Shown one piece after another: positions 1 through 64,000 of a stretch of 64,000 nucleotides of DNA. The stretch's first letter is position 1. Each line of letters opens with the position of its first letter. The DNA comes from Podarcis muralis (Eukaryota): NCBI RefSeq assembly GCF_964188315.1, contig NC_135673.1, forward strand, positions 32,736,001 to 32,800,000, given 5' to 3'. The notes under the pieces are model-generated. The model did no database searches and had not been told where the DNA came from. It worked only from the letters and a program-made list of their open reading frames with translations. A program made the position numbers and the translations under genes.

Positions 1-198
1 CAAAATACAGAATTTTCCTAGGTGACCCCAAAAACGTCTCTTCCTTCCTTATAACCCAAAACAGAAGAGCTCCATCATAGCCTCCACTACAGCATTTATT
101 TCTGAACCAGCACACATTGTAAAAATAACACTATTCAAAGATACTTTGGTGGTGGTGGGAAGGATACAAAGTCTGTCTGTCTTGAAGCACTCTCTCAC

Positions 199-228
199 CT
201 GCTGTGCTCTGGGAGGCAGCATCTGCTT
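199..228 (-). CDS. AIFM1: Candidate 30-nt in-frame AIFM1 exon (EADAASQSTA)
   Basis: Acceptor atctcctctctttccag, donor CAG|GTGAGA, symmetric phase 1-1, no stop; no transcript evidence available. Confidence 0.55.
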
Positions 229-653
229 CTGGAAAGAGAGGAGATGCAATTTGGAAAGCTGCCCTGTGCAGGTAGGCAGAATGCAACTTCACATCACACG
301 CAGATCAGGCCAACATGCTAATTTGATGGGGATGTCTGCTGCAGCTAACAGGATAGGGTCGTATTTGCTCAGAATCTTACTGCTAAAGGCCTATTTTCCC
401 TCTGTTGACAGCTCCATTTCCTTACATGATGGTAAAACCTTTTTAAACAGCGAACCTCATTTGAACTCTCTTCTTTGCAGATCCCAGCTTGCAAACCAAC
501 ATTTTATATCAGGGACCTGCTTTGACTCCTATCAGCCCCAGCCAGCATGGACAGCTGTCAGGAGTGATGAGAGCTTGAGCTCAACAACATCTGGAGGTGT
601 TACACATCCCTCTTCTAAAGGTTGAGGCAATCCTGATAAAGCTAGATACATAC

Positions 654-747
654 CTGACAGGGGTTTTGCATCCTGCTCGGGGCGCTGATCCATTGTTGCA
701 ATGCGCTCATTATACCGCTTTTGATCTTCTCTTAATGTCTTGTACGC
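654..747 (-). CDS. AIFM1: AIFM1 exon 3
   Basis: 94 nt; AYKTLREDQKRYNERIATMDQRPEQDAKPLS(G); acceptor tctag, donor GTATGT; phase 0 to 1. Confidence 0.93.
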
Positions 748-1968
748 CTAGACAACCAAACAGGTGACAATTTTGACATACATTTGGTTTATCTTTGCAT
801 TTACTGTTAGCTGAGCAATTGGCTTTTGTCCACCCGGCACACTCAGGAAAAGTGGCTTCATTCCAAGGAAGTAAAGCAAAAAAAGGGAAGTGTCTGCCTC
901 CCCAGGGGAGGGCAGTGGGAACACATTTTGTACAAAGATTGTGGGCTTGAAATGCAAGGGGTAATTTGAGAGTCCCCTTTTGCAGATGGGAGAGAATTTC
1001 TGCAACTCCAAGTGAAGGTTGCTACAGAGCACTGGCCAGGCTTAGATTCAGCAAACATATAAAGGTGCAGACAACTGGAAAACCTGATCCATGGATCAGC
1101 AGCTACTGGGCTCAGGGGCCAAATCCAAATGTTGCTCTCTTAAGGCAGCATCAATGCAGGGGCAAGACAGCTGTGGGATGGGGGAAGCAGTGGCTGTGGT
1201 CTTGAGAGGCTAGATAAGTCTCAGCAGGCTAGTCGTACACAAATGTTGCCTCTAGTGAAAGTCGCTGTCGACTGGAGTTATATTGCTGAGAAATAAGTTG
1301 GTTCAAAGTGTGCCCGTGGACTATTTCTTCCCCTCTCAACAAAAAGTAAATAAATAAAACCATGTATAGTTCCCCAAAGGGGGTCTGAAAAAGTAACAGG
1401 ATACCCCAAATCCATGCAAAAAGTGAATTAAAGCATCTATTAGCAAGAAGCAGAAATCACACAAATATGAGGAAGAAGTGGGGGAGAAAGGAAAGTTAGC
1501 AATTGCTAAAAATGAAAAAGTGTGCAAGGTTCTTCTTAAACAGGAACAAAATTGTGTAAGATAAAAGAATAATGATGGAGAGACAGAGAGAGATAGACAG
1601 AGAGAGAATCAACATCCATCAACAAAGAAGCTGAGCCTTCAAAGACAGCAGGAGCAAAGACAAGCATTTGATTTATCACAACCAGAAACATGAACTCCAA
1701 AGTCAGCCTTCCCCAACCTGACACTCTCTAGATGTTTATTTGGACTCCCACTAGGCCAAGCCAACATGGCTGAAGGTCAGTGCTGATGGGAGTTGTAGTG
1801 CAACAACTACTAGAGAGCACCAGGTTGGAGAAGGCTACAGTAAAGCTCGATTTTATAGAAAGATTAGGCTGTGAACATTTAAGACTGCCAGCATGAAATG
1901 GCAACCTTCAGTTATGTCATGCACCACCCACCAGCCCCGGCAACCAAACTCAATGGAAAGCAGCTTAC

Positions 1969-2096
1969 ATAAGCGCCTGCCCCCGTAACTGCTCCTCCTA
2001 CAATTAAGAAGTACATTAGGTTGCTGCTGCCCTTGCCAGGAGCACCTGGAGATGTTAGCGATCTAGAAGGGGGTCTGAGATGCAGGCACTGCAAAA
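1969..2096 (-). CDS. AIFM1: AIFM1 exon 2b (AIF2 form; mutually exclusive with 2a)
   Basis: 128 nt; (V)LQCLHLRPPSRSLTSPGAPGKGSSNLMYFLIVGGAVTGAGAY resembles human exon 2b; long pyrimidine tract plus acag acceptor, donor GTAAGC; phase 1 to 0. Confidence 0.9.
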
Positions 2097-4452
2097 CTGT
2101 AAAAGGAGACAGGGAGGAAAGAGAAGAGGGAAAGGAAGCAGAGAGCTCTGAGTATGAAATTAGGACACTGGATTATACAGATCTTGGGGTGAGCAAGGAC
2201 TGTGTCAAAACCAGTATGCTAAAAGACAGAAGGTGCTCATTCATAGTAAAGAAAAGGGCTCTTTTCATCCCTGATTCATTGTAGATTTAGCTTTGACCAT
2301 GAAAAGAAGCAGCCTTGTTCAAGAACAGCCACTGCCTTCCCCTCCTGCAGCTGAGGCATGTGAGAAGGTGAGGTCTGCATATAACATCTGCTATTTCATG
2401 AAATTATTCTGCAGAAGAGAATGCTAAAGCAGGTGTTTGTCTTACTCCCAGATGCCACAATTATTCCCCATTACCACCAGCAGTTGCAAAGGTTCTGCTG
2501 CTTCTTTGGATTGGGTCCTAAACATTTTGACATGATGGTGATGATGTATGAAGTGGCAACATTGCACAAGAGGTACACACTATTCCAAAGGTCCTTTCCT
2601 ATCATTCAAAATAAATGAGAGGCACACTCTGAATCTCCATCTAGTAGCTTTCTGAGATTATTCACATCTCTCTGTTCAAGGAACCCAGCATAATGTCTTA
2701 AGGTGGCAGGTAACTGTACATTTGCACAATGCACTAGATTTACCCATGTCTCCACCAAAACAGGTTTCAAACTGCCCACCCCATACTGTTTTTTTAGAAG
2801 AGGAAGCACATGCAAAGAGTAGAGTGTGTGCTTTGCATACACAAGTCTCCAGTTCAATTGCTGGCACCTACACTTTAAAAAAAGTATCGGGAAGTAGGTC
2901 ATGGGAGATATCTCAGCCCCAAACCCTGGAAAATTGTCACCATTCAGTTGCCAAAACAATGGGCAGCTCAATGGCCTCTCTTCATTTACAACATCAGTTA
3001 TTAGCTCCTTTGAAGAGTGTTTTAGGCTGTCCCCAGCAGTTTCCTTTTAGAAAATGATTTTGGTGTGTTCCACGGGCAGATCCTCTGAATCGTTTGGGAA
3101 GCATCTGATGCTGCATAAGTGGTCAAGCTAAGAAGGGTTAGACTTGGCCAGTCCCTGGGATCAGAGACCACTGGGAACCTCAGGTTAAAAGTAGCTAGTA
3201 TAATAAATATTGCTTAGAACAATATCTTTATATATTGTTTTGTTGTTTAGAAAACCTAATGCTTTAATTGTAAGCTATGCTTTATATAGGCAAAGTCCAA
3301 CGCAAAAGCTTTCCTAGTAAAAGGGTTTCAACAAAGAGACAATGGATGACTGGTAATAAATAGTCAGACTAGTAATAGACTGTGACTTGGCAATGGCCCT
3401 GGACAGATCAACTTCTTGTCTGACCTAGTAAATATTTCTTACCCCCATTCTCCCTAGTACCACAGTTCCTGGCAGCTACTCCCAAATCAGCACAAGTCCA
3501 AAATAGCTGGTCAGTAGTGGCATCAGTGGCTGATGCAGGATTTCACCGGGGTTGGTGGCAAGAAGAAGAGACACTGAATAATAGCAGCTTTTCTATTTTA
3601 AAAGGGTCTCCAGTGGGCCATGGAAAGCTTGCTGAGATAGAGCAGCATCAAAGCAAGACAAATGAGCCAAAAACTAAGAACATATTGCACAAACGCAATC
3701 AAAGCATCCTGCAGATCCCGACTGCTTAAAGACTCAGGGGTTTCGATTCTCAGAGAACAGACAAACCAATTGTTCTGCTATCAGGTTCATGCATCAGGCT
3801 CATGTACCCATTCTTTCCCCAAAATTTTCCAGTGATGGCCTGGAATCTTGGTTTGAAATGGATTTCCAAATCTGTTTTGTAGGCAAACCATAGTTTGATC
3901 GAGTTGAACATAACAGCCACCCATGGTATACTCAAACCAGGAAGGGAATCAGTGTGCAAGGAGTGCAACAAGTCTAAGGTCTGATCCTGGTGACCAAACC
4001 ATAATTTAAGAACGAAGCCAAGGTTCCTTTTTTGCCCTCGGTTAAGTCCTGCTATTTAAGAATCTGATTTTAAACAATAATTCATAACTGACCTTCTTTT
4101 GAAAAAAGGGTATCGTGGGAGGAAAATCCTTAAACCAAATTTGCATATACCCAATCTCCAGGAATACCAGAATACCAAATCTGCAAGTTTCCTCGGAGAC
4201 TAAAACAATGGCTTTGTCTACTGCTAATGTCATAAGCTATGGCATTTACAGCATTATATTATGTGTCTGGAAAGCAGCAATAAACAGAACTCTCAGGCTA
4301 AGCAAGTGTATCAGCCTGTGTTTAGGGACTAGCTCAGTGTATGATGCAATAATTGCTAAAAAAAACCTCTCCTTTACAAAAAAATATCAGAATTCTTCCA
4401 ACCAGTAAGAATAAACATAGAATTTCAATCTAGTTTCTGTACAAACTCAATA

Positions 4453-4675
4453 AAGTGGTTCCTTGGTTCCCGAATGGCTTGGCTCCCAAACGCTGCAAAC
4501 CCACAAGTGTTCCAGTTTGCGAATGTTTTCTGGAAGCTGAACATCTGTTTCAGCTGTTGGCATTGTTTCTGGGGCCAATCAGCCCCAGATTAGAAGCAGT
4601 GCCTTGGTTTGCAAATGTTTTAGAAGTCAAACGGACTTCCAGAACGGATTAAGTTCAAGAACTAAGGTACCACTG
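4453..4675. mobile_element. Tc1/mariner-type MITE
   Basis: Imperfect TIRs (a/c)agtggt(t/a)cct...aggtaccactg flanked by TA. Confidence 0.65.
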
Positions 4676-4939
4676 TATAGCAGACAAAGTAGCCATTTGT
4701 TTGTGGATATATAGTGTTTGCCCTTCTGGTGAGATAACTGAAACAATGAGAGAAAAGGTTAACTTTTGAGCCAGGCTTAACTTTGCTCCTGTGAGATTTT
4801 TCAGACGGAGAAGGGAAGCACAGAAACAGAGATGAGAAGCAGGAAGAGCAGAAACCAAAGGAGAGCTTAGAAGAGAAATGACCACCGTGTAGCAGGAGAC
4901 ATCTTGCTCTTTTCTTGACCATCAGGCCTTTCTACTTAC

Positions 4940-5082
4940 ATAGGCCCCTGCTCCTAAGGCGGATAAGCCCACAAGAAAGGCAAAGACAGTATTTTCGCCT
5001 TTGCCTCCCGGAACACCAGAACTAGTCATTTGTCTGCTCAGCTGAACTTCTAAGGGAACTTTCCATCGCTGAAAGAAGTTGC
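4940..5082 (-). CDS. AIFM1: AIFM1 exon 2a (AIF1 form; transmembrane segment)
   Basis: 143 nt; (G)[47 protein letters not shown]; acceptor tttccag, donor GTAAGT; phase 1 to 0. Confidence 0.93.
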
Positions 5083-5718
5083 CTGGAAACACAATTTGTT
5101 AGGAGGGAGAATAGTCAACAGTGTACCTTAATACACTAGCTAAGTTATAAATTGACAGTTGAGCAATCTACTTGTTTCACAGCCAGTGCTACATTGGTAC
5201 TAAAATTATTTCACTGAGACATCCCAAAAGATAAAAATTGAGCTGTTTACCCTCTAATGCAAAGCACGAAGGTGGGCCTCGGATTTAAAATAAGAGGCTC
5301 AAGGTGGCTCACAACAAGGTTCCTCCCCTCCTCCCCCCATCTCTATATTCACAATCACTTTGCAATGAAGGTTAAGTTGAGAGACAAGAGCCACATTAAC
5401 ACATAATAGATATTCTGGTTTACCGTGGTTTATTGTGAATGTGAAATAGGCTGGTACACATGCTGTCCCATCACTCCCACTTTAGTCTTCCCCGGGGCAA
5501 ACAGGATAAGCAAACCACAAAACCTTGGTTCCCTTTTATGTCTGAACCAAGAATCATGGTTTGTAGCTCCCTAAGAGGCCATGATCTCCAAGCCATGCCT
5601 TCAGGTTGGCTAGCAATCATGGCTTGTTAGGAAGCAACAAAGAGCAATTGCTTCAACACCTGTACTTTGAAACTCCCTGCTTATTGCTATTAGGCAGGCA
5701 CCATCACTATAATCTTTT

Positions 5719-5958
5719 TTTTTTTAAAGATATTTATTCAAATTTTACAAAAAAAGAAAACATAAGTTTACAAAATAGAGAAAATTATAACAGCAATTAA
5801 CAAACTAAAATTTTAACAACAATTAACAAACTAAAAACCACACACATAGAAAAAAGAATAAAAAGGGTACAAAATACAAAAAAAAGCAGGCAGCTGAAAA
5901 AAAATTAAAAAGAGAAAAAAAATATCCATTTTTCAATATCTTTGGACTCATTTACTTA
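5719..5958 (-). mobile_element. Severely 5'-truncated retroposed insert (LINE 3'UTR-like) with poly(A) and 17-bp TSD
   Basis: TSD catcactataatctttt at 5702-5718 and 5959-5975; AATAAA and A-tail on minus strand. Confidence 0.7.
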
Positions 5959-8097
5959 CATCACTATAATCTTTTAGATGCTTGCTGAAAACTTTTTGTT
6001 TCAATCTTATACCTATCATATGCAATCCTGTATATTAGCAATGCGTATATTAGCCACACTCAGTGATACTTCCTCCCAGGCAAGTGTGCAATGGTTCTTG
6101 GTCAAATTCAGTTGGCAACTGGGTTCAGCAGAATACACTCAAAGGTACCAATAGTAATCTACACCATTGGCAACTGAGGCCACAACTTAGAACCATAGCA
6201 AGCTCTGAGGCCACAGCCAAGAACTAAGTTTAACACTGACTAAAAGCATTGATTGACAACTTGGCATTCCATTCCTGTCCACAGGCAAGTGGACTGATTT
6301 CCAAAATCAAGAGTAACTGTTCATAAGCACCCATTAACTTCTCCCTGTTACTAAGTCCCCTAGAATTACAAACCTGCAATAATTTTTACTTACCTGCTTT
6401 GCACTCATAAGGGACATTGCTCTTGTGAGTAAAATACAGACTGGTTTATTTGTTTAAAGGAGGCTTAAAAGTGCAGCAAACATGTGAAGGAGTGGCAGAG
6501 AGCACTCTGTCCCTCCTTCATCAGCTTGCTAATTTGCCTATGTGGAATTCCAGATCCAATACAAGACTGCTTCAGCTGTGATTTGACACCTTCAATGACA
6601 TAGTAAAGGTTAAGTAAATGGGAGTCTGTTTTCCCCATCATGCCTACTACAATTTAGTCACATGAGTCTTGCAGCCCAAGTCTATGCAGAGCTAAGGTAT
6701 TCCTAAGCTCACTGAAATCATTGACTTTAAGCACCATTAATGTGTACAGAATCAGACTTGTTAGAGATGCAGAGAGCTAAGCTTTAAATATTCCAGCATC
6801 CCCACTCACTTCTTTCTTCATTACTATAACTGCATTTTACTTGAAAACAAAAGAAGCTACAACTAACACACATTCCATTCCTCAGCGATCAACAGGGAAA
6901 TTGCACCAAAATGATTTGAGACTTATTTCCAAGCAAACACATTTATAATTGACCAGGGAGAAATATAGGCTTACGTTCTTGATTTCAGAAATGAGATCAT
7001 TTTAGGAATTCAACAGCCAAATATCTACACTGACCAATTAGTTAGATGTATGAACACGTCAAGTGCTGGGCTCTTCTTGAAATCTTTCATTTGATTAACC
7101 AACACCAGGAGGGTGTGTTGACTCTAGGCACTGTACTTTGATATTTGCCCATTTAGGTTTACCAAATTCTCTTCTCTGGCCTCTTAATACCATCCTAACT
7201 TTAATCCTAACAAAGATGTAAATAAATAAATAAATAAATAAATGTTCTCCAAAAATGTAGGCTATTAACATATGGGTGCCAACAAAGGCTTTTTAGGAGG
7301 TAAGCAAAGGATGACACAACAGTAATAATTGGTTGCAAGACCAATAACTCTACCTTTTAGGATAGGAAAGTGAGTTCCATTCACTTGGAAAGATCTGGAA
7401 TTGTTGTGCTTGGCATCCATCTATCTCAAGAGACAATGGTGTGTCCCTCCCGGAGTGAACTGGGTATCTACATATCTGTACTTTACACATGTTTATTACT
7501 TAATTAATAAGCCCCACTGAAATCAACAAGGATAACTTCCAGGTAGACCTGCTTGGGAATAATACGTTGGTTCTCGTTTTTTTTTCCCCTTTAAGAGCTT
7601 TGGGGGAGACTTCGCATGCACATCAACCTTTGCAGAAGTATAGCGTCATAACGACCCATAAACTTCCTTGGAATAAAGCGTCAGTTTCGCATTGCCTTTG
7701 TGTATTATGCGGTACCTCGGGGTTTTTCTTTGTTTTTGGTTAGCTGGCAACTCCATCCTAAATAGCTCTCCTTGGCCCACCCCCACCCCGAGAATCAAAG
7801 CAGGTGGAACTGATTTCCTTATGTAGGCATCTGGAACGAATGAAGCAATTTCGTAACTAGAAGTTGTGAACATGTTACCTACGTTCAGAATTAGCGGGTG
7901 TGTGTGTCTTTAATGTACCCTAAAAACAAAGACACGTCATTTATGGCAATCGCACTGCAGCAAAGTAAGCACTGAACCCATTTTCCCGAAGGGGAGACTG
8001 AGGGACTTCTGGAAAGACCTTCTGGAGATTCGCACCCCCCCCACCCCACCTGTCCTGCCTTCCCCTTTCAGGCCACGCCGGCGAAACCCCCGCTCAC

Positions 8098-8170
8098 CTG
8101 TCCCCGCACGGCCCCGTGACCTTGGGCCCATCGCCCGCACTAGCCTGGTAGCCACGCGGCAGCGGAACAT
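8098..8170 (-). CDS. AIFM1: AIFM1 coding exon 1 (mitochondrial presequence)
   Basis: ATG at 8170, [24 protein letters not shown]; donor CAG|GTGAG, phase 1. Confidence 0.9.
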
Positions 8171-8390
8171 GATGTCGGCGGCAACGGGCACCGACCCGAT
8201 TCTGGTCCGATCCCGGTCTCCACCTCTACTGACAGAAAGACGCCCGCGGAACGCCGGTCTCCCTGCGCACGCGTGTTCCCTGTCAGCGCGCGCTGCCGCT
8301 CTAGGAACGGGGGCGCTGCGACTCTACGGCCAGGGGGAGGGGCGCCTGGGAAGGGGCGTGGCCTCCTTGTCCTCCCCGCGTGCGGCGGTC

Positions 8391-8637
8391 ATGCTGCTGC
8401 TGCTGCTCCGCTCCCTCGCCGCGCGCCGCCTGCTCCGCGCTGCTGTCCTCCCCGGGCAGGGTTCGCGGAGAGGCTGCCACGCCTCGGACCGGAGCGGACG
8501 GCCGCTGCTGCTCACCACGCCCATCTTCTACGCGAACGGCCCGCCGCACATCGGGCACCTGTACTCTGCGCTGCTGGCTGATGCGCTGCACCGGCACCGG
8601 GAGCTGCAGGGCCGCGGAAGAGGGCGCTTTACCACGG
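8391..8637 (+). CDS. MARS2: MARS2 exon 1
   Basis: [13 protein letters not shown]...[23 protein letters not shown]...RFTT(G); donor G|GTCAGT, phase 1. Confidence 0.92.
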
Positions 8638-9392
8638 GTCAGTGAGAGGACTGGCAAAGGGGGTTGTGTGAATGGGTGGTGGGTTTTCTTCTAGTGTCAA
8701 AGGCTGCTAGATGCTGCTGATCTGTGGAGGTTTTTCCTTGAGCGTTCTTTAAAGCGGTTGTTGTTGTTGTGTTCGTCTGCCTTGTGCGGAGAAGGCAGTC
8801 CCACAAGCTTACAAACTTTTCTGCGGGGAGATGGGTAAATAGCAGGATAAAGTTTCAGTGAAGCACGTGTGCATGCAAGTGTGCGGAACCAGCCAACTCG
8901 CGAGGCAGTCGCTTTGTGGGAAGGATCCACAGGGGCAGCAGATCCGGGCCCCCAGACAGTAATGCATCACCTGCTGCTGCAGTGGCAGCAACAACCTTGA
9001 CACACTCCTTACCCACCCACCTAGCTGCCAGATGCTCTTGGGCTGCAGCTCTCATTAGTCTCAGCCAGAATTGCCAGCAGTGGTGATAGATGGATGCTGT
9101 AGTCCATCAACATATTTGGGGGGGGGGGTTCTTTTTCCTTTAATATAACCAGTTTTCTCCATTTTCCAGCCCTAAGAACATCAGATCAGCTGGATCACAT
9201 TAGAAGTCTGTCTAGCGCAGCCTTCCAACCTTGGCTACCCAGATGTTGGTTAGCTGCAGTTCCCATCATCCTTGATCATTGGTCAGGCTGCCTGGGGATG
9301 ATGAGAGTTGTAGCCCAACAACATCTGGAGGCCCGCAGATACCAGGTCTGTTGGATTCTTAATTCTTTGCACTCTCCTGTTTCTCTGCACAG

Positions 9393-9727
9393 GAACTGAT
9401 GAACATGGTCTGAAGATCCAGGTGACAGCAGCGGCTGCAGGCAGTTCCCCTGAACCGTTCTGTGACTGTATGTCAGCTAAATTCCAAGAACTCTTCAACC
9501 AGGCAGGCATCTCTTATACAGACTTCATCCGTACCACAGAACCTCGGCACAAACGGGCTGTAGAGCACTTCTGGGCTGCTCTGCAGGACCAGGGCTGGCT
9601 CTACCAGGCCCACTATGAAGGCTGGTACTGTACTGCTGAAGAAACCTTCTTGGCTGCTTCCCAGGTCACTGAGCGTCCTGATGCTCATGGCAACAGGCAC
9701 ATGGTCTCGCTTGAGAGTGGCCACCAG
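9393..9727 (+). CDS. MARS2: MARS2 exon 2
   Basis: Acceptor ctctgcacag; (G)TDEHGLKIQ...DFIRTTE...YEGWYC...SLESGHQ; donor CAG|GTAATG, phase 0. Confidence 0.95.
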
Positions 9728-10096
9728 GTAATGAAAAGCACCTCTGTATGAGTTCCCCTCTGTGTCTTTTCAGTTGTGATAGGGAAGCCCTGTTTTGTAG
9801 GGTGCCATCACTCGGGGAAGTATCTTTTGGGATTTGCAGCAGAGTCTGCTTTAGGATGGCCCCTATGATCTCATGCAACACATCTCAACAAGCATTTGGG
9901 GCAAATAGGAAGCACACAAATGCAGTTATATTTTAGAAACACTTTTCATCTTACCTCTGCCTTGGCTTTAAGCAAGAAAGGCTTCAGTGATACTTCTGAA
10001 ATTTAATTATTTATTCACCATAAATATTCCCAGGTTGATTCACATAAGAATAAAACAAATACTATTAAAAAATTGAAAGGAAGATTGAGAGCAGTG

Positions 10097-10460
10097 CGGG
10101 ACGCGGGTGGCGCTGTGGGTAAAAGCCTCAGCGCCTAGGGCTTGCTGATCGAAAGGTCAGCGGTTCGAATCCCCGTGGCGGGGTGCGCTCCCGTTGCTCA
10201 GTCCCAGCACCTGCCAACCTAGCAGTTCGAAAGCACTCCCGGGTGCAAGTAGATAAATAGGGACCGCTTACTGTCGGGAAGGTAAACGGCGTTTCCGTGT
10301 GCTGCGCTGGCTCGCCAGATGCAGCTTTGTCACGCTGGCCACGTGACCCGGAAGTGTCTCCGGACAGCGCTGGCCCTCGGCCTCTTAAGTGAGATGAGCG
10401 CACAACCCTAGAGTCTGTCAAGACTGGCCCGTACGGGCAGGGGTACCTTTACCTTTACCT
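10097..10460 (+). mobile_element. Sauria SINE, subtype A, full length
   Basis: tRNA-like head with B box GGTTCGAATCC, (ACCTTT)n tail, 34-bp TSD. Confidence 0.9.
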
Positions 10461-11430
10461 TATTAAAAAATTGAAAGGAAGATTGAGAGCAGTGGATTAG
10501 TAACCGTAAACAATTAAATTGTTTCAGTTTTCAGAGTTAGAAGCTGGTGGGTGGGTGTTAAAGAAATATATTTCCATGGTGCTGAAAACTTAGCAAAGTA
10601 GGTATCAGGTGGCCCTCCTTTGGTACAGCATTTCAGAGACACACGGCATGTCACAAAGTGAGAAGACCCTGGCTACATTCACACCATACATTTAAACACC
10701 TTTCCCCTACAATCCTGAGAACTGTCTTTTATTAAGGGTGCTGGGAACTGTACCTCTGTGAGGGATAAACTACAGTTCTGAGGATTCTTATTTGGGGAAC
10801 AGGTGTGATTTAAATGTGCTTGAAATGTATGTTGGGTACACAGCCCCTCTCTCCATACCTCACCCCCTAACTTTGATGTTTGAGGAAGGCATCTGATGAT
10901 GACCTCAGCACATTGGCAGACTGATGTGAAATCTCAAGTCCATAGTCATTGCTTTGATTTCCCCCCCTCCAACCTTTGATTATTATATTTGAACTCCCCT
11001 TTTTTCATCCTGCTAAGAAATCCTCCTCTGCCCCTTCCGTTTCATGCAGTAGCAAGAACACAGTCACATTGACTTTACTGCATGGCTGATTCCCAAATGA
11101 CTGCAGACACCACGAGGTTATGTAGTGTCACCAAGCAATGCTGCATCTTGCAAAATCACTCCAGAAGTGCTTCTGTCCAGCCATTCAATTGCAAGCACAC
11201 AAACCTTCTGTGTGAGTGAGGGAGGCTGAATGATGAGAAGTGATTGCTATGTGAGTCGTGGCTTAGAAATTTGGCTCCTTTTTCTATAATGTGTCTCTGG
11301 CATAGGAAGGGGCATTGGGAAAATGCAAATGTCTCTTGCAACATTGGTACACACAATCTCAAGCTTTTTTTACAGGTGGAATTATAGCAGAAATGACTGA
11401 GCAATTAAGTCAGGGTATGAGGCCAATTAA

Positions 11431-11780
11431 GGGACGCAGGTGGCGCTGTGGGTTAAACCACAGAGCCTAGGACTTGCCAATCAGAAGGTCAGGGGTTTGA
11501 ATCCCCGTGACGGGGTGAGCTCCCGTTGTTCAGTCCCTGCTCCTGCCCACCTAGCAGCTCGAATGCACGTCAAAGTGCAAGTAGATCAATAGGTACCGCT
11601 CCGGCGGGAAGGTAAACGGCGTTTTCGTGCGCTGTTCTGGTTCGCCAGAAGTGGCTTACTCATACTGGCCACATGACCCGGAAGCTGTACGCCGGCACCC
11701 TCGGCCAATAAAGCGAGATGAGCGCCACAACCCCAGAGTCGGTCACGACTGGACCTAATGGTCAGGGGTCCCTTTACCTT
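11431..11780 (+). mobile_element. Sauria SINE, subtype B, full length
   Basis: Same head/tail structure; TSD tatgaggccaa at 11416-11426 and 11781-11791. Confidence 0.9.
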
Positions 11781-13373
11781 TATGAGGCCAAATATGTGTG
11801 TGCTTCACAATCGTGCTGCACAAGCATAGAAATTTGATAATTGGTGGAAAATTCAGCATCCTGGGAATTTGAAAAGTAAGTTTCTAGTCCTTCAGTTTGC
11901 AAAGTTAATATGTAATACCTGTCACAATCCCAGAAGTGAGCAAGTGGGGCTGAGCAAGATTTCCAGTAAGAAGCCCTTAACAATTGTGTTTCTGTATTCT
12001 ATGAGAAGCAAAGAAAAAACAGTCCTGTACATTAATAGTGAAAGTTCTCTGACACTGAATCTTTATTTTGCTGAAATATCAAAACTGCATAAGAAGGAAT
12101 TAGCAGCAGGCTCAAAGGAACCTTGTAGAAACACAAAAACCTTAAGGTAATAAAAGCTATAAAGGTGACGGGTGGGAACTAAGTGAGGACTGAGCAAATT
12201 CAGTGGGCGCAGAATGATGACGGAGTTTTGTGTGGGAGGGGGAATGGAAACTGGAAAGATGGAAAGAACGTGGCTGGCTGGGACCTTTGAACACTCCAAG
12301 CAAGACACTTAGCACTGCAACATTTTGTTGCAGGTTCGACTTGTTGGTGTAACATAAGCAGACACATTAGGGTTGCTTAATTTGCACAATCTATGCAGGT
12401 TATGGGATTTGGTTTCTCTTGGCACCAAACAACGCAGCATATGCACAGCCTTGGATTATGCAGAAACAACAATTTGGCCTTTAATTCTGGGTGGACATTT
12501 TCTGCATGTTATGAGGAATTTGATTTATTTCTATACATTGTTTAATACTTAATCCATTTTGGAGGGCATAGCTGGTGTTTGTGTGAATGAGCCTGCTTTA
12601 TTATAGAAAGGCATGGTATAAATGCTGGGGGGGGGGGGGAGAATAAGGGTTCCTGGCTACTGACTGAAGCAGGGCAGTCCAACTTTTCATACTAAGTGCG
12701 CTGCAAGAGTACTTCAACACAGAACCAGCAAACCGCATGCAGTGTCGTCACGGGGACTGGAATGCTAAAATGTGATGCCCCCCTCATGCTGCCAGATAAA
12801 TGAGGTACTGGTTTTTGGCAAGGAGGTATGAGGCTTAAGCAGACCACCTCCTTCCCGAAGGTGGTGAAGCAGGAACAAGGTTTTGGAAAGGAGGCCGGAG
12901 GACCCTCCTGCCTCCTTCTCAAAGCCTAGTGCCTTGCTTAGATGGTTGGGGAGAGTCAAACGTTGCTGAGGGCCACCTATAAGGCCTCATGGGTGACATG
13001 TGGCCCTTGGGCCATGTGTTGAACCGTCCTGGTATGAAGGAATATCGTGTAGCAATTTTTCTGGAGCCTAGCAAGTCTGAGGACTCGTGTGCTATACTTT
13101 CAGTAAAATGTCCTGGGAACTGTAGTTTTGTAAGGGTGCTGAGAGTTTTTAGGAGACCCGTGCCTCCCCATTACCTTTGCAGAGCTGCAGTTACCAACAC
13201 CCTTAACAAACTACAGTTCTCAGAATTATTTGGGGGAAGCCAAAGCCAGGATATTGCTTTAAATGTATAGTGCTCCTGGGGTTTGAGAGTGGTCAATGCC
13301 TGGATGGGAGGCTGCCTAGGAGCTCTATATATGCTGCCATAAACTCTTTGAAATAAAGGGGGAATATAAATGT

Positions 13374-13839
13374 TTGGTTGGTTTTTCAAATTAGAATTTT
13401 ACAGTCACGTGTCCAACTTACAACATAAAAGCAAGATTCCAAGGAATCTCTTGGACTTCCCTCCTCCCCTTTGTGGGTCCTCTTGTTAATCATTTCCTCC
13501 TGCATCTTATATGATAATCCAAAATCTTTTACCTCTCCATTGTGTCCAAAATTCACCATTAAACTACAAGTGATATTCTAATCCCACTAACAATTTTAAC
13601 TGTTTACAATGGTTTTTAAAATAAGTTATAATCTTTCCCCATTCCTTATTAAAATTTCGGTCTTCCTGATTTCTGATTCTTCTGGTCATTTTGGCCATTT
13701 CAGCATAATCCATCAGCTTGATCTGCCATTCTTCTCTGGTAGGGACTTTATCTTCTTTCCATCTCTGGACCAATAACATCCGCACGGCCGTGGTCGCATA
13801 CATAAATAGTCTTATCTGCTCCCTTGGGATTTCACCATG
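13374..13839 (-). mobile_element. L1-clade LINE 3' fragment
   Basis: Encodes MYATTAVRMLLVQRWKEDKVPTREEWQIKLMDYAEMAK (ORF2 C-terminus); 16-bp TSD gggggaatataaatgt at 13358-13373 and 13840-13855. Confidence 0.85.
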
Positions 13840-14093
13840 GGGGGAATATAAATGTAACGCAGATGTGAGGGAACTTCTGGCCTTCTGTTGTTGGACTCTA
13901 ATTCCCATCAGCCCCAGCCAGCATAGTTTGGGGTGATGGGACTTGTACTTATGGGCAATGGGAGTAATAGTCCAGCAATATCTGGAAGACCAAATGTTCC
14001 ATCATAGATGCAATGAATATAAACAAATGAGTAACTACTTGTAGGGGAGACAGCAAGAAAAAGGTTGTGACCAGTTTCTCTCTTGCATCTCAG

Positions 14094-15239
14094 GTGCACT
14101 GGACCAAAGAGGAGAACTTCATGTTCAAACTGTCCGAATTCCGGGAACCTTTGCTGAGATGGCTCCAGGAAAGCAAGGCAGCCATAACCCCTGAGCCTTT
14201 CCACCAGCAGGTGCTCCATTGGCTGGAGCAGGACTTGCCTGACCTCTCTGTGTCGCGTGACCGAAAGCGGCTGCAGTGGGGCATCCCTGTCCCCCACGAC
14301 TCGACGCAGACCATTTACGTCTGGGTCGATGCCCTGGTGAACTACCTGACCGTTGTGGGTTATCCTGACACACACCACACCTGGTGGCCCAGTGCAACCC
14401 ACATTGTGGGCAAAGATATCCTCAAGTTCCATGCCATCTACTGGCCTGCCCTCCTCATGGCAGTGGGGCTGGAGCCTCCAGAGAAAATCCTGGTGCACTC
14501 CCACTGGACAGTTCAAGGGCAGAAGATGTCAAAAACTCTGGGCAATGTGGTAGACCCTCAGGCCTGTTTCCAGCGGTACTCAGTGGATGGCTTTCGGTAC
14601 TTCCTGCTGAGACAGGGTGTCCCTGAGCGAGACTGCGACTACTATGATGAGAAGGCTGTCAACTTGGTCAATTCAGAGTTGGCTGATGCCTTGGGGGGTC
14701 TTCTTAACCGGTGCACGGCCCCCAGCCTCAACCCCAGTGGAAGCTACCCAGGCTTTTCAGAGGCATGTTTCCCTCGGGTCATGGATGCTCATAATAGGAG
14801 AGGCAAAGCCTTGGCTGAGGACTACAAACTGGTGTCATCAGTGAAAGACCTGCCTGCTCATGTGAGCGACTGCTTCGAACACTTTCAGATCTACAAAGCT
14901 TTAGAATCGATCCTGGACTGCGTGAGGCAGACGAATGGCTTCCTTCAGAGGCACGCGCCTTGGAAACTACGTCGTGAAGATCCTGAGGAACAGCAGTGGC
15001 AAGACACCATCCTGCACATCACTCTGGAATGCCTTCGGATTTATGGGAGCCTCCTGCAACCAATGATCCCAAACATTGCTGATAAAATCCTCACCAGGCT
15101 GGGTGTTAGTCCCACGGAAAGGTCTCTAAGCAACTTGAACTTTCTTCCTCGCTACTATGGCGAAAGGTCTCCCTTTGAAGGCAGGAGGCTTGGGGCAGAT
15201 GCTGGGCTCCTATTTCCAAAGCTGGAGAAATCCAAATGA
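14094..15239 (+). CDS. MARS2: MARS2 exon 3
   Basis: Acceptor tctcag; [14 protein letters not shown]...[12 protein letters not shown]...LFPKLEKSK stop. Confidence 0.95.
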
Positions 15240-16564
15240 ACCCAATTTCCAAAGCTGGAAAAATCAACAGATGCTGCAGAAGATCACCCACAAGTAGTCT
15301 CTTTTTATGCTTTCAGAAGGAGAAAAAAGATGGCAGCTTGTGCCTTATGGTTACATTTTAGTAAATGGTTGGCGGCACGGCGTAGGTATTTACTCTCTTA
15401 AGTTCATTCACAATAGTGCCTAGTAACAAGGTTCATTCATTGAAAGGGAGAGCTAGCTTGGCTCTGGTGCATATTACTCTCATGGCCCCACTGAGGATAA
15501 TAATTCCTTTTAAGGCACATCTCTATCAATCCCCACACACAGAAGAATTAGGATAGCACTCACTTCTCATTGACCAGTCTGGGGATGTGGTGTGGTGTGG
15601 TGTGTTGGTGATGACTGACTCTCCTGAACATTTTTGCTGAACATCATCCAGGTGTCAGCAAAGTAGAAGTGGCAGAGTATGGCTTTGCCCACACACTGGT
15701 TGAGGAGGACAGTCACAAATGGTGATGGGGTCCAGCTGCCACTTGGCGATTAGTCATGGCTTGAAGAGGCACTCCACCCTTTCAAAAACCTCCATGCCTT
15801 TGGAAAACATGTTGCCAAAGTCTGTTCTCCAGTGCAGGAAAAATTCCCAGTTTGAGACACAGAATATTGTTTGTATTCCAGAGGCTGGGGGGACAGGAAA
15901 GCATGGGTCTGATGTCTGTGAATGCTGGCATATTAATGTGACATGTTCAGGGATGTGAAGTTCGAGGACAGGGACATGGAAACTATGGCCCTCCAGATTT
16001 TCTGGGGCTCCCAGCTCCCATTAGCCCCAGCCAGCATAGCTGATACTCAAGTATGTTGAAAGTTGGAGTCAGGCAACATCTGGAAAGCCATATCTTTCCC
16101 ACCCTGCAATGTCCCACAATACAGATGCAGGCAGAACATAGATGAAGCTCTTGAGTGACTTGCAGGAGATCAGCAACGGTTTGGGATGCCCAGTGGTTTA
16201 GCAATTGCAACAATAAACAGCCCCCCCCCCCTTAAGCTGCTGAAACAAATTTTGGAGGAAAACCAGGACTGGAGTCAAGGTTTTGATTCTGGTAGTGAAA
16301 ACAAATTGCTACCTGAGCAGGCGGTGCTTTTCTTTATTCTAAGTGCATGTCCAGGAGCACCACCCAAGGCAACATTCAATACATGGTTCCTATGGGTGGA
16401 TTTCGGGGTCCTATTATCAACAGGATCTCATAAACTTGGGGTCTGCCTACCCCTGCTCATGTATGTTGGTCTTTAAACTTGGGATGGGAAAACTAGTCCT
16501 CTAGATATTGTTGGGCTCCAACTCTCATCAGTCCCAGTCAGCAGGCCATAGATCAGAGACATTG

Positions 16565-16722
16565 GAAAGAGCCATAGCTCAGTGGCAGAGAATCTGCTTT
16601 GCATCCCTGACAACTCTAGATAGGGCTGGGGGATAGTCTTGCCTGAAATCCTGGACAGCTACTGTCAGGCAGTATAGACAATATTGAGCTAGATGACCCC
16701 ATGGTAAAGCAACTTCCTATGT
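16565..16722 (+). mobile_element. tRNA-derived SINE (Squam3/MIR-related type), internally deleted
   Basis: Head agagccatagctcagtggcagag, tail gacaatattgagctagatg...aacttcctatgtt; related copies near 21830, 25400 (-), 31480 (-), 32450, 55400. Confidence 0.55.
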
Positions 16723-16939
16723 TCGTATCATAATGGATATTAACTGATTCACAAATGTTAATTTGAATAAAGTAATAGTTCTGCTTTTAGGTCAGGAATT
16801 GCCTTCCAGATGTGGGGCTCCAGTTCCCATCAGCCACAGACAGAACAGCCAATGCAGAGATTATGTAACTGCAGTCTAATAACTTGCTTTGTGGCTAAGA
16901 AGGTATCTAGCACCTGCAACTTTTGTAACCGTGTGTGTA

Positions 16940-17305
16940 AAAGGTAAAGGTCAAGTACCCCTGGATGGTAAAGTCCAGGCAAAGGAGACTATAGGGTGCA
17001 GCGCTCATCTCGCTTTCAGTCCAAGGGAGCCGGCATTTGTACACAGACAGCTTTCCAGGTCATGACTAAACCACTTCTGGCGCAGTGGGACACCGTGACG
17101 GAAACCAGAGCACACAGAAACGCTGTTTACCTTCCCGCCACAGCGGTACCTATTTATCTACTTGCACTGGTGTGCTTTCGAACTGCTAAGTTGGCAGGAG
17201 CTGCGACAAACCAACAGGAGCTCACCTTGTCGCGGGGATTCAAACTGCCGACCTTGTGATCGGCAAGCCCAAGAGGCTCAGTGGTTTAGACCACAGCACC
17301 ACCCA
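16940..17305 (-). mobile_element. Sauria SINE, diverged older copy
   Basis: aaaggtaaagg tail and gtggtttagaccacagcacc head on reverse strand; many substitutions. Confidence 0.82.
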
Positions 17306-17327
17306 CTCACCACCTTTTTATTATACA

Positions 17328-17336
<9 letters not shown>

Positions 17337-17378
<42 letters not shown>
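17337..17378. repeat. (CA)n microsatellite
   Basis: Direct read. Confidence 0.95.
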
Positions 17379-17380
<2 letters not shown>

Positions 17381-17466
17381 GCAAAATTAATTGAGAGTAT
17401 CCTTTTATAATTAATCAAATACCCCAGTAATGAGAGGTTAGTGCTCTGCTAAAGCATGGAGTAAGA

Positions 17467-17828
17467 GGGACGCGGGTGGCACTGTGGGTTAAAGCCTCAG
17501 CGCCTAGGACTTGCCGATCGAAAGGTCGGCGGTTCGAATCCCTGCAGCAGGGTGCGCTCCCGTCGCTCGGTCCCAGCGCCTGCCAACCTAGCAGTTCGAA
17601 AGCACTCCCGGGTGCAAGTAGATAAATAGGGACCGCTTACTAGCGGGAAGGTAAATGGCATTCCGTGTGCTGCGCTGGCTCGCCAGATGCAGCTTGTCAC
17701 GCTGGCCACGTGACCCAGAAGTGTCTGCGGACAGCGCTGGCCCCCGGCCTATAGAGTGAGATTGGCGCACAACCCTAGAGTCTGTCAAGACTGGCCCATA
17801 TGGGCAGGGGTACCTTTACCTTTACCTT
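17467..17828 (+). mobile_element. Sauria SINE, subtype A
   Basis: TSD taaagcatggagta at 17450-17463 and 17829-17842. Confidence 0.9.
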
Positions 17829-19663
17829 TAAAGCATGGAGTATTGTAAATGTGTGTATATGTATGTGTGCCATTGCTACTGAAACACACCTGACGGTATA
17901 TATGCCATTGGATGAAGTTAGTTTTCAATTCTTCCACATGCTTTAGCCCTAATACCTGCTTTAAAGGCCAGTCCTGGGAAATGTGAGTGAATAAGAGTCT
18001 GCTATGAGTAGAATTTTCTGCTTGTGTCTATCTCTATTTTCCTAGCAGCAAGTCATACGGATGTCAGGGTTTATTACCTGTCTATCCAGCCTTTCCAATA
18101 AGGAGCTTAAGGCAGTGTCCATGGACTCCTTTATCACCAACCCCTCATTTATACCCTCGCAACAATCCTACTTAAGAGAGAGATTGACTGGCCTAGGCAG
18201 AGGTGTACCTGGGGGCGCTGGCCAAGTTGGCCCCCACCCCAGCAGGCAGCACGCACACTCCACAAAAATCGCACAGTTGCTTGGCACTCCTGGGTTACCA
18301 AGCAGTCTGGGTTGGGAGAGTCCCTGCTCTTCTAACTGCTCACAACCATCTCGTAAGGTGATGGGCAAGGATCATAGATCTGGGCAGCGTGTGGCCCCTT
18401 TAGGGAGTGGGGTGGGGGAACAAAGAAAGGACTGAGTGCACAACTTTGGGGGATCTCAAACTTGTGGTGTGAAACTACCTGGTTGTCTGCTTCCTTTCCA
18501 TTGTGCTCAAGGGAAGGGCAGGGAAGTGCACAGGAAAATGAAGCAAAAAGGATGACTGGAGGGGGCCCCTAGTTCTGAGCATGGAGTTGCAGTGCAAGCT
18601 ATTTACTAAATGGGTACAGTTGCTGAATCCCCAAGAACAGGGCATCAGCCTGCAGACCGAAGAAGATATGAAAGATATAAAAATTGCATAAAGCACTTTG
18701 TAAACAAAAGGGAAGGCTGATAGAAATGATAAACAAATAACAGCCATAATAGTGCCAATATCATTTCTGTAGCCCAGGTGGTGGTCAACACTTTTTGGGA
18801 CCCAAAGGCACATTTGCAATCCAGAGCAATGTATTGTGGGCACCACGTATAATATGAGCACTGATCTAAGGCTTGGTAGAATTCTAAGATTGCTTCAGCA
18901 AGAAGCAACTGAGCCTAAGCTTTGTATAGTAGTAGTAGCAGCAGCAGCAGCTTCATCCTAACTGTCATCCTCACCAGCATTGTAAGATGCTGCTTTGCTG
19001 AAGCAGGCGCCAACCTCTTCAGCAGTTCTGCCACAAGCATGAGAGCTTCTGGTTTCACCTGGTCTTCTGCTCTGGAATTCTCCAAGAATGACAACAGAGT
19101 CACAGCTGAAAAACTTCATGCACCCTTTAACATGCCAGGAGAACAAGAACCCTGTTTACCATCAAGCATCATTTGTGGAAGGCGGCTGTCTCCTTCTGTA
19201 GTAGCAGGGAAAACCTAGGGATTTTCATCTATCTTTGAGGTTGACCTTATTCAGTTAGAACTGAGAACCACTTGCCCATGGTCTTATTATTGTTTCTGAT
19301 TATCTTATGAATACTGCACAATTAATTATATTCATCTGCCCCAGCTGCAACAAAACATGTCTCTCCTTCATCAGTCTATACAGCCATAGCACTGCAATCT
19401 TTTGACTTCACACCCAAAGGTGCACTCCTCCATTGTTGCCCAAGACAGACAGATGCCAACCAGTTATATTCCATTTAGTTAATCGCTACTTCTAGACCAG
19501 ATTAAAACAGCAAACCTAAAATTATATACCAAACCCAACAGAATTCACATTGGATTCACTGATGGGTAAGCATGTTTAAAGATGACAACTCTGCAGCACA
19601 ATCTTATCCACGCTAACAGTAAAATCCTAACCAAATCTCAGAAGTAAATTTCAGTGGAATTTA

Positions 19664-20020
19664 AAGGTAAAGGGACCCCTGGCCATTAGGTCCAGTCGTG
19701 GCCGACTCTGGGGTTGCGGCACTCATCTCGCTTTATTGGCCAAGGGAGCCGGCATTTGTCCGTAGACAGTTTTTCCGGGTCATGGGCCAGCATGACCTCT
19801 GGCGAACCAGAGCAGCGCACGGAAACGCCGTTTACCTTCCCGCCGGAGGTGTACCTATTTATCTCCTTGCACTTTGACGTGCTTTCGAACTGCTAGGTTG
19901 GCAGGAGCAGGGATCGAGTAACGGGAGCTCACCCCTTCGCGGGGATTCAAACTGCCGACCTTCTGATCAGCAAGTCTTAGGCTCTGTGCCACCCGCGTCC
20001 CATAAGCCACCCGCGTCCCA
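19664..20020 (-). mobile_element. Sauria SINE, subtype B, with duplicated 5' tip
   Basis: TSD tcagtggaattta at 19651-19663 and 20021-20033. Confidence 0.88.
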
Positions 20021-20559
20021 TCAGTGGAATTTAGTCCCAGGTAAATGGGGTTAAGATTACAGCCTAACCTGAGAGCATATGCCATTGAATCTTCTGTGTT
20101 GGATCAAGGTTCTATTTTGGGGGGTGGGCATATGCAGCTCCTTGCCAAGGGCACAAGGGACCCTAGGTAGGCCACTGGCCAGGGCTAGTCAATGTGGAGC
20201 CCTCCAGATGTTTTTGGGATGCAGATTCCCATCAGCCCCAGCAAGCATGGACCAAAGTCAGGGATGATGGGAGCTGAAGTCCAAGAAGCATCATTTTCTG
20301 CTGGACTTGCCCAAGGTCAAGTCAGCTTCATGAGTGAGGATTTTAGCCTGGATCTTCCCAGTCCTATCCCGACATTCTCAGCAATACAGCCCTCCCCGAC
20401 ATTGGAGCGCGTTGTTTAGGCAGCATGTGTTCGTTCCATCACTGTAAACATGAGAGGCCTCCGTACGTGTCTTCTATTATAATTGTTTTTACATTCCTTT
20501 GAGCAGCAGAACGTGGGTCACCAAGCACCCCCGTCTCAGATGTTAGCAAGCGCTAAGGA

Positions 20560-21350
20560 AATGAGCACATTTCCATGCGCAGCAGGGGATGAACAGTTAG
20601 GAGCCGAGAGAGCCGGCAAGCAAGCGGGGGCCACCCAGGCTTATTGGTTTCCCTCGTCCTGCCTTCTAGTTGGCTAAGCGCAACACAAGGCGCCGGTGGG
20701 CTGCTGCTAAGGCTCCGCCTTTGGGGCTGTGCCTGGAAGCCGGCTGGGTGTCGGCAGCCAATGAAAGCGCGGAGCGATGGGCGGCTCCTGGCCGGTGACT
20801 CGAGGGTGCTCCCGCAGCTGCGACTCATTGCTTAAATGCGGCTGGCTGGACCGACAGCTTGGAGTCTTGTAGGCAGGGAGCTGTGTTTCACCCCGGTCGC
20901 CATGCCGGCCGTACTGAGCCAACCCTGAGCTTTTCCGTCGAGTCCTGCCTTCGTTGGGTTTTCTTATTTGTTCCTTTTGCGCGGCGCCTTCCTCCCGCTC
21001 TCGCGCTACGGAAAAGCCGAGCCTTATCCTCGCCTAGCCTGCTAGCCAGCGCCGACGGCGTGTCCTTCCAGAATGGAGCTGGAAGCCTCGATGGAGCAGT
21101 CCGTTCAGACGCGCATCTTCAAGATCATCGTCATTGGCGACTCCAACGTGGGCAAGACCTGCCTGACTGTGCGCTTCTGCGGGGGAGCCTTCCCGGCAAA
21201 CACCGAAGCCACCATCGGCGTGGACTTCAGGGAGAAGGCGGTGGAGATTGAGGGAGAGCATATCAAGGTACAGCAGGAAGAAAAGCAGGGAGGGAAGAGG
21301 GAGAGAGCGGGGGAACCGGGCCTGGTGCACACAGCCTTTTCTGGGAGCCG
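20560..21350. promoter_or_regulatory. CpG island at RAB33A 5' end
   Basis: CpG-rich stretch with CCAAT (about 20758) preceding and covering exon 1. Confidence 0.7.
21073..21267 (+). CDS. RAB33A: RAB33A exon 1
   Basis: [29 protein letters not shown]...EGEHIK; donor AAG|GTACAG, phase 0. Confidence 0.93.
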
Positions 21351-22934
21351 GGTCCTCCTTCCAGGTGGCTTCGTCTGTTGTTATCGGGGTGTTTTTTTAA
21401 AGCAACCATAATTGAGGATGCTTCTTCTGAAAGCTCCGCTCGTCTTCTATTGCTGCCATGTCTGAAAGGATGTAGGGCGCCCCATGGAGGTGAGGAGAGC
21501 TGGGGAGCAAAAAATCGATGGACTCCCAGAGAAGCAGGCTATAGAACCCTATCTAGGGAGAGTAACGGGAAACCAGTATAAGACAGGCTTGGGTAGAGGA
21601 GGAGCAACAGTAGGCAAGGCACCCTGAACTGCAAGCTTCTTAAGGCACGGTGTGTAAGATGTATATATTTTGTCTAATCCGAATCCTGATGCTGTTGTCC
21701 TCACCACCATCTTAATATGCTCACAAAAACCCTATTGGGTGGGAAATGATGAGGGAGGGAGAGACAGCAAAACGGGGACTGGCCCAGTAAACTTAATGGC
21801 TAAGTAAGGATTTGAAGGGCCTTAAATCTGTGGTAGAGCTCCCGCTTTGCATGCAGAAGGTCCCAGGTTCAATCCTTGATAAAGCTGGAAGAAAGAACCC
21901 TGCCTGCAACCCTGGATAGGCTCTGCTATTCAGTACAGACAGACCAATGGCTGACTGTGTTGCATGTATATTCTCCCTAAGTACTTACATCATTCTGGCT
22001 CTAGGTTCTTCTGAAGGTTGGGGTATTAATTTCACAGTGGCTAATTTCTAAAATTACAAGTGTTTTAGGGCTCCACAGTGTATGGAAGTCAAGTGTGGTG
22101 GAAGCATTCCCCGTCCCTCACCCCCAACTTGGCAACTCCGAATTGCTAAAGCTGGTTGTGATGCCCTATAGTGGCAAGAGAAAGAGGGCCAGGGCATAGC
22201 GTTCACTGCATTTACATCACTTCATTACTCAACTACTTGATGACTTGCATCTGTGAACTGACACCCTCCTCCCCTGTTATGCCTGATATGAAAGTTCTGG
22301 CTTCAGTGCTGGAATCTGTGATGGCCTGTTCCTACAGGCAGTTCACTACCATGTCCATAATCAATTGGCATGCATGAATGATCCAGCCTCCATAACTGTA
22401 CTGTGCTCAGATGTTCTGTTCTTTATGGCTACTTCACATGTTTAACTAAGCAAACACCACCTTCCCAGTAGAATGGACAAGGTGTGGGGGAGATACACTG
22501 GTAGAAGGGGGAGGTATGAGCAGGGCCAAGATTTCAGTGCATTCTCACAGTCACATCACAGCCCAGAAACTGTACTCAGCCCCTGGTGCTTCTGTTATGG
22601 AGACTTCTGTTGAGGTCTCTGTGTGATTGCACAAGGACTGCCTATACTGTGAGATTCTGAAGCTGTTATTAACTCTGGATGTTTTCGTTTTGGATCACTT
22701 TTGCACACCAGGAATTAAGGACTGGATATATGTGTGCTGGTTCAGTCATCTCTGCTACATCCTTGCAATGTTAGGCCAATCAAGAGCACACATATTGACA
22801 GTGGGGATGGGAGAAGAAAGATATAAAATCCAGAATATTTAGGTATCATAAAATCAGCATCTGCAGAAGTGTTCAGATTGCTCAGTTACAGTAAATTCCA
22901 GGGCAAAGTATACATTGCATACTAATGCCATACT

Positions 22935-23075
22935 CAGTTTAAGAAGGATATTGACAAGCTGGAATGTATGCAGAGGGCAACCAAGAGGATCAAGGGTTTG
23001 GAAACCAAGCCTTATGAGGAATGGTTGTAGGAGTTTGGTATGTTTAGGGTCCCTTCCAACTCTACAGTTATATGC
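22935..23075 (+). mobile_element. CR1-type LINE 3' remnant
   Basis: aagaaggatattgacaagctggaa...agggcaaccaag...gggtcccttccaactct resembles CR1 3' ends. Confidence 0.6.
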
Positions 23076-23142
23076 TTCTATGAGTCATAGACCTTTAAAG
23101 AGCAAAAACTCATATAGGAGATTGCCTATACTAACCTTTCTC

Positions 23143-25201
23143 TTTTTTCTCTTTTTTTCCAGTAATTTTTTATTATTTTCCTTATTCATACTTTAACAAT
23201 ACAATACAGTAAATCACATAATTACTTTAGCTCTGCCAAGCTCACAACTTCCCATCTGCTGAAGGGATACTTCAGCGAGTATCCCTTATTTTCTTATATT
23301 GCATATTCTATTTATTTAATCTTATATCTGCCATACATTGTAAGAGCTATTTCAATCCTGCCAGTGTTTTTAAAGTTTTGCAATTGTCTTTTATATACAC
23401 CATAAATTTACTCCAACTTTCTTGAAACCTCTGGTCGTCCTGGTCCCAAATTCTTCAGTTTGGCTAACTCTGCATAACTCATCATTTTCGTCTGCCACTC
23501 CGCAATGGTAGAGACTTTTTGCACTTTCCAGTTTGGGGCAAGCATATTTCTTGCTGCAGCTGTGGCGTACATAAAGAATCTTTGGTCTACTTTATTAATT
23601 TCTTTCCCCATCAAACCCAACAAAAAGGCTTCTGTTTTTTGGGGTAAAGTGTACTTTTAAGTTCATTATAAATTAGCTTCCAAAAGTTCTTAACTTTATC
23701 ACAAGTCCACCACATATGATAGAAATCTCCATCCACCTCTTTGCACTTCTAACATTTTTTATCCTTCATCCTGTACATTTTTGCCAGCTTTACCGCTGTT
23801 AAATGCCACCTATAGATCATTTTCATTAGGTTTTCTTTTAAAGCCGTACATGCCGTAAATTTCATATTTACCTTCCACAACTCATACCATGCATCCAATT
23901 CAATATTATGCCCAAAATCTGTAGCCCATTTTATCATTGCTTCTTTCATTTTCTCATCTTTTGTAAACCATTCTAATAACAAATCCTACAGTTTGGATAA
24001 TGTTTTACCTCTGCCTTCTATTAAGTCTATTTGAAATCTTGATTTTTTTGTCTTCAAACCCAGCTTCCATTTTTCAGTATATCATTAACCTGATGGTATT
24101 GCAACCAACCTGTAAGCATACCTTCTCTTTGATCATATGGCTTAAGTTTTATCCCTTGTTCCATTTTTCTAGTAATTTTTCTAGTAATTTCTTCTTTCCC
24201 TCCATGTTAACTTTCTTGATGGTCAACACTTCTATTGGCGATATCCACCATGGGGTTTTCCTTTCCAATAATTTTTTATTTCTTTCCCACACCTCATAGA
24301 TTGACCTTCTTATCACATGATTTAAAAAACCTTTATGGACCTTTACTTTATCATAACACAGGTACGAGTGCCACCCGTACCTGTTATCATGCCCTTCTAA
24401 ATCCAAAAGGTCTGTGTTTTCCAGTGTTATCCATTCTTTTAGCCATACAAGACAGGACGCTTCATAATAGAGAGGCAAATCTACCTCTTTCTTTTTTATC
24501 TATCAAAATTTTCATTTTAATCCTCAGCTTCTTTCCCTGCCAGACAAATCTTGACAGTATTTTTTGCCACTATCTACATTGCCCTGTCCCCTTAATCATT
24601 GGAATTGTTTGGAACAAAAATAACATTCTAGGTAAAACATTCATCTTAATCGCTGATATTCTGCCCAGGAAAGAGAGTTTCAGCCTATCCCAAATTTCTA
24701 GATCTTTCTTAATCTCTCTCCATGTAGTTTCATAATTATCTTTATACAAATTTATATTTATTGTTTTCAACCATATTAGAGGTATTTCACTTTCTTAGCC
24801 ACCATGATTCCTGTCTCCTGTTGCAATTCCTCTGTCTCTTCTTTGTTCATGTTTTTAACTAACATTATTGGTCTTTTCTGAAAGGTATTGAAGCCATATG
24901 TCTAGAACAAAAAGCCAAACTTATTATAAAATAATAATTTGTCGGACACTTTTGAAATTTCTAAGGGGACCAGGCAGGGGTTCCCCCTGTCACCTTTGCT
25001 GTTTATTACGGTTTTGGAAGTTCTAAATAAGAAATTGAGAGAAACATCAGAAATTAGAGGGGTTAAGGTGGGAGTAAAAGAGTTTAAAATAAAAGTGTTT
25101 GCTGACGATCTAGTTTTAACATTAGAAGATTGAAAGAAAAGTGTACAAGAAGCCCTGCAGAAAATATAGGAATTTGGCAAAGTGGCGAGGTTTAAACTTA
25201 A
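23143..25201 (-). mobile_element. L1-clade LINE, 5'-truncated with 5' inversion (about 24900-25201 inverted)
   Basis: Minus part encodes KLSFLGRISAIKMNVLPRMLFLFQ through the C-terminus; plus part encodes GTRQGFPLSPLLF...VFADD...FKLN; 16-bp TSD tatactaacctttctc at 23127-23142 and 25202-25217. Confidence 0.9.
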
Positions 25202-25675
25202 TATACTAACCTTTCTCAACTTGGTGCTCTCTAGGTGGTTTGGATTACATCATCCCTTACCACTGGTCATGCTGACTGGGACTGATGAGAGTTATAGTCC
25301 AAAAATCTGGAGGGCACCAGGCTGGGAAAGGTTGGTCTACATGGACAACCAATAGGGTTTTGACATGGATCTTTCCCAACGCTACCTGAAGATGCCAGGG
25401 CTTGGACTTGGACCTTTTGCATGGAAAACATATACTCCATAACTGAGCTACAGCCCCTTCCGAAAGAGCAGGTGCTCTTGGGATTCAACCCCACACTGCA
25501 AACTCTACAGAGCAATTTCATAAGCATTCAGCCACAGCATCCGACCTGTCCACCACTCTCATGTCCACCTTTCTCCTTTTTCTCTCCACAGTTCCCAAAC
25601 GCAGTTCAGAACAGCAGGGAATTCTGTTTAGGAGAGGGAGTTTAGTGTAGTTGCAGTTATCTTTACCTAAGGTTA

Positions 25676-26019
25676 GGGACATGGGTGGTGCTGTGGGTTA
25701 AACCACAGAGCCTAGGGCTTGCCGATCAGAAGGTCGGCAGTTCGAATCCCCACGATGGGGTGAGCTCCTGTTGTTCAGTCCCTGTTCCTGTCAACCTAGC
25801 AGTTCGAAAGCACAAAGTGCAAGTATCCCGATCCGGCAGGAAGGTAAACGGCGTTTCCATGCGCTGCTCTGGTTCACCAGAAGCGGCTTAGTCATGCTGG
25901 CCACATGACCCAGAAGCTGTACGCCGGCTCCCTCGGTCAGTAAAGCAAGATGAGCGCCGCAACCCCAGAGTCGTCTGCGACTGGACCTAAAGGTCAGGGG
26001 TCCCTTTACCTTTACTTTT
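25676..26019 (+). mobile_element. Sauria SINE, subtype B
   Basis: TSD cctaaggtta at 25666-25675 and 26020-26029. Confidence 0.88.
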
Positions 26020-26831
26020 CCTAAGGTTAACAAGCTGCTGCAGTCAACATTATTCCCTGTCCTGCTCAACTGTCAAAGGTAAAGGAGCTCTGCCTTCCCT
26101 TGCATCTGATAGCTCATTCTCTTTGATTCTCCTTTTTAAAGAAAACTGCAGATACCCCAGTGGTCAGGATGCCATGCAGTTGTGGGTTCTGACCTGGAGT
26201 GTGCAAATAGATGTAATGTTTAAAAACGTCTTTCTTTCTTTTTAATGCTTTAAAAAAGGGGAGGTTGATAATGGAGAGCTGGCAGGAAACATTTTGCTTG
26301 ACCCTTTCCTCACTGCAATTTCTTAACTGCAAACCTCTCCCCCCACAGCAGCTTTTTCCTACCACACAGGGTTGTAAACGCACATGTTACCCTCTGTACG
26401 GCAATCTTGCATCCTCTCCCAACCATATGAACATGTTATCTAAAAATAACCCCATATAATGTGAGTGTGTGGGTACACACAGTCAAAATGACTGTTGCTC
26501 TCATTCCCCATAGCTAAGAGATGGTTTGGCGTAATGTTAAGTCTGAACTCTGAGGCTCGGGGTTTGTCTCACTCCAAACAAACCATGAACTGTAGCCAAG
26601 GTTTGCTTTTGGATTACTGCTCATGCCTTATCTGCAGGAGGCAAACCATAATGCTAAGCCAGAGCATGCCTTAGTTCCAGGTACTAGCATGGGAGCAGGA
26701 TGACCCTGGGAGGAAGTGAAGCAGCCACTATTCTTTTTTACTGTTGAAGGGGAACTGTCCCGGGCGCAATATTTTTCCCACCCGAGGGCAAAGCCTCATA
26801 AGGCTACACTGTGAGAATCCACACACTAGTG

Positions 26832-27153
26832 CAGGGGTGTCAAACTCAAATTCATCAGGGGCCGCATCAGCAGTTTGGTCACCCTCAAAGGGCCGGTTGT
26901 AACAAGTGGAGGTTTCCTGAATGCATGTAAAGTGGAGGTTTCCTGTGTAGAACGGCCGGCGCCGCTAGAGGGCAGACGTTCTCTGGCTTGTAGGCTGCCG
27001 CGCATGCGCTGAAGAGGCGGCTTTCTTGTGTCAAAAAAAAAAAAAAAGCGAGAATAAAAGGTGAAGGCTGGCGGCCGGCGGCGGCTACACGGGCCACATG
27101 ATGAGGTTTGGCGGGCCGGATCCGGCCCGCAGACCTTGTGTTTGACACCCATG
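26832..27153. mobile_element. hAT-type non-autonomous element (MITE)
   Basis: TIRs caggggtgtcaaac / gtttgacacccatg; 8-bp TSD cactagtg at 26824-26831 and 27154-27161. Confidence 0.88.
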
Positions 27154-28949
27154 CACTAGTGCATTCATGCTTAGCTGTGGTTTTGGCTTAGTGCTGTGGG
27201 CGAACTGCACCAGGCTGTGGAAAAAGTCACTTCAAATATAAAGCCATCACAGCAGACCAAGATCTGCATGCAAACTTTTCTCCTGGAAGAGCCTGCCTGC
27301 CCCAGGTTACAAAGAAGATGCAGTGTGTGGGGGTTTTTTAATTAAAAAACAACAAAAAGCAAGGAAGCATTCAAGAGTGGAACCAGCCCACATGGTCTTA
27401 AGCCAGGCATGTCCAAAGTCCGTTTTGGGGGCCTAATCCAGCCCGGCGGTCAATTTAATTTGGTCGGCCCTCATGCATGTTCACTTCATCAAATCTGGCC
27501 CTCTTTGAAAAAATTTACGGGCACCCCATCTTAAGCAGTGCAGTGTATTCCTATTGCCTCATGAATGCAGACCCAGTTTCCTTGAAGCTCCTCTGCCTCC
27601 AGGTCCTCAGAAAACCTTCTGAGGACAAAGATTGGCCATTTGGCCTTGTTTTGCTTCAGGACCAGATTACAAAGGCTAACATGTGGAAGAGATTGCTGGT
27701 TGTGGGAAAAGATTAGGTGAAGGGAGGTCAATTCATGTTTACTCAACTAAGAAAGGTGTGGGCTAGGAAGTAGGCCCATGTCTTCTTGTTAATCCCTCCT
27801 TGTCTCAGCTGGGGAGAAGGCTGATCCTACCTATGAAATGGGTCATATTAGGGAATAATAACTCTATAATTGTAGAAAAAACTTTAATTGACTTTGATTT
27901 TATTGAATTCATAATCTTTTAGGCTTCTATATTTGATTTTTATTGAATATACCCCTTCAGCATATTTTTCTTGTGAAGCAGTTTATAAATCTGCATATAT
28001 TTTAAACTAGATCACAACCAATACACACTTTCACCACTTTAAAAGTTAGAGCTTCTCCCAAAAAATTCTGAGAACAGTAGTTTACCCCTACAGAGCTACA
28101 ATTTCCAGCACTGCAGGCAAACTACAGTTCCCAGCATTCATTAGGGGAAAACCATGTGCTTTAAATGGTGTGGATATGACCTTAGATAAGTGTGTCAGAC
28201 TAGGGTCCAGCTTCAAATTGTGAATCAGCCACAAAGCTCAGAAGATGAATTGGGAGAAATCTCAGCCATACCAGGGGGTTATATAAAATAAAAGAGGGAG
28301 GAAAAACCATGTGGGACACTCTGGGCTTCCTGAAGGAAAAGCTGGATATAAATGGAGGCTGAACATTTTCTGTCAGCTATTAAAAGATTCTAGCATTTCC
28401 TTCAGAGCTCATTTGCCCTGGTTCCTGTCTTGGGTGAGTACATGCGCGTGTGGACACACACATACACATAGTGGCTGGGTCTGTGAGCTTCCTTGTTAGT
28501 TTTCCCACAGTGCCTCTGGCATTGCTTGGCTCCATGCCATTATACAAAATAGAAAGACGACAGTACAGCACGGGCATTGTGGGAATTTGTTTCAGTGGCA
28601 ACTGGTAGCTGCCTGCTGCCTCAGATGGGTGAGCCCAGAGCCTGCCAAAAGCACTTTGCTGAGGGCCTTCATATGAGCATAGATAGCTGCCCTATACCTA
28701 GTCAGATCATTGGTCCTTCCAGTTCAATATTTTCAACAAAGTCTGGGAGCAACTCTTGAGGATTTAGGCAGGAGACATTCCAAGCTCCACCTGTAATTGA
28801 ACCAGGGATTGTCTACAGGCAAAGCAGGTGCTCATACCTTGATCTTTGGATCTTCCTCCATGTCGACCCTTAATGCTGGAGCTGATCCTGCATGAATGTA
28901 CTCTCTACCTGGTTTGTAGACTCTTCAGAAATTCTGCTCTGTTCCACAG

Positions 28950-29405
28950 GTGCAGGTCTGGGACACAGCAGGCCAGGAAAGGTTCCGGAAGAGCATGGTG
29001 GAGCACTACTACCGCAATGTGCATGCTGTTGTCTTCGTCTATGATGTCACCAAGATGGCTTCCTTCATCAATCTTAAGACCTGGATTGAGGAGTGCAATG
29101 GCCATGCAGTCCCTGCCCTTGTCCCTAAAGTGCTTGTGGGAAACAAGTGTGACTTGCGGGACCAGATCCAGGTGCCATCCAGCATGGCCCTGAAGTTTGC
29201 TGATGCACATAATATGCTTTTGTTTGAAACCTCAGCCAAGGACCCCAAAGAAAGTCAGAATGTGGAATCTATTTTCATGTGTCTGGCTTGCCGGCTGAAG
29301 GCCCAGAAGTCTCTACTTTATCGGGATATGGAGAGGCAGCAGGGGAAGGCACCTAGAATGACGCTTAATGCAGACGGGAGCAGCAAAAACCCTTGTCCCT
29401 GCTGA
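28950..29405 (+). CDS. RAB33A: RAB33A exon 2
   Basis: Acceptor gttccacag; [27 protein letters not shown]...KNPCPC stop; AATAAA at 29540-29545. Confidence 0.96.
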
Positions 29406-30188
29406 ACTATTGAGGTTGCCATTCCTGACCATTTAATGGGTATGTGTGTGACTGTGAGTGAGAAGGGCAGATGGTTTTGTCCCTCAATGAACTGAAACAA
29501 GACCCGCTTGTCTCAATCTAAGTTAAATGTTAAGTTAATAATAAAATTTGTATGGCATTCAACTGGTTTGGTTGTAGCTTTGTTTCTGCTGGTTTGTGAT
29601 CTGAACAAGCCCTTATGATAAACACCTTCACTGAAGATGGGTGCTGGGTAACGTGACTGGTTTTATTGGTATGTTAACAGGAAAAACAACAGCCCTGTTA
29701 TTAACTCAGGAGAGAAGTATAGACTTAGCTGTTTCTGGTAGTATTTATGATTACACTGCCAAGCAAGGTGGTGTACTTCTGTGAAGGCTGCACAAAATGC
29801 ACTCATTTCCCATGCATAGGTTCAAAGGATGAAGAGACACTTTGGTAACAAAACTGAATGTTTATTTAGTTACACACTCTATGAGAGTGTAAAGCATGAT
29901 GGTGATGCTAAGGGAGACCCTAAACTTGGTTCAAGACACAAACTCTTTACAGAGAATTTAAAACAGCACTCTTTCCATCTTAAGATTTGGATAGACTTTT
30001 CCTACCTAGAATGGCTATTAATGTTCCTAATCAGCAACACCCACCCATTCACTTCTGGAATTTAATATCTCTTCAGGGAATCAAAACTGGGTTGCCCTGC
30101 CTGGCTAACCCACTCAGATAGCCCAAATCCCAACTGCCCATACTGACAGTTTCTCCATATCTCCAATGTCCCTGTCTAATATGCAGAC

Positions 30189-30741
30189 CAGAGCATTCCA
30201 AACTGTGTGTCACAACAACTTAGTGTGTTGGCTGCAGTGTGTAGGTGTGTCGTGCAAATGCTTGGAAAGGAGTTAGTTTAACCTCTGGTTTGCTATTAAA
30301 AAGGGAAGTGGGTGGTGCTGTGGGTTAAACCACAGAGCCTAGGGCTTGCCAATCAGAAGGTCAGCTGTTCGAATCCCCATGACGGGGTGAGCTGCCATTG
30401 CTCGGTCCCTGCTCCTGCCAACCTAGCAGTTTGAAAACATGTCAAAGTGCAAGTAGATAAATAGGTACCGCTCCGGCGGGAAGGTAAACAGCATTTTTGT
30501 GTGCTGCTCTGGTTCGCCAGAAGCAGCTTAGTCATACTGGCCACATGACCCGGAAGCTGTACGCTGGCTCTCTCGGCCAATAAAGCGAGATGAGCTCCGC
30601 AACCCCAGAGTCGTCCGCTACTGGACCTAACGGCCAGGGGTCCCTTTACCTTTACCTTGCTATTAAAACTGAACTACTGTCTTGCAAAACGATGCATGTC
30701 TAAAAAGTGTGCCACCACCATGAAAAGTTTGGAAAGCTCTG
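30189..30741. mobile_element. hAT-like MITE interrupted by a Sauria SINE
   Basis: 16-bp TIR cagagcattccaaact / agtttggaaagctctg (1 mismatch); no TSD recovered. Confidence 0.6.
30303..30656 (+). mobile_element. Sauria SINE, subtype B
   Basis: TSD ttgctattaaaa at 30290-30301 and 30657-30668. Confidence 0.88.
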
Positions 30742-31690
30742 TCACATATAATCCCGGTCTACATTCTTGAGTACCTATCTGACAGTTAAAACAGTAAGCC
30801 TACACTTAAAACTTCCCCTCTCTTTCTCCTGACTGGCTGTTGGTTTCACCAGCTGTCACTGGTTTCTGAGTCACCAGGAGGCAGGCCCAGGGCTTGACTG
30901 TCACAGCCTTGTCTATGAATGGTGGCTGTAAATGGTCTGGTCTCCTCTCTTCCTAACTGGATTAACCAGGATGCTTAGTACTGAACAGAGCAGTGCTCAC
31001 TGACTTAAGTTGGAGCTGATCTCTGAGCTGATCAGTGGGGAAAGTTCACCCATCAAAGATTGGCTGAAAGGTTGAAACCTAGTGCTCATTGATGTGTCAC
31101 TTCCAATATTGTCAGTTTGCTTTAAAAGGCCTGGTTCCTAAACTATATTACCAGGGGATGGAGGAGCTGCTATGACACAATGATGCCCAAACCCAGCTAC
31201 ATTAAATGTCATAGTTTCTCCATTGATATGCTTGAGCAGCCATCTCTTCTATCCTTGGGGACATTTAAAAATAGCCACTTCAGTCTACCTAGTTGTCTGT
31301 TATTTTCTCCACTTACACAGCTAGTTAGCTATTAGGGGGCTGGCATTTTATAGGGCAGGGCGGGAGGAAGGAATAAGAACATAGGACTTATGCCTTATGC
31401 TGAGTTGAATGAATTGGTCCATCAAGCTCTAGAGTTTTGGACAGGGTACACTACAAACCGTACCTGGTGATGCCAGGGGTTAAACCTGAGACTGTATGCA
31501 TGACGCATGCTCTAGCACTGAGCATCTTCCTCAATGCAGCATGGGGAAATGTTTCCCCTTGCACATTTTTTTAACTATCTGCAAAACTCCTGGTTAGCCT
31601 AACTCCAGTGGTCTCTCTCTTTTGTACAAGGATTGTGTTGTTTTGGCTCCAACTCTGTAAGCATGAAAGGACTTGAATTGGCATTAGTAT

Positions 31691-31840
31691 ATCATAAAAT
31701 CATAGGATTATAGAGTTGAAAAGGACCACAAGGATCATCTAGTTTAACCCCCTGCAATGCAGGAACCTTTACCCAAAATGGGGCTCAAACCCACAACCCT
31801 CAGATTAAAAGATCTCATGCTCTACTGACTGAGCTATCCC
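31691..31840 (-). mobile_element. SINE with tRNA-Lys-like head and CR1-like tail
   Basis: Reverse strand gggatagctcagtcagtagagcatgagatcttttaatctgaggg followed by a CR1-type 3' end; similar copy at 49860-50010 (+). Confidence 0.6.
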
Positions 31841-34800
31841 AGCAAATCCATCCAAACCTGCAACAGAATCTGCAAGAGAATGTTGCATTATGAACTGCTC
31901 CTGCTCAGGATACTCCATTCCATTCCCCCTCCTTCCTTATTTTCCACCCCACTGCCTCCAGCTGTCAATTAGCATTCTGTGGCATCTGATCATGCTCAGA
32001 GTCTTCAGTGGTTTTCCCCTTTAGGGGCTTTTTTCACAAATATAAAATAAAATGTTTTGTACTTTGTAAATCTTGGAGTTACCCTGATCCTGCTGATGCC
32101 TCCCTATCACACATGGGAAGTACTATTTTGGTTACATATGCAATGACACTCACCACCTGAACATTAAAAATAGAGGGGATTGTGATACTTTCTTCATGGA
32201 GATGGGGAATCCCATTTAAATTTATCTGATCAGGCATAAAACTTGCCTAGGTCATCTCTGAGGAGTGTATTATTAATGTGGTTCTTCTCAGACCTGTCCG
32301 GCTATCTGTGGAAGCAGAAACACCATCATGGGAAGGAACCACATAATTGATGGGGTCCGCATGGATCTTGTGAAACATTTTACTGGTGCATCAGCTTTTG
32401 TGGATTAGAGCAGAGATGGGGAATAAGCTGCTCTCTATATGGGGATGGGGTATATAGCTCCGTGGTAGAGCATCTACTTTGCATGCAGAAGATCTCAGGT
32501 TTAATGTTGACATCTCCAGGTTGAACTGGGAATGCCCCTGTCTGACACCTGGAGAGGTGCTGCAAGCTACAAGTAGACTACGTGTAGCGAGCCTTTGGCC
32601 AGATGTTACTGAACTACAGCAACCATCAGTTTCAGCAAGCATGGTCATTAGTTAGGGAATGATGGGAATTGTAGTTCAGCAACACCTGGAAGGACAAAGG
32701 TTCCCCATACCTGCTGTAGACAACATTGAGCTAGCTGGACCAGTGTCTGTGTTCCAGTTGTGTTCGACTCTCAACTCCCATCAGTACCTGCCAGCATAGC
32801 CAATGGTGAGGAATAATGGGGTGCCAGACAAAGCTTTCTGGGAAGGCTGTACCATAACCAGCATGCTACTCCCTGGTGCAGCCTTTCCCAACCTTGGGTC
32901 CGCAGATGTTGTTGGACCACAGTTCCCAACATTTCTGCCCATCGAGCCATGCTTTCTGGGATAACGGGAGCTTTAGTCCAGCAATATACGGAGACCCAAA
33001 AGATTACACTAGTGGTTCCCCGCTTATTTCATTTGATGGGGTCACTCAGAACAGGACCTCTAAAGGAGATCATAATGTTTAGGTAGGTACATATGAGGGA
33101 AGGCAGATATTCAGGTAACCTGGCCCAATACTCATGAGCTTTAAATATTAAAAACGTCTTAAATTGGGCTCGGAGATTAAATGGGAGCCAGCGAGGCTGA
33201 CAAAGCACAGGTATTGTATGGTCAAATATCTGCAGTTCTGGACCAAATGGGCCCCACCAAGCTCTGTCTGCCCTCAGCTAGCCCCAACCTGCCTGCCTTC
33301 CTATTTTAAACCAGTCAGAAGAGTGGAATTGCTTGTCAACTTCCTCCTCCACAGTCTACATGTTGGCTGGAAGGAGGATGGGGACAAAAGAAGAAAAGGT
33401 TGGCTCTGCCTATTATTGGCTCTGTATCTGATATTCATTTTGCCTCGGTCTCCTGCTAGCCTTCCATCCTACCAGTCCCAATGGACACCAACCTTCCCTG
33501 TTGGTAACCAAATGGACCTGCCCTGATACAAACACTGGGAGGGTGTGGGAGAGGTTGTCCTGGGAAAAGGCATCTCAGGGGCATCTTTCAGCCCCTGCAG
33601 CTTTGGTCCCTGATACCACACTGCAATAGGCCAGAAGTCAAATAAGCCCAGTGTGGTAGTTGTTTATAAAGGAGAGGTAAATGTTTAGAAATGGACCAAC
33701 ACTTATCAGGCACTGGTGATGTCATTGCCTGCTGAAAAGTAATTAGCTGGCTCTTTATGAGGCTGGTCGCTGTTGCTCACACCTCTTTGCTTCCTTCCTA
33801 CTCACACCAGCTAGAAATGCCAAAGGAGCTCTTTAAGCCCGCAGGACAGTGTTGTTTCTTTTACAAACATTTGTACAGTGCTTAGATCGTTAATAAGATG
33901 CTGAACTATAAAAACACAGTTTGTTGGTGTCATAAATTGCAGGACAAGGTCTTCAGTGCTCCCATTCCAGTCTGGTTAAAGTAGTAGTCTTCAACTTTTT
34001 CAGACCCAGGACCCACCCAACATGCCTTTGAGGACCCACTTCTTATTCTGATTACTATAGTATACCATAATTGGAGCGGGGGTGGGGAGTGCTGCTGACA
34101 TTACCCACACCACCTTAGATCAGGCTATGACCCAGTAGTTGAGTTGAAGGACCAGTGAATTAAATGATGCTTACAGTAATTCACAAAAGCTACTAGTCTA
34201 CAATTATTAGCTGGGTGCAACATGTAGCTGGCCCTCTAAGTGTCCCTATTTTCCAGGGAAAGTCCCAGATTAACATAAGCCATCCAGGTTTCTGATTTTA
34301 CTCTGAAATGTCCCACTTTTCTTTAGAAAGTCTCTATTTTCATCGAATAAATGTTGACGCATATGATAGAATGTCCCTATTTTCATAAGAGAAATGCTGA
34401 AGGGTATGGAGTTATGTGACCCCAAGCCAAGGAGATAGGTAACTATTGATATAGTAACTAGAGGTGGTTGGCTTTTTCTGCCCAACTCTGCAAGGGACTG
34501 AGTCCCCTAAGCCCGGAAACTTATGTCCCCACTGTGGAAAGACGTGTGGATCCAGAATTGACCTCCACAGTCACTTACAAACACACTGTTAAGTCAGTGT
34601 TCATGGAAGACAATCTTACTCACCAAAGAAGAAGAAGATGATCAGTCAGAGATAAATGGGTGGAGACAGGATAGTGAAAGCAAGGCAGATCTTCATTTTT
34701 CTGTTGCAACAGAGTTCCCTCCCCTCCTTTCAAGGAGGTAATAGAGATCCAGAACAAAGTGTCCAGGGACCTTTAAAGGCTTTTGGAATTGCCAACCCCT

Positions 34801-35183
34801 TAGCCCAAGACCACCCTAAAATAAGGTTACCAGACATCCCCGTTTCCCAGAACAGTCCTCGGATTTACAAATCAGTACCCATACAAAATCCATTGAAGTT
34901 GAAAAGTATCCCGGGATCCATTGGGAAAAAATCTGGTAACTTTACCCTAATTTCAGAAGGGAAGGGCTGAATTGCAGGCAGTTTTGTTAATGGGATTTGC
35001 AAGTGAAAATACAACTGGAAAGCTTTCCCCATTTTCTCCTATTGCAGAGGAACATTTGATGTCACTTTGGGAGAGTCAAAATTGCTTCAGGATTGCTCTC
35101 TTGTACTATTTCAAACATGTGGTTTATATACTTAGGTATGTGTGCTTACCTTATGCATTTATGACCACTTATTCTATATTTGA

Positions 35184-35544
35184 GGGACGCGGGTGGCGCT
35201 GTGGGTAAAAGCCTCAGCACCTAGGGCTTGCCGATCGAAAGGTCGGCGGTTCGAATCCCCATGGCGGGGTGTGCTCCCGTTGCTCGGTCCCAGCGCCTGC
35301 CAACCTAGCAGTTCGAAAGCACCCCCGGGTGCAAGTAGATAAATAGGGACCGCTTACTAGCGGGAAGGTAAACGGCGTTTCCGTGTGCTGCGCTGGCTCG
35401 CCAGATGCAGCTTGTCATGCTGGCCACGTGACCCGGAAGTGTCTTCGGACAGCGCTGGCCCCCGGCCTCTTGAGTGAGATGGGCGCACAACCCTAGAGTC
35501 TGTCAAGACTGGCCCATACGGGCAGGGGTACCTTTACCTTTACC
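35184..35544 (+). mobile_element. Sauria SINE, subtype A
   Basis: TSD tattctatatttga at 35170-35183 and 35545-35558. Confidence 0.9.
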
Positions 35545-36099
35545 TATTCTATATTTGATACCTTAGAATTCTGATAAAGCTATACAACCTTTAGAAGACA
35601 TCTGAAGGCAGCATTGTATAGGAATGTTTTTTTAAAAAAATATGTTTAATGTATTACAGTATTGTATTTTTATATATGTTGAAAGCCACCCAGAGTGGCT
35701 GGGGCAACCCAGTCAGAAGGTGGTGTATAAATAATAAAATTATTCTTATTATTATTATTATGGAATAAGACGTCCCTATTTTAATGGGAGAAATGTTGGA
35801 GGGTATGCCTGTAGTTGAATTGACTGGAAACTATTATTACTATGCTATTATTACTGTTACTATTATTACTAATTTCTTACCCACCCTCCTGCCACATACG
35901 GTCCGGTGACGGGTTATGAGAAATTAACTGTACAGTACTGTATTAAGAACAGTTTCCAGCTGGATGAGTATGTGTCCATTTTTGTATTGTTTTTAAACTC
36001 TTTTGTTTTGTTTGTGCTGTAGTAACTGTTTCTACTTGTTTCTTTTATACTTTGTATATTGCCTTGGAACGTATGTGGAAGGCAACTAATAACATAACC

Positions 36100-36189
36100 C
36101 ACAGCTGTCAACGTTCCCCTTTTTTAAAGGAAAATCCCCTTATTCCGAATAGGATTCCTCGCAAGAAAAGGGAAAAATTGACAGCTATG
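36100..36189. mobile_element. About 90-bp palindromic MITE, copy 1
   Basis: ctgtcaacgtt(t/c)ccctttt...aaaagggaaaaattgacag; near-identical to 37110-37199. Confidence 0.7.
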
Positions 36190-36898
36190 ACATAACCTAC
36201 CCTAATTCTCCACTGTTTTTTAAACTCTATGCAAAGCAGACGCTCTTTTCCTGAGGGGCCTTTCCCTGAGGGGCTGCCTCACTCACTAGGAAAGATGCCC
36301 CTTGTACAATTTACACACGAGGAGCACAGCCACCAGTGTCCGCCGATACCCACATTTTTAAACACCTTGGGTTTGAACACGTAGGAATTCAAACCTTCTG
36401 CATCTTAAAAAGAGTTTATGAAATTTAAAAGCATTAAAACATGTTTATTGCATTGACATTTAGTTTGGATCATATTATTTATTAATCAAAACGCAGACAA
36501 TTGGAATCGAAGCCCCGCGCTCCAGAGTAGTCCGATCCCCCCCAATGGAACCTCCCATTACGAAGGACAGAAGAATTTTCACCAGAGGGATGTGAAAGGC
36601 TAGAGCGACACCGCTTGGCACCACCAACGCCAATGGGCGGGTTTTCAAATTTCTGAACGGCGATGTTAAGAATGCGTTCTACACTGTTTCTGTCTCTATG
36701 GTTCTATTGCGTTATAGAGCTCCTAGAAGGCAGGTTGGGACAGCATGGCCGAGAGAGACGGAGTATCGGGATTGGTCATCTCGTCAGGAGGCGCGACCTA
36801 TCAGGGACAGGAGGAGGCGGGACTACGCGTGCGCGGCCGGCCGGGCTTGTGCAAGGTGTTTTTTATCTGGTTGCACGCAAGAGACGAAGAGAACCCCC

Positions 36899-36903
36899 AT
36901 GAA
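36899..36903 (+). CDS. RBMX2: RBMX2 coding exon 1 (ATG AA)
   Basis: ccccATGAA|GTAAGT; joins exon 2 to give MNPLT. Confidence 0.85.
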
Positions 36904-37109
36904 GTAAGTGAGCGGGCGGGGGTAGGGAGGTTTTGTTTTGGTATGGCGTGTGGAGGTTTGGGAGAGCGAGGGGGCTTCTCTTGAATCAGCGCTCGGCCCT
37001 ATAGATCGTCTTTCCGAGAGCCGAGATCCAGCCTGAAACGTGTGACGCCCTGACACGGAAGAAGAGCACGTCTGAATTTGCGCAAGATCGCCACGCATTC
37101 CTCTCGGGT

Positions 37110-37199
37110 CCTAACTGTCAACGTTTCCCTTTTTTAAAGTGAAATTCCCTTATTCCGAATAGGATTCATCGCAAAAAAAGGAAAAAGTTGACAACTATG
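37110..37199. mobile_element. About 90-bp palindromic MITE, copy 2
   Basis: Shares core aaattcccttattccgaataggattc and inverted ends with 36100-36189. Confidence 0.7.
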
Positions 37200-37452
37200 C
37201 CTTAAATATGCCTCAGTATAGTGTGGGGCTAGGACGAGATCGGCGACATGCAAGTCTCTTTATTCTGCCATGAGCCTCGCCGGGTGATATTTCTCTAATT
37301 ACCTCTCTGTTCCTCACGGGGACGGGTTTTTTTAAGTTGCGGAAGGACCATGTACGCTGGCGCGAATTGCTGGGACACCCTTCAGGGTGGTGAGAATGCA
37401 TGTGAAGTCTGTCCTGAACTCACACGGCTTTTGTTTCTCTCTCTTTCTCTAG

Positions 37453-37568
37453 TCCACTAACCAAAGTGAAGCTTATCAACGAGCTGAATGAGCGCGAGGC
37501 ACAGCTTGGTGTACAAGAGAAGGTCTCCTGGCATGCTGAGTACAGCGACAGTGCCTGGGTGTTTGTGG
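37453..37568 (+). CDS. RBMX2: RBMX2 exon 2
   Basis: (N)PLTKVKLINELNEREAQLGVQEKVSWHAEYSDSAWVFV(G); AG/GT flanks. Confidence 0.93.
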
Positions 37569-37682
37569 GTGGGTGTCAAGCGCAGAAGCAGCCTCCGATG
37601 CACAATCCCTGAAAGTATAGCAGTTTGTGCGACTTTTGCTGGGAACTGTACTTATTTCCTCCTCCCCTTTTTTTGCTTCTAG

Positions 37683-37734
37683 GTGGTCTTCCCTATGAGC
37701 TGACAGAAGGCGACATTATTTGTGTGTTTTCACA
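37683..37734 (+). CDS. RBMX2: RBMX2 exon 3
   Basis: (G)GLPYELTEGDIICVFS(Q); donor GTAAGT. Confidence 0.93.
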
Positions 37735-37819
37735 GTAAGTGAAAAATTGAGATCTATTTTGTATTTTACATAAAAAACATAAACAAATGAATTAAATACA
37801 TAAACATATAATCCCTTTT

Positions 37820-38730
37820 TTGTATTTCATTTTTTTATTAGTTATCCAAATTTTAACAAATCAATCCAAATTATTTAAACATTTTTTTAAATAATTAGCT
37901 TTCCTGCTCCTGTGCAAACATATGTCCAATTCCTCCAGTTGTTGCCTTCTTCATTCTTCTTATTTAATCATCTTCTCATCCTTCTATTCATTTTAATTCA
38001 TTTACATAGCTAGCCGCTCTTGTTGCCTTACAGTCAGCTCCTCTGTTATTTCCCAAACACATAAATGTCCGTGAGCAGCCTTTCAGGCACTCTTCTCAGG
38101 TCTGGTGTGAAGAGAGATTAACTGCCATCATTTATTGTCCACTCAACATTCCATTTCTTTGAGAACTCCTTTGAAGGCATTCCTTTTGACTTCCCTCCCC
38201 CACATTGTGGATCTTAATGAAATGATTTTCCCCACTCTGTATCTCTATCACAACTATTTTTATAAATCCTTTGTCAATCCATAGTTCAAATTTTTACTAC
38301 AGATTTTCTGTCAACCCTACCAATGTATGTAATTGTTCACAATAGCTTTTCAAATAAATTATAAACTTTCCCCATTCTTTATTAAAGACTTCTTCCTGGT
38401 TTCTAATTTTTTCTGTACGTTTTGACATCTCAGCATAGTTCATCAGTTTTGTCTGCCACTCTTCTTTGGTCGGTGTTGTACCATCTTTCCATTTCTGGGC
38501 TAAGAGAGTGTGCACAGCCGTGGTCACATACATAGTTTTGTCTGGCCCATTGGGATCTCTGGTCCTATAATACCTAAAAGAAAAGCTTCTGGTTTCTTAG
38601 GAAAAGTTGTTTTCGACATTTTTTTCAGTTCATTATATATCATTTCCCAGAGGTCTTTTAAAACATTTATGGTGCAGTCTACTCAGAAGTAAGCCCCATC
38701 AAATTCAATATGACTTATCCACACTTCCTT
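37820..38730 (-). mobile_element. L1-clade LINE 3' fragment in RBMX2 intron 3
   Basis: MYVTTAVHTLLAQKWKDGTTPTKEEWQTKLMNYAEMSK on minus strand plus A-rich 3'UTR; ends approximate. Confidence 0.78.
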
Positions 38731-39682
38731 TTGTTCTGCTGCTTTCCCCTGGGGAAAGCCATTCTTTATAGTGCTTGATGATCACAATTCAGGTTTTCTT
38801 CAGATTGATGTTCGCTCCAATTTAGAATTAAAAGAGAGTGTTTACCCTGGGAAAGGAGCAGGGCAAGGGGAAAGCCGCTCGGACCCATCCATAAAAAGCA
38901 CAGGGCAAGCAGAAAACTACTTGGACCCGTGCTTTCTAGATATGGGACATGAAATTAATGGACAAGGCTGAGTTAGGTCCATTAATTAATAGTGTTACAA
39001 CCCACCCCAGTCTCCATGAGTGGTGTGAGACTCCCAGGTGTGCTTTCCAAGGTCTGTGAGCCTGTTGAATACAATGAGACACAGCAGAATCTGTGGTGTC
39101 ATTATGATATGTGTTTTATTTACACATATATAGAACTTGTGTCTAGATGGAGGGACTGCAGAGTGTTTGCATCACAAGATGGTCCTATTCCTCCCATGCT
39201 GCAGCCTCAGATTCCAAGAGACTGCAAACATCATGTCTGACCCTCTCTGCAGCATTGTGCTTTGCCTCCCCAAACACCCACACTCCAGCTTGAAAAGGGA
39301 CACCTTTGTCCTGTTTGCTTATCTCATCCATCACTGCAATTCTGCCCCTCCCTTCTGAAATTCTGGCTTCTTGTCTCTGCTAACTATCTCTCACTTCAGG
39401 GAGAGGCTTTCCCCCATTGTAAGTGGGGAAATAGCCTGGCTGGCTATTTATGCATTGCAAACAGAATGCCATACTAGATGGATCTTGATGTGACCCAGTG
39501 TGGCAGTTACATTCATGGATACAATTTTTGAAGCATGGTTATACTCTTCTCACCTCTCTGCCTTGAGAAATCAAACCCTACCTCAGCATTTGTGTTTTCT
39601 TAATATTTCTTGGCTTGCCTTGTATCCTTCCATGTTTTCAGTGTGAAGCCTAAGTTCTGTTGATCTCTGTTTTTCTTTTCAG

Positions 39683-39812
39683 GTATGGGGAAATTGTGAA
39701 CATAAATCTAGTACGTGATAAAAAGACAGGGAAATCCAAAGGTTTCTGTTTCATTTGCTATGAAGATCAGCGAAGCACCATTCTTGCGGTTGATAATTTT
39801 AATGGAATAAAG
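39683..39812 (+). CDS. RBMX2: RBMX2 exon 4
   Basis: [43 protein letters not shown]. Confidence 0.95.
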
Positions 39813-40151
39813 GTTGGTTTGGCAATTGGAGACATAAAGTGTCTAGAATTCCTCTCTGTTGTACTTAGCTACTAGAGTCACGCTGTGATAAGTCCTCACT
39901 CTAGAAGATGCATTGAGTCACCAGACTCTTCTAGGAAAGGTTTGCGGAAATTGAGCATTTTCAATATCCCTCAAAAGGACTAGTCATAGTATTCTGTCAG
40001 GCATCTTAACATTCTATGAGTTTAGTTCTTATTTTGCTCCAGGCTTATGTTTTGTGGTGCCACTTCTGCCTAAATCAAAAGAAGAGGAGAATAACAAGGT
40101 TGACAGTTTAGATGTGTTTGTTCCATAATTGTAATGATTCTCTGTTCACAG

Positions 40152-40329
40152 ATTAAAGGAAGGACAATTCGTGTGGACCATGTGGCTAACTATCGCCCAC
40201 CAAAAGACTCTGAGGATATTGATGATGTAACAAAAGCTCTCCGAGAAAAAGGATGTGGTGCTAAAACACCTCCAAGTTCACCAGAGTCTTCAAAAGATAG
40301 TGAGGTGGTAGTAAAGAAACACAAAAAAG
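40152..40329 (+). CDS. RBMX2: RBMX2 exon 5
   Basis: IKGRTIRVDHVANYRPPKDSEDIDDVTKALREKGCGAKT...KKHKK; donor G|GTAACA. Confidence 0.93.
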
Positions 40330-40910
40330 GTAACATCTATGTGTGTGTCTGAAAATTGTGAAGTCTGTTTGAAACTCCCAAGTCTAGAAATATGAGCCAG
40401 CTTTTGATTCTTAGAAATGACTAGTGCGCAAGGCAGTGACAAAGCATGCTGGAAAGTCCAAAGTTATGTCATCTTCCCTGCCTCTCTTGAGTTATAGTAT
40501 GCATTTTACCTGACTAGTTGTCGAATATCTGCTAGGATTGTCTAGCCTTTGTTTAACGGGTGGTTTGAGGAGGTGAGGGTGAAGGAACTGAAACAGGTGG
40601 CTAGCCTTTATGTGTATTTCTCTTAAACTGTTGCCCTTGATCCTTACAATGTATAATGCAAGGTCAGCAGTAGGGCAGAACTGATACCAAGAATAAAAAG
40701 AATGAACTGAATTTGGGAAAGATGGCGTCTAGAAATATTTCATGTCTGAGTGTCTTGGGAATGTTAGGGCATATGACACACTAGGAAGAAGAGTTTCCTG
40801 GAGAGATGAAATATTTGGGGATGGTTAGGTGAAAGAGCAGAAATAATGAGGACCTTTAGTAGGGATGTGGCAAACTTTTTTGACCTCTGTGTCTTGCTGT
40901 TCGTCTAAAG

Positions 40911-41269
40911 AGAAAAGCAAGAAGAAGAAGAAAGAGAAAAGAGAGCACCGAAAATGTGCAAAAGAGGAACAACTTGTAGACTCGCCTCCTTCTAAAACCA
41001 GGATCAAAGTGGAGAAGGAAGACCCAGGATATGAATGGCATGCCAATGCAAGTCAGCAGACCTGGAGTAGCACATCTGGGCACAAACATGCAAGCAGGGC
41101 ACATCATGAACAGGAGTCTAAGTATGAGCATGTGAGAGTGAGGTCTCGAGACAGAGCCACAGACAGGGACAGGCAAGAACAGAGAACAATCCACAGTGAG
41201 AAGCACAAGAAGGTAGATACTTCCAAAGAAAGGCCCCGAGCAATAGAAAGCAGAAGATCCCGGGAGTGA
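40911..41269 (+). CDS. RBMX2: RBMX2 exon 6 (last)
   Basis: Acceptor ctaaag in phase 1; EKSKKKKKEKREHRK...RRSRE stop; AATAAA at 41446-41451. Confidence 0.85.
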
Positions 41270-42005
41270 TGGGAGAGAAGAAAAGCCCTGCAAGGAGGAG
41301 TCTTCAAGCCACCACAGACCCACCTGACCCTGTGACATGCAGGGAGCCCTGAATCCTTGGTGGAGTGAATGTTGTGTGCTGTTGGCCTCCGTGTGTTTTT
41401 AAGTAACTTTTTATTGTTTTAGAAATAGAAATAATGAATTTTGCAAATAAATGGACCATGTCTTCACATGTCATTTGTATATCACAATCTTGTACCTATT
41501 ATTTCTCCACTAATCCCAATATCACATCACCCAGTTTTTTATCAGCAAGGGAGAGTTAAACAATTTGAACACTGGGAATTCACATTGCAAGATTTCTATA
41601 CCAATAATCAACCTATATTTGGTAACGAAATAAAATTAACTTCGTCAAATCTAAAACACAAACTGGATTTATTTTAATCGTATTCGTAGTTTTATTATAA
41701 AAGAACATGTAAAAACACAAGCTCTGAGAGCCTTAACACAATTTGAAACTTTATTAAGCATAAAGGATTAGTGTCTAAATTGTACTCTATATAACTTAGT
41801 GCAGGATTGCCCAACAGGTTGATCGGGATCGACTCGTAGATCACCTGACTGATTTCTGTAGATCGATCGCAGACCAGCTCCTCTCCGAGGTAGCCTGAGA
41901 GAACACAGCATGCTCCTCGCAAAAGACGCACCTGCACAACAAAGGCAGAAGGAGAAGGAGAAGCAAGGAGGCAGGAGGAGGCATACGCAGACAGAGAGGC
42001 ATGCC

Positions 42006-42007
<2 letters not shown>

Positions 42008-42062
<55 letters not shown>
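42008..42062. repeat. (AG)n microsatellite
   Basis: Direct read. Confidence 0.95.
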
Positions 42063-42066
<4 letters not shown>

Positions 42067-42104
42067 AGAAGCTGGGTGCAGAAAGGATTCCTTTAGGTTC
42101 ACAC

Positions 42105-43177
42105 TGTGATAGGAATTTTATGGTCTTAGATATATGGTAATGTTCATAAGTGTACCAACCAAGCACGTACATAGATCAGCACAGGAAGACCAACCTGGAA
42201 CCATTTTGATTCCTAAACTGATCAAATGTTTTCTCTGCAAGGTCAAAGTGGAAAAGCCTCCCCATTGTCTTTTCCTTCACAAATCCTGTCTTAAGGGTAT
42301 GTCTGTGTTTGAATAGGGTGTGAGCCTGTGACCTGGCCCAGGAACTAAGTATTTATCACTACAAAAGAATGGCCAGGCTCCCCAGGCAATCCAATCAAGT
42401 AACCTGCCAAACAGGAGATAAACAACAACAGGAGAAAACAATATTCAAATTTATGTTTTATACTGCCTTTTCTGTGATGTAGGTGTGATGTATCTGAGGG
42501 GTGGTCTTAGGTTACACCCCTTCTGTGATGTATGTATGATGTTTCTGGGCGTGGTCTTGATCTAAAAAGGTAAAGGTACCCCTGCCCGTACAGGCCAGTC
42601 TTGACAGACTCTAGGGTTGTGCGCCCATCTCACTCAAGAGGCCGGGGGCCAGCGCTGTCCGGAGACACTTCCGGGTCACGTGGCCAGCGTGACAAGCTGC
42701 ATCTGGCGAGCCAGCGCAGCACACAGAAACGCCATTTACCTTCCCGCTAGTAAGCGGTCCCTATTTATCTACTTGCACCCGGAGGTGCTTTCGAACTGCT
42801 AGGTTGGCAGGCGCTGGGACCGAGCAACGGGAGCGCACCCCGCCACGGGGATTCGAACTGCCGACCTTTCGATTGGCAAGCCCTAGGCGCTGAGGCTTTT
42901 ACCCACAGCGCCACCCGCGTCCCTCTGGTCTTGATCTACAAGGTAGCAATTTCAAAAGTCTCTATAAGGCCTTGCACAGCATTTTTCTGGGTCCCTCCTC
43001 TCTCCTGTGGGTGAGGGGAGCTCCCTGTTGCAACAGATCAATAAAGATCAAGCTTACTAGCTGCTTTGCTTCTCAATATTATCTGGTTGGCCTCTGTTAT
43101 TTTCTCCGACTGTAAGGACTCTATATGGGCTCTTGGATACCCCATAAGGGAAAAAGGGCAAAATGTTGTTTACAACA
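42105..43177 (+). mobile_element. Probable solo LTR (about 700 bp net) with nested SINE
   Basis: TGT...ACA ends, 4-bp acac flanks, U3-like internal repeats, TATAA at 42963, AATAAA at 43040; TSD overlaps a CA repeat so it is weak evidence. Confidence 0.55.
42565..42925 (-). mobile_element. Sauria SINE, subtype A
   Basis: TSD tggtcttgatcta at 42552-42564 and 42926-42938. Confidence 0.9.
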
Positions 43178-43178
43178 A

Positions 43179-43258
<80 letters not shown>
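43178..43258. repeat. Compound (CA)n(AG)n microsatellite
   Basis: Direct read. Confidence 0.95.
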
Positions 43259-43260
<2 letters not shown>

Positions 43261-44394
43261 CCCAGCACACTCTGACTGGCTTCTCAGAGAACTTGTGCCT
43301 CCCTTTCTCCCCCCCCCCTTAAACTCCCCCTTCTCATGTTAAGTTAGCCACCTCCTTCCACACACGCACCCCATGCACACTCCGTGTCCCTCCAGTTTGA
43401 GTGTTTTTCCTCCCCCCACCCCACTTAAACTCCCCCCTCCCATGTCAAGTTAGCCACCTTCTTCCACACACGCACCCCGTGGGTACTTGAAAAATGGACA
43501 CTTTTCACATGCAGACCACCATTAAGTCATCAACTGGAAATCAGAAGCTAAGGTTGCGTTTACAAACTGACTTCCTTGCTCGAAAGCGAAAGCCATCCAA
43601 ATCCAAAGGGAGCAGGCGAAAGTGCCATCCATGCTGCTGTTAAGAGATCTGAAGGGAAGTGTTGATCTCGTTCCAGGGTTCTGAGTGTTAATATGCTCTT
43701 GAAAAACTCTTTATTAATTGGTTCCCTCTGAAACACTTGTAAACACCATGTCATGCAAAAAGTCACATTTCACATAACGACATGTGGCTGTGCTTTTGTC
43801 GTCTTCGGTGACTGTCTGCCTTGATGTGGTCCACTTTTCTTCAGTTACTAGGTGTTCTGAGACCCAGACTTCAAGCACACCAGCAAGAGCCATGGCAGCG
43901 CCAGAGGGAGGAAATCGCTCTCCCCCACCCCCAAGGATACAGCCCTTCCCACTTGCCTCCTCAATTGCTGGACTCCTGCCCTTAATGCATACTATTTGTC
44001 TCAAATTAGACCTTAATATAAATGAGATTACCTGACGAAAGCAATCTCACAATTCTCTTTGAATTTCTATAGATACTTAAGGTGCATATGTAAGACGTTT
44101 GTTTATAATTATATTTGGGGAATGATTCATGTTCTTATGTAGCTGCGTTGTTTAATACTTTCTGGATTTCCCATGATCATATTATAAAGTAGCTGTGTTC
44201 TATGTTATAAATCAAGCACATCTAGGAGCCCCCCCCCCATTTATTTCTTATCGCTAAAAAATTCAGCGTGGACTAGATATATATTTTTTTGAGAACCACT
44301 GTGTTAAAGAGTCAAGCATCGTGTTTTGTTCTGTTAGTGGCTTTTCCATTGGAAGCATTAATTCTTTCCAAGTATTTTACAATAAGCTTTACGG

Positions 44395-44396
<2 letters not shown>

Positions 44397-44434
<38 letters not shown>
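44397..44434. repeat. (CA)n microsatellite
   Basis: Direct read. Confidence 0.95.
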
Positions 44435-44437
<3 letters not shown>

Positions 44438-44546
44438 AAATGCATTTGCAAAAACTTACAAATTTGGTTGCATATGAACATATCATTTACAATAATTAAA
44501 TAAAACAGTCGATATATTTAACTTGTACACTGAGTTATGAGTACCG

Positions 44547-45367
44547 TACCGTATTTTTCACTCCATAAGCCACAATTTTTTACTCCTAAAAAGTAAGGGG
44601 AAATGTCTGTGCATCTTATGGAGCAAATGCGTGGTCCCTGGAGCCAAATTGCCCAGGGGCAAAAAGCAGACCGTGCTTTTTTTTAAAAAAAAATAAAGCG
44701 GGAAGAGGGTGTTGAAACAAAGCCGCTGAGCAGCTAATCAAGTGATCGGGAGGGGAGATAAGGGACTCTAGCGATAAAGGACACTGCCTGGGAGGGGGAG
44801 GTAAAGACAGTGAACTTGCAAGGAGAGGAGACAGGAAGATTAAAGCAATGAGGAGAGAAATTAGAAGAAAAGAAGGAGCAAAATACCGCTCCAGCTAAGG
44901 AAAAGACACTAAGAGGGAAGGGGGTGTTGAAACAAAGCCGCTGAGCAGCTGATCGGCAAGGGATCGAGAGGGACACAAGGGACTCTAGAGATAAAGGAGG
45001 CTGCCTGGGAGCGGGGAGGTAAAAGCACATGAATCCTCAGGATTTTTGCATTGGGTCACCCCAAATTCACCATCAGATCATATAGCATGTCCATGGCTAC
45101 AACCCGCACAAAAAAAAACCATGCACCCACTGTTTCGTGGGGCCGCTATGACGCAAATACATGGTTACAAAGCACGGATCCACATGGGTCCTCAGGATTT
45201 TTGCATTGGGTCACCCCAAACTCACCGTCAAATCACATATCATGTCTGTGGCTACAGCATGAACCACAAAAATCATACATCCACTGTTTCGTTCAGAATA
45301 TTTTTTTTCTTGTTTTCCTCCTCTAAAAACTAGGTCGGGTGCGTCTTATGGAGCGAAAAATATGGTA
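44547..45367. mobile_element. Non-autonomous DNA transposon with taccgtatttttc TIRs and internal duplications
   Basis: taccgtatttttc...gaaaaatatggta ends; subterminal cttatggagc repeats; two internal direct repeats. Confidence 0.68.
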
Positions 45368-45515
45368 ATTCCAATTAAATTAGGTACATTAATGTATGAT
45401 GTTTAGATTGGTGAACATAGGCAAATAATAGTTTATACCAGTAACAATTCAAAATTATATGTTTCAATAGCCATTCTTTTTGCCATTGGTTACATATATC
45501 ATAATTAGAGAAAGA

Positions 45516-45724
45516 CAGTGGTATCTCGGTTTTCGAACGTTTCCGTTGACAAACATTTCGGTTTTCGAACGCTGTAAACCCGGAAGTAAATGCTTTGGTT
45601 TTCGAACATGCCTCGGAAGTCGAACATGTCATGCGGTTTCCGTATTGAGTTTTCTATTTTTGAATGTTTTGGAACTCGAAATGTCTTCCAGAATGGATTA
45701 CGTTTGAAAACCAATGTACCACTG
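45516..45724. mobile_element. Tc1/mariner-type MITE
   Basis: cagtggtatctcggttttc...aaaaccaatgtaccactg|ta. Confidence 0.7.
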
Positions 45725-46331
45725 TAATAGGGAGTGATGGAAGAGGGATAACATGTGTTCACCAGACTGTATTATAGATGCACTTTCCTACCATATGCTT
45801 CATTGTGAAATTATAATAAAATCATACCAAACTGCATAAAAGTTGCCATGTTTCTTTTGTCCTGTCACTTTTAATTTTTGTATGAGTTTTTCTAGCAGTG
45901 CTGTCTGCCCGATGATGGTCTATATTTCATAACTGTAAGGATTTCCATGATCTGGCAGTAGTTGTTCTTGCAGCAGTTAACAAATGTGTTATAAGTTCTT
46001 ATTTCTAATGCATAACATGTCTTGGTTGTATAATTTGAGCCAGCTCTGGGTCATGGGAATTGTTTGTGCTCTGTTCAGAGATATTTATGCAAAAACAGCT
46101 TTCCAAAAATTTTCATATTTGGGGCAGTCCTACCACATATGCTGGCGTGTCCCTATGGTAGCACATCCTCCGCAAGACATGGGAGAGCTGTTTGGTTTTA
46201 TTTATGCTATACATCTGGGAGTTAGGTGCCATCCATGTACTATATTGAGATTTCTTTCCCTTGTCATTGCTGATAGGGATTTGGTCCTAATTTAATTTAA
46301 CTTTTTCTTCTATGTCTAAATACCAATTTAA

Positions 46332-46593
46332 AAAATATAAAGGTAAAGGACCCCTGAAAGTTAAGTCCAGTCGCAGATGACTCTGGGGTTGCAGCGCTTA
46401 TCTCGCTTTACTGGCCAAGGGAGCCAACGTTTGTCCGCAGACAGTTTTTCTGGGTCATGTAGCCAGCATGACTAAGCTGCTTCTGGCGAAACCAGAGCAG
46501 TGCACGGAAACGCCTTTTACCTTCCTGCCGGAGCGGTACCTATTTATCTACTTGCACTTTTTGGCGCGCTTTCAAACTCCTAGGTTGGCAGGG
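46332..46593 (-). mobile_element. Sauria SINE, subtype B, 5'-truncated
   Basis: TSD aaataccaatttaa at 46318-46331 and 46594-46607. Confidence 0.85.
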
Positions 46594-46606
46594 AAATACC
46601 AATTTA

Positions 46607-46977
46607 AGGTAAAGGTAAAGGTACCCCTGCCCGTACGGGCCAGTCTTGACAGACTCTAGGGTTGCGCGCCCATCTCACTTAAGAGGCCAGGGGCCAGTGC
46701 TGTCCGGAGACACTTCCGGGTCACGTGGCCAGCGTGACAAAGCTGCTCTGGCGAGCCGGCACCAGCGCAGCACACGGAAACGCCGTTTACCTTCCCGCTA
46801 TAAAGCGGTACCTATTTATCTACTTGCACTTAGGGGTGCTTTCGAACTGCTAGGTGGGCAGGAACTGGGACCGAATAACGGGAGCTCACCCTGCCGCAGG
46901 GATTCGAACCGCCAACCATGCAATCGGCAAGTCCTAGGCGCTGAGGTTTTACCCACAGCGCCACCCGTGTCCCAAAA
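46607..46977 (-). mobile_element. Sauria SINE, full length, A-type tail
   Basis: TSD accaattta at 46598-46606 and 46978-46986. Confidence 0.88.
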
Positions 46978-47368
46978 ACCAATTTAGTTCCCACCAATTT
47001 CCTAATTTTGCTGTGGGCAAAACTGTACCTCTATAATAGTTATATACATGGATGAAGTTAGACCTTTCCTCTCCATCTTTTCTCCAACTATTATTTTCTC
47101 ATGTGCTGTTAATTATCCAGTAGCTTCTTTTTTAGTTTGAGTGTGTATTAAAAAGGATTGTAACTGATAATCCAGTAGCTACAGAATTGGTACATATCCC
47201 AATTGAGTTTGCATTTTAGTTGCATTCACACAGACACACGCCCCTGGGATAGGACCTTCACCCCTTAAAAGTTGTGAGTGTAAACAGGTTTATGAGCCAG
47301 TGTAAGGAACAGAACTTGTTTTTCATAAATGCTATTGCACTTATAGATACCCCATCTGTTTTCTGATA

Positions 47369-47583
47369 CAGTGGTACCTCAGGTTACAGGCGCTTCAGGT
47401 TACAAACTCCACTAACCCAGAAATAGTACCTCGGGTTAAGAACTTTGCTTCAGGATGAGAAGAGAAATCGCGCGGTGGCAGCGGGAGGCCCCATTAGCTA
47501 AAGTGGTGCATCAAGTTAAGAACAGTTTCAGGTTAAGAACTGACCTTCAGAACGAATTAAGTTCTTAACCTGAGGTACCACTG
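47369..47583. mobile_element. Tc1/mariner-type MITE
   Basis: ta|cagtggtacctcaggtta...taacctgaggtaccactg|ta; same family as 55075-55321 in opposite orientation. Confidence 0.85.
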
Positions 47584-48089
47584 TATTGTCCATTGGACTC
47601 CTGTTTGAGTTGACACTAAATCTGCCATACTGCTTAAGTGACTTGCTTCATAATAACTAAGTTTGGGAGTCCCTATCCACCTATGGTGGGATGAAGAGAA
47701 AGCAATTTTTAAAAATGCATGATGTATCTGATTGGAATTTGAATTCATTAATCCTTGAATTCATTATGCAATATTGGCTGATAGGTCCTAGACTGGCCAT
47801 GTTTCCAATACAAAAAGTAATTTTGGCACTAGCATTACTTTAGATACAGCCTGTCAACCCATAATAGACAGATTCATTTTGTTCCAGTGCCATATGTTTG
47901 AATTTATTGTTTTACAAACTTTGTTATAATTTACCTGGTGTAAAGTTATAGGTGACTGCTATTCCTAAATACTGTATCTGAAAGTTTTCCTGGCTATTGG
48001 TATCTGTAATATTTTAGAAAATATTTTTTGGGCCTGTGGTGTATGGAAAAACATTACTCCTGTTTTTTTGAAATTTTACTTTAAGTCCA

Positions 48090-48760
48090 GAAACAGTGGG
48101 AAAAGCCTCAAATTCCTCACCCTATCAACACTAATGGGATCTGATGTACATGATGTACATAAAATAATACCATCTGCATAAAATCCCAGGATGTATTCCT
48201 TTCTGTTAATGGTTACCCCCTTTCCAGCTAAAATTGAGTGTAGACTTCTTGCTAAGGATTCTAAGATTAATGCAAATAACAGAGGTGATAGCCGACAGAC
48301 TTGTTTTGTGGCCAAGAAGACATTTAGGTAAATCTTACTAGCGAGAAGGTAAACGGCGTTCCGTGTGCTGCGCTGGCTCGCCAGATGCAGCTTGTCACGC
48401 TGGCCACGTGACCCGGAAGTGTCTCCGGACAGCGCTGGCCCCCGGCCTCTTAAGTGAGATGGGCGCACAACCCCAGAGTCTGGCAAGACTGGCCCGTACG
48501 GGCAGGGGTACCTTTACCTTTACCTTTTATATTATTTATTCTAATAGTGGCAGACGACATAGCAGAAATTTCCCCTAATGGTTGGGTAAATTTAGGGCCA
48601 GGATTGTGAAAAAATGTATAATCCAAATTAAGAAAAGAAATTGGATGGTAAGATTCTAAGTTTGAGGAGTATGGTTTGGAGATTCCTACGTGAAAACGAT
48701 TGAGAATAGTAGTAATGGGTCCTTTTTGCAAAGATATTTTGCCAACAACGTCTGTTTAAA
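48090..48760 (-). mobile_element. Degenerate L1 reverse-transcriptase fragment, split by a SINE
   Basis: Minus-strand YHPISFLNLDY and TKQVCRLSPLLFALILE...FYADG resemble L1 RT motifs, with substitutions. Confidence 0.7.
48334..48526 (+). mobile_element. Sauria SINE, subtype A, 5'-truncated
   Basis: 3' half identical in layout to the other A copies, with (ACCTTT)n tail. Confidence 0.85.
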
Positions 48761-49731
48761 GTATGTATTTGCAATTATACCTGTAGGAGTTTTTTGTAAA
48801 TAATTATTAATTTTCTCTACCAATTCATGCCTTCTATGTTTACTGTTCTTGTTCTGTCCATTAATTCGATCTCCAGCAAGTTTACCTAAGTTCCAGCTCT
48901 GGAACCTTCTTAAAACTATTAAAACATTAGGGAAATATAGCTTGAAGCATGCTCTATTTGAACAGCAGAGAGTAATGCAGCACCTCTGTGGGTACAGAGT
49001 ACTTTATACCACAAGCATAATAAGCAAATATATTTCAAACATTTTAAAGAAATAAATGTGGGAGTATATTGAATCAACCTTAGTTTTCAAACAACATATG
49101 CCTGTCCCCTGGTGCCTTCTTTAAGAATGCATTTCCAGCCCGTTCCGGTCCGAATGCTTTTGTTTTCTGTGGAGAAGTTTTTAAAAAGTGTCAAAAGGTA
49201 AATCCTGAAAGATCTTAACTGGGTTGTTGTCTTAGGTTGGGATATTCCTTCCAACTTTCTTAAGAGCGTCCAAATCTCACATTTTTTTTTGAAACAATGA
49301 AAACACATAATAATGTCCCTTGAATAAGCTGGAACTGGGACTGGAACCTTTTGCACATTTTGTCCAAATCCAGAAAGTTGTAAGTGTGAATGGATTTGTA
49401 ATCCAATGTAAAGAGCAGAGATGTATTTAAAAACAAACAAAAACAAAAAACAAAACATTGCTTTTATAGGGACACCATATACGGTATTTCCAAGTTCTTT
49501 AAGGTGCCCCACTAAGCTCGTTTATTGCCAGACATTAGGTCTGTCATGTTGCTGAATTAGCATGTGTTGTCATAGCTGTTTAGATTTGGGAGTCCCCATC
49601 CTCCAACAGTTGGGCGAAGGTACAGCAAAGATTTTTTTTAATGTGTGGTCTGTCTGTTTGCAATATGAATTTGTTAAGTTTTCTTTGTCATTTGGACGTG
49701 TGGATTGGTGCAATACAAACTGGTTAACATT

Positions 49732-49735
<4 letters not shown>

Positions 49736-49771
<36 letters not shown>
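49736..49771. repeat. (AAT)n microsatellite
   Basis: Direct read. Confidence 0.95.
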
Positions 49772-49772
<1 letters not shown>

Positions 49773-50554
49773 TTGGAACAATAAACATTTAGTTGCAATC
49801 AGCTGGTCCATAAAATTTTATAATATGCCCTATCATTTATTTGTTTAAAATATGCTGGAGCCTGGATAGCTCAGTCGGTTAGAGCATGGTGCGGATAACA
49901 CCAAGGTTGCAGGTTTAATCCCTGTATGACAGCTGTTTATTCATGCAGTTCAGGGGGTTGGGCTAGATGATCCTCAGGACTGCTTCCAAGTCTTAAATTC
50001 TCGGATTCTCTTGATTGTTATTCTTATAGTTTACCTTATACATTTAGTGGTACTGGAGTGCCCTCTACTGTTGAAAGAGGACATAAACCACACTGTATCT
50101 TTTAAAGGTTTAAGTTAATTCAACTGCTTTTTCAAACTTGTGACATACTGTATGTAGATTTATTATAGAAGTAACTGAACGGCAGAATTATAGCAAAACT
50201 GTGCAAAGCTTAGACTAGTGAAGGACACTACTGATTATTTGCCAAAATAAGTACAGGTATTAATTACTTTAAATGTGAAGGGGTTAGGAGAGCCAATAAA
50301 ATGTTCAGAATGGCAAGTGATTTGTTCAAAATGGACATATAGTCTTTTTGCAAAAAACACATAAAACAGATTTTTTTTAAAAAACACAACGATTCATTTA
50401 TGTTCCGATTAAAATCACCATCAGTTATTAACTCATTTGAGCTTTTTTTCCCCTTTCCATTTTGGCCACAGGGTTCCCCCCACCCCCAGGAAGGGTAATT
50501 GGCAGTGGTAAATGCTAGTGTGATACTGTGTTCCATTAACAATGCCTTTATTGA

Positions 50555-52480
50555 TGCAGATGACCTAGTTCTGACATTACAGGAGCCGGAATCTAGTACG
50601 AAAAATGTATTACAACTGATACAAAACTTTGGTCGAGTGGCCGGATTTAAGCTAAATAAACAAAAAACTAAGGTGTTGGGGAAGAACTTGACAGATACTG
50701 AGTTGGAACGGTTTCAGAAAGAGACAGATTTAAATGTGGTTAAAAAAGTCAAATACCTAGGGGTAAATATAACAGCAAAAAATCTGAGTCTATTCAAAGA
50801 CAATTATGAAAAATGCTGGTCAGAAATTAAGAGAGACTTGGATAGTTGGTCAAGATTAAGACTTTCTTTGTTAGGCCGAATAGCTGCCATCAAGATGAAT
50901 GTATTACCAAAAATGTTATTTTTGTTTCAGACATTACAGATTGTAGATAAGACAGAGTGCTTCCGGAGGTGGCAGAAAGACATATCTAAATTCGTCTGGC
51001 AGGGCAAAAAGCCCAGAATTAAATTTAAAATATTAACAGATGCAAAAGAAAGAGGGGGCTTTGCCCTGCCAGACTTAAAGTTGTACTATGAAGCTGCAGC
51101 TTTCTGCTGGCTAAAAGATTGGCTACTTCTTGAAGATACGGATGTCTTGGATCTGGAAGGTTTTAACAATGCATTTGGATGGCATGCGTATTTATGGTAT
51201 GACAAAGCTAAGATAAATAAGGCCTTTAAGAACCATATTGTTAGAAAATCAGTTTTTAATGTCTGGATAAAATACAAAGACTTACTGGAGAACAAAACTC
51301 CGAGGTGGCTGTCACCCCTGGAGGCCAAGGCTCGAAAAAGAGCCAATATGGAGGCCAACTGGCCAAAATATTGGGAAATACTAGAAAAGGATGGAGACAA
51401 CTGGAAATTGCAGAGTTTAGAAAAGATGAGAGACAAAGTGCGAGACTGGTTACACTATGCTCAGATTAAAGAATTGTTTAAAAATGACAAAAAGTTAGGA
51501 TTCCAAGTGGAAAAGTCAAAGTTAGAAACTGAACTGTTAGAACCTAAGACTAAAGTACTTTCAAAAATGTATAACTTGCTGCTGAAATGGAACACACAAG
51601 ACGAAATGGTAAAATCAACAATGATAAAATGGGCTCAAGACATTGGGCATAATATTATGTTTGAAGATTGGGAAAGGTTGTGGACCTCTGGGTTGAACTT
51701 CACTGCATGTAATGCATTGAAGGAAAATGTGATGAAAATGATGTATAGATGGTACATGACTCCTGTTAAATTAGCCAAAATATACCATTCGTCTGATAGT
51801 AAATGTTGGAAATGTAAGGAAAATGAAGGAACATTTTTCCACCTCTGGTGGACATGCCCTAGAGTGAAGGCCTTCTGGGAGACAATATATAATGAATTAA
51901 AAAAGGTGTTTAAATACACCTTTACCAAAAAACCAGAGGCCTTTCTCTTGGGTATTGTAGGCCAGGGTGTGTTAAAAAAGGACAGAACATTCTTTATGTA
52001 TGCAACAACAGCAGCAAGAATATTGATCGCCAAGAATTGGAAAACGCAGAAGCTTCCCACTGTGGAAGAATGGCAGATGCAGCTGATAGACTACATGCAG
52101 TTAGCCGAAATGACCGGCAGAATTCGAGACCAGGGAGAAGAAAGGATGGAAGAAGATTGGAAGAAATTTAAGACTTATTTACAAAAATATTGTAATTTGG
52201 TTGAGTGCTGAATCGGATGCTAGAGCCGAAAATAACTGTCTATCACTAAATTAGATCTAAGGATGAATTATATGCTAACTAAATCAAGATTATGAGTAAA
52301 ATAATAATTTGTTTGAAACTAATTTAATAATGATGCAAGTGTATGTGGGAGGTGTGGGGGAGTCTTATGTAACAATTGAAAGATGCTAAATGGACAATGT
52401 TGATTTGTGTTTATATAATATATGTTTTATGTGAAAAACTTTAATAAATATATATTTTAAAAAAAACAAAAAAAAAAAAC
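50555..52480 (+). mobile_element. Young 5'-truncated L1-clade LINE with open ORF2 remnant
   Basis: Uninterrupted frame from ADDLVLTL to stop at 52211, including CWKC...HLWWTC; 3'UTR, AATAAA, A-tail; 15-bp TSD caatgcctttattga at 50540-50554 and 52481-52495. Confidence 0.93.
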
Positions 52481-52929
52481 CAATGCCTTTATTGAGACCA
52501 AATTGATGTGTTTATTGTCAGATACAGTTGATTGTCTGGAAACGAAAACCAAGGGTGATAAACCTGATACAGTACCAGTTTCTGAGAAAGGTTGTTCTTA
52601 AAACAGATTTAGTCAAGGAAAGGCATTTGAGATCTGACATTAAGTGTTTGCTGATGACAGTAATCCCCACAGATGTCTGTCATGAAGGTCTTGCTCTGTT
52701 TTGTTCATGCTCTACAAAAATCTTAAGATTTTAAATGTGAAAATGAAAGGAGTCGCTTTGATAAAAACATTGCAAAGGCCTAGAAAGACCTTTCTTCTGT
52801 TGTGTAGATAGGTGGTTTGTTCCTTCCCAAATATCTGTAGTGATGATGTCCTCCTGTACAGTATTTAATATGACCATCATCCTCTCATGCTGGCCAACAG
52901 GCAAGAATGAAATCGCAAGAACCTAGTCC

Positions 52930-53850
52930 TAATCGTTACGCCACACACGGGTATAACCTTTTCCCACGTGCCAGGCACTCAACCCGCCGTGGCAGCCTCA
53001 ACCTCTCCTTTGTCTCTCCCGCTCATCCCTCAGGAATCCTGGCCAAGGGAAGGGGGCGGGGCGGGAGGGCGTGACGTCGCGCGCGCTGCATGAGCGGGGC
53101 GGGGCCCCCGGTTGCTGCTTTGCCATTGGCCGGATTTTACCCCGCCCCTTGGAAAACGCCCGCTTCACTTGTCCAGTCATAAGCTATGGGACGGTCTTGC
53201 GCATTTTATATCACGCGGGTAGCGAAAGCCTTACTCCTCCCCCTCCCTCCCGCTTTTTGGCCTTTGCCGGTTGCCGTCGCCGCTCTTTCTCTCTCCTCAG
53301 CAGGAGCGCCGCCGTGCGAAAGAAAGAGCTAGGCTGCTCTGGGGAAAAGGAGCGGGGCTGGGGGCGTCCCTGCCGGCTCCCGTCCTCAGCCGCAATGTCG
53401 GTCCTGAGCTGGAAGCCGTTCGTCTACGGCGGCCTGGCCTCGCTCGTCGCCGAGTTCGGTGGGTGAGAGGGGAAAGAGGGACCCGGGAGGTGGGTGGGGG
53501 GCCCCGGCCTGGGCGCACGCTCTTGCTTAACCCCGCCCCTTCCCCGTTACCGGGCAACAGGCCACGCCCTTTCTAGGGCCTAGTGCCTTCGGACTGCTGT
53601 CTGGCGCCCGTTAGGAGGCTTTGTCCGGCCCTTGAGGGCTTTTCCTTATCTCCACCCCCTCACTGCTAATGGCGCATCCCGTTTTCAGTTGGGTCCATAC
53701 CACTCTGCCAGAGAAGGGGGGTGGGGAAGCCTCGGCGGGGTGAGGGGGTTTTAGGACAGGGGAGATCACCTGCTTCGCATCTCCACCTGCCGGCGAAGCT
53801 CGCAGGGTGACCTTGGGCCACTGGCGCGCTGTCAGACCAGCCTACCTCGC
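52930..53850. promoter_or_regulatory. CpG island / promoter of SLC25A14
   Basis: GC boxes (GGGGCGGGGC), CRE-like GTGACGTC at 53071-53078, inverted CCAAT at about 53124. Confidence 0.72.
53395..53458 (+). CDS. SLC25A14: SLC25A14 first coding exon
   Basis: MSVLSWKPFVYGGLASLVAEF(G); donor G|GTGGGT. Confidence 0.9.
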
Positions 53851-55074
53851 AGAGTTGTTGTGAGGCAAAAATATATCTGTTGATGGAGGGAGAAAACGAG
53901 GATCCGAATGTTAACAACGGGTGGTCATTGCAAGGGTGGCTTATTGGAAATGGAAAGAGAAAGGGGAAGATGGGGAACGTGGGGGGTGGGGACGGACAGT
54001 ATGATGTAGGGGTTAAAAGTTCTGAATTAGAACTCAAGGAACCGAGGTGCCGGTGAAGCTAAGTGGATGACCTTGGGCCTAGCACTGTCACTTGGCCTAG
54101 CCTACCTTGCAGGGCTGTAGTGGGGGTGACAGAACCACATACATGGGTCTTGTGACCCTCAGAAGGAAGGTGGGATATAGAGAGAAGCCCCTATGTTGCA
54201 GGGCCTCATTTTTCATACTAGTTCAGGCGAGAAGTTGGTTTGACTCCTCAGCACAAAAGCTCTTGGGGTGACTTTGTTCGCTATACGTTCACTCTACCTA
54301 TGTGTTGTGAGGGTGAAAATGGAAAAGCAGGATATTTTATGCCAATCTGCACTCCTCAGAGGAAGAGTCGCAAAAATACACATAAATATATATAACAGTG
54401 GATGACTGGGGTCCATGGGTTGTTCCTGACTTCTTAAATATTTTAATTGTAAAAGCAATTAAATGTCCTTGTGGCACCTTAAGGAGTAAGTAGATTTATT
54501 TGTGACACATGCTTTTGTCAATTGCAGACCGCTTTAGCTGCATGAAATGTTATCACATCTATGTGTATATGCATACATCATGCATGTACACATTGCTTTG
54601 TGTTTCTGTATGATAATTTATAAATTGCCTAGCGTTTTCTAGGTGCTATGCAAAGATTTAAAAGCAAAACACAGATCCCGTATGTACACTTAAAGGCTAG
54701 CAGACATGTTTCAAAGGGGAAATGATAGGGAAGGAATAGAGAAAAAGCAAATTCAGGTATTAGTTCTTCATAGTTGCATAACTGTTCCATAAACAAATGA
54801 AACAGCCACTGAAAGAGAGTTATCAGAGAGGAGGAGCCAAAAGACAGTCACAGCAGAGATGATGAGGTGGGCCTTCCTGTCTTCTCCCTTACAAATCAAG
54901 TGTATAATGTATCTTACTGACATCCATAAATCACATGTGTGCATATAGACAGAGTTTTTAAGGTATCAAACAGCACTTCAGCTCTGGTTCTTGATAGGAT
55001 GCAATTAAACACTAAGTTCATTAATTTATTTACAGTGAATAACAAAACAGATTAATTCCTTATGGCAAAATGTA

Positions 55075-55321
55075 CAGTGGTACCTCGGGTTAAGAACTTA
55101 ATTCGTTCCGGAGGTCCATTCTTAACCTGAAACTGTTCTTAACCTGAAGACCACTTTAGCTAATAGGGCTTCCCGCTGCCGCCGCGCCGCCGGAGCTGGA
55201 GCATGATTTCTATTCTCATCCTGAAGCAAAGTTCTTAACCCGAGGTACTATTTCTGGGTTAGTGGAGTCTGTAACATGAAGCGTCTGTAACCTGAAGTGC
55301 ATGTAACCCAAGGTACCACTG
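55075..55321. mobile_element. Tc1/mariner-type MITE
   Basis: ta|cagtggtacctcgggtta...aacccaaggtaccactg|ta. Confidence 0.85.
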
Positions 55322-55784
55322 TATTGGTTTCTGCCTTCTTGAGCTGTTCAGATATGACTCAACAGCGTGCTGTAGCTCAGTTGGCAGTTATTGAACCCTG
55401 GAGAATTGTACCAATCACTGTAGACAATGCTGAGCTAGATGAACGAATGTTTTGACTATGTATAAGGCAGCTTCCTATGTTGCTTCTAATGCCTTAATAA
55501 ATTGGTTGGTCTTTAAGGGTGCCACAAGACCCTTAGTTGGTTTTGGTGGAGTGTGGGAAGCAGATGGGAGAAATACTTATCTGTTTGGATGGATTAGTTC
55601 AGTACAGGCAATACTTGTGCTTTGTAGGAAGAAATAAGTCAATGAACTTGATTGCATCCTAGTCAAATATGTAAATTATTACAGAGCGGCTAGTGTTGGC
55701 ATGGATTTGGGGCAGGGTTGACCAATCAGCATCCTTCTCAGCCCTCACTTTGGTGTCTGAAGTCTCTCTCTCTTTTTCTTATAG

Positions 55785-55932
55785 GGACGTTTCCTGTGGA
55801 TCTCACCAAAACACGGCTTCAAGTCCAAGGCCAAAGCATTGATGCCCGTTTCCGAGAGATCAAGTATCGGGGCATGTTCCATGCCTTGTTTCGTATCTCC
55901 AAGGAAGAAGGCATTCTTGCACTCTACTCTGG
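55785..55932 (+). CDS. SLC25A14: SLC25A14 coding exon 2
   Basis: [48 protein letters not shown](G). Confidence 0.95.
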
Positions 55933-56143
55933 GTAAAGCGCTGTCCTTTATGTACAGTAACCACACAATGCTTGAGGCATCTTCCCCATCCTTTAAATTG
56001 AGGGTTCAGAACCTGTAGATAGCAAGAGTCAAAACTGTATACTGTAATTGGAATGCTAGGGGAACTCAGCCAAAAAACCCCAAGGAGGAGTGATGCTCCT
56101 GCTTTGCTGAGTGAAACTTAACTGTCTTCTTCCCCCACCACAG

Positions 56144-56238
56144 GATCGCTCCAGCCTTGTTAAGACAAGCATCTTATGGCACAATAAAGATTGGTATATA
56201 CCAGACTTTGAAGCGACTTTTTGTGGATCGATTAGAAG
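56144..56238 (+). CDS. SLC25A14: SLC25A14 coding exon 3
   Basis: [31 protein letters not shown](D). Confidence 0.95.
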
Positions 56239-58238
56239 GTTAGTTTGCCAAGAAAACAGTGTGTGCCTTTTTTCCTTAATCTATAGGGCCATGTATATTG
56301 ATGATGCCATACTATAAATAATTTATCTGGTTTGGGCTTCCTCTTTTATGTCTCTGGCCTCAAATCCCTAAGGTGGACAAAAGGGCTGCATCAATCCACT
56401 TCAAATAGATGATGGAACTGCACCCAAAGGTGTTCTAGAAAGACTCAACATATTTCAAGTTATAAAGTTTACTCCTCAGGAGTAGCTTTATTTTTTACTT
56501 CTCTTCTTTCAAGAGAGAATGAGCCACATTTCTCTCCACTTCATTTGCTGTCTTTGACATTTTCTACAGCATCTTTGGATGCAATTGCTCTTGTCGGTCA
56601 TAATTCACGTTTTTTAAAAAAGTTCTCACTTAATGTTTGTTTATCAGTGGCTACTGTATGAGATTGGGCCCTTTGGTGTAGGTATACTAAGCTAAGCATG
56701 CAGGGATGGTTGTATTACATACATACATAATTTCATTTGTATGCCGTCTTTCCACTGTTCAGGCCATGCTCAAGCTGGCTTACAATATGAAAAAATACAA
56801 AACTGCAACATTACGAAAGTAGTAATAAACAAAAAAATAAAACCAAACTGAACACTTTCCACATAAATCACAAGATGTAAAATAAAGATACCCCCCCCCA
56901 AAAAAACCCCCACCCCAAGCAACACCCCAGCCTGAGATCTGTTCAGCAGCTTCAGCTTTTGTAGCTGGAGTCAGTTAGGACCTGGGAGTCCCAGACCGGG
57001 TGGAAAAAGCTTGCAAGGCAGGGAGCAGGTCTTTCAGGTCTCACAACAATATAAGCATGTGAAAGGGCTCATGTATACATGGACTAATCCCACCCTCTGG
57101 ATACGGGCATGCATGGTTGACATGCACTACTACCACAGCCAATGCACAACTGACATCAGTCTGAAAGGACTTCTGTGCATACATTTATGCACACACATAG
57201 ATGCACTACAAATAGCACCTGCTATTCCTGGAGTCTGGCAAAACTGGAGTGATACTTGAGTGTTGGGGGAAGAGATGCTTTTTACTGGAGGTAGGTGAGG
57301 TATTGTAGCCAGTCATGCTGTGATTTTCATTCAAACAACTGGCTGTTACTTAGCTTCATCTTGGTCCATTTCCTGGCAGCCTCTCTAGTACTTCCTGCAA
57401 TTCAGAATCAAGTTCCTGGGCAGCACTGTCCTCTTGCTTTCCTTTTGGAAGCTTGGAGCTTGGTACTGTTGTTGTTGTGGACTCTGATTAAGCTGGTAGC
57501 CCTGCCACTCCTGGGCTCCTGATGGAGAAAGCATAGCATAGCTTGAGTTCCTCTAGTACTTGCAACTGTAGAATGTAACATAACTTACTAGAATCCAGCA
57601 ACATGCCTCCTTGTCTCTTGGCTGCCCAACACAGTTGCCTCTGTCTATGCCTGCCACATGTGGTGTGTCATGGTCTCTCTGCTTCTGGGTACTATATCCT
57701 AAATATTTGTTTCCCTTCAGGCCCCACGCAGCTGTTGACCCGGTCTCCTTTGGAGAGCGCTGCGGTCAGTACCACTGCCCTTCCCAGCATTAACTCTGCT
57801 CTAACTCTTGGCTTTTACTTTCTGAACTAATGATCTAATCTCCTTGGCTGGGGTTTTTTTGGTCTTGGGGATGGCTCTTCTAGGTTTTGGTAGAATCCTC
57901 CCCACCCCCACCATCAAAATTCTTTGAACATTGCCCCTATGGGATTGGATGACATTTCTTTAGACAGATAACTGTCCCAAAGAGCAGGTTAACTGGTAGT
58001 GTGCTCCTGTGCTCTCATTGGTCAAGCTGCAGAAGTACTTTCATTAAAAACCAGAAGTGTCACAAGGCTGTTCTTGGTGCCATAGGCCCAAAAGAAAAAA
58101 AGCTGGAACACTTGGTCTTTATGTAGCATTACATCTTTGTTGTATTTGTTTTTCTTCCTAAAATACTCTCTTGCTCTCCCTCCTTTGGGGTCCATTCTGG
58201 GGTTATAACTTCCTCTCCAAACTCCTTCCTGTTTGCAG

Positions 58239-58324
58239 ATGAAACATTACTACTAAATGTTATATGTGGAGTTGTGTCAGGGGTGATCTCCTCTGCGCTG
58301 GCAAATCCAACAGATGTACTGAAG
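58239..58324 (+). CDS. SLC25A14: SLC25A14 coding exon 4
   Basis: [28 protein letters not shown]; donor GTAAGA. Confidence 0.95.
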
Positions 58325-58751
58325 GTAAGAGGGACCTGCCTTTGTGTATATACTTGCTGCTTCCATATGTTATCTCCTTTGGTCCTTAGCCTGTGGAGAT
58401 GCTGTTATTTTGCTTCTACAATCCATAGCACTGCCATAGGTGCTGCTCCATGTTTGTCATACTTTTTGACCACACACGCAGCAACAAAGGGAAGAGACCG
58501 AATACAGTTACACATTAGTGTAACTTAGTTTCACTTTTAAATTAGACACGTGAAGACCAGTAGTCCTCAGCCTCTTTTGATGAGCTTTTAACTACAGCCT
58601 GTTATCTTGTTCTAAGAATATTAATGAATTTTTGTATTTAAGATGACGATGGATCCATGCATATTTGGTTTTAATTTGTTTGGGGATTTTTCAGTATGTT
58701 TTATCATTTTTATTTGTATACTGCTTGGAGTATTTCTGATCAAGCAGTTTA

Positions 58752-58978
58752 CAGCCATACCTTGGGTTACAGATGCTTCAGGTTGTGTGATTTCGGGTTG
58801 TGCACCACGCCGAACCCGGAAGTACCAGAACAGGTTACTTCCAGGTTTCGGTGCATGCGCAGAAGCGCTAAATCACACTTTGTGCATGCGCAGAAGCGCC
58901 AAATCGCAACCGACACGGTGCTGCGGATTGCGAACTTGCTTCCCACACAGCTCACGTTCGCAACCCGAGCGTCCACTG
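58752..58978. mobile_element. Tc1/mariner-type MITE, diverged
   Basis: ta|cagccataccttgggtta...aacccgagcgtccactg|ta; internally palindromic. Confidence 0.7.
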
Positions 58979-59708
58979 TATATACTTTAAATACAGTAAG
59001 CCCACAATTTACACGGTGGCTACATTCCAGGGATCACCCCTAAAGCCAAAATCACGTATAGTCAAAAGCCATTGAGTTCAGTGGGTGGCCATGATTGCCA
59101 AAGTTAATTTCCCCAGAACACCACCCCCTTTCCACCTCTTTTTAATTCTTAAAATATTACTTTGCACATAAAGCTGAATGTGGACAAGTTAAATGCGCAT
59201 AAGTTGCAGGCTTATTGTAAAACTCATTTTAACCCCCTGCAAGTTATATTTGGCTGTCTTCCTGCTTCTTTCTGTCTTGGGTGATCAGAAGCAAAGGAGG
59301 ACAGCAGTGGTACCTGTACAGAAGAGGTAATTTAAGCAGGTGCTGCTGATATCTGAGGGATGAGAAAACCCACACAATGGTTTAACAGTAGAGGAGGATT
59401 GCATTCCTTGCATCTGGTCACATTTTCTCTCTCAAACCTCTTCCAACCTTAAGCACACATACACAAAAAGTTTGTGGTGGTAATACCATATTAGTTTATA
59501 GCATGACCCACCCATAGGCCCTGACTCACTAGTTCAAGACCAGCCATATACAACAAATGGTTTTGATACCATGCTAGACAGCTGCTTCATTCTTAGATTC
59601 TTGGGTTTATAAGCAGTTTACTTTGGATAGCAGCTCATTCATTACTTTATCGGGAATGTTGATTCATTTCTCTAATTGGGAAGTCTCTTGCTCGTCCGTC
59701 TCTTTTAG

Positions 59709-59804
59709 ATCCGAATGCAGGCTCAGGGCAGTCTGTTCCAAGGAGGAATGATAGGAAGCTTCATAGACATCTACCAGCAGGAAGGCACGCGGGGGCTATG
59801 GAGA
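59709..59804 (+). CDS. SLC25A14: SLC25A14 coding exon 5
   Basis: [32 protein letters not shown]; donor GTAAGT. Confidence 0.95.
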
Positions 59805-60288
59805 GTAAGTGCTTTTTTGTACTCTTTCTTTCTTTCTTTCTTTCCCTCCTTCTCCACCAACTACTTTTCATTGTAGTGCTAGCATCCCATCCATCCATCA
59901 TTTTCTTTTTAAAAGATTCTTCAGAGAACAAACTTTTTGTAGTGAGACTTATCAAGGATAATATGAATTTCTGCATTTTGGTTTCCTAACTTATGTAAAA
60001 ACCACATTGTTTTGGTATAGTGAGTGTGCTGCAGATTGAATTGGCTAATATTCCTAGTTTGCCTTAGTACCAGCATGTATTCCTTAAGTACAGTGCTCAA
60101 ATTACTGGTGTGCAGAGGTGACCTTGCCCGGTACTTTTTCAGATATCCCCATTGTCTACTATTTAGAGAGATTATTGAGGGAAGCCTGATTTTGCTACAG
60201 TTAAAGAGGGGTCGGGGGTAAGTTGCACCCCAACTCTTCTGCCATAGTTTGAGAAGTGACCAGGGTTCTTCCTGTGGTTGTCTTAAGG

Positions 60289-60745
60289 CATGGGTCGGGA
60301 AACTAAGGCACGGGGGCCGGATCCGGCCTGCAGATGGTCAGAGAATCACTGTGGGGATTCTGATCGTTCGGGCTGTGCCATTCTTCCCCCCCCACACACA
60401 CACACACTGTGGCAGCGGCACCTCTTCCCTCCCTCCTCGTGGCTTCTCCCTGCCCTGCCTAGAGAAGGAAGGGGGCTGGGCTTTGTTGAGCCACAGTTGG
60501 CTGAGTGCCATTTTAAGCAGCCCCCGCCCCCGAGCCAGCCCTTCCACTTCGCTCATTGTCCCTCCACTGCCAGCCCCTGCCGCTCGCAAGGCACAGATAA
60601 GCAGCCACTGGGGCTCGTCCAGTGCTGTGGAGAAGGGAGGGGAGAGTCGGTGAGGGGGGATCCCCCCCCCCAATATAGTCTGGCCCCCCACAAGGTCTGA
60701 GGGATGGTGGACCAGCCCCCTGTGGAAAAAGTTTGCTGACCCCTG
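60289..60745. mobile_element. hAT-type non-autonomous element
   Basis: Imperfect TIRs catgggtcgggaaact / agtttgctgacccctg; 8-bp TSD tcttaagg at 60281-60288 and 60746-60753. Confidence 0.85.
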
Positions 60746-61623
60746 TCTTAAGGCTATCTTTGTTCTGGATGCCACCTTAGCATGAGAGAACATGGAATGT
60801 GATAACATGTTTTTGTGCTGGATAAATGCTTTCTGCTCCATAACAAATAGTATTTATATCCCCATACATCCAAGTTCTCAAGGTGGTCCACATCAAGGTT
60901 AAGAATAAATTAAAAATACATACAACAAAGCAATGCAACAACAAAACCACCCAGATTATTATAAAATTATTATAAAACTGTATGCATGTCTAGCAAAGCA
61001 CTGGAATGAAAGGATAATGAACTTGACCTAATCCTTACTTTTGCCTTCCCCTTCTTTAGCTATTGAACCTGCTTGGGGGGAAATTCTCTGCAGAATCTTA
61101 ATTTGTCCAGTTCATGAGGTGGATTCAATAGCTTGCTTGCCTTTTCTGAGTGGGGGGGAGGCAGCAACTGGGATCATGGTTGCAAACACCTTGGGTTTGT
61201 AGAGTTAAACCAGTTTAATATAATATAGCCACAAAGTGGGATCCAATACTGCATTCTTCCCTAATTCAGTTCCCCAGCTCTGACCTAAGCAAGCAAATAC
61301 CAAGATGCAACTTCTTGGAAGGAGGGGGACTAAAAGGAAAGAACATTAAGTAATATAAAGAAATCAGTGTGCTGTATTCTAGTCAAATTTTGTTTTCTAT
61401 TGCAGAGTTAAGGATAGTACAGGAAACTATCTTTTCTAAGGATAGCAAATGTTATTATGCCCAGGATACTTTGGCAGGCCTTAATAGCCAATGAGCCTTC
61501 CTTTTCCAAAAGATTATGCAGGCTGCAAACGTCAAGGTATTTGGGAGTGGAGATGCATGGGAGTTACTAGATTGAGGGTCTCTGGTGGCAGCACTATTAA
61601 CTTTCAGTCTTTTTATTTGACAG

Positions 61624-61748
61624 GGTGTTGTCCCTACTGCTCAGAGAGCTGCCATAGTGGTGGGAGTCGAATTGCCAGTCTATGACATCACCAAGAAGCA
61701 CTTGATCCTTTCAGGACTTGTGGGGGACACAATCCTTGCCCACTTCAT
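61624..61748 (+). CDS. SLC25A14: SLC25A14 coding exon 6
   Basis: [41 protein letters not shown](I). Confidence 0.95.
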
Positions 61749-62643
61749 GTAATTATTGACCAGTTTTGCATGTATAAAATGAATGTAAACATAGTGCTGT
61801 GGTGGGCAGATCACCTCTACCTACCGTCAGATCAATTTTCTGATGAGCAGAGGTGATGATAACACTTTCTCCAAGGCTGGTCTGCATGAATCAGCTGAGG
61901 ATATGAGCTCTGTGTGTGAGAGGGAGAGGGGAGAGCAGTATTGTGTGGGTCGTCACACCTGTTGATGGCATGCAGCTCCTGGAAGATTTGTCAAAGGTGA
62001 ATGTGGCCCTTGGACTTTACACTTCTGTGCTGAAGTTTCTCATTTCCACTGCCTGAGGAGTAGGTATTTTTTTAATGTTTGTGTCATGGAAGTACCAATC
62101 TAACATAAACACAAATAAATTAAGAACAGTTACTAAATCATCTGTAGGCACCTAACACTCAATTCTGGCAGGCACCTCCTCTTTCTTATTCTCAGCACTG
62201 AGACTTGCCACTTTTCAGAAGAGGAAGGGGAAGTAAAAAGAGAAAACGCCCCTTCGCTCACTTCATGCTGGAAATGAGAGGCAAGCCCTGCCCTTCTCTT
62301 GAGTCCTCAAGCACATACAGAGATCTCTGGAAGAGAAAGGGCCTCATCTCTAACTTCTTACCAGATTCTAGTCAGGAGCAGTCAGGACAGATCTTCACTG
62401 CTTCTAACTTTTACCAAAGCCAGTGCCAACTAATCCTGGCCCTACTTTGAGTTGTCTGGGTACACCGGAAGATTTAGGGGAGAGGGGCTGGTGGTAACCA
62501 GAAAAAATGGTTCCTGTGCACATCACCTCCATTATGTCAGTCTTGTTTCTAGAAGCAGTATATTAAGAATGGGAGGAATCTACAACCCCGAATTGTTTCC
62601 CCTGGAGTGCAAAAAGTAACCTCGTGTATTCTTCTCTATTTAG

Positions 62644-62779
62644 TTCCAGTTTTACATGTGGGCTGGCTGGTGCCGTTGCTTCAAATCCAGTAGATGTGGT
62701 GCGGACGCGTATGATGAATCAAAGGGCCATTGTGGGGACCGTTGACCTCTACAGGGGTACACTGGATGGTCTGTTAAAG
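62644..62779 (+). CDS. SLC25A14: SLC25A14 coding exon 7
   Basis: [45 protein letters not shown]; donor GTAAGG. Confidence 0.95.
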
Positions 62780-63513
62780 GTAAGGTTTGTAACGAAGTCA
62801 CTTTTGGGTCTTGAAATGTCAGGGACAAAATGGAAGATGGGTTAAAATCCTAAAAGTCCTTTGAAGTTGCTCATACAACATTAAAATAATTCAGTGATGT
62901 GTGTATGGCACGTGAAGTTTCTCCAAAAGCTAATTAAGATCCTCGTGTTATGCCATTCGTTCACAGTTTGTAGAAGCAGCCTCTTTCAATTAGCCCCTTT
63001 CTTCTTTACTACTTTTTAAAAATAAAATAAATAAATACAAACTGATCAGTGATTTGGTGTGTATATAGGGATTGCACTTTTTCCAAGACAAGGATAAATG
63101 ACAAATCTACTGGGAACTTCTTGTGCCTTCTAAATGAAGGAGACTTGCACACAAACACATGTCTGTGTATTCCTGGTAATTCTTGTGCCTGCCTCCAAAG
63201 CTAGCCATTGGGATTTTGCCTGCAGTTAAAACACTAGAAAGAGCAAAGGCATGTAATGAGCAGCTGGAGGAGATAGCGGGTACCTGTGGCCCTCCAGATG
63301 TTGCTGGGCAAAAAGTCCCATCATCCCTGACCCATTGGACATTCTGCCTATGAATGATGAGAGCTGGACTTCAACAACACTTGGAGAGCTACAAGTTCCC
63401 TTCCTCTGAACTAGAGGTTATCTAGAGACTGAATATCCATATAGCTGCAGGCCTTTGAGAGAACTGGTAGGTTGATCACAGTGGGTCCTGAAAATTTTCT
63501 GTCTCCTTCCCAG

Positions 63514-63594
63514 ACATGGAAAAGTGAGGGCTTCTTCGCGCTTTACAAAGGATTCTGGCCAAATTGGTTGCGGCTTGGCCCCTGGAACATAATT
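63514..63594 (+). CDS. SLC25A14: SLC25A14 coding exon 8
   Basis: [27 protein letters not shown]; followed by GTATCCTTT. Confidence 0.95.
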
Positions 63595-63603
63595 GTATCC
63601 TTT
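63595..63603 (+). other. U12-type (minor spliceosome) 5' splice site
   Basis: GTATCCTTT is an exact match to the U12 donor consensus RTATCCTTT, at the expected exon boundary. Confidence 0.85.
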
Positions 63604-64000
63604 AATGTGTGTGACCTTGGTGGGAAAGGAAAGTCGAAGAGAGTTCTCAAAGCAATTATCCCATAGTATTCTTTCTGGAGTTAGATATTAGATCACAGCT
63701 AGACAGATCTTACAACAATCCAACAATGATGTATTCTCATATCACTTTCAACTGCAACTAAACTAAACTGTTGTTTAAAGGTGAATGCCCAGTGTGCTGA
63801 TGCAGGCTGCTAAAATTGCAAGGGCTTCACTTTGCTCCTTGTTTGTTGCTGCTGGGGACCAAGCCATGGTCTGGTTTAGTTTTGGTTCTGAACCTGGGCT
63901 TGTGGGTTTACTGCTCTCTAAACAAACCATTAGTGGTAAGCCAATAACAGACTTTGGTTACAGTTCGTGGTATACGTGTGGAGAGAATTAAACCACTAAC

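What the first reader, a model, noticed from the sequence alone, without database searches (positions are those of the whole stretch)
8391..15239. Intron-containing MARS2 between AIFM1 and RAB33A: probable parent locus of the intronless mammalian gene
Seen: complete three-exon MARS2 with two GT-AG introns. Known (recalled): human MARS2 is single-exon on 2q33, and human AIFM1 and RAB33A are neighbours on Xq26 with no MARS2 between them. Inference: this is the ancestral amniote position, and mammals kept a retrocopy on an autosome and lost the X-region parent (an orphan retrogene / out-of-X move of an essential mitochondrial gene).
Basis: partly seen in the sequence, partly recalled or inferred. 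Interest (0 to 1): 0.7.

Follow-up and report, generated by a model that had tools for sequence, protein, structure and literature searches.

The report
Lizard MARS2: parent of mammalian retrogene
This is the ordinary, already annotated three-exon gene for the mitochondrial methionyl-tRNA synthetase of the wall lizard, sitting where the ancestor of the intronless therian MARS2 once sat; the mammalian gene is a retrocopy that replaced its parent, but that was published in 2013 and 2016.

Summary
Observation confirmed. Window 8391-15239 (+) holds a complete three-exon MARS2 with two GT-AG introns. Its product equals the 575-aa NCBI protein of Podarcis muralis. It lies head-to-head with AIFM1 and upstream of RAB33A.

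Interpretation supported by my tests:
- Both introns sit at the same codon and phase in lizard, quail and cod; in platypus intron 2 and the intron 1 acceptor match, its exon 1 lying outside the locus.
- Quail has the order AIFM1-MARS2-RAB33A; platypus has MARS2-RAB33A-SLC25A14.
- A marsupial and a rodent MARS2 are uninterrupted. The rodent copy has no AIFM1 or RAB33A within 10 kb.
- The gene tree follows the species tree, so the lizard gene is not a separate paralogue.
- Because platypus shares the state of sauropsids, the therian state is derived. The parent was lost after the monotreme split.

The core idea is not new. MARS2 is listed as a human orphan retrogene by Ciomborowska et al. 2013 and Carelli et al. 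2016. Dean et al. 2015 counted mitochondrial genes that left X-syntenic chicken regions for human chromosome 2.

The small additions here are the exact parent interval, its retention in platypus (echidna has a near-identical protein), and conservation of both introns back to a teleost.

Not shown: that X-linkage drove the move, and absence of a remnant in therians. The RNA check could not be run.

The parts
8391..8637 (+). MARS2 exon 1: start codon, Arg/Leu-rich N-terminal presequence and the HIGH motif (PHIGHLYS). It ends after the first base of a Gly codon (phase 1).
   Evidence: (tRNA-synt_1g profile 2-37).
8638..9392 (+). Intron 1 (755 nt, GT...AG, phase 1, inside the Gly codon before TDEHG).
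   Evidence: The position and phase are the same in quail and cod, and the platypus acceptor matches.
9393..9727 (+). MARS2 exon 2 (G|TDEHGLKIQ ... SLESGHQ).
   Evidence: (profile 45-137).
9728..14093 (+). Intron 2 (4366 nt, GT...AG, phase 0, between GHQ and VHW). It holds repeat debris: a SINE-like copy at 10128-10421 and a LINE ORF2 tail at 13564-13908.
   Evidence: The position and phase are the same in quail, platypus and cod.
14094..15239 (+). MARS2 exon 3: the rest of the catalytic domain with KMSKT, the anticodon-binding domain and the stop codon.
   Evidence: profile 179-390, Anticodon_3; 100% identity to P0001.
8171..8390 (.). About 220-bp spacer between the AIFM1 and MARS2 start codons, inside a CpG-rich stretch (7900-8700: GC 0.66, CpG o/e 0.89). 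It is a probable bidirectional promoter, with an NRF1-like palindrome at 8264-8275.
   Evidence: Promoter activity is inferred, not tested.
7940..8170 (-). AIFM1 exon 1 region ([10 protein letters not shown]...). Further AIFM1 exons lie at about 1966-2094 and 652-747 on the minus strand.
   Evidence: (AIF-MLS E 4e-4 on exon 2; collinear with the quail gene that carries AIF-MLS, Pyr_redox_2 and AIF_C).
21073..29405 (+). RAB33A, two coding exons (21073-21270 and 28950-29405).

Best explanation
The stretch is the single working MARS2 gene of the wall lizard. It encodes a class I methionyl-tRNA synthetase that is imported into mitochondria. It has three exons and is probably transcribed from a CpG-rich bidirectional promoter shared with AIFM1.

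It keeps the structure of bony vertebrates, with two introns at fixed positions. It also keeps the amniote position, between AIFM1 and RAB33A.

In the stem of therian mammals a spliced MARS2 mRNA was reverse-transcribed and inserted elsewhere in the genome. That intronless copy took over, and the parent between AIFM1 and RAB33A, on the chromosome that became the X, was lost. Monotremes still use the parent.

Shown here:
- the gene model;
- the shared intron positions;
- the synteny in lizard, bird and platypus;
- the intronless state in a marsupial and a rodent;
- orthology.

Inferred: retroposition as the mechanism, a single event in the therian stem, and promoter sharing.
For: Gene model and identity.

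Introns: the same position and phase are seen in quail (L001), platypus (L003: intron 2 and the intron 1 acceptor) and cod (L005).

Synteny: quail has AIFM1(-)|MARS2(+)|RAB33A|RRM|Mito_carr. Platypus has MARS2|RAB33A|Mito_carr.

Intronless therian copies:
- Peromyscus MARS2 spans 1770 bp for 589 aa plus the stop. It gives one uninterrupted HSP, and the peptides RFSTGTDEHG and SGHPVSWTKEEN run straight across both intron sites.
- Gracilinanus MARS2 spans 1818 bp for 605 aa plus the stop.
- There is no AIFM1 or RAB33A similarity within 10 kb of the Peromyscus gene.

Orthology: the tree is teleost | amphibian | sauropsid | (platypus,(marsupials, eutherians)) with starred support.

Monotreme copy: the platypus gene keeps HIGH and KMSKS and an open 378-codon exon 3. 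The echidna protein falls in the same 90% cluster.

Selection: pN is far below pS in all pairs.

Literature: PMC3548309 Table 1 row 17, and PMC4772013, whose text names MARS2 among its orphan retrogenes and cites its Table 2.
Against:
- No poly(A) relic or target-site duplication is visible at the rodent copy. This is expected after more than 150 million years, but it means retroposition rests on the joint loss of both introns plus relocation.
- Shared position of the marsupial and eutherian copies was not tested (no DNA or neighbours for the marsupial), so one event rather than two is assumed.
- AIFM1 next to platypus MARS2 was not seen, because exon 1 lies outside the locus.
- In cod the gene lies by BTK-TIMM8A and not by AIFM1 or RAB33A. 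A skate has no MARS2 within 10 kb of RAB33A. So the position is shown for amniotes only.
Confidence: 0.9

Rival explanations
1. The retrocopy arose earlier, in the stem of all mammals or before. Both copies coexisted for a time. Monotremes then lost the retrocopy and therians lost the parent.
For: Nothing here dates the insertion itself. Only the loss of the parent is bracketed. The platypus parent is very divergent (branch 0.72, GC3 1.00), and relaxed constraint from a second copy could in principle cause that.
Against: The platypus gene keeps its catalytic motifs, an open frame and pN far below pS. Extreme GC3 points to biased gene conversion, not decay. This scenario also needs one more loss.
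Confidence: 0.1
2. Marsupials and eutherians acquired intronless MARS2 copies independently, through two retropositions and two parent losses.
For: Shared synteny of the two therian copies was not tested here (one search gave no DNA or neighbours).
Against: This is less parsimonious. Marsupials and eutherians share a well-supported stem branch of 0.20. Carelli et al. treat orphan retrogenes as families (PMC4772013).
Confidence: 0.05
3. There was no retroposition. A DNA-level move of the gene was followed by loss of both introns, or the introns were gained in non-therians.
For: No poly(A) tail or target-site duplication is left at the rodent copy.
Against: Intron gain is excluded, because cod, quail, lizard and platypus share both positions and phases. 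Precise loss of both introns together with relocation away from both neighbours is the signature of an mRNA intermediate.
Confidence: 0.04

Closest known systems
Human/therian MARS2 as an 'orphan retrogene' (Ciomborowska et al. 2013, PMC3548309; Carelli et al. 2016, PMC4772013)
   Same: The claim is the same: the intronless mammalian MARS2 is a retrocopy that replaced a multi-exon parent still present in outgroups such as chicken. Ciomborowska et al. also found no trace of the parent in the human genome for any gene except CHMP1B.
   Different: The text I could read does not name the parent interval (AIFM1-RAB33A), the X homology or the state in platypus. Their Figure 1 and Table 2 were not readable here. 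This window is the squamate ortholog of the parent, not a new case.
Movement of mito-nuclear genes off X-syntenic regions (Dean, Zimmer & Mank 2015, PMC4350183)
   Same: They count three mitochondrial genes that lie in X-syntenic chicken regions but on human autosomes, two of them on chromosome 2. A supplementary row links a chicken chromosome 4 protein to ENSP00000282276 on HS2. From memory that ID is MARS2; I could not verify it.
   Different: They found no X-to-autosome move between platypus and human using the old platypus assembly. The chromosome-level assembly used here shows MARS2 beside RAB33A in platypus, which would add one such move. They do not name the gene or discuss retroposition.
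Classical out-of-X retrogenes (Emerson 2004 and Potrzebowski 2008, both cited in PMC3548309 and PMC4772013)
   Same: The parent is on the (proto-)X and the intronless copy is on an autosome. The timing is compatible with the therian stem.
   Different: In classical cases the X parent survives and the autosomal copy is often testis-biased. Here the parent is gone and the copy is the housekeeping gene. No expression data were examined here.
Bacterial-type class I methionyl-tRNA synthetase (Pfam tRNA-synt_1g with Anticodon_3)
   Same: The domains and the HIGH and KMSK(S/T) motifs are present.
   Different: It has an N-terminal mitochondrial presequence, and no C-terminal extension domain was detected by Pfam.

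Membership tests
Mitochondrial methionyl-tRNA synthetase (MARS2 orthologs) | Class I MetRS catalytic domain (tRNA-synt_1g) across the whole protein | tested here: met
   E 3e-9, 5e-25 and 6e-64 on exons 1-3, with profile positions in register.
Mitochondrial methionyl-tRNA synthetase (MARS2 orthologs) | HIGH and KMSKS signature motifs | tested here: met
   PHIGHLYS in exon 1 and [10 protein letters not shown] in exon 3.
Mitochondrial methionyl-tRNA synthetase (MARS2 orthologs) | MetRS anticodon-binding domain | tested here: met
   Anticodon_3, E 1.5e-9, exon 3 residues 238-339.
Mitochondrial methionyl-tRNA synthetase (MARS2 orthologs) | One-to-one orthology with named vertebrate MARS2 | tested here: met
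   100% identity to the NCBI Podarcis protein. The tree follows the species tree.
Mitochondrial methionyl-tRNA synthetase (MARS2 orthologs) | Mitochondrial targeting presequence and import | not tested
   The N-terminus [20 protein letters not shown] is Arg/Leu-rich with no acidic residues. No predictor or experiment was used.
Parent locus of an orphan retrogene | Intron-bearing orthologs in outgroups with shared intron positions | tested here: met
   Lizard, quail, platypus and cod. The salamander gene spans 68 kb.
Parent locus of an orphan retrogene | The derived copy is intronless and covers the parental exon junctions | tested here: met
   Peromyscus. Gracilinanus by gene span.
Parent locus of an orphan retrogene | The derived copy lies at a different genomic place from the parent | tested here: met
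   No AIFM1 or RAB33A within 10 kb of the Peromyscus MARS2. In lizard and quail AIFM1 is within 0.3 kb and RAB33A within 2-6 kb; in platypus RAB33A is within about 4 kb, and AIFM1 was not seen because exon 1 lies outside the locus.
Parent locus of an orphan retrogene | The parent is absent from the lineage that carries the retrocopy | not testable with these tools
PMC3548309 reports no parental trace in human for any gene except CHMP1B.
Parent locus of an orphan retrogene | Poly(A) relic or target-site duplication at the retrocopy | tested here: inconclusive
   No A-rich tract within 3 kb downstream of the Peromyscus stop. This is expected at this age.
Out-of-X retrogene | The parent lies on the X or on the chromosome that became the X | tested here: inconclusive
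   Mouse RAB33A lies on a 169,476,592-bp record, which from memory is the length of the mouse X. The platypus locus is on CM014205.1, and its being chromosome 6 is my guess from accession order. Platypus chromosome 6 is X-syntenic according to PMC4350183.
Out-of-X retrogene | The move was driven by X-linkage (meiotic silencing, dosage, conflict), with the X parent retained and a testis-biased copy | not tested
   The parent is lost, not retained. No expression data were examined. The timing is only bracketed between the monotreme split and the therian ancestor.

The most novel reading that the evidence does not exclude
MARS2 is a housekeeping mitochondrial gene whose replacement by an autosomal retrocopy was selected because its parent locus became X-linked in the therian stem, through meiotic silencing, halved dosage or mito-nuclear sexual conflict. 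That would make it a rare 'out-of-X orphan'. It would also add an X-to-autosome move after the monotreme split that the 2015 test of the conflict hypothesis scored as zero.
Probability: 0.2. Interest if true: 0.5.

Novelty: already known. Interest (0 to 1): 0.22.

Why it matters
It gives a clean, checkable example of an essential mitochondrial gene that was replaced by its own retrocopy. The parent interval is pinned to AIFM1-RAB33A, the parent is still in use in monotremes, and both introns date back at least to the ancestor of bony vertebrates. This narrows the loss of the parent to the therian stem, the period in which the therian X arose. It also corrects by one gene a published count of mitochondrial genes that left the proto-X. 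The lizard gene itself is ordinary.

Tried and rejected
- Failed or empty contig look-ups:
  - turtle MARS2;
  - caecilian MARS2;
  - coelacanth RAB33A;
  - sterlet RAB33A;
  - Xenopus RAB33A, which was withheld.
- Skate: no MARS2 within 10 kb of RAB33A.
- Salamander: no called AIFM1 within 10 kb of MARS2 and no DNA returned.
- Cod: MARS2 lies by BTK, TIMM8A and a NIPA-like gene, with no RAB33A nearby. The pre-amniote position therefore stays open.
- Supplements of the two retrogene papers are not held. The timing shown in their Figure 1 and Table 2 could not be read.
- I could not confirm that ENSP00000282276 is MARS2. Chicken Ensembl ID numbers proved not to be positional.
- The spliced model was searched exon by exon, by reference. 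I did not build or submit a joined sequence. For whole-protein work I used the database protein P0001.
- No human contig was fetched or compared.
- The large representative search was not used.
Full report
WHAT IS THERE

The window comes from the common wall lizard. Exon 3 of the reported gene is 100% identical to the NCBI protein 'methionine--tRNA ligase, mitochondrial [Podarcis muralis]' (P0001, 575 aa).

The gene model, read from the sequence:
- Exon 1 is 8391-8637. It ends after the first base of a Gly codon, and the donor GT is at 8638.
- Exon 2 is 9393-9727, with acceptor AG at 9391-9392 and donor GT at 9728.
- Exon 3 is 14094-15239, with acceptor AG at 14092-14093 and stop TGA at 15237-15239.

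The three translated pieces plus the split Gly codon give 575 residues. This reproduces P0001 exactly.

Pfam tRNA-synt_1g matches the exons in register, at profile positions 2-37, 45-137 and 179-390. Anticodon_3 matches exon 3. The HIGH motif (PHIGHLYS) and the KMSK(T) motif are present.

I searched the model exon by exon, by reference, and did not build a joined sequence. Whole-protein comparisons used the stored protein P0001. The window has no N.

NEIGHBOURS

- AIFM1 lies on the minus strand with its start codon at about 8170 (MFRCRV...). Its exon 2 matches the AIF-MLS family (E 4e-4). Its first three exons are collinear with the quail gene that carries AIF-MLS, Pyr_redox_2 and AIF_C.
- The two start codons are about 220 bp apart, inside a CpG-rich stretch (GC 0.66, CpG o/e 0.89). 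The stretch holds an NRF1-like palindrome at 8264-8275. That pattern has two matches in the window against none in 100 shuffles. A shared bidirectional promoter is therefore likely, but it is inferred.
- RAB33A follows on the plus strand, with exons 21073-21270 and 28950-29405. These are 85-91% identical to named RAB33A proteins, against 66% for RAB33B.
- Next come an RRM gene at 37451-41269 and an SLC25A14-like carrier from 53392.

COMPARATIVE TESTS

All three tests favour it.

(1) Introns in outgroups.
- Intron 1 lies in phase 1, inside the Gly codon before TDEHG. Intron 2 lies in phase 0, between GH(Q/E/P/K) and V(H/E)W.
- These positions hold in lizard, quail (L001) and cod (L005). In platypus (L003) intron 2 and the acceptor of intron 1 match; exon 1 lies outside the locus.
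- A salamander MARS2 spans 68 kb for 587 aa.
- The three-exon structure therefore dates at least to the ancestor of bony vertebrates.

(2) Position.
- Quail has AIFM1(-)|MARS2(+)|RAB33A|RRM|Mito_carr.
- Platypus has an intron-bearing MARS2 directly upstream of RAB33A and a Mito_carr gene.
- Because a mammal (platypus) shares the state of sauropsids, the therian state is derived. No deeper outgroup is needed for this step.
- Deeper in the tree the position is open. Cod MARS2 lies by BTK, TIMM8A and a NIPA-like gene. A skate has no MARS2 within 10 kb of RAB33A.

(3) Paralogy.
- A careful ML tree of 30 MARS2 proteins follows the species tree: teleosts, amphibians, sauropsids (with Podarcis among squamates), then platypus plus (marsupials plus eutherians).
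- All of these splits have starred support.

THE THERIAN COPIES

- Peromyscus MARS2 spans 1770 bp for 589 aa plus the stop. It aligns to the lizard protein in one uninterrupted HSP. It reads RFSTGTDEHG and SGHPVSWTKEEN straight across the two intron sites.
- Its 10-kb flanks hold no AIFM1 or RAB33A similarity.
- Its 5' side is a CpG island (GC 0.64, o/e 1.06). This agrees with the published remark that orphan retrogenes recruited CpG-island promoters (PMC4772013).
- No poly(A) relic is left.
- The marsupial Gracilinanus gene spans 1818 bp for 605 aa plus the stop.

MONOTREMES

- The platypus gene keeps HIGH and KMSKS and an open 378-codon exon 3.
- The echidna protein falls in the same 90% identity cluster.
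- A word search with platypus exon 3 found no second monotreme MARS2 among the hits that carry a source name. This is weak evidence that monotremes lack the retrocopy.
- pN is far below pS in every pair.
- The platypus copy is odd in one respect. Its exon 3 has GC 0.77 and GC3 1.00, and its tree branch is 0.72 against a median of 0.14. I read this as extreme GC-biased evolution and not as decay.

WHAT IS ALREADY KNOWN

- MARS2 is row 17 of the 25 human 'orphan retrogenes' of Ciomborowska et al. 2013 (PMC3548309). Those authors compared human with chicken, platypus, opossum, frog and zebrafish. They report no parental trace in human for any gene except CHMP1B.
- Carelli et al. 2016 (PMC4772013) list MARS2 among ten orphan retrogene families. 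They note that human MARS2 rescues the fly mutant.
- Dean, Zimmer and Mank 2015 (PMC4350183) counted three mitochondrial genes that moved from X-syntenic chicken regions to human autosomes, two of them to chromosome 2.
- A supplementary row in that paper links a chicken chromosome 4 protein to ENSP00000282276 on HS2. From memory this ID is MARS2, and I could not verify it.
- With the old platypus assembly they scored zero X-to-autosome moves between platypus and human. The locus would add one.

VERDICT

The lizard gene is an annotated housekeeping gene.

The small increments here are:
- the exact parent interval;
- its retention in both monotremes, which places the loss of the parent in the therian stem;
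- conservation of both introns back to a teleost.

Whether X-linkage caused the replacement is not shown.

NOT DONE

- A remnant search in therian AIFM1-RAB33A intervals.
- A synteny comparison of the marsupial and eutherian copies.
- No human sequence was fetched or compared.

Noticed in passing
L003:5054-6190 (platypus MARS2 exon 3): All 378 third codon positions are G or C (GC3 1.00, GC 0.77). The protein has the longest branch in the tree (0.72 against a median of 0.14) and a deviant composition. The frame is open and the catalytic motifs are kept. This looks like extreme GC-biased evolution of a gene that is still in use.
   Followed up: partly
window 8264-8275 and 36824-36835: The NRF1-like palindrome YGCGCAYGCGYR occurs twice, against none in 100 shuffles. 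One copy lies in the AIFM1/MARS2 spacer and the other about 600 bp upstream of the first conserved exon of the RRM gene.
   Followed up: partly
window 37451-41269 (+): An RRM-domain gene with an Arg/Ser/Asp/Lys-rich last exon, RBMX2-like by my recollection, lies between RAB33A and SLC25A14, as in quail. In platypus no such gene is called in that interval.
   Followed up: partly
protein P0012 (Pituophis catenifer): A 545-aa protein with MetRS domains, 76% identical to lizard exon 3, is named 'ras-related protein Rab-33A isoform X2' by NCBI. This suggests a MARS2-RAB33A read-through model, or a merged annotation, in a snake.
   Followed up: no
L005 (cod): Cod MARS2 lies just downstream of BTK, TIMM8A and a NIPA-like gene. 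BTK and TIMM8A are neighbours on the human X by my recollection. The teleost gene is thus still among X-orthologous genes, though not at AIFM1-RAB33A.
   Followed up: no
window 10128-10421 (-), 16996-17259 (+), 46646-46987 (+), 48076-48486 (-): Repeated SINE-like element, giving similar spurious ORFs (MTDSRVVRSSHLRGRGPALSGDTSGSRGQRDKAA...). One copy lies in MARS2 intron 2.
   Followed up: no
window 50499-52211 (+) and 13564-13908 (-): A 570-aa open LINE ORF2 C-terminal part lies upstream of SLC25A14. A related LINE tail fragment lies inside MARS2 intron 2.
   Followed up: no
window 8169-8390 (+): The MARS2 reading frame stays open for 74 codons upstream of the annotated ATG, back to an ATG at 8169. 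That ATG overlaps the AIFM1 start codon on the other strand. It is probably only a GC-rich 5' region, but the true MARS2 start needs transcript data.
   Followed up: no
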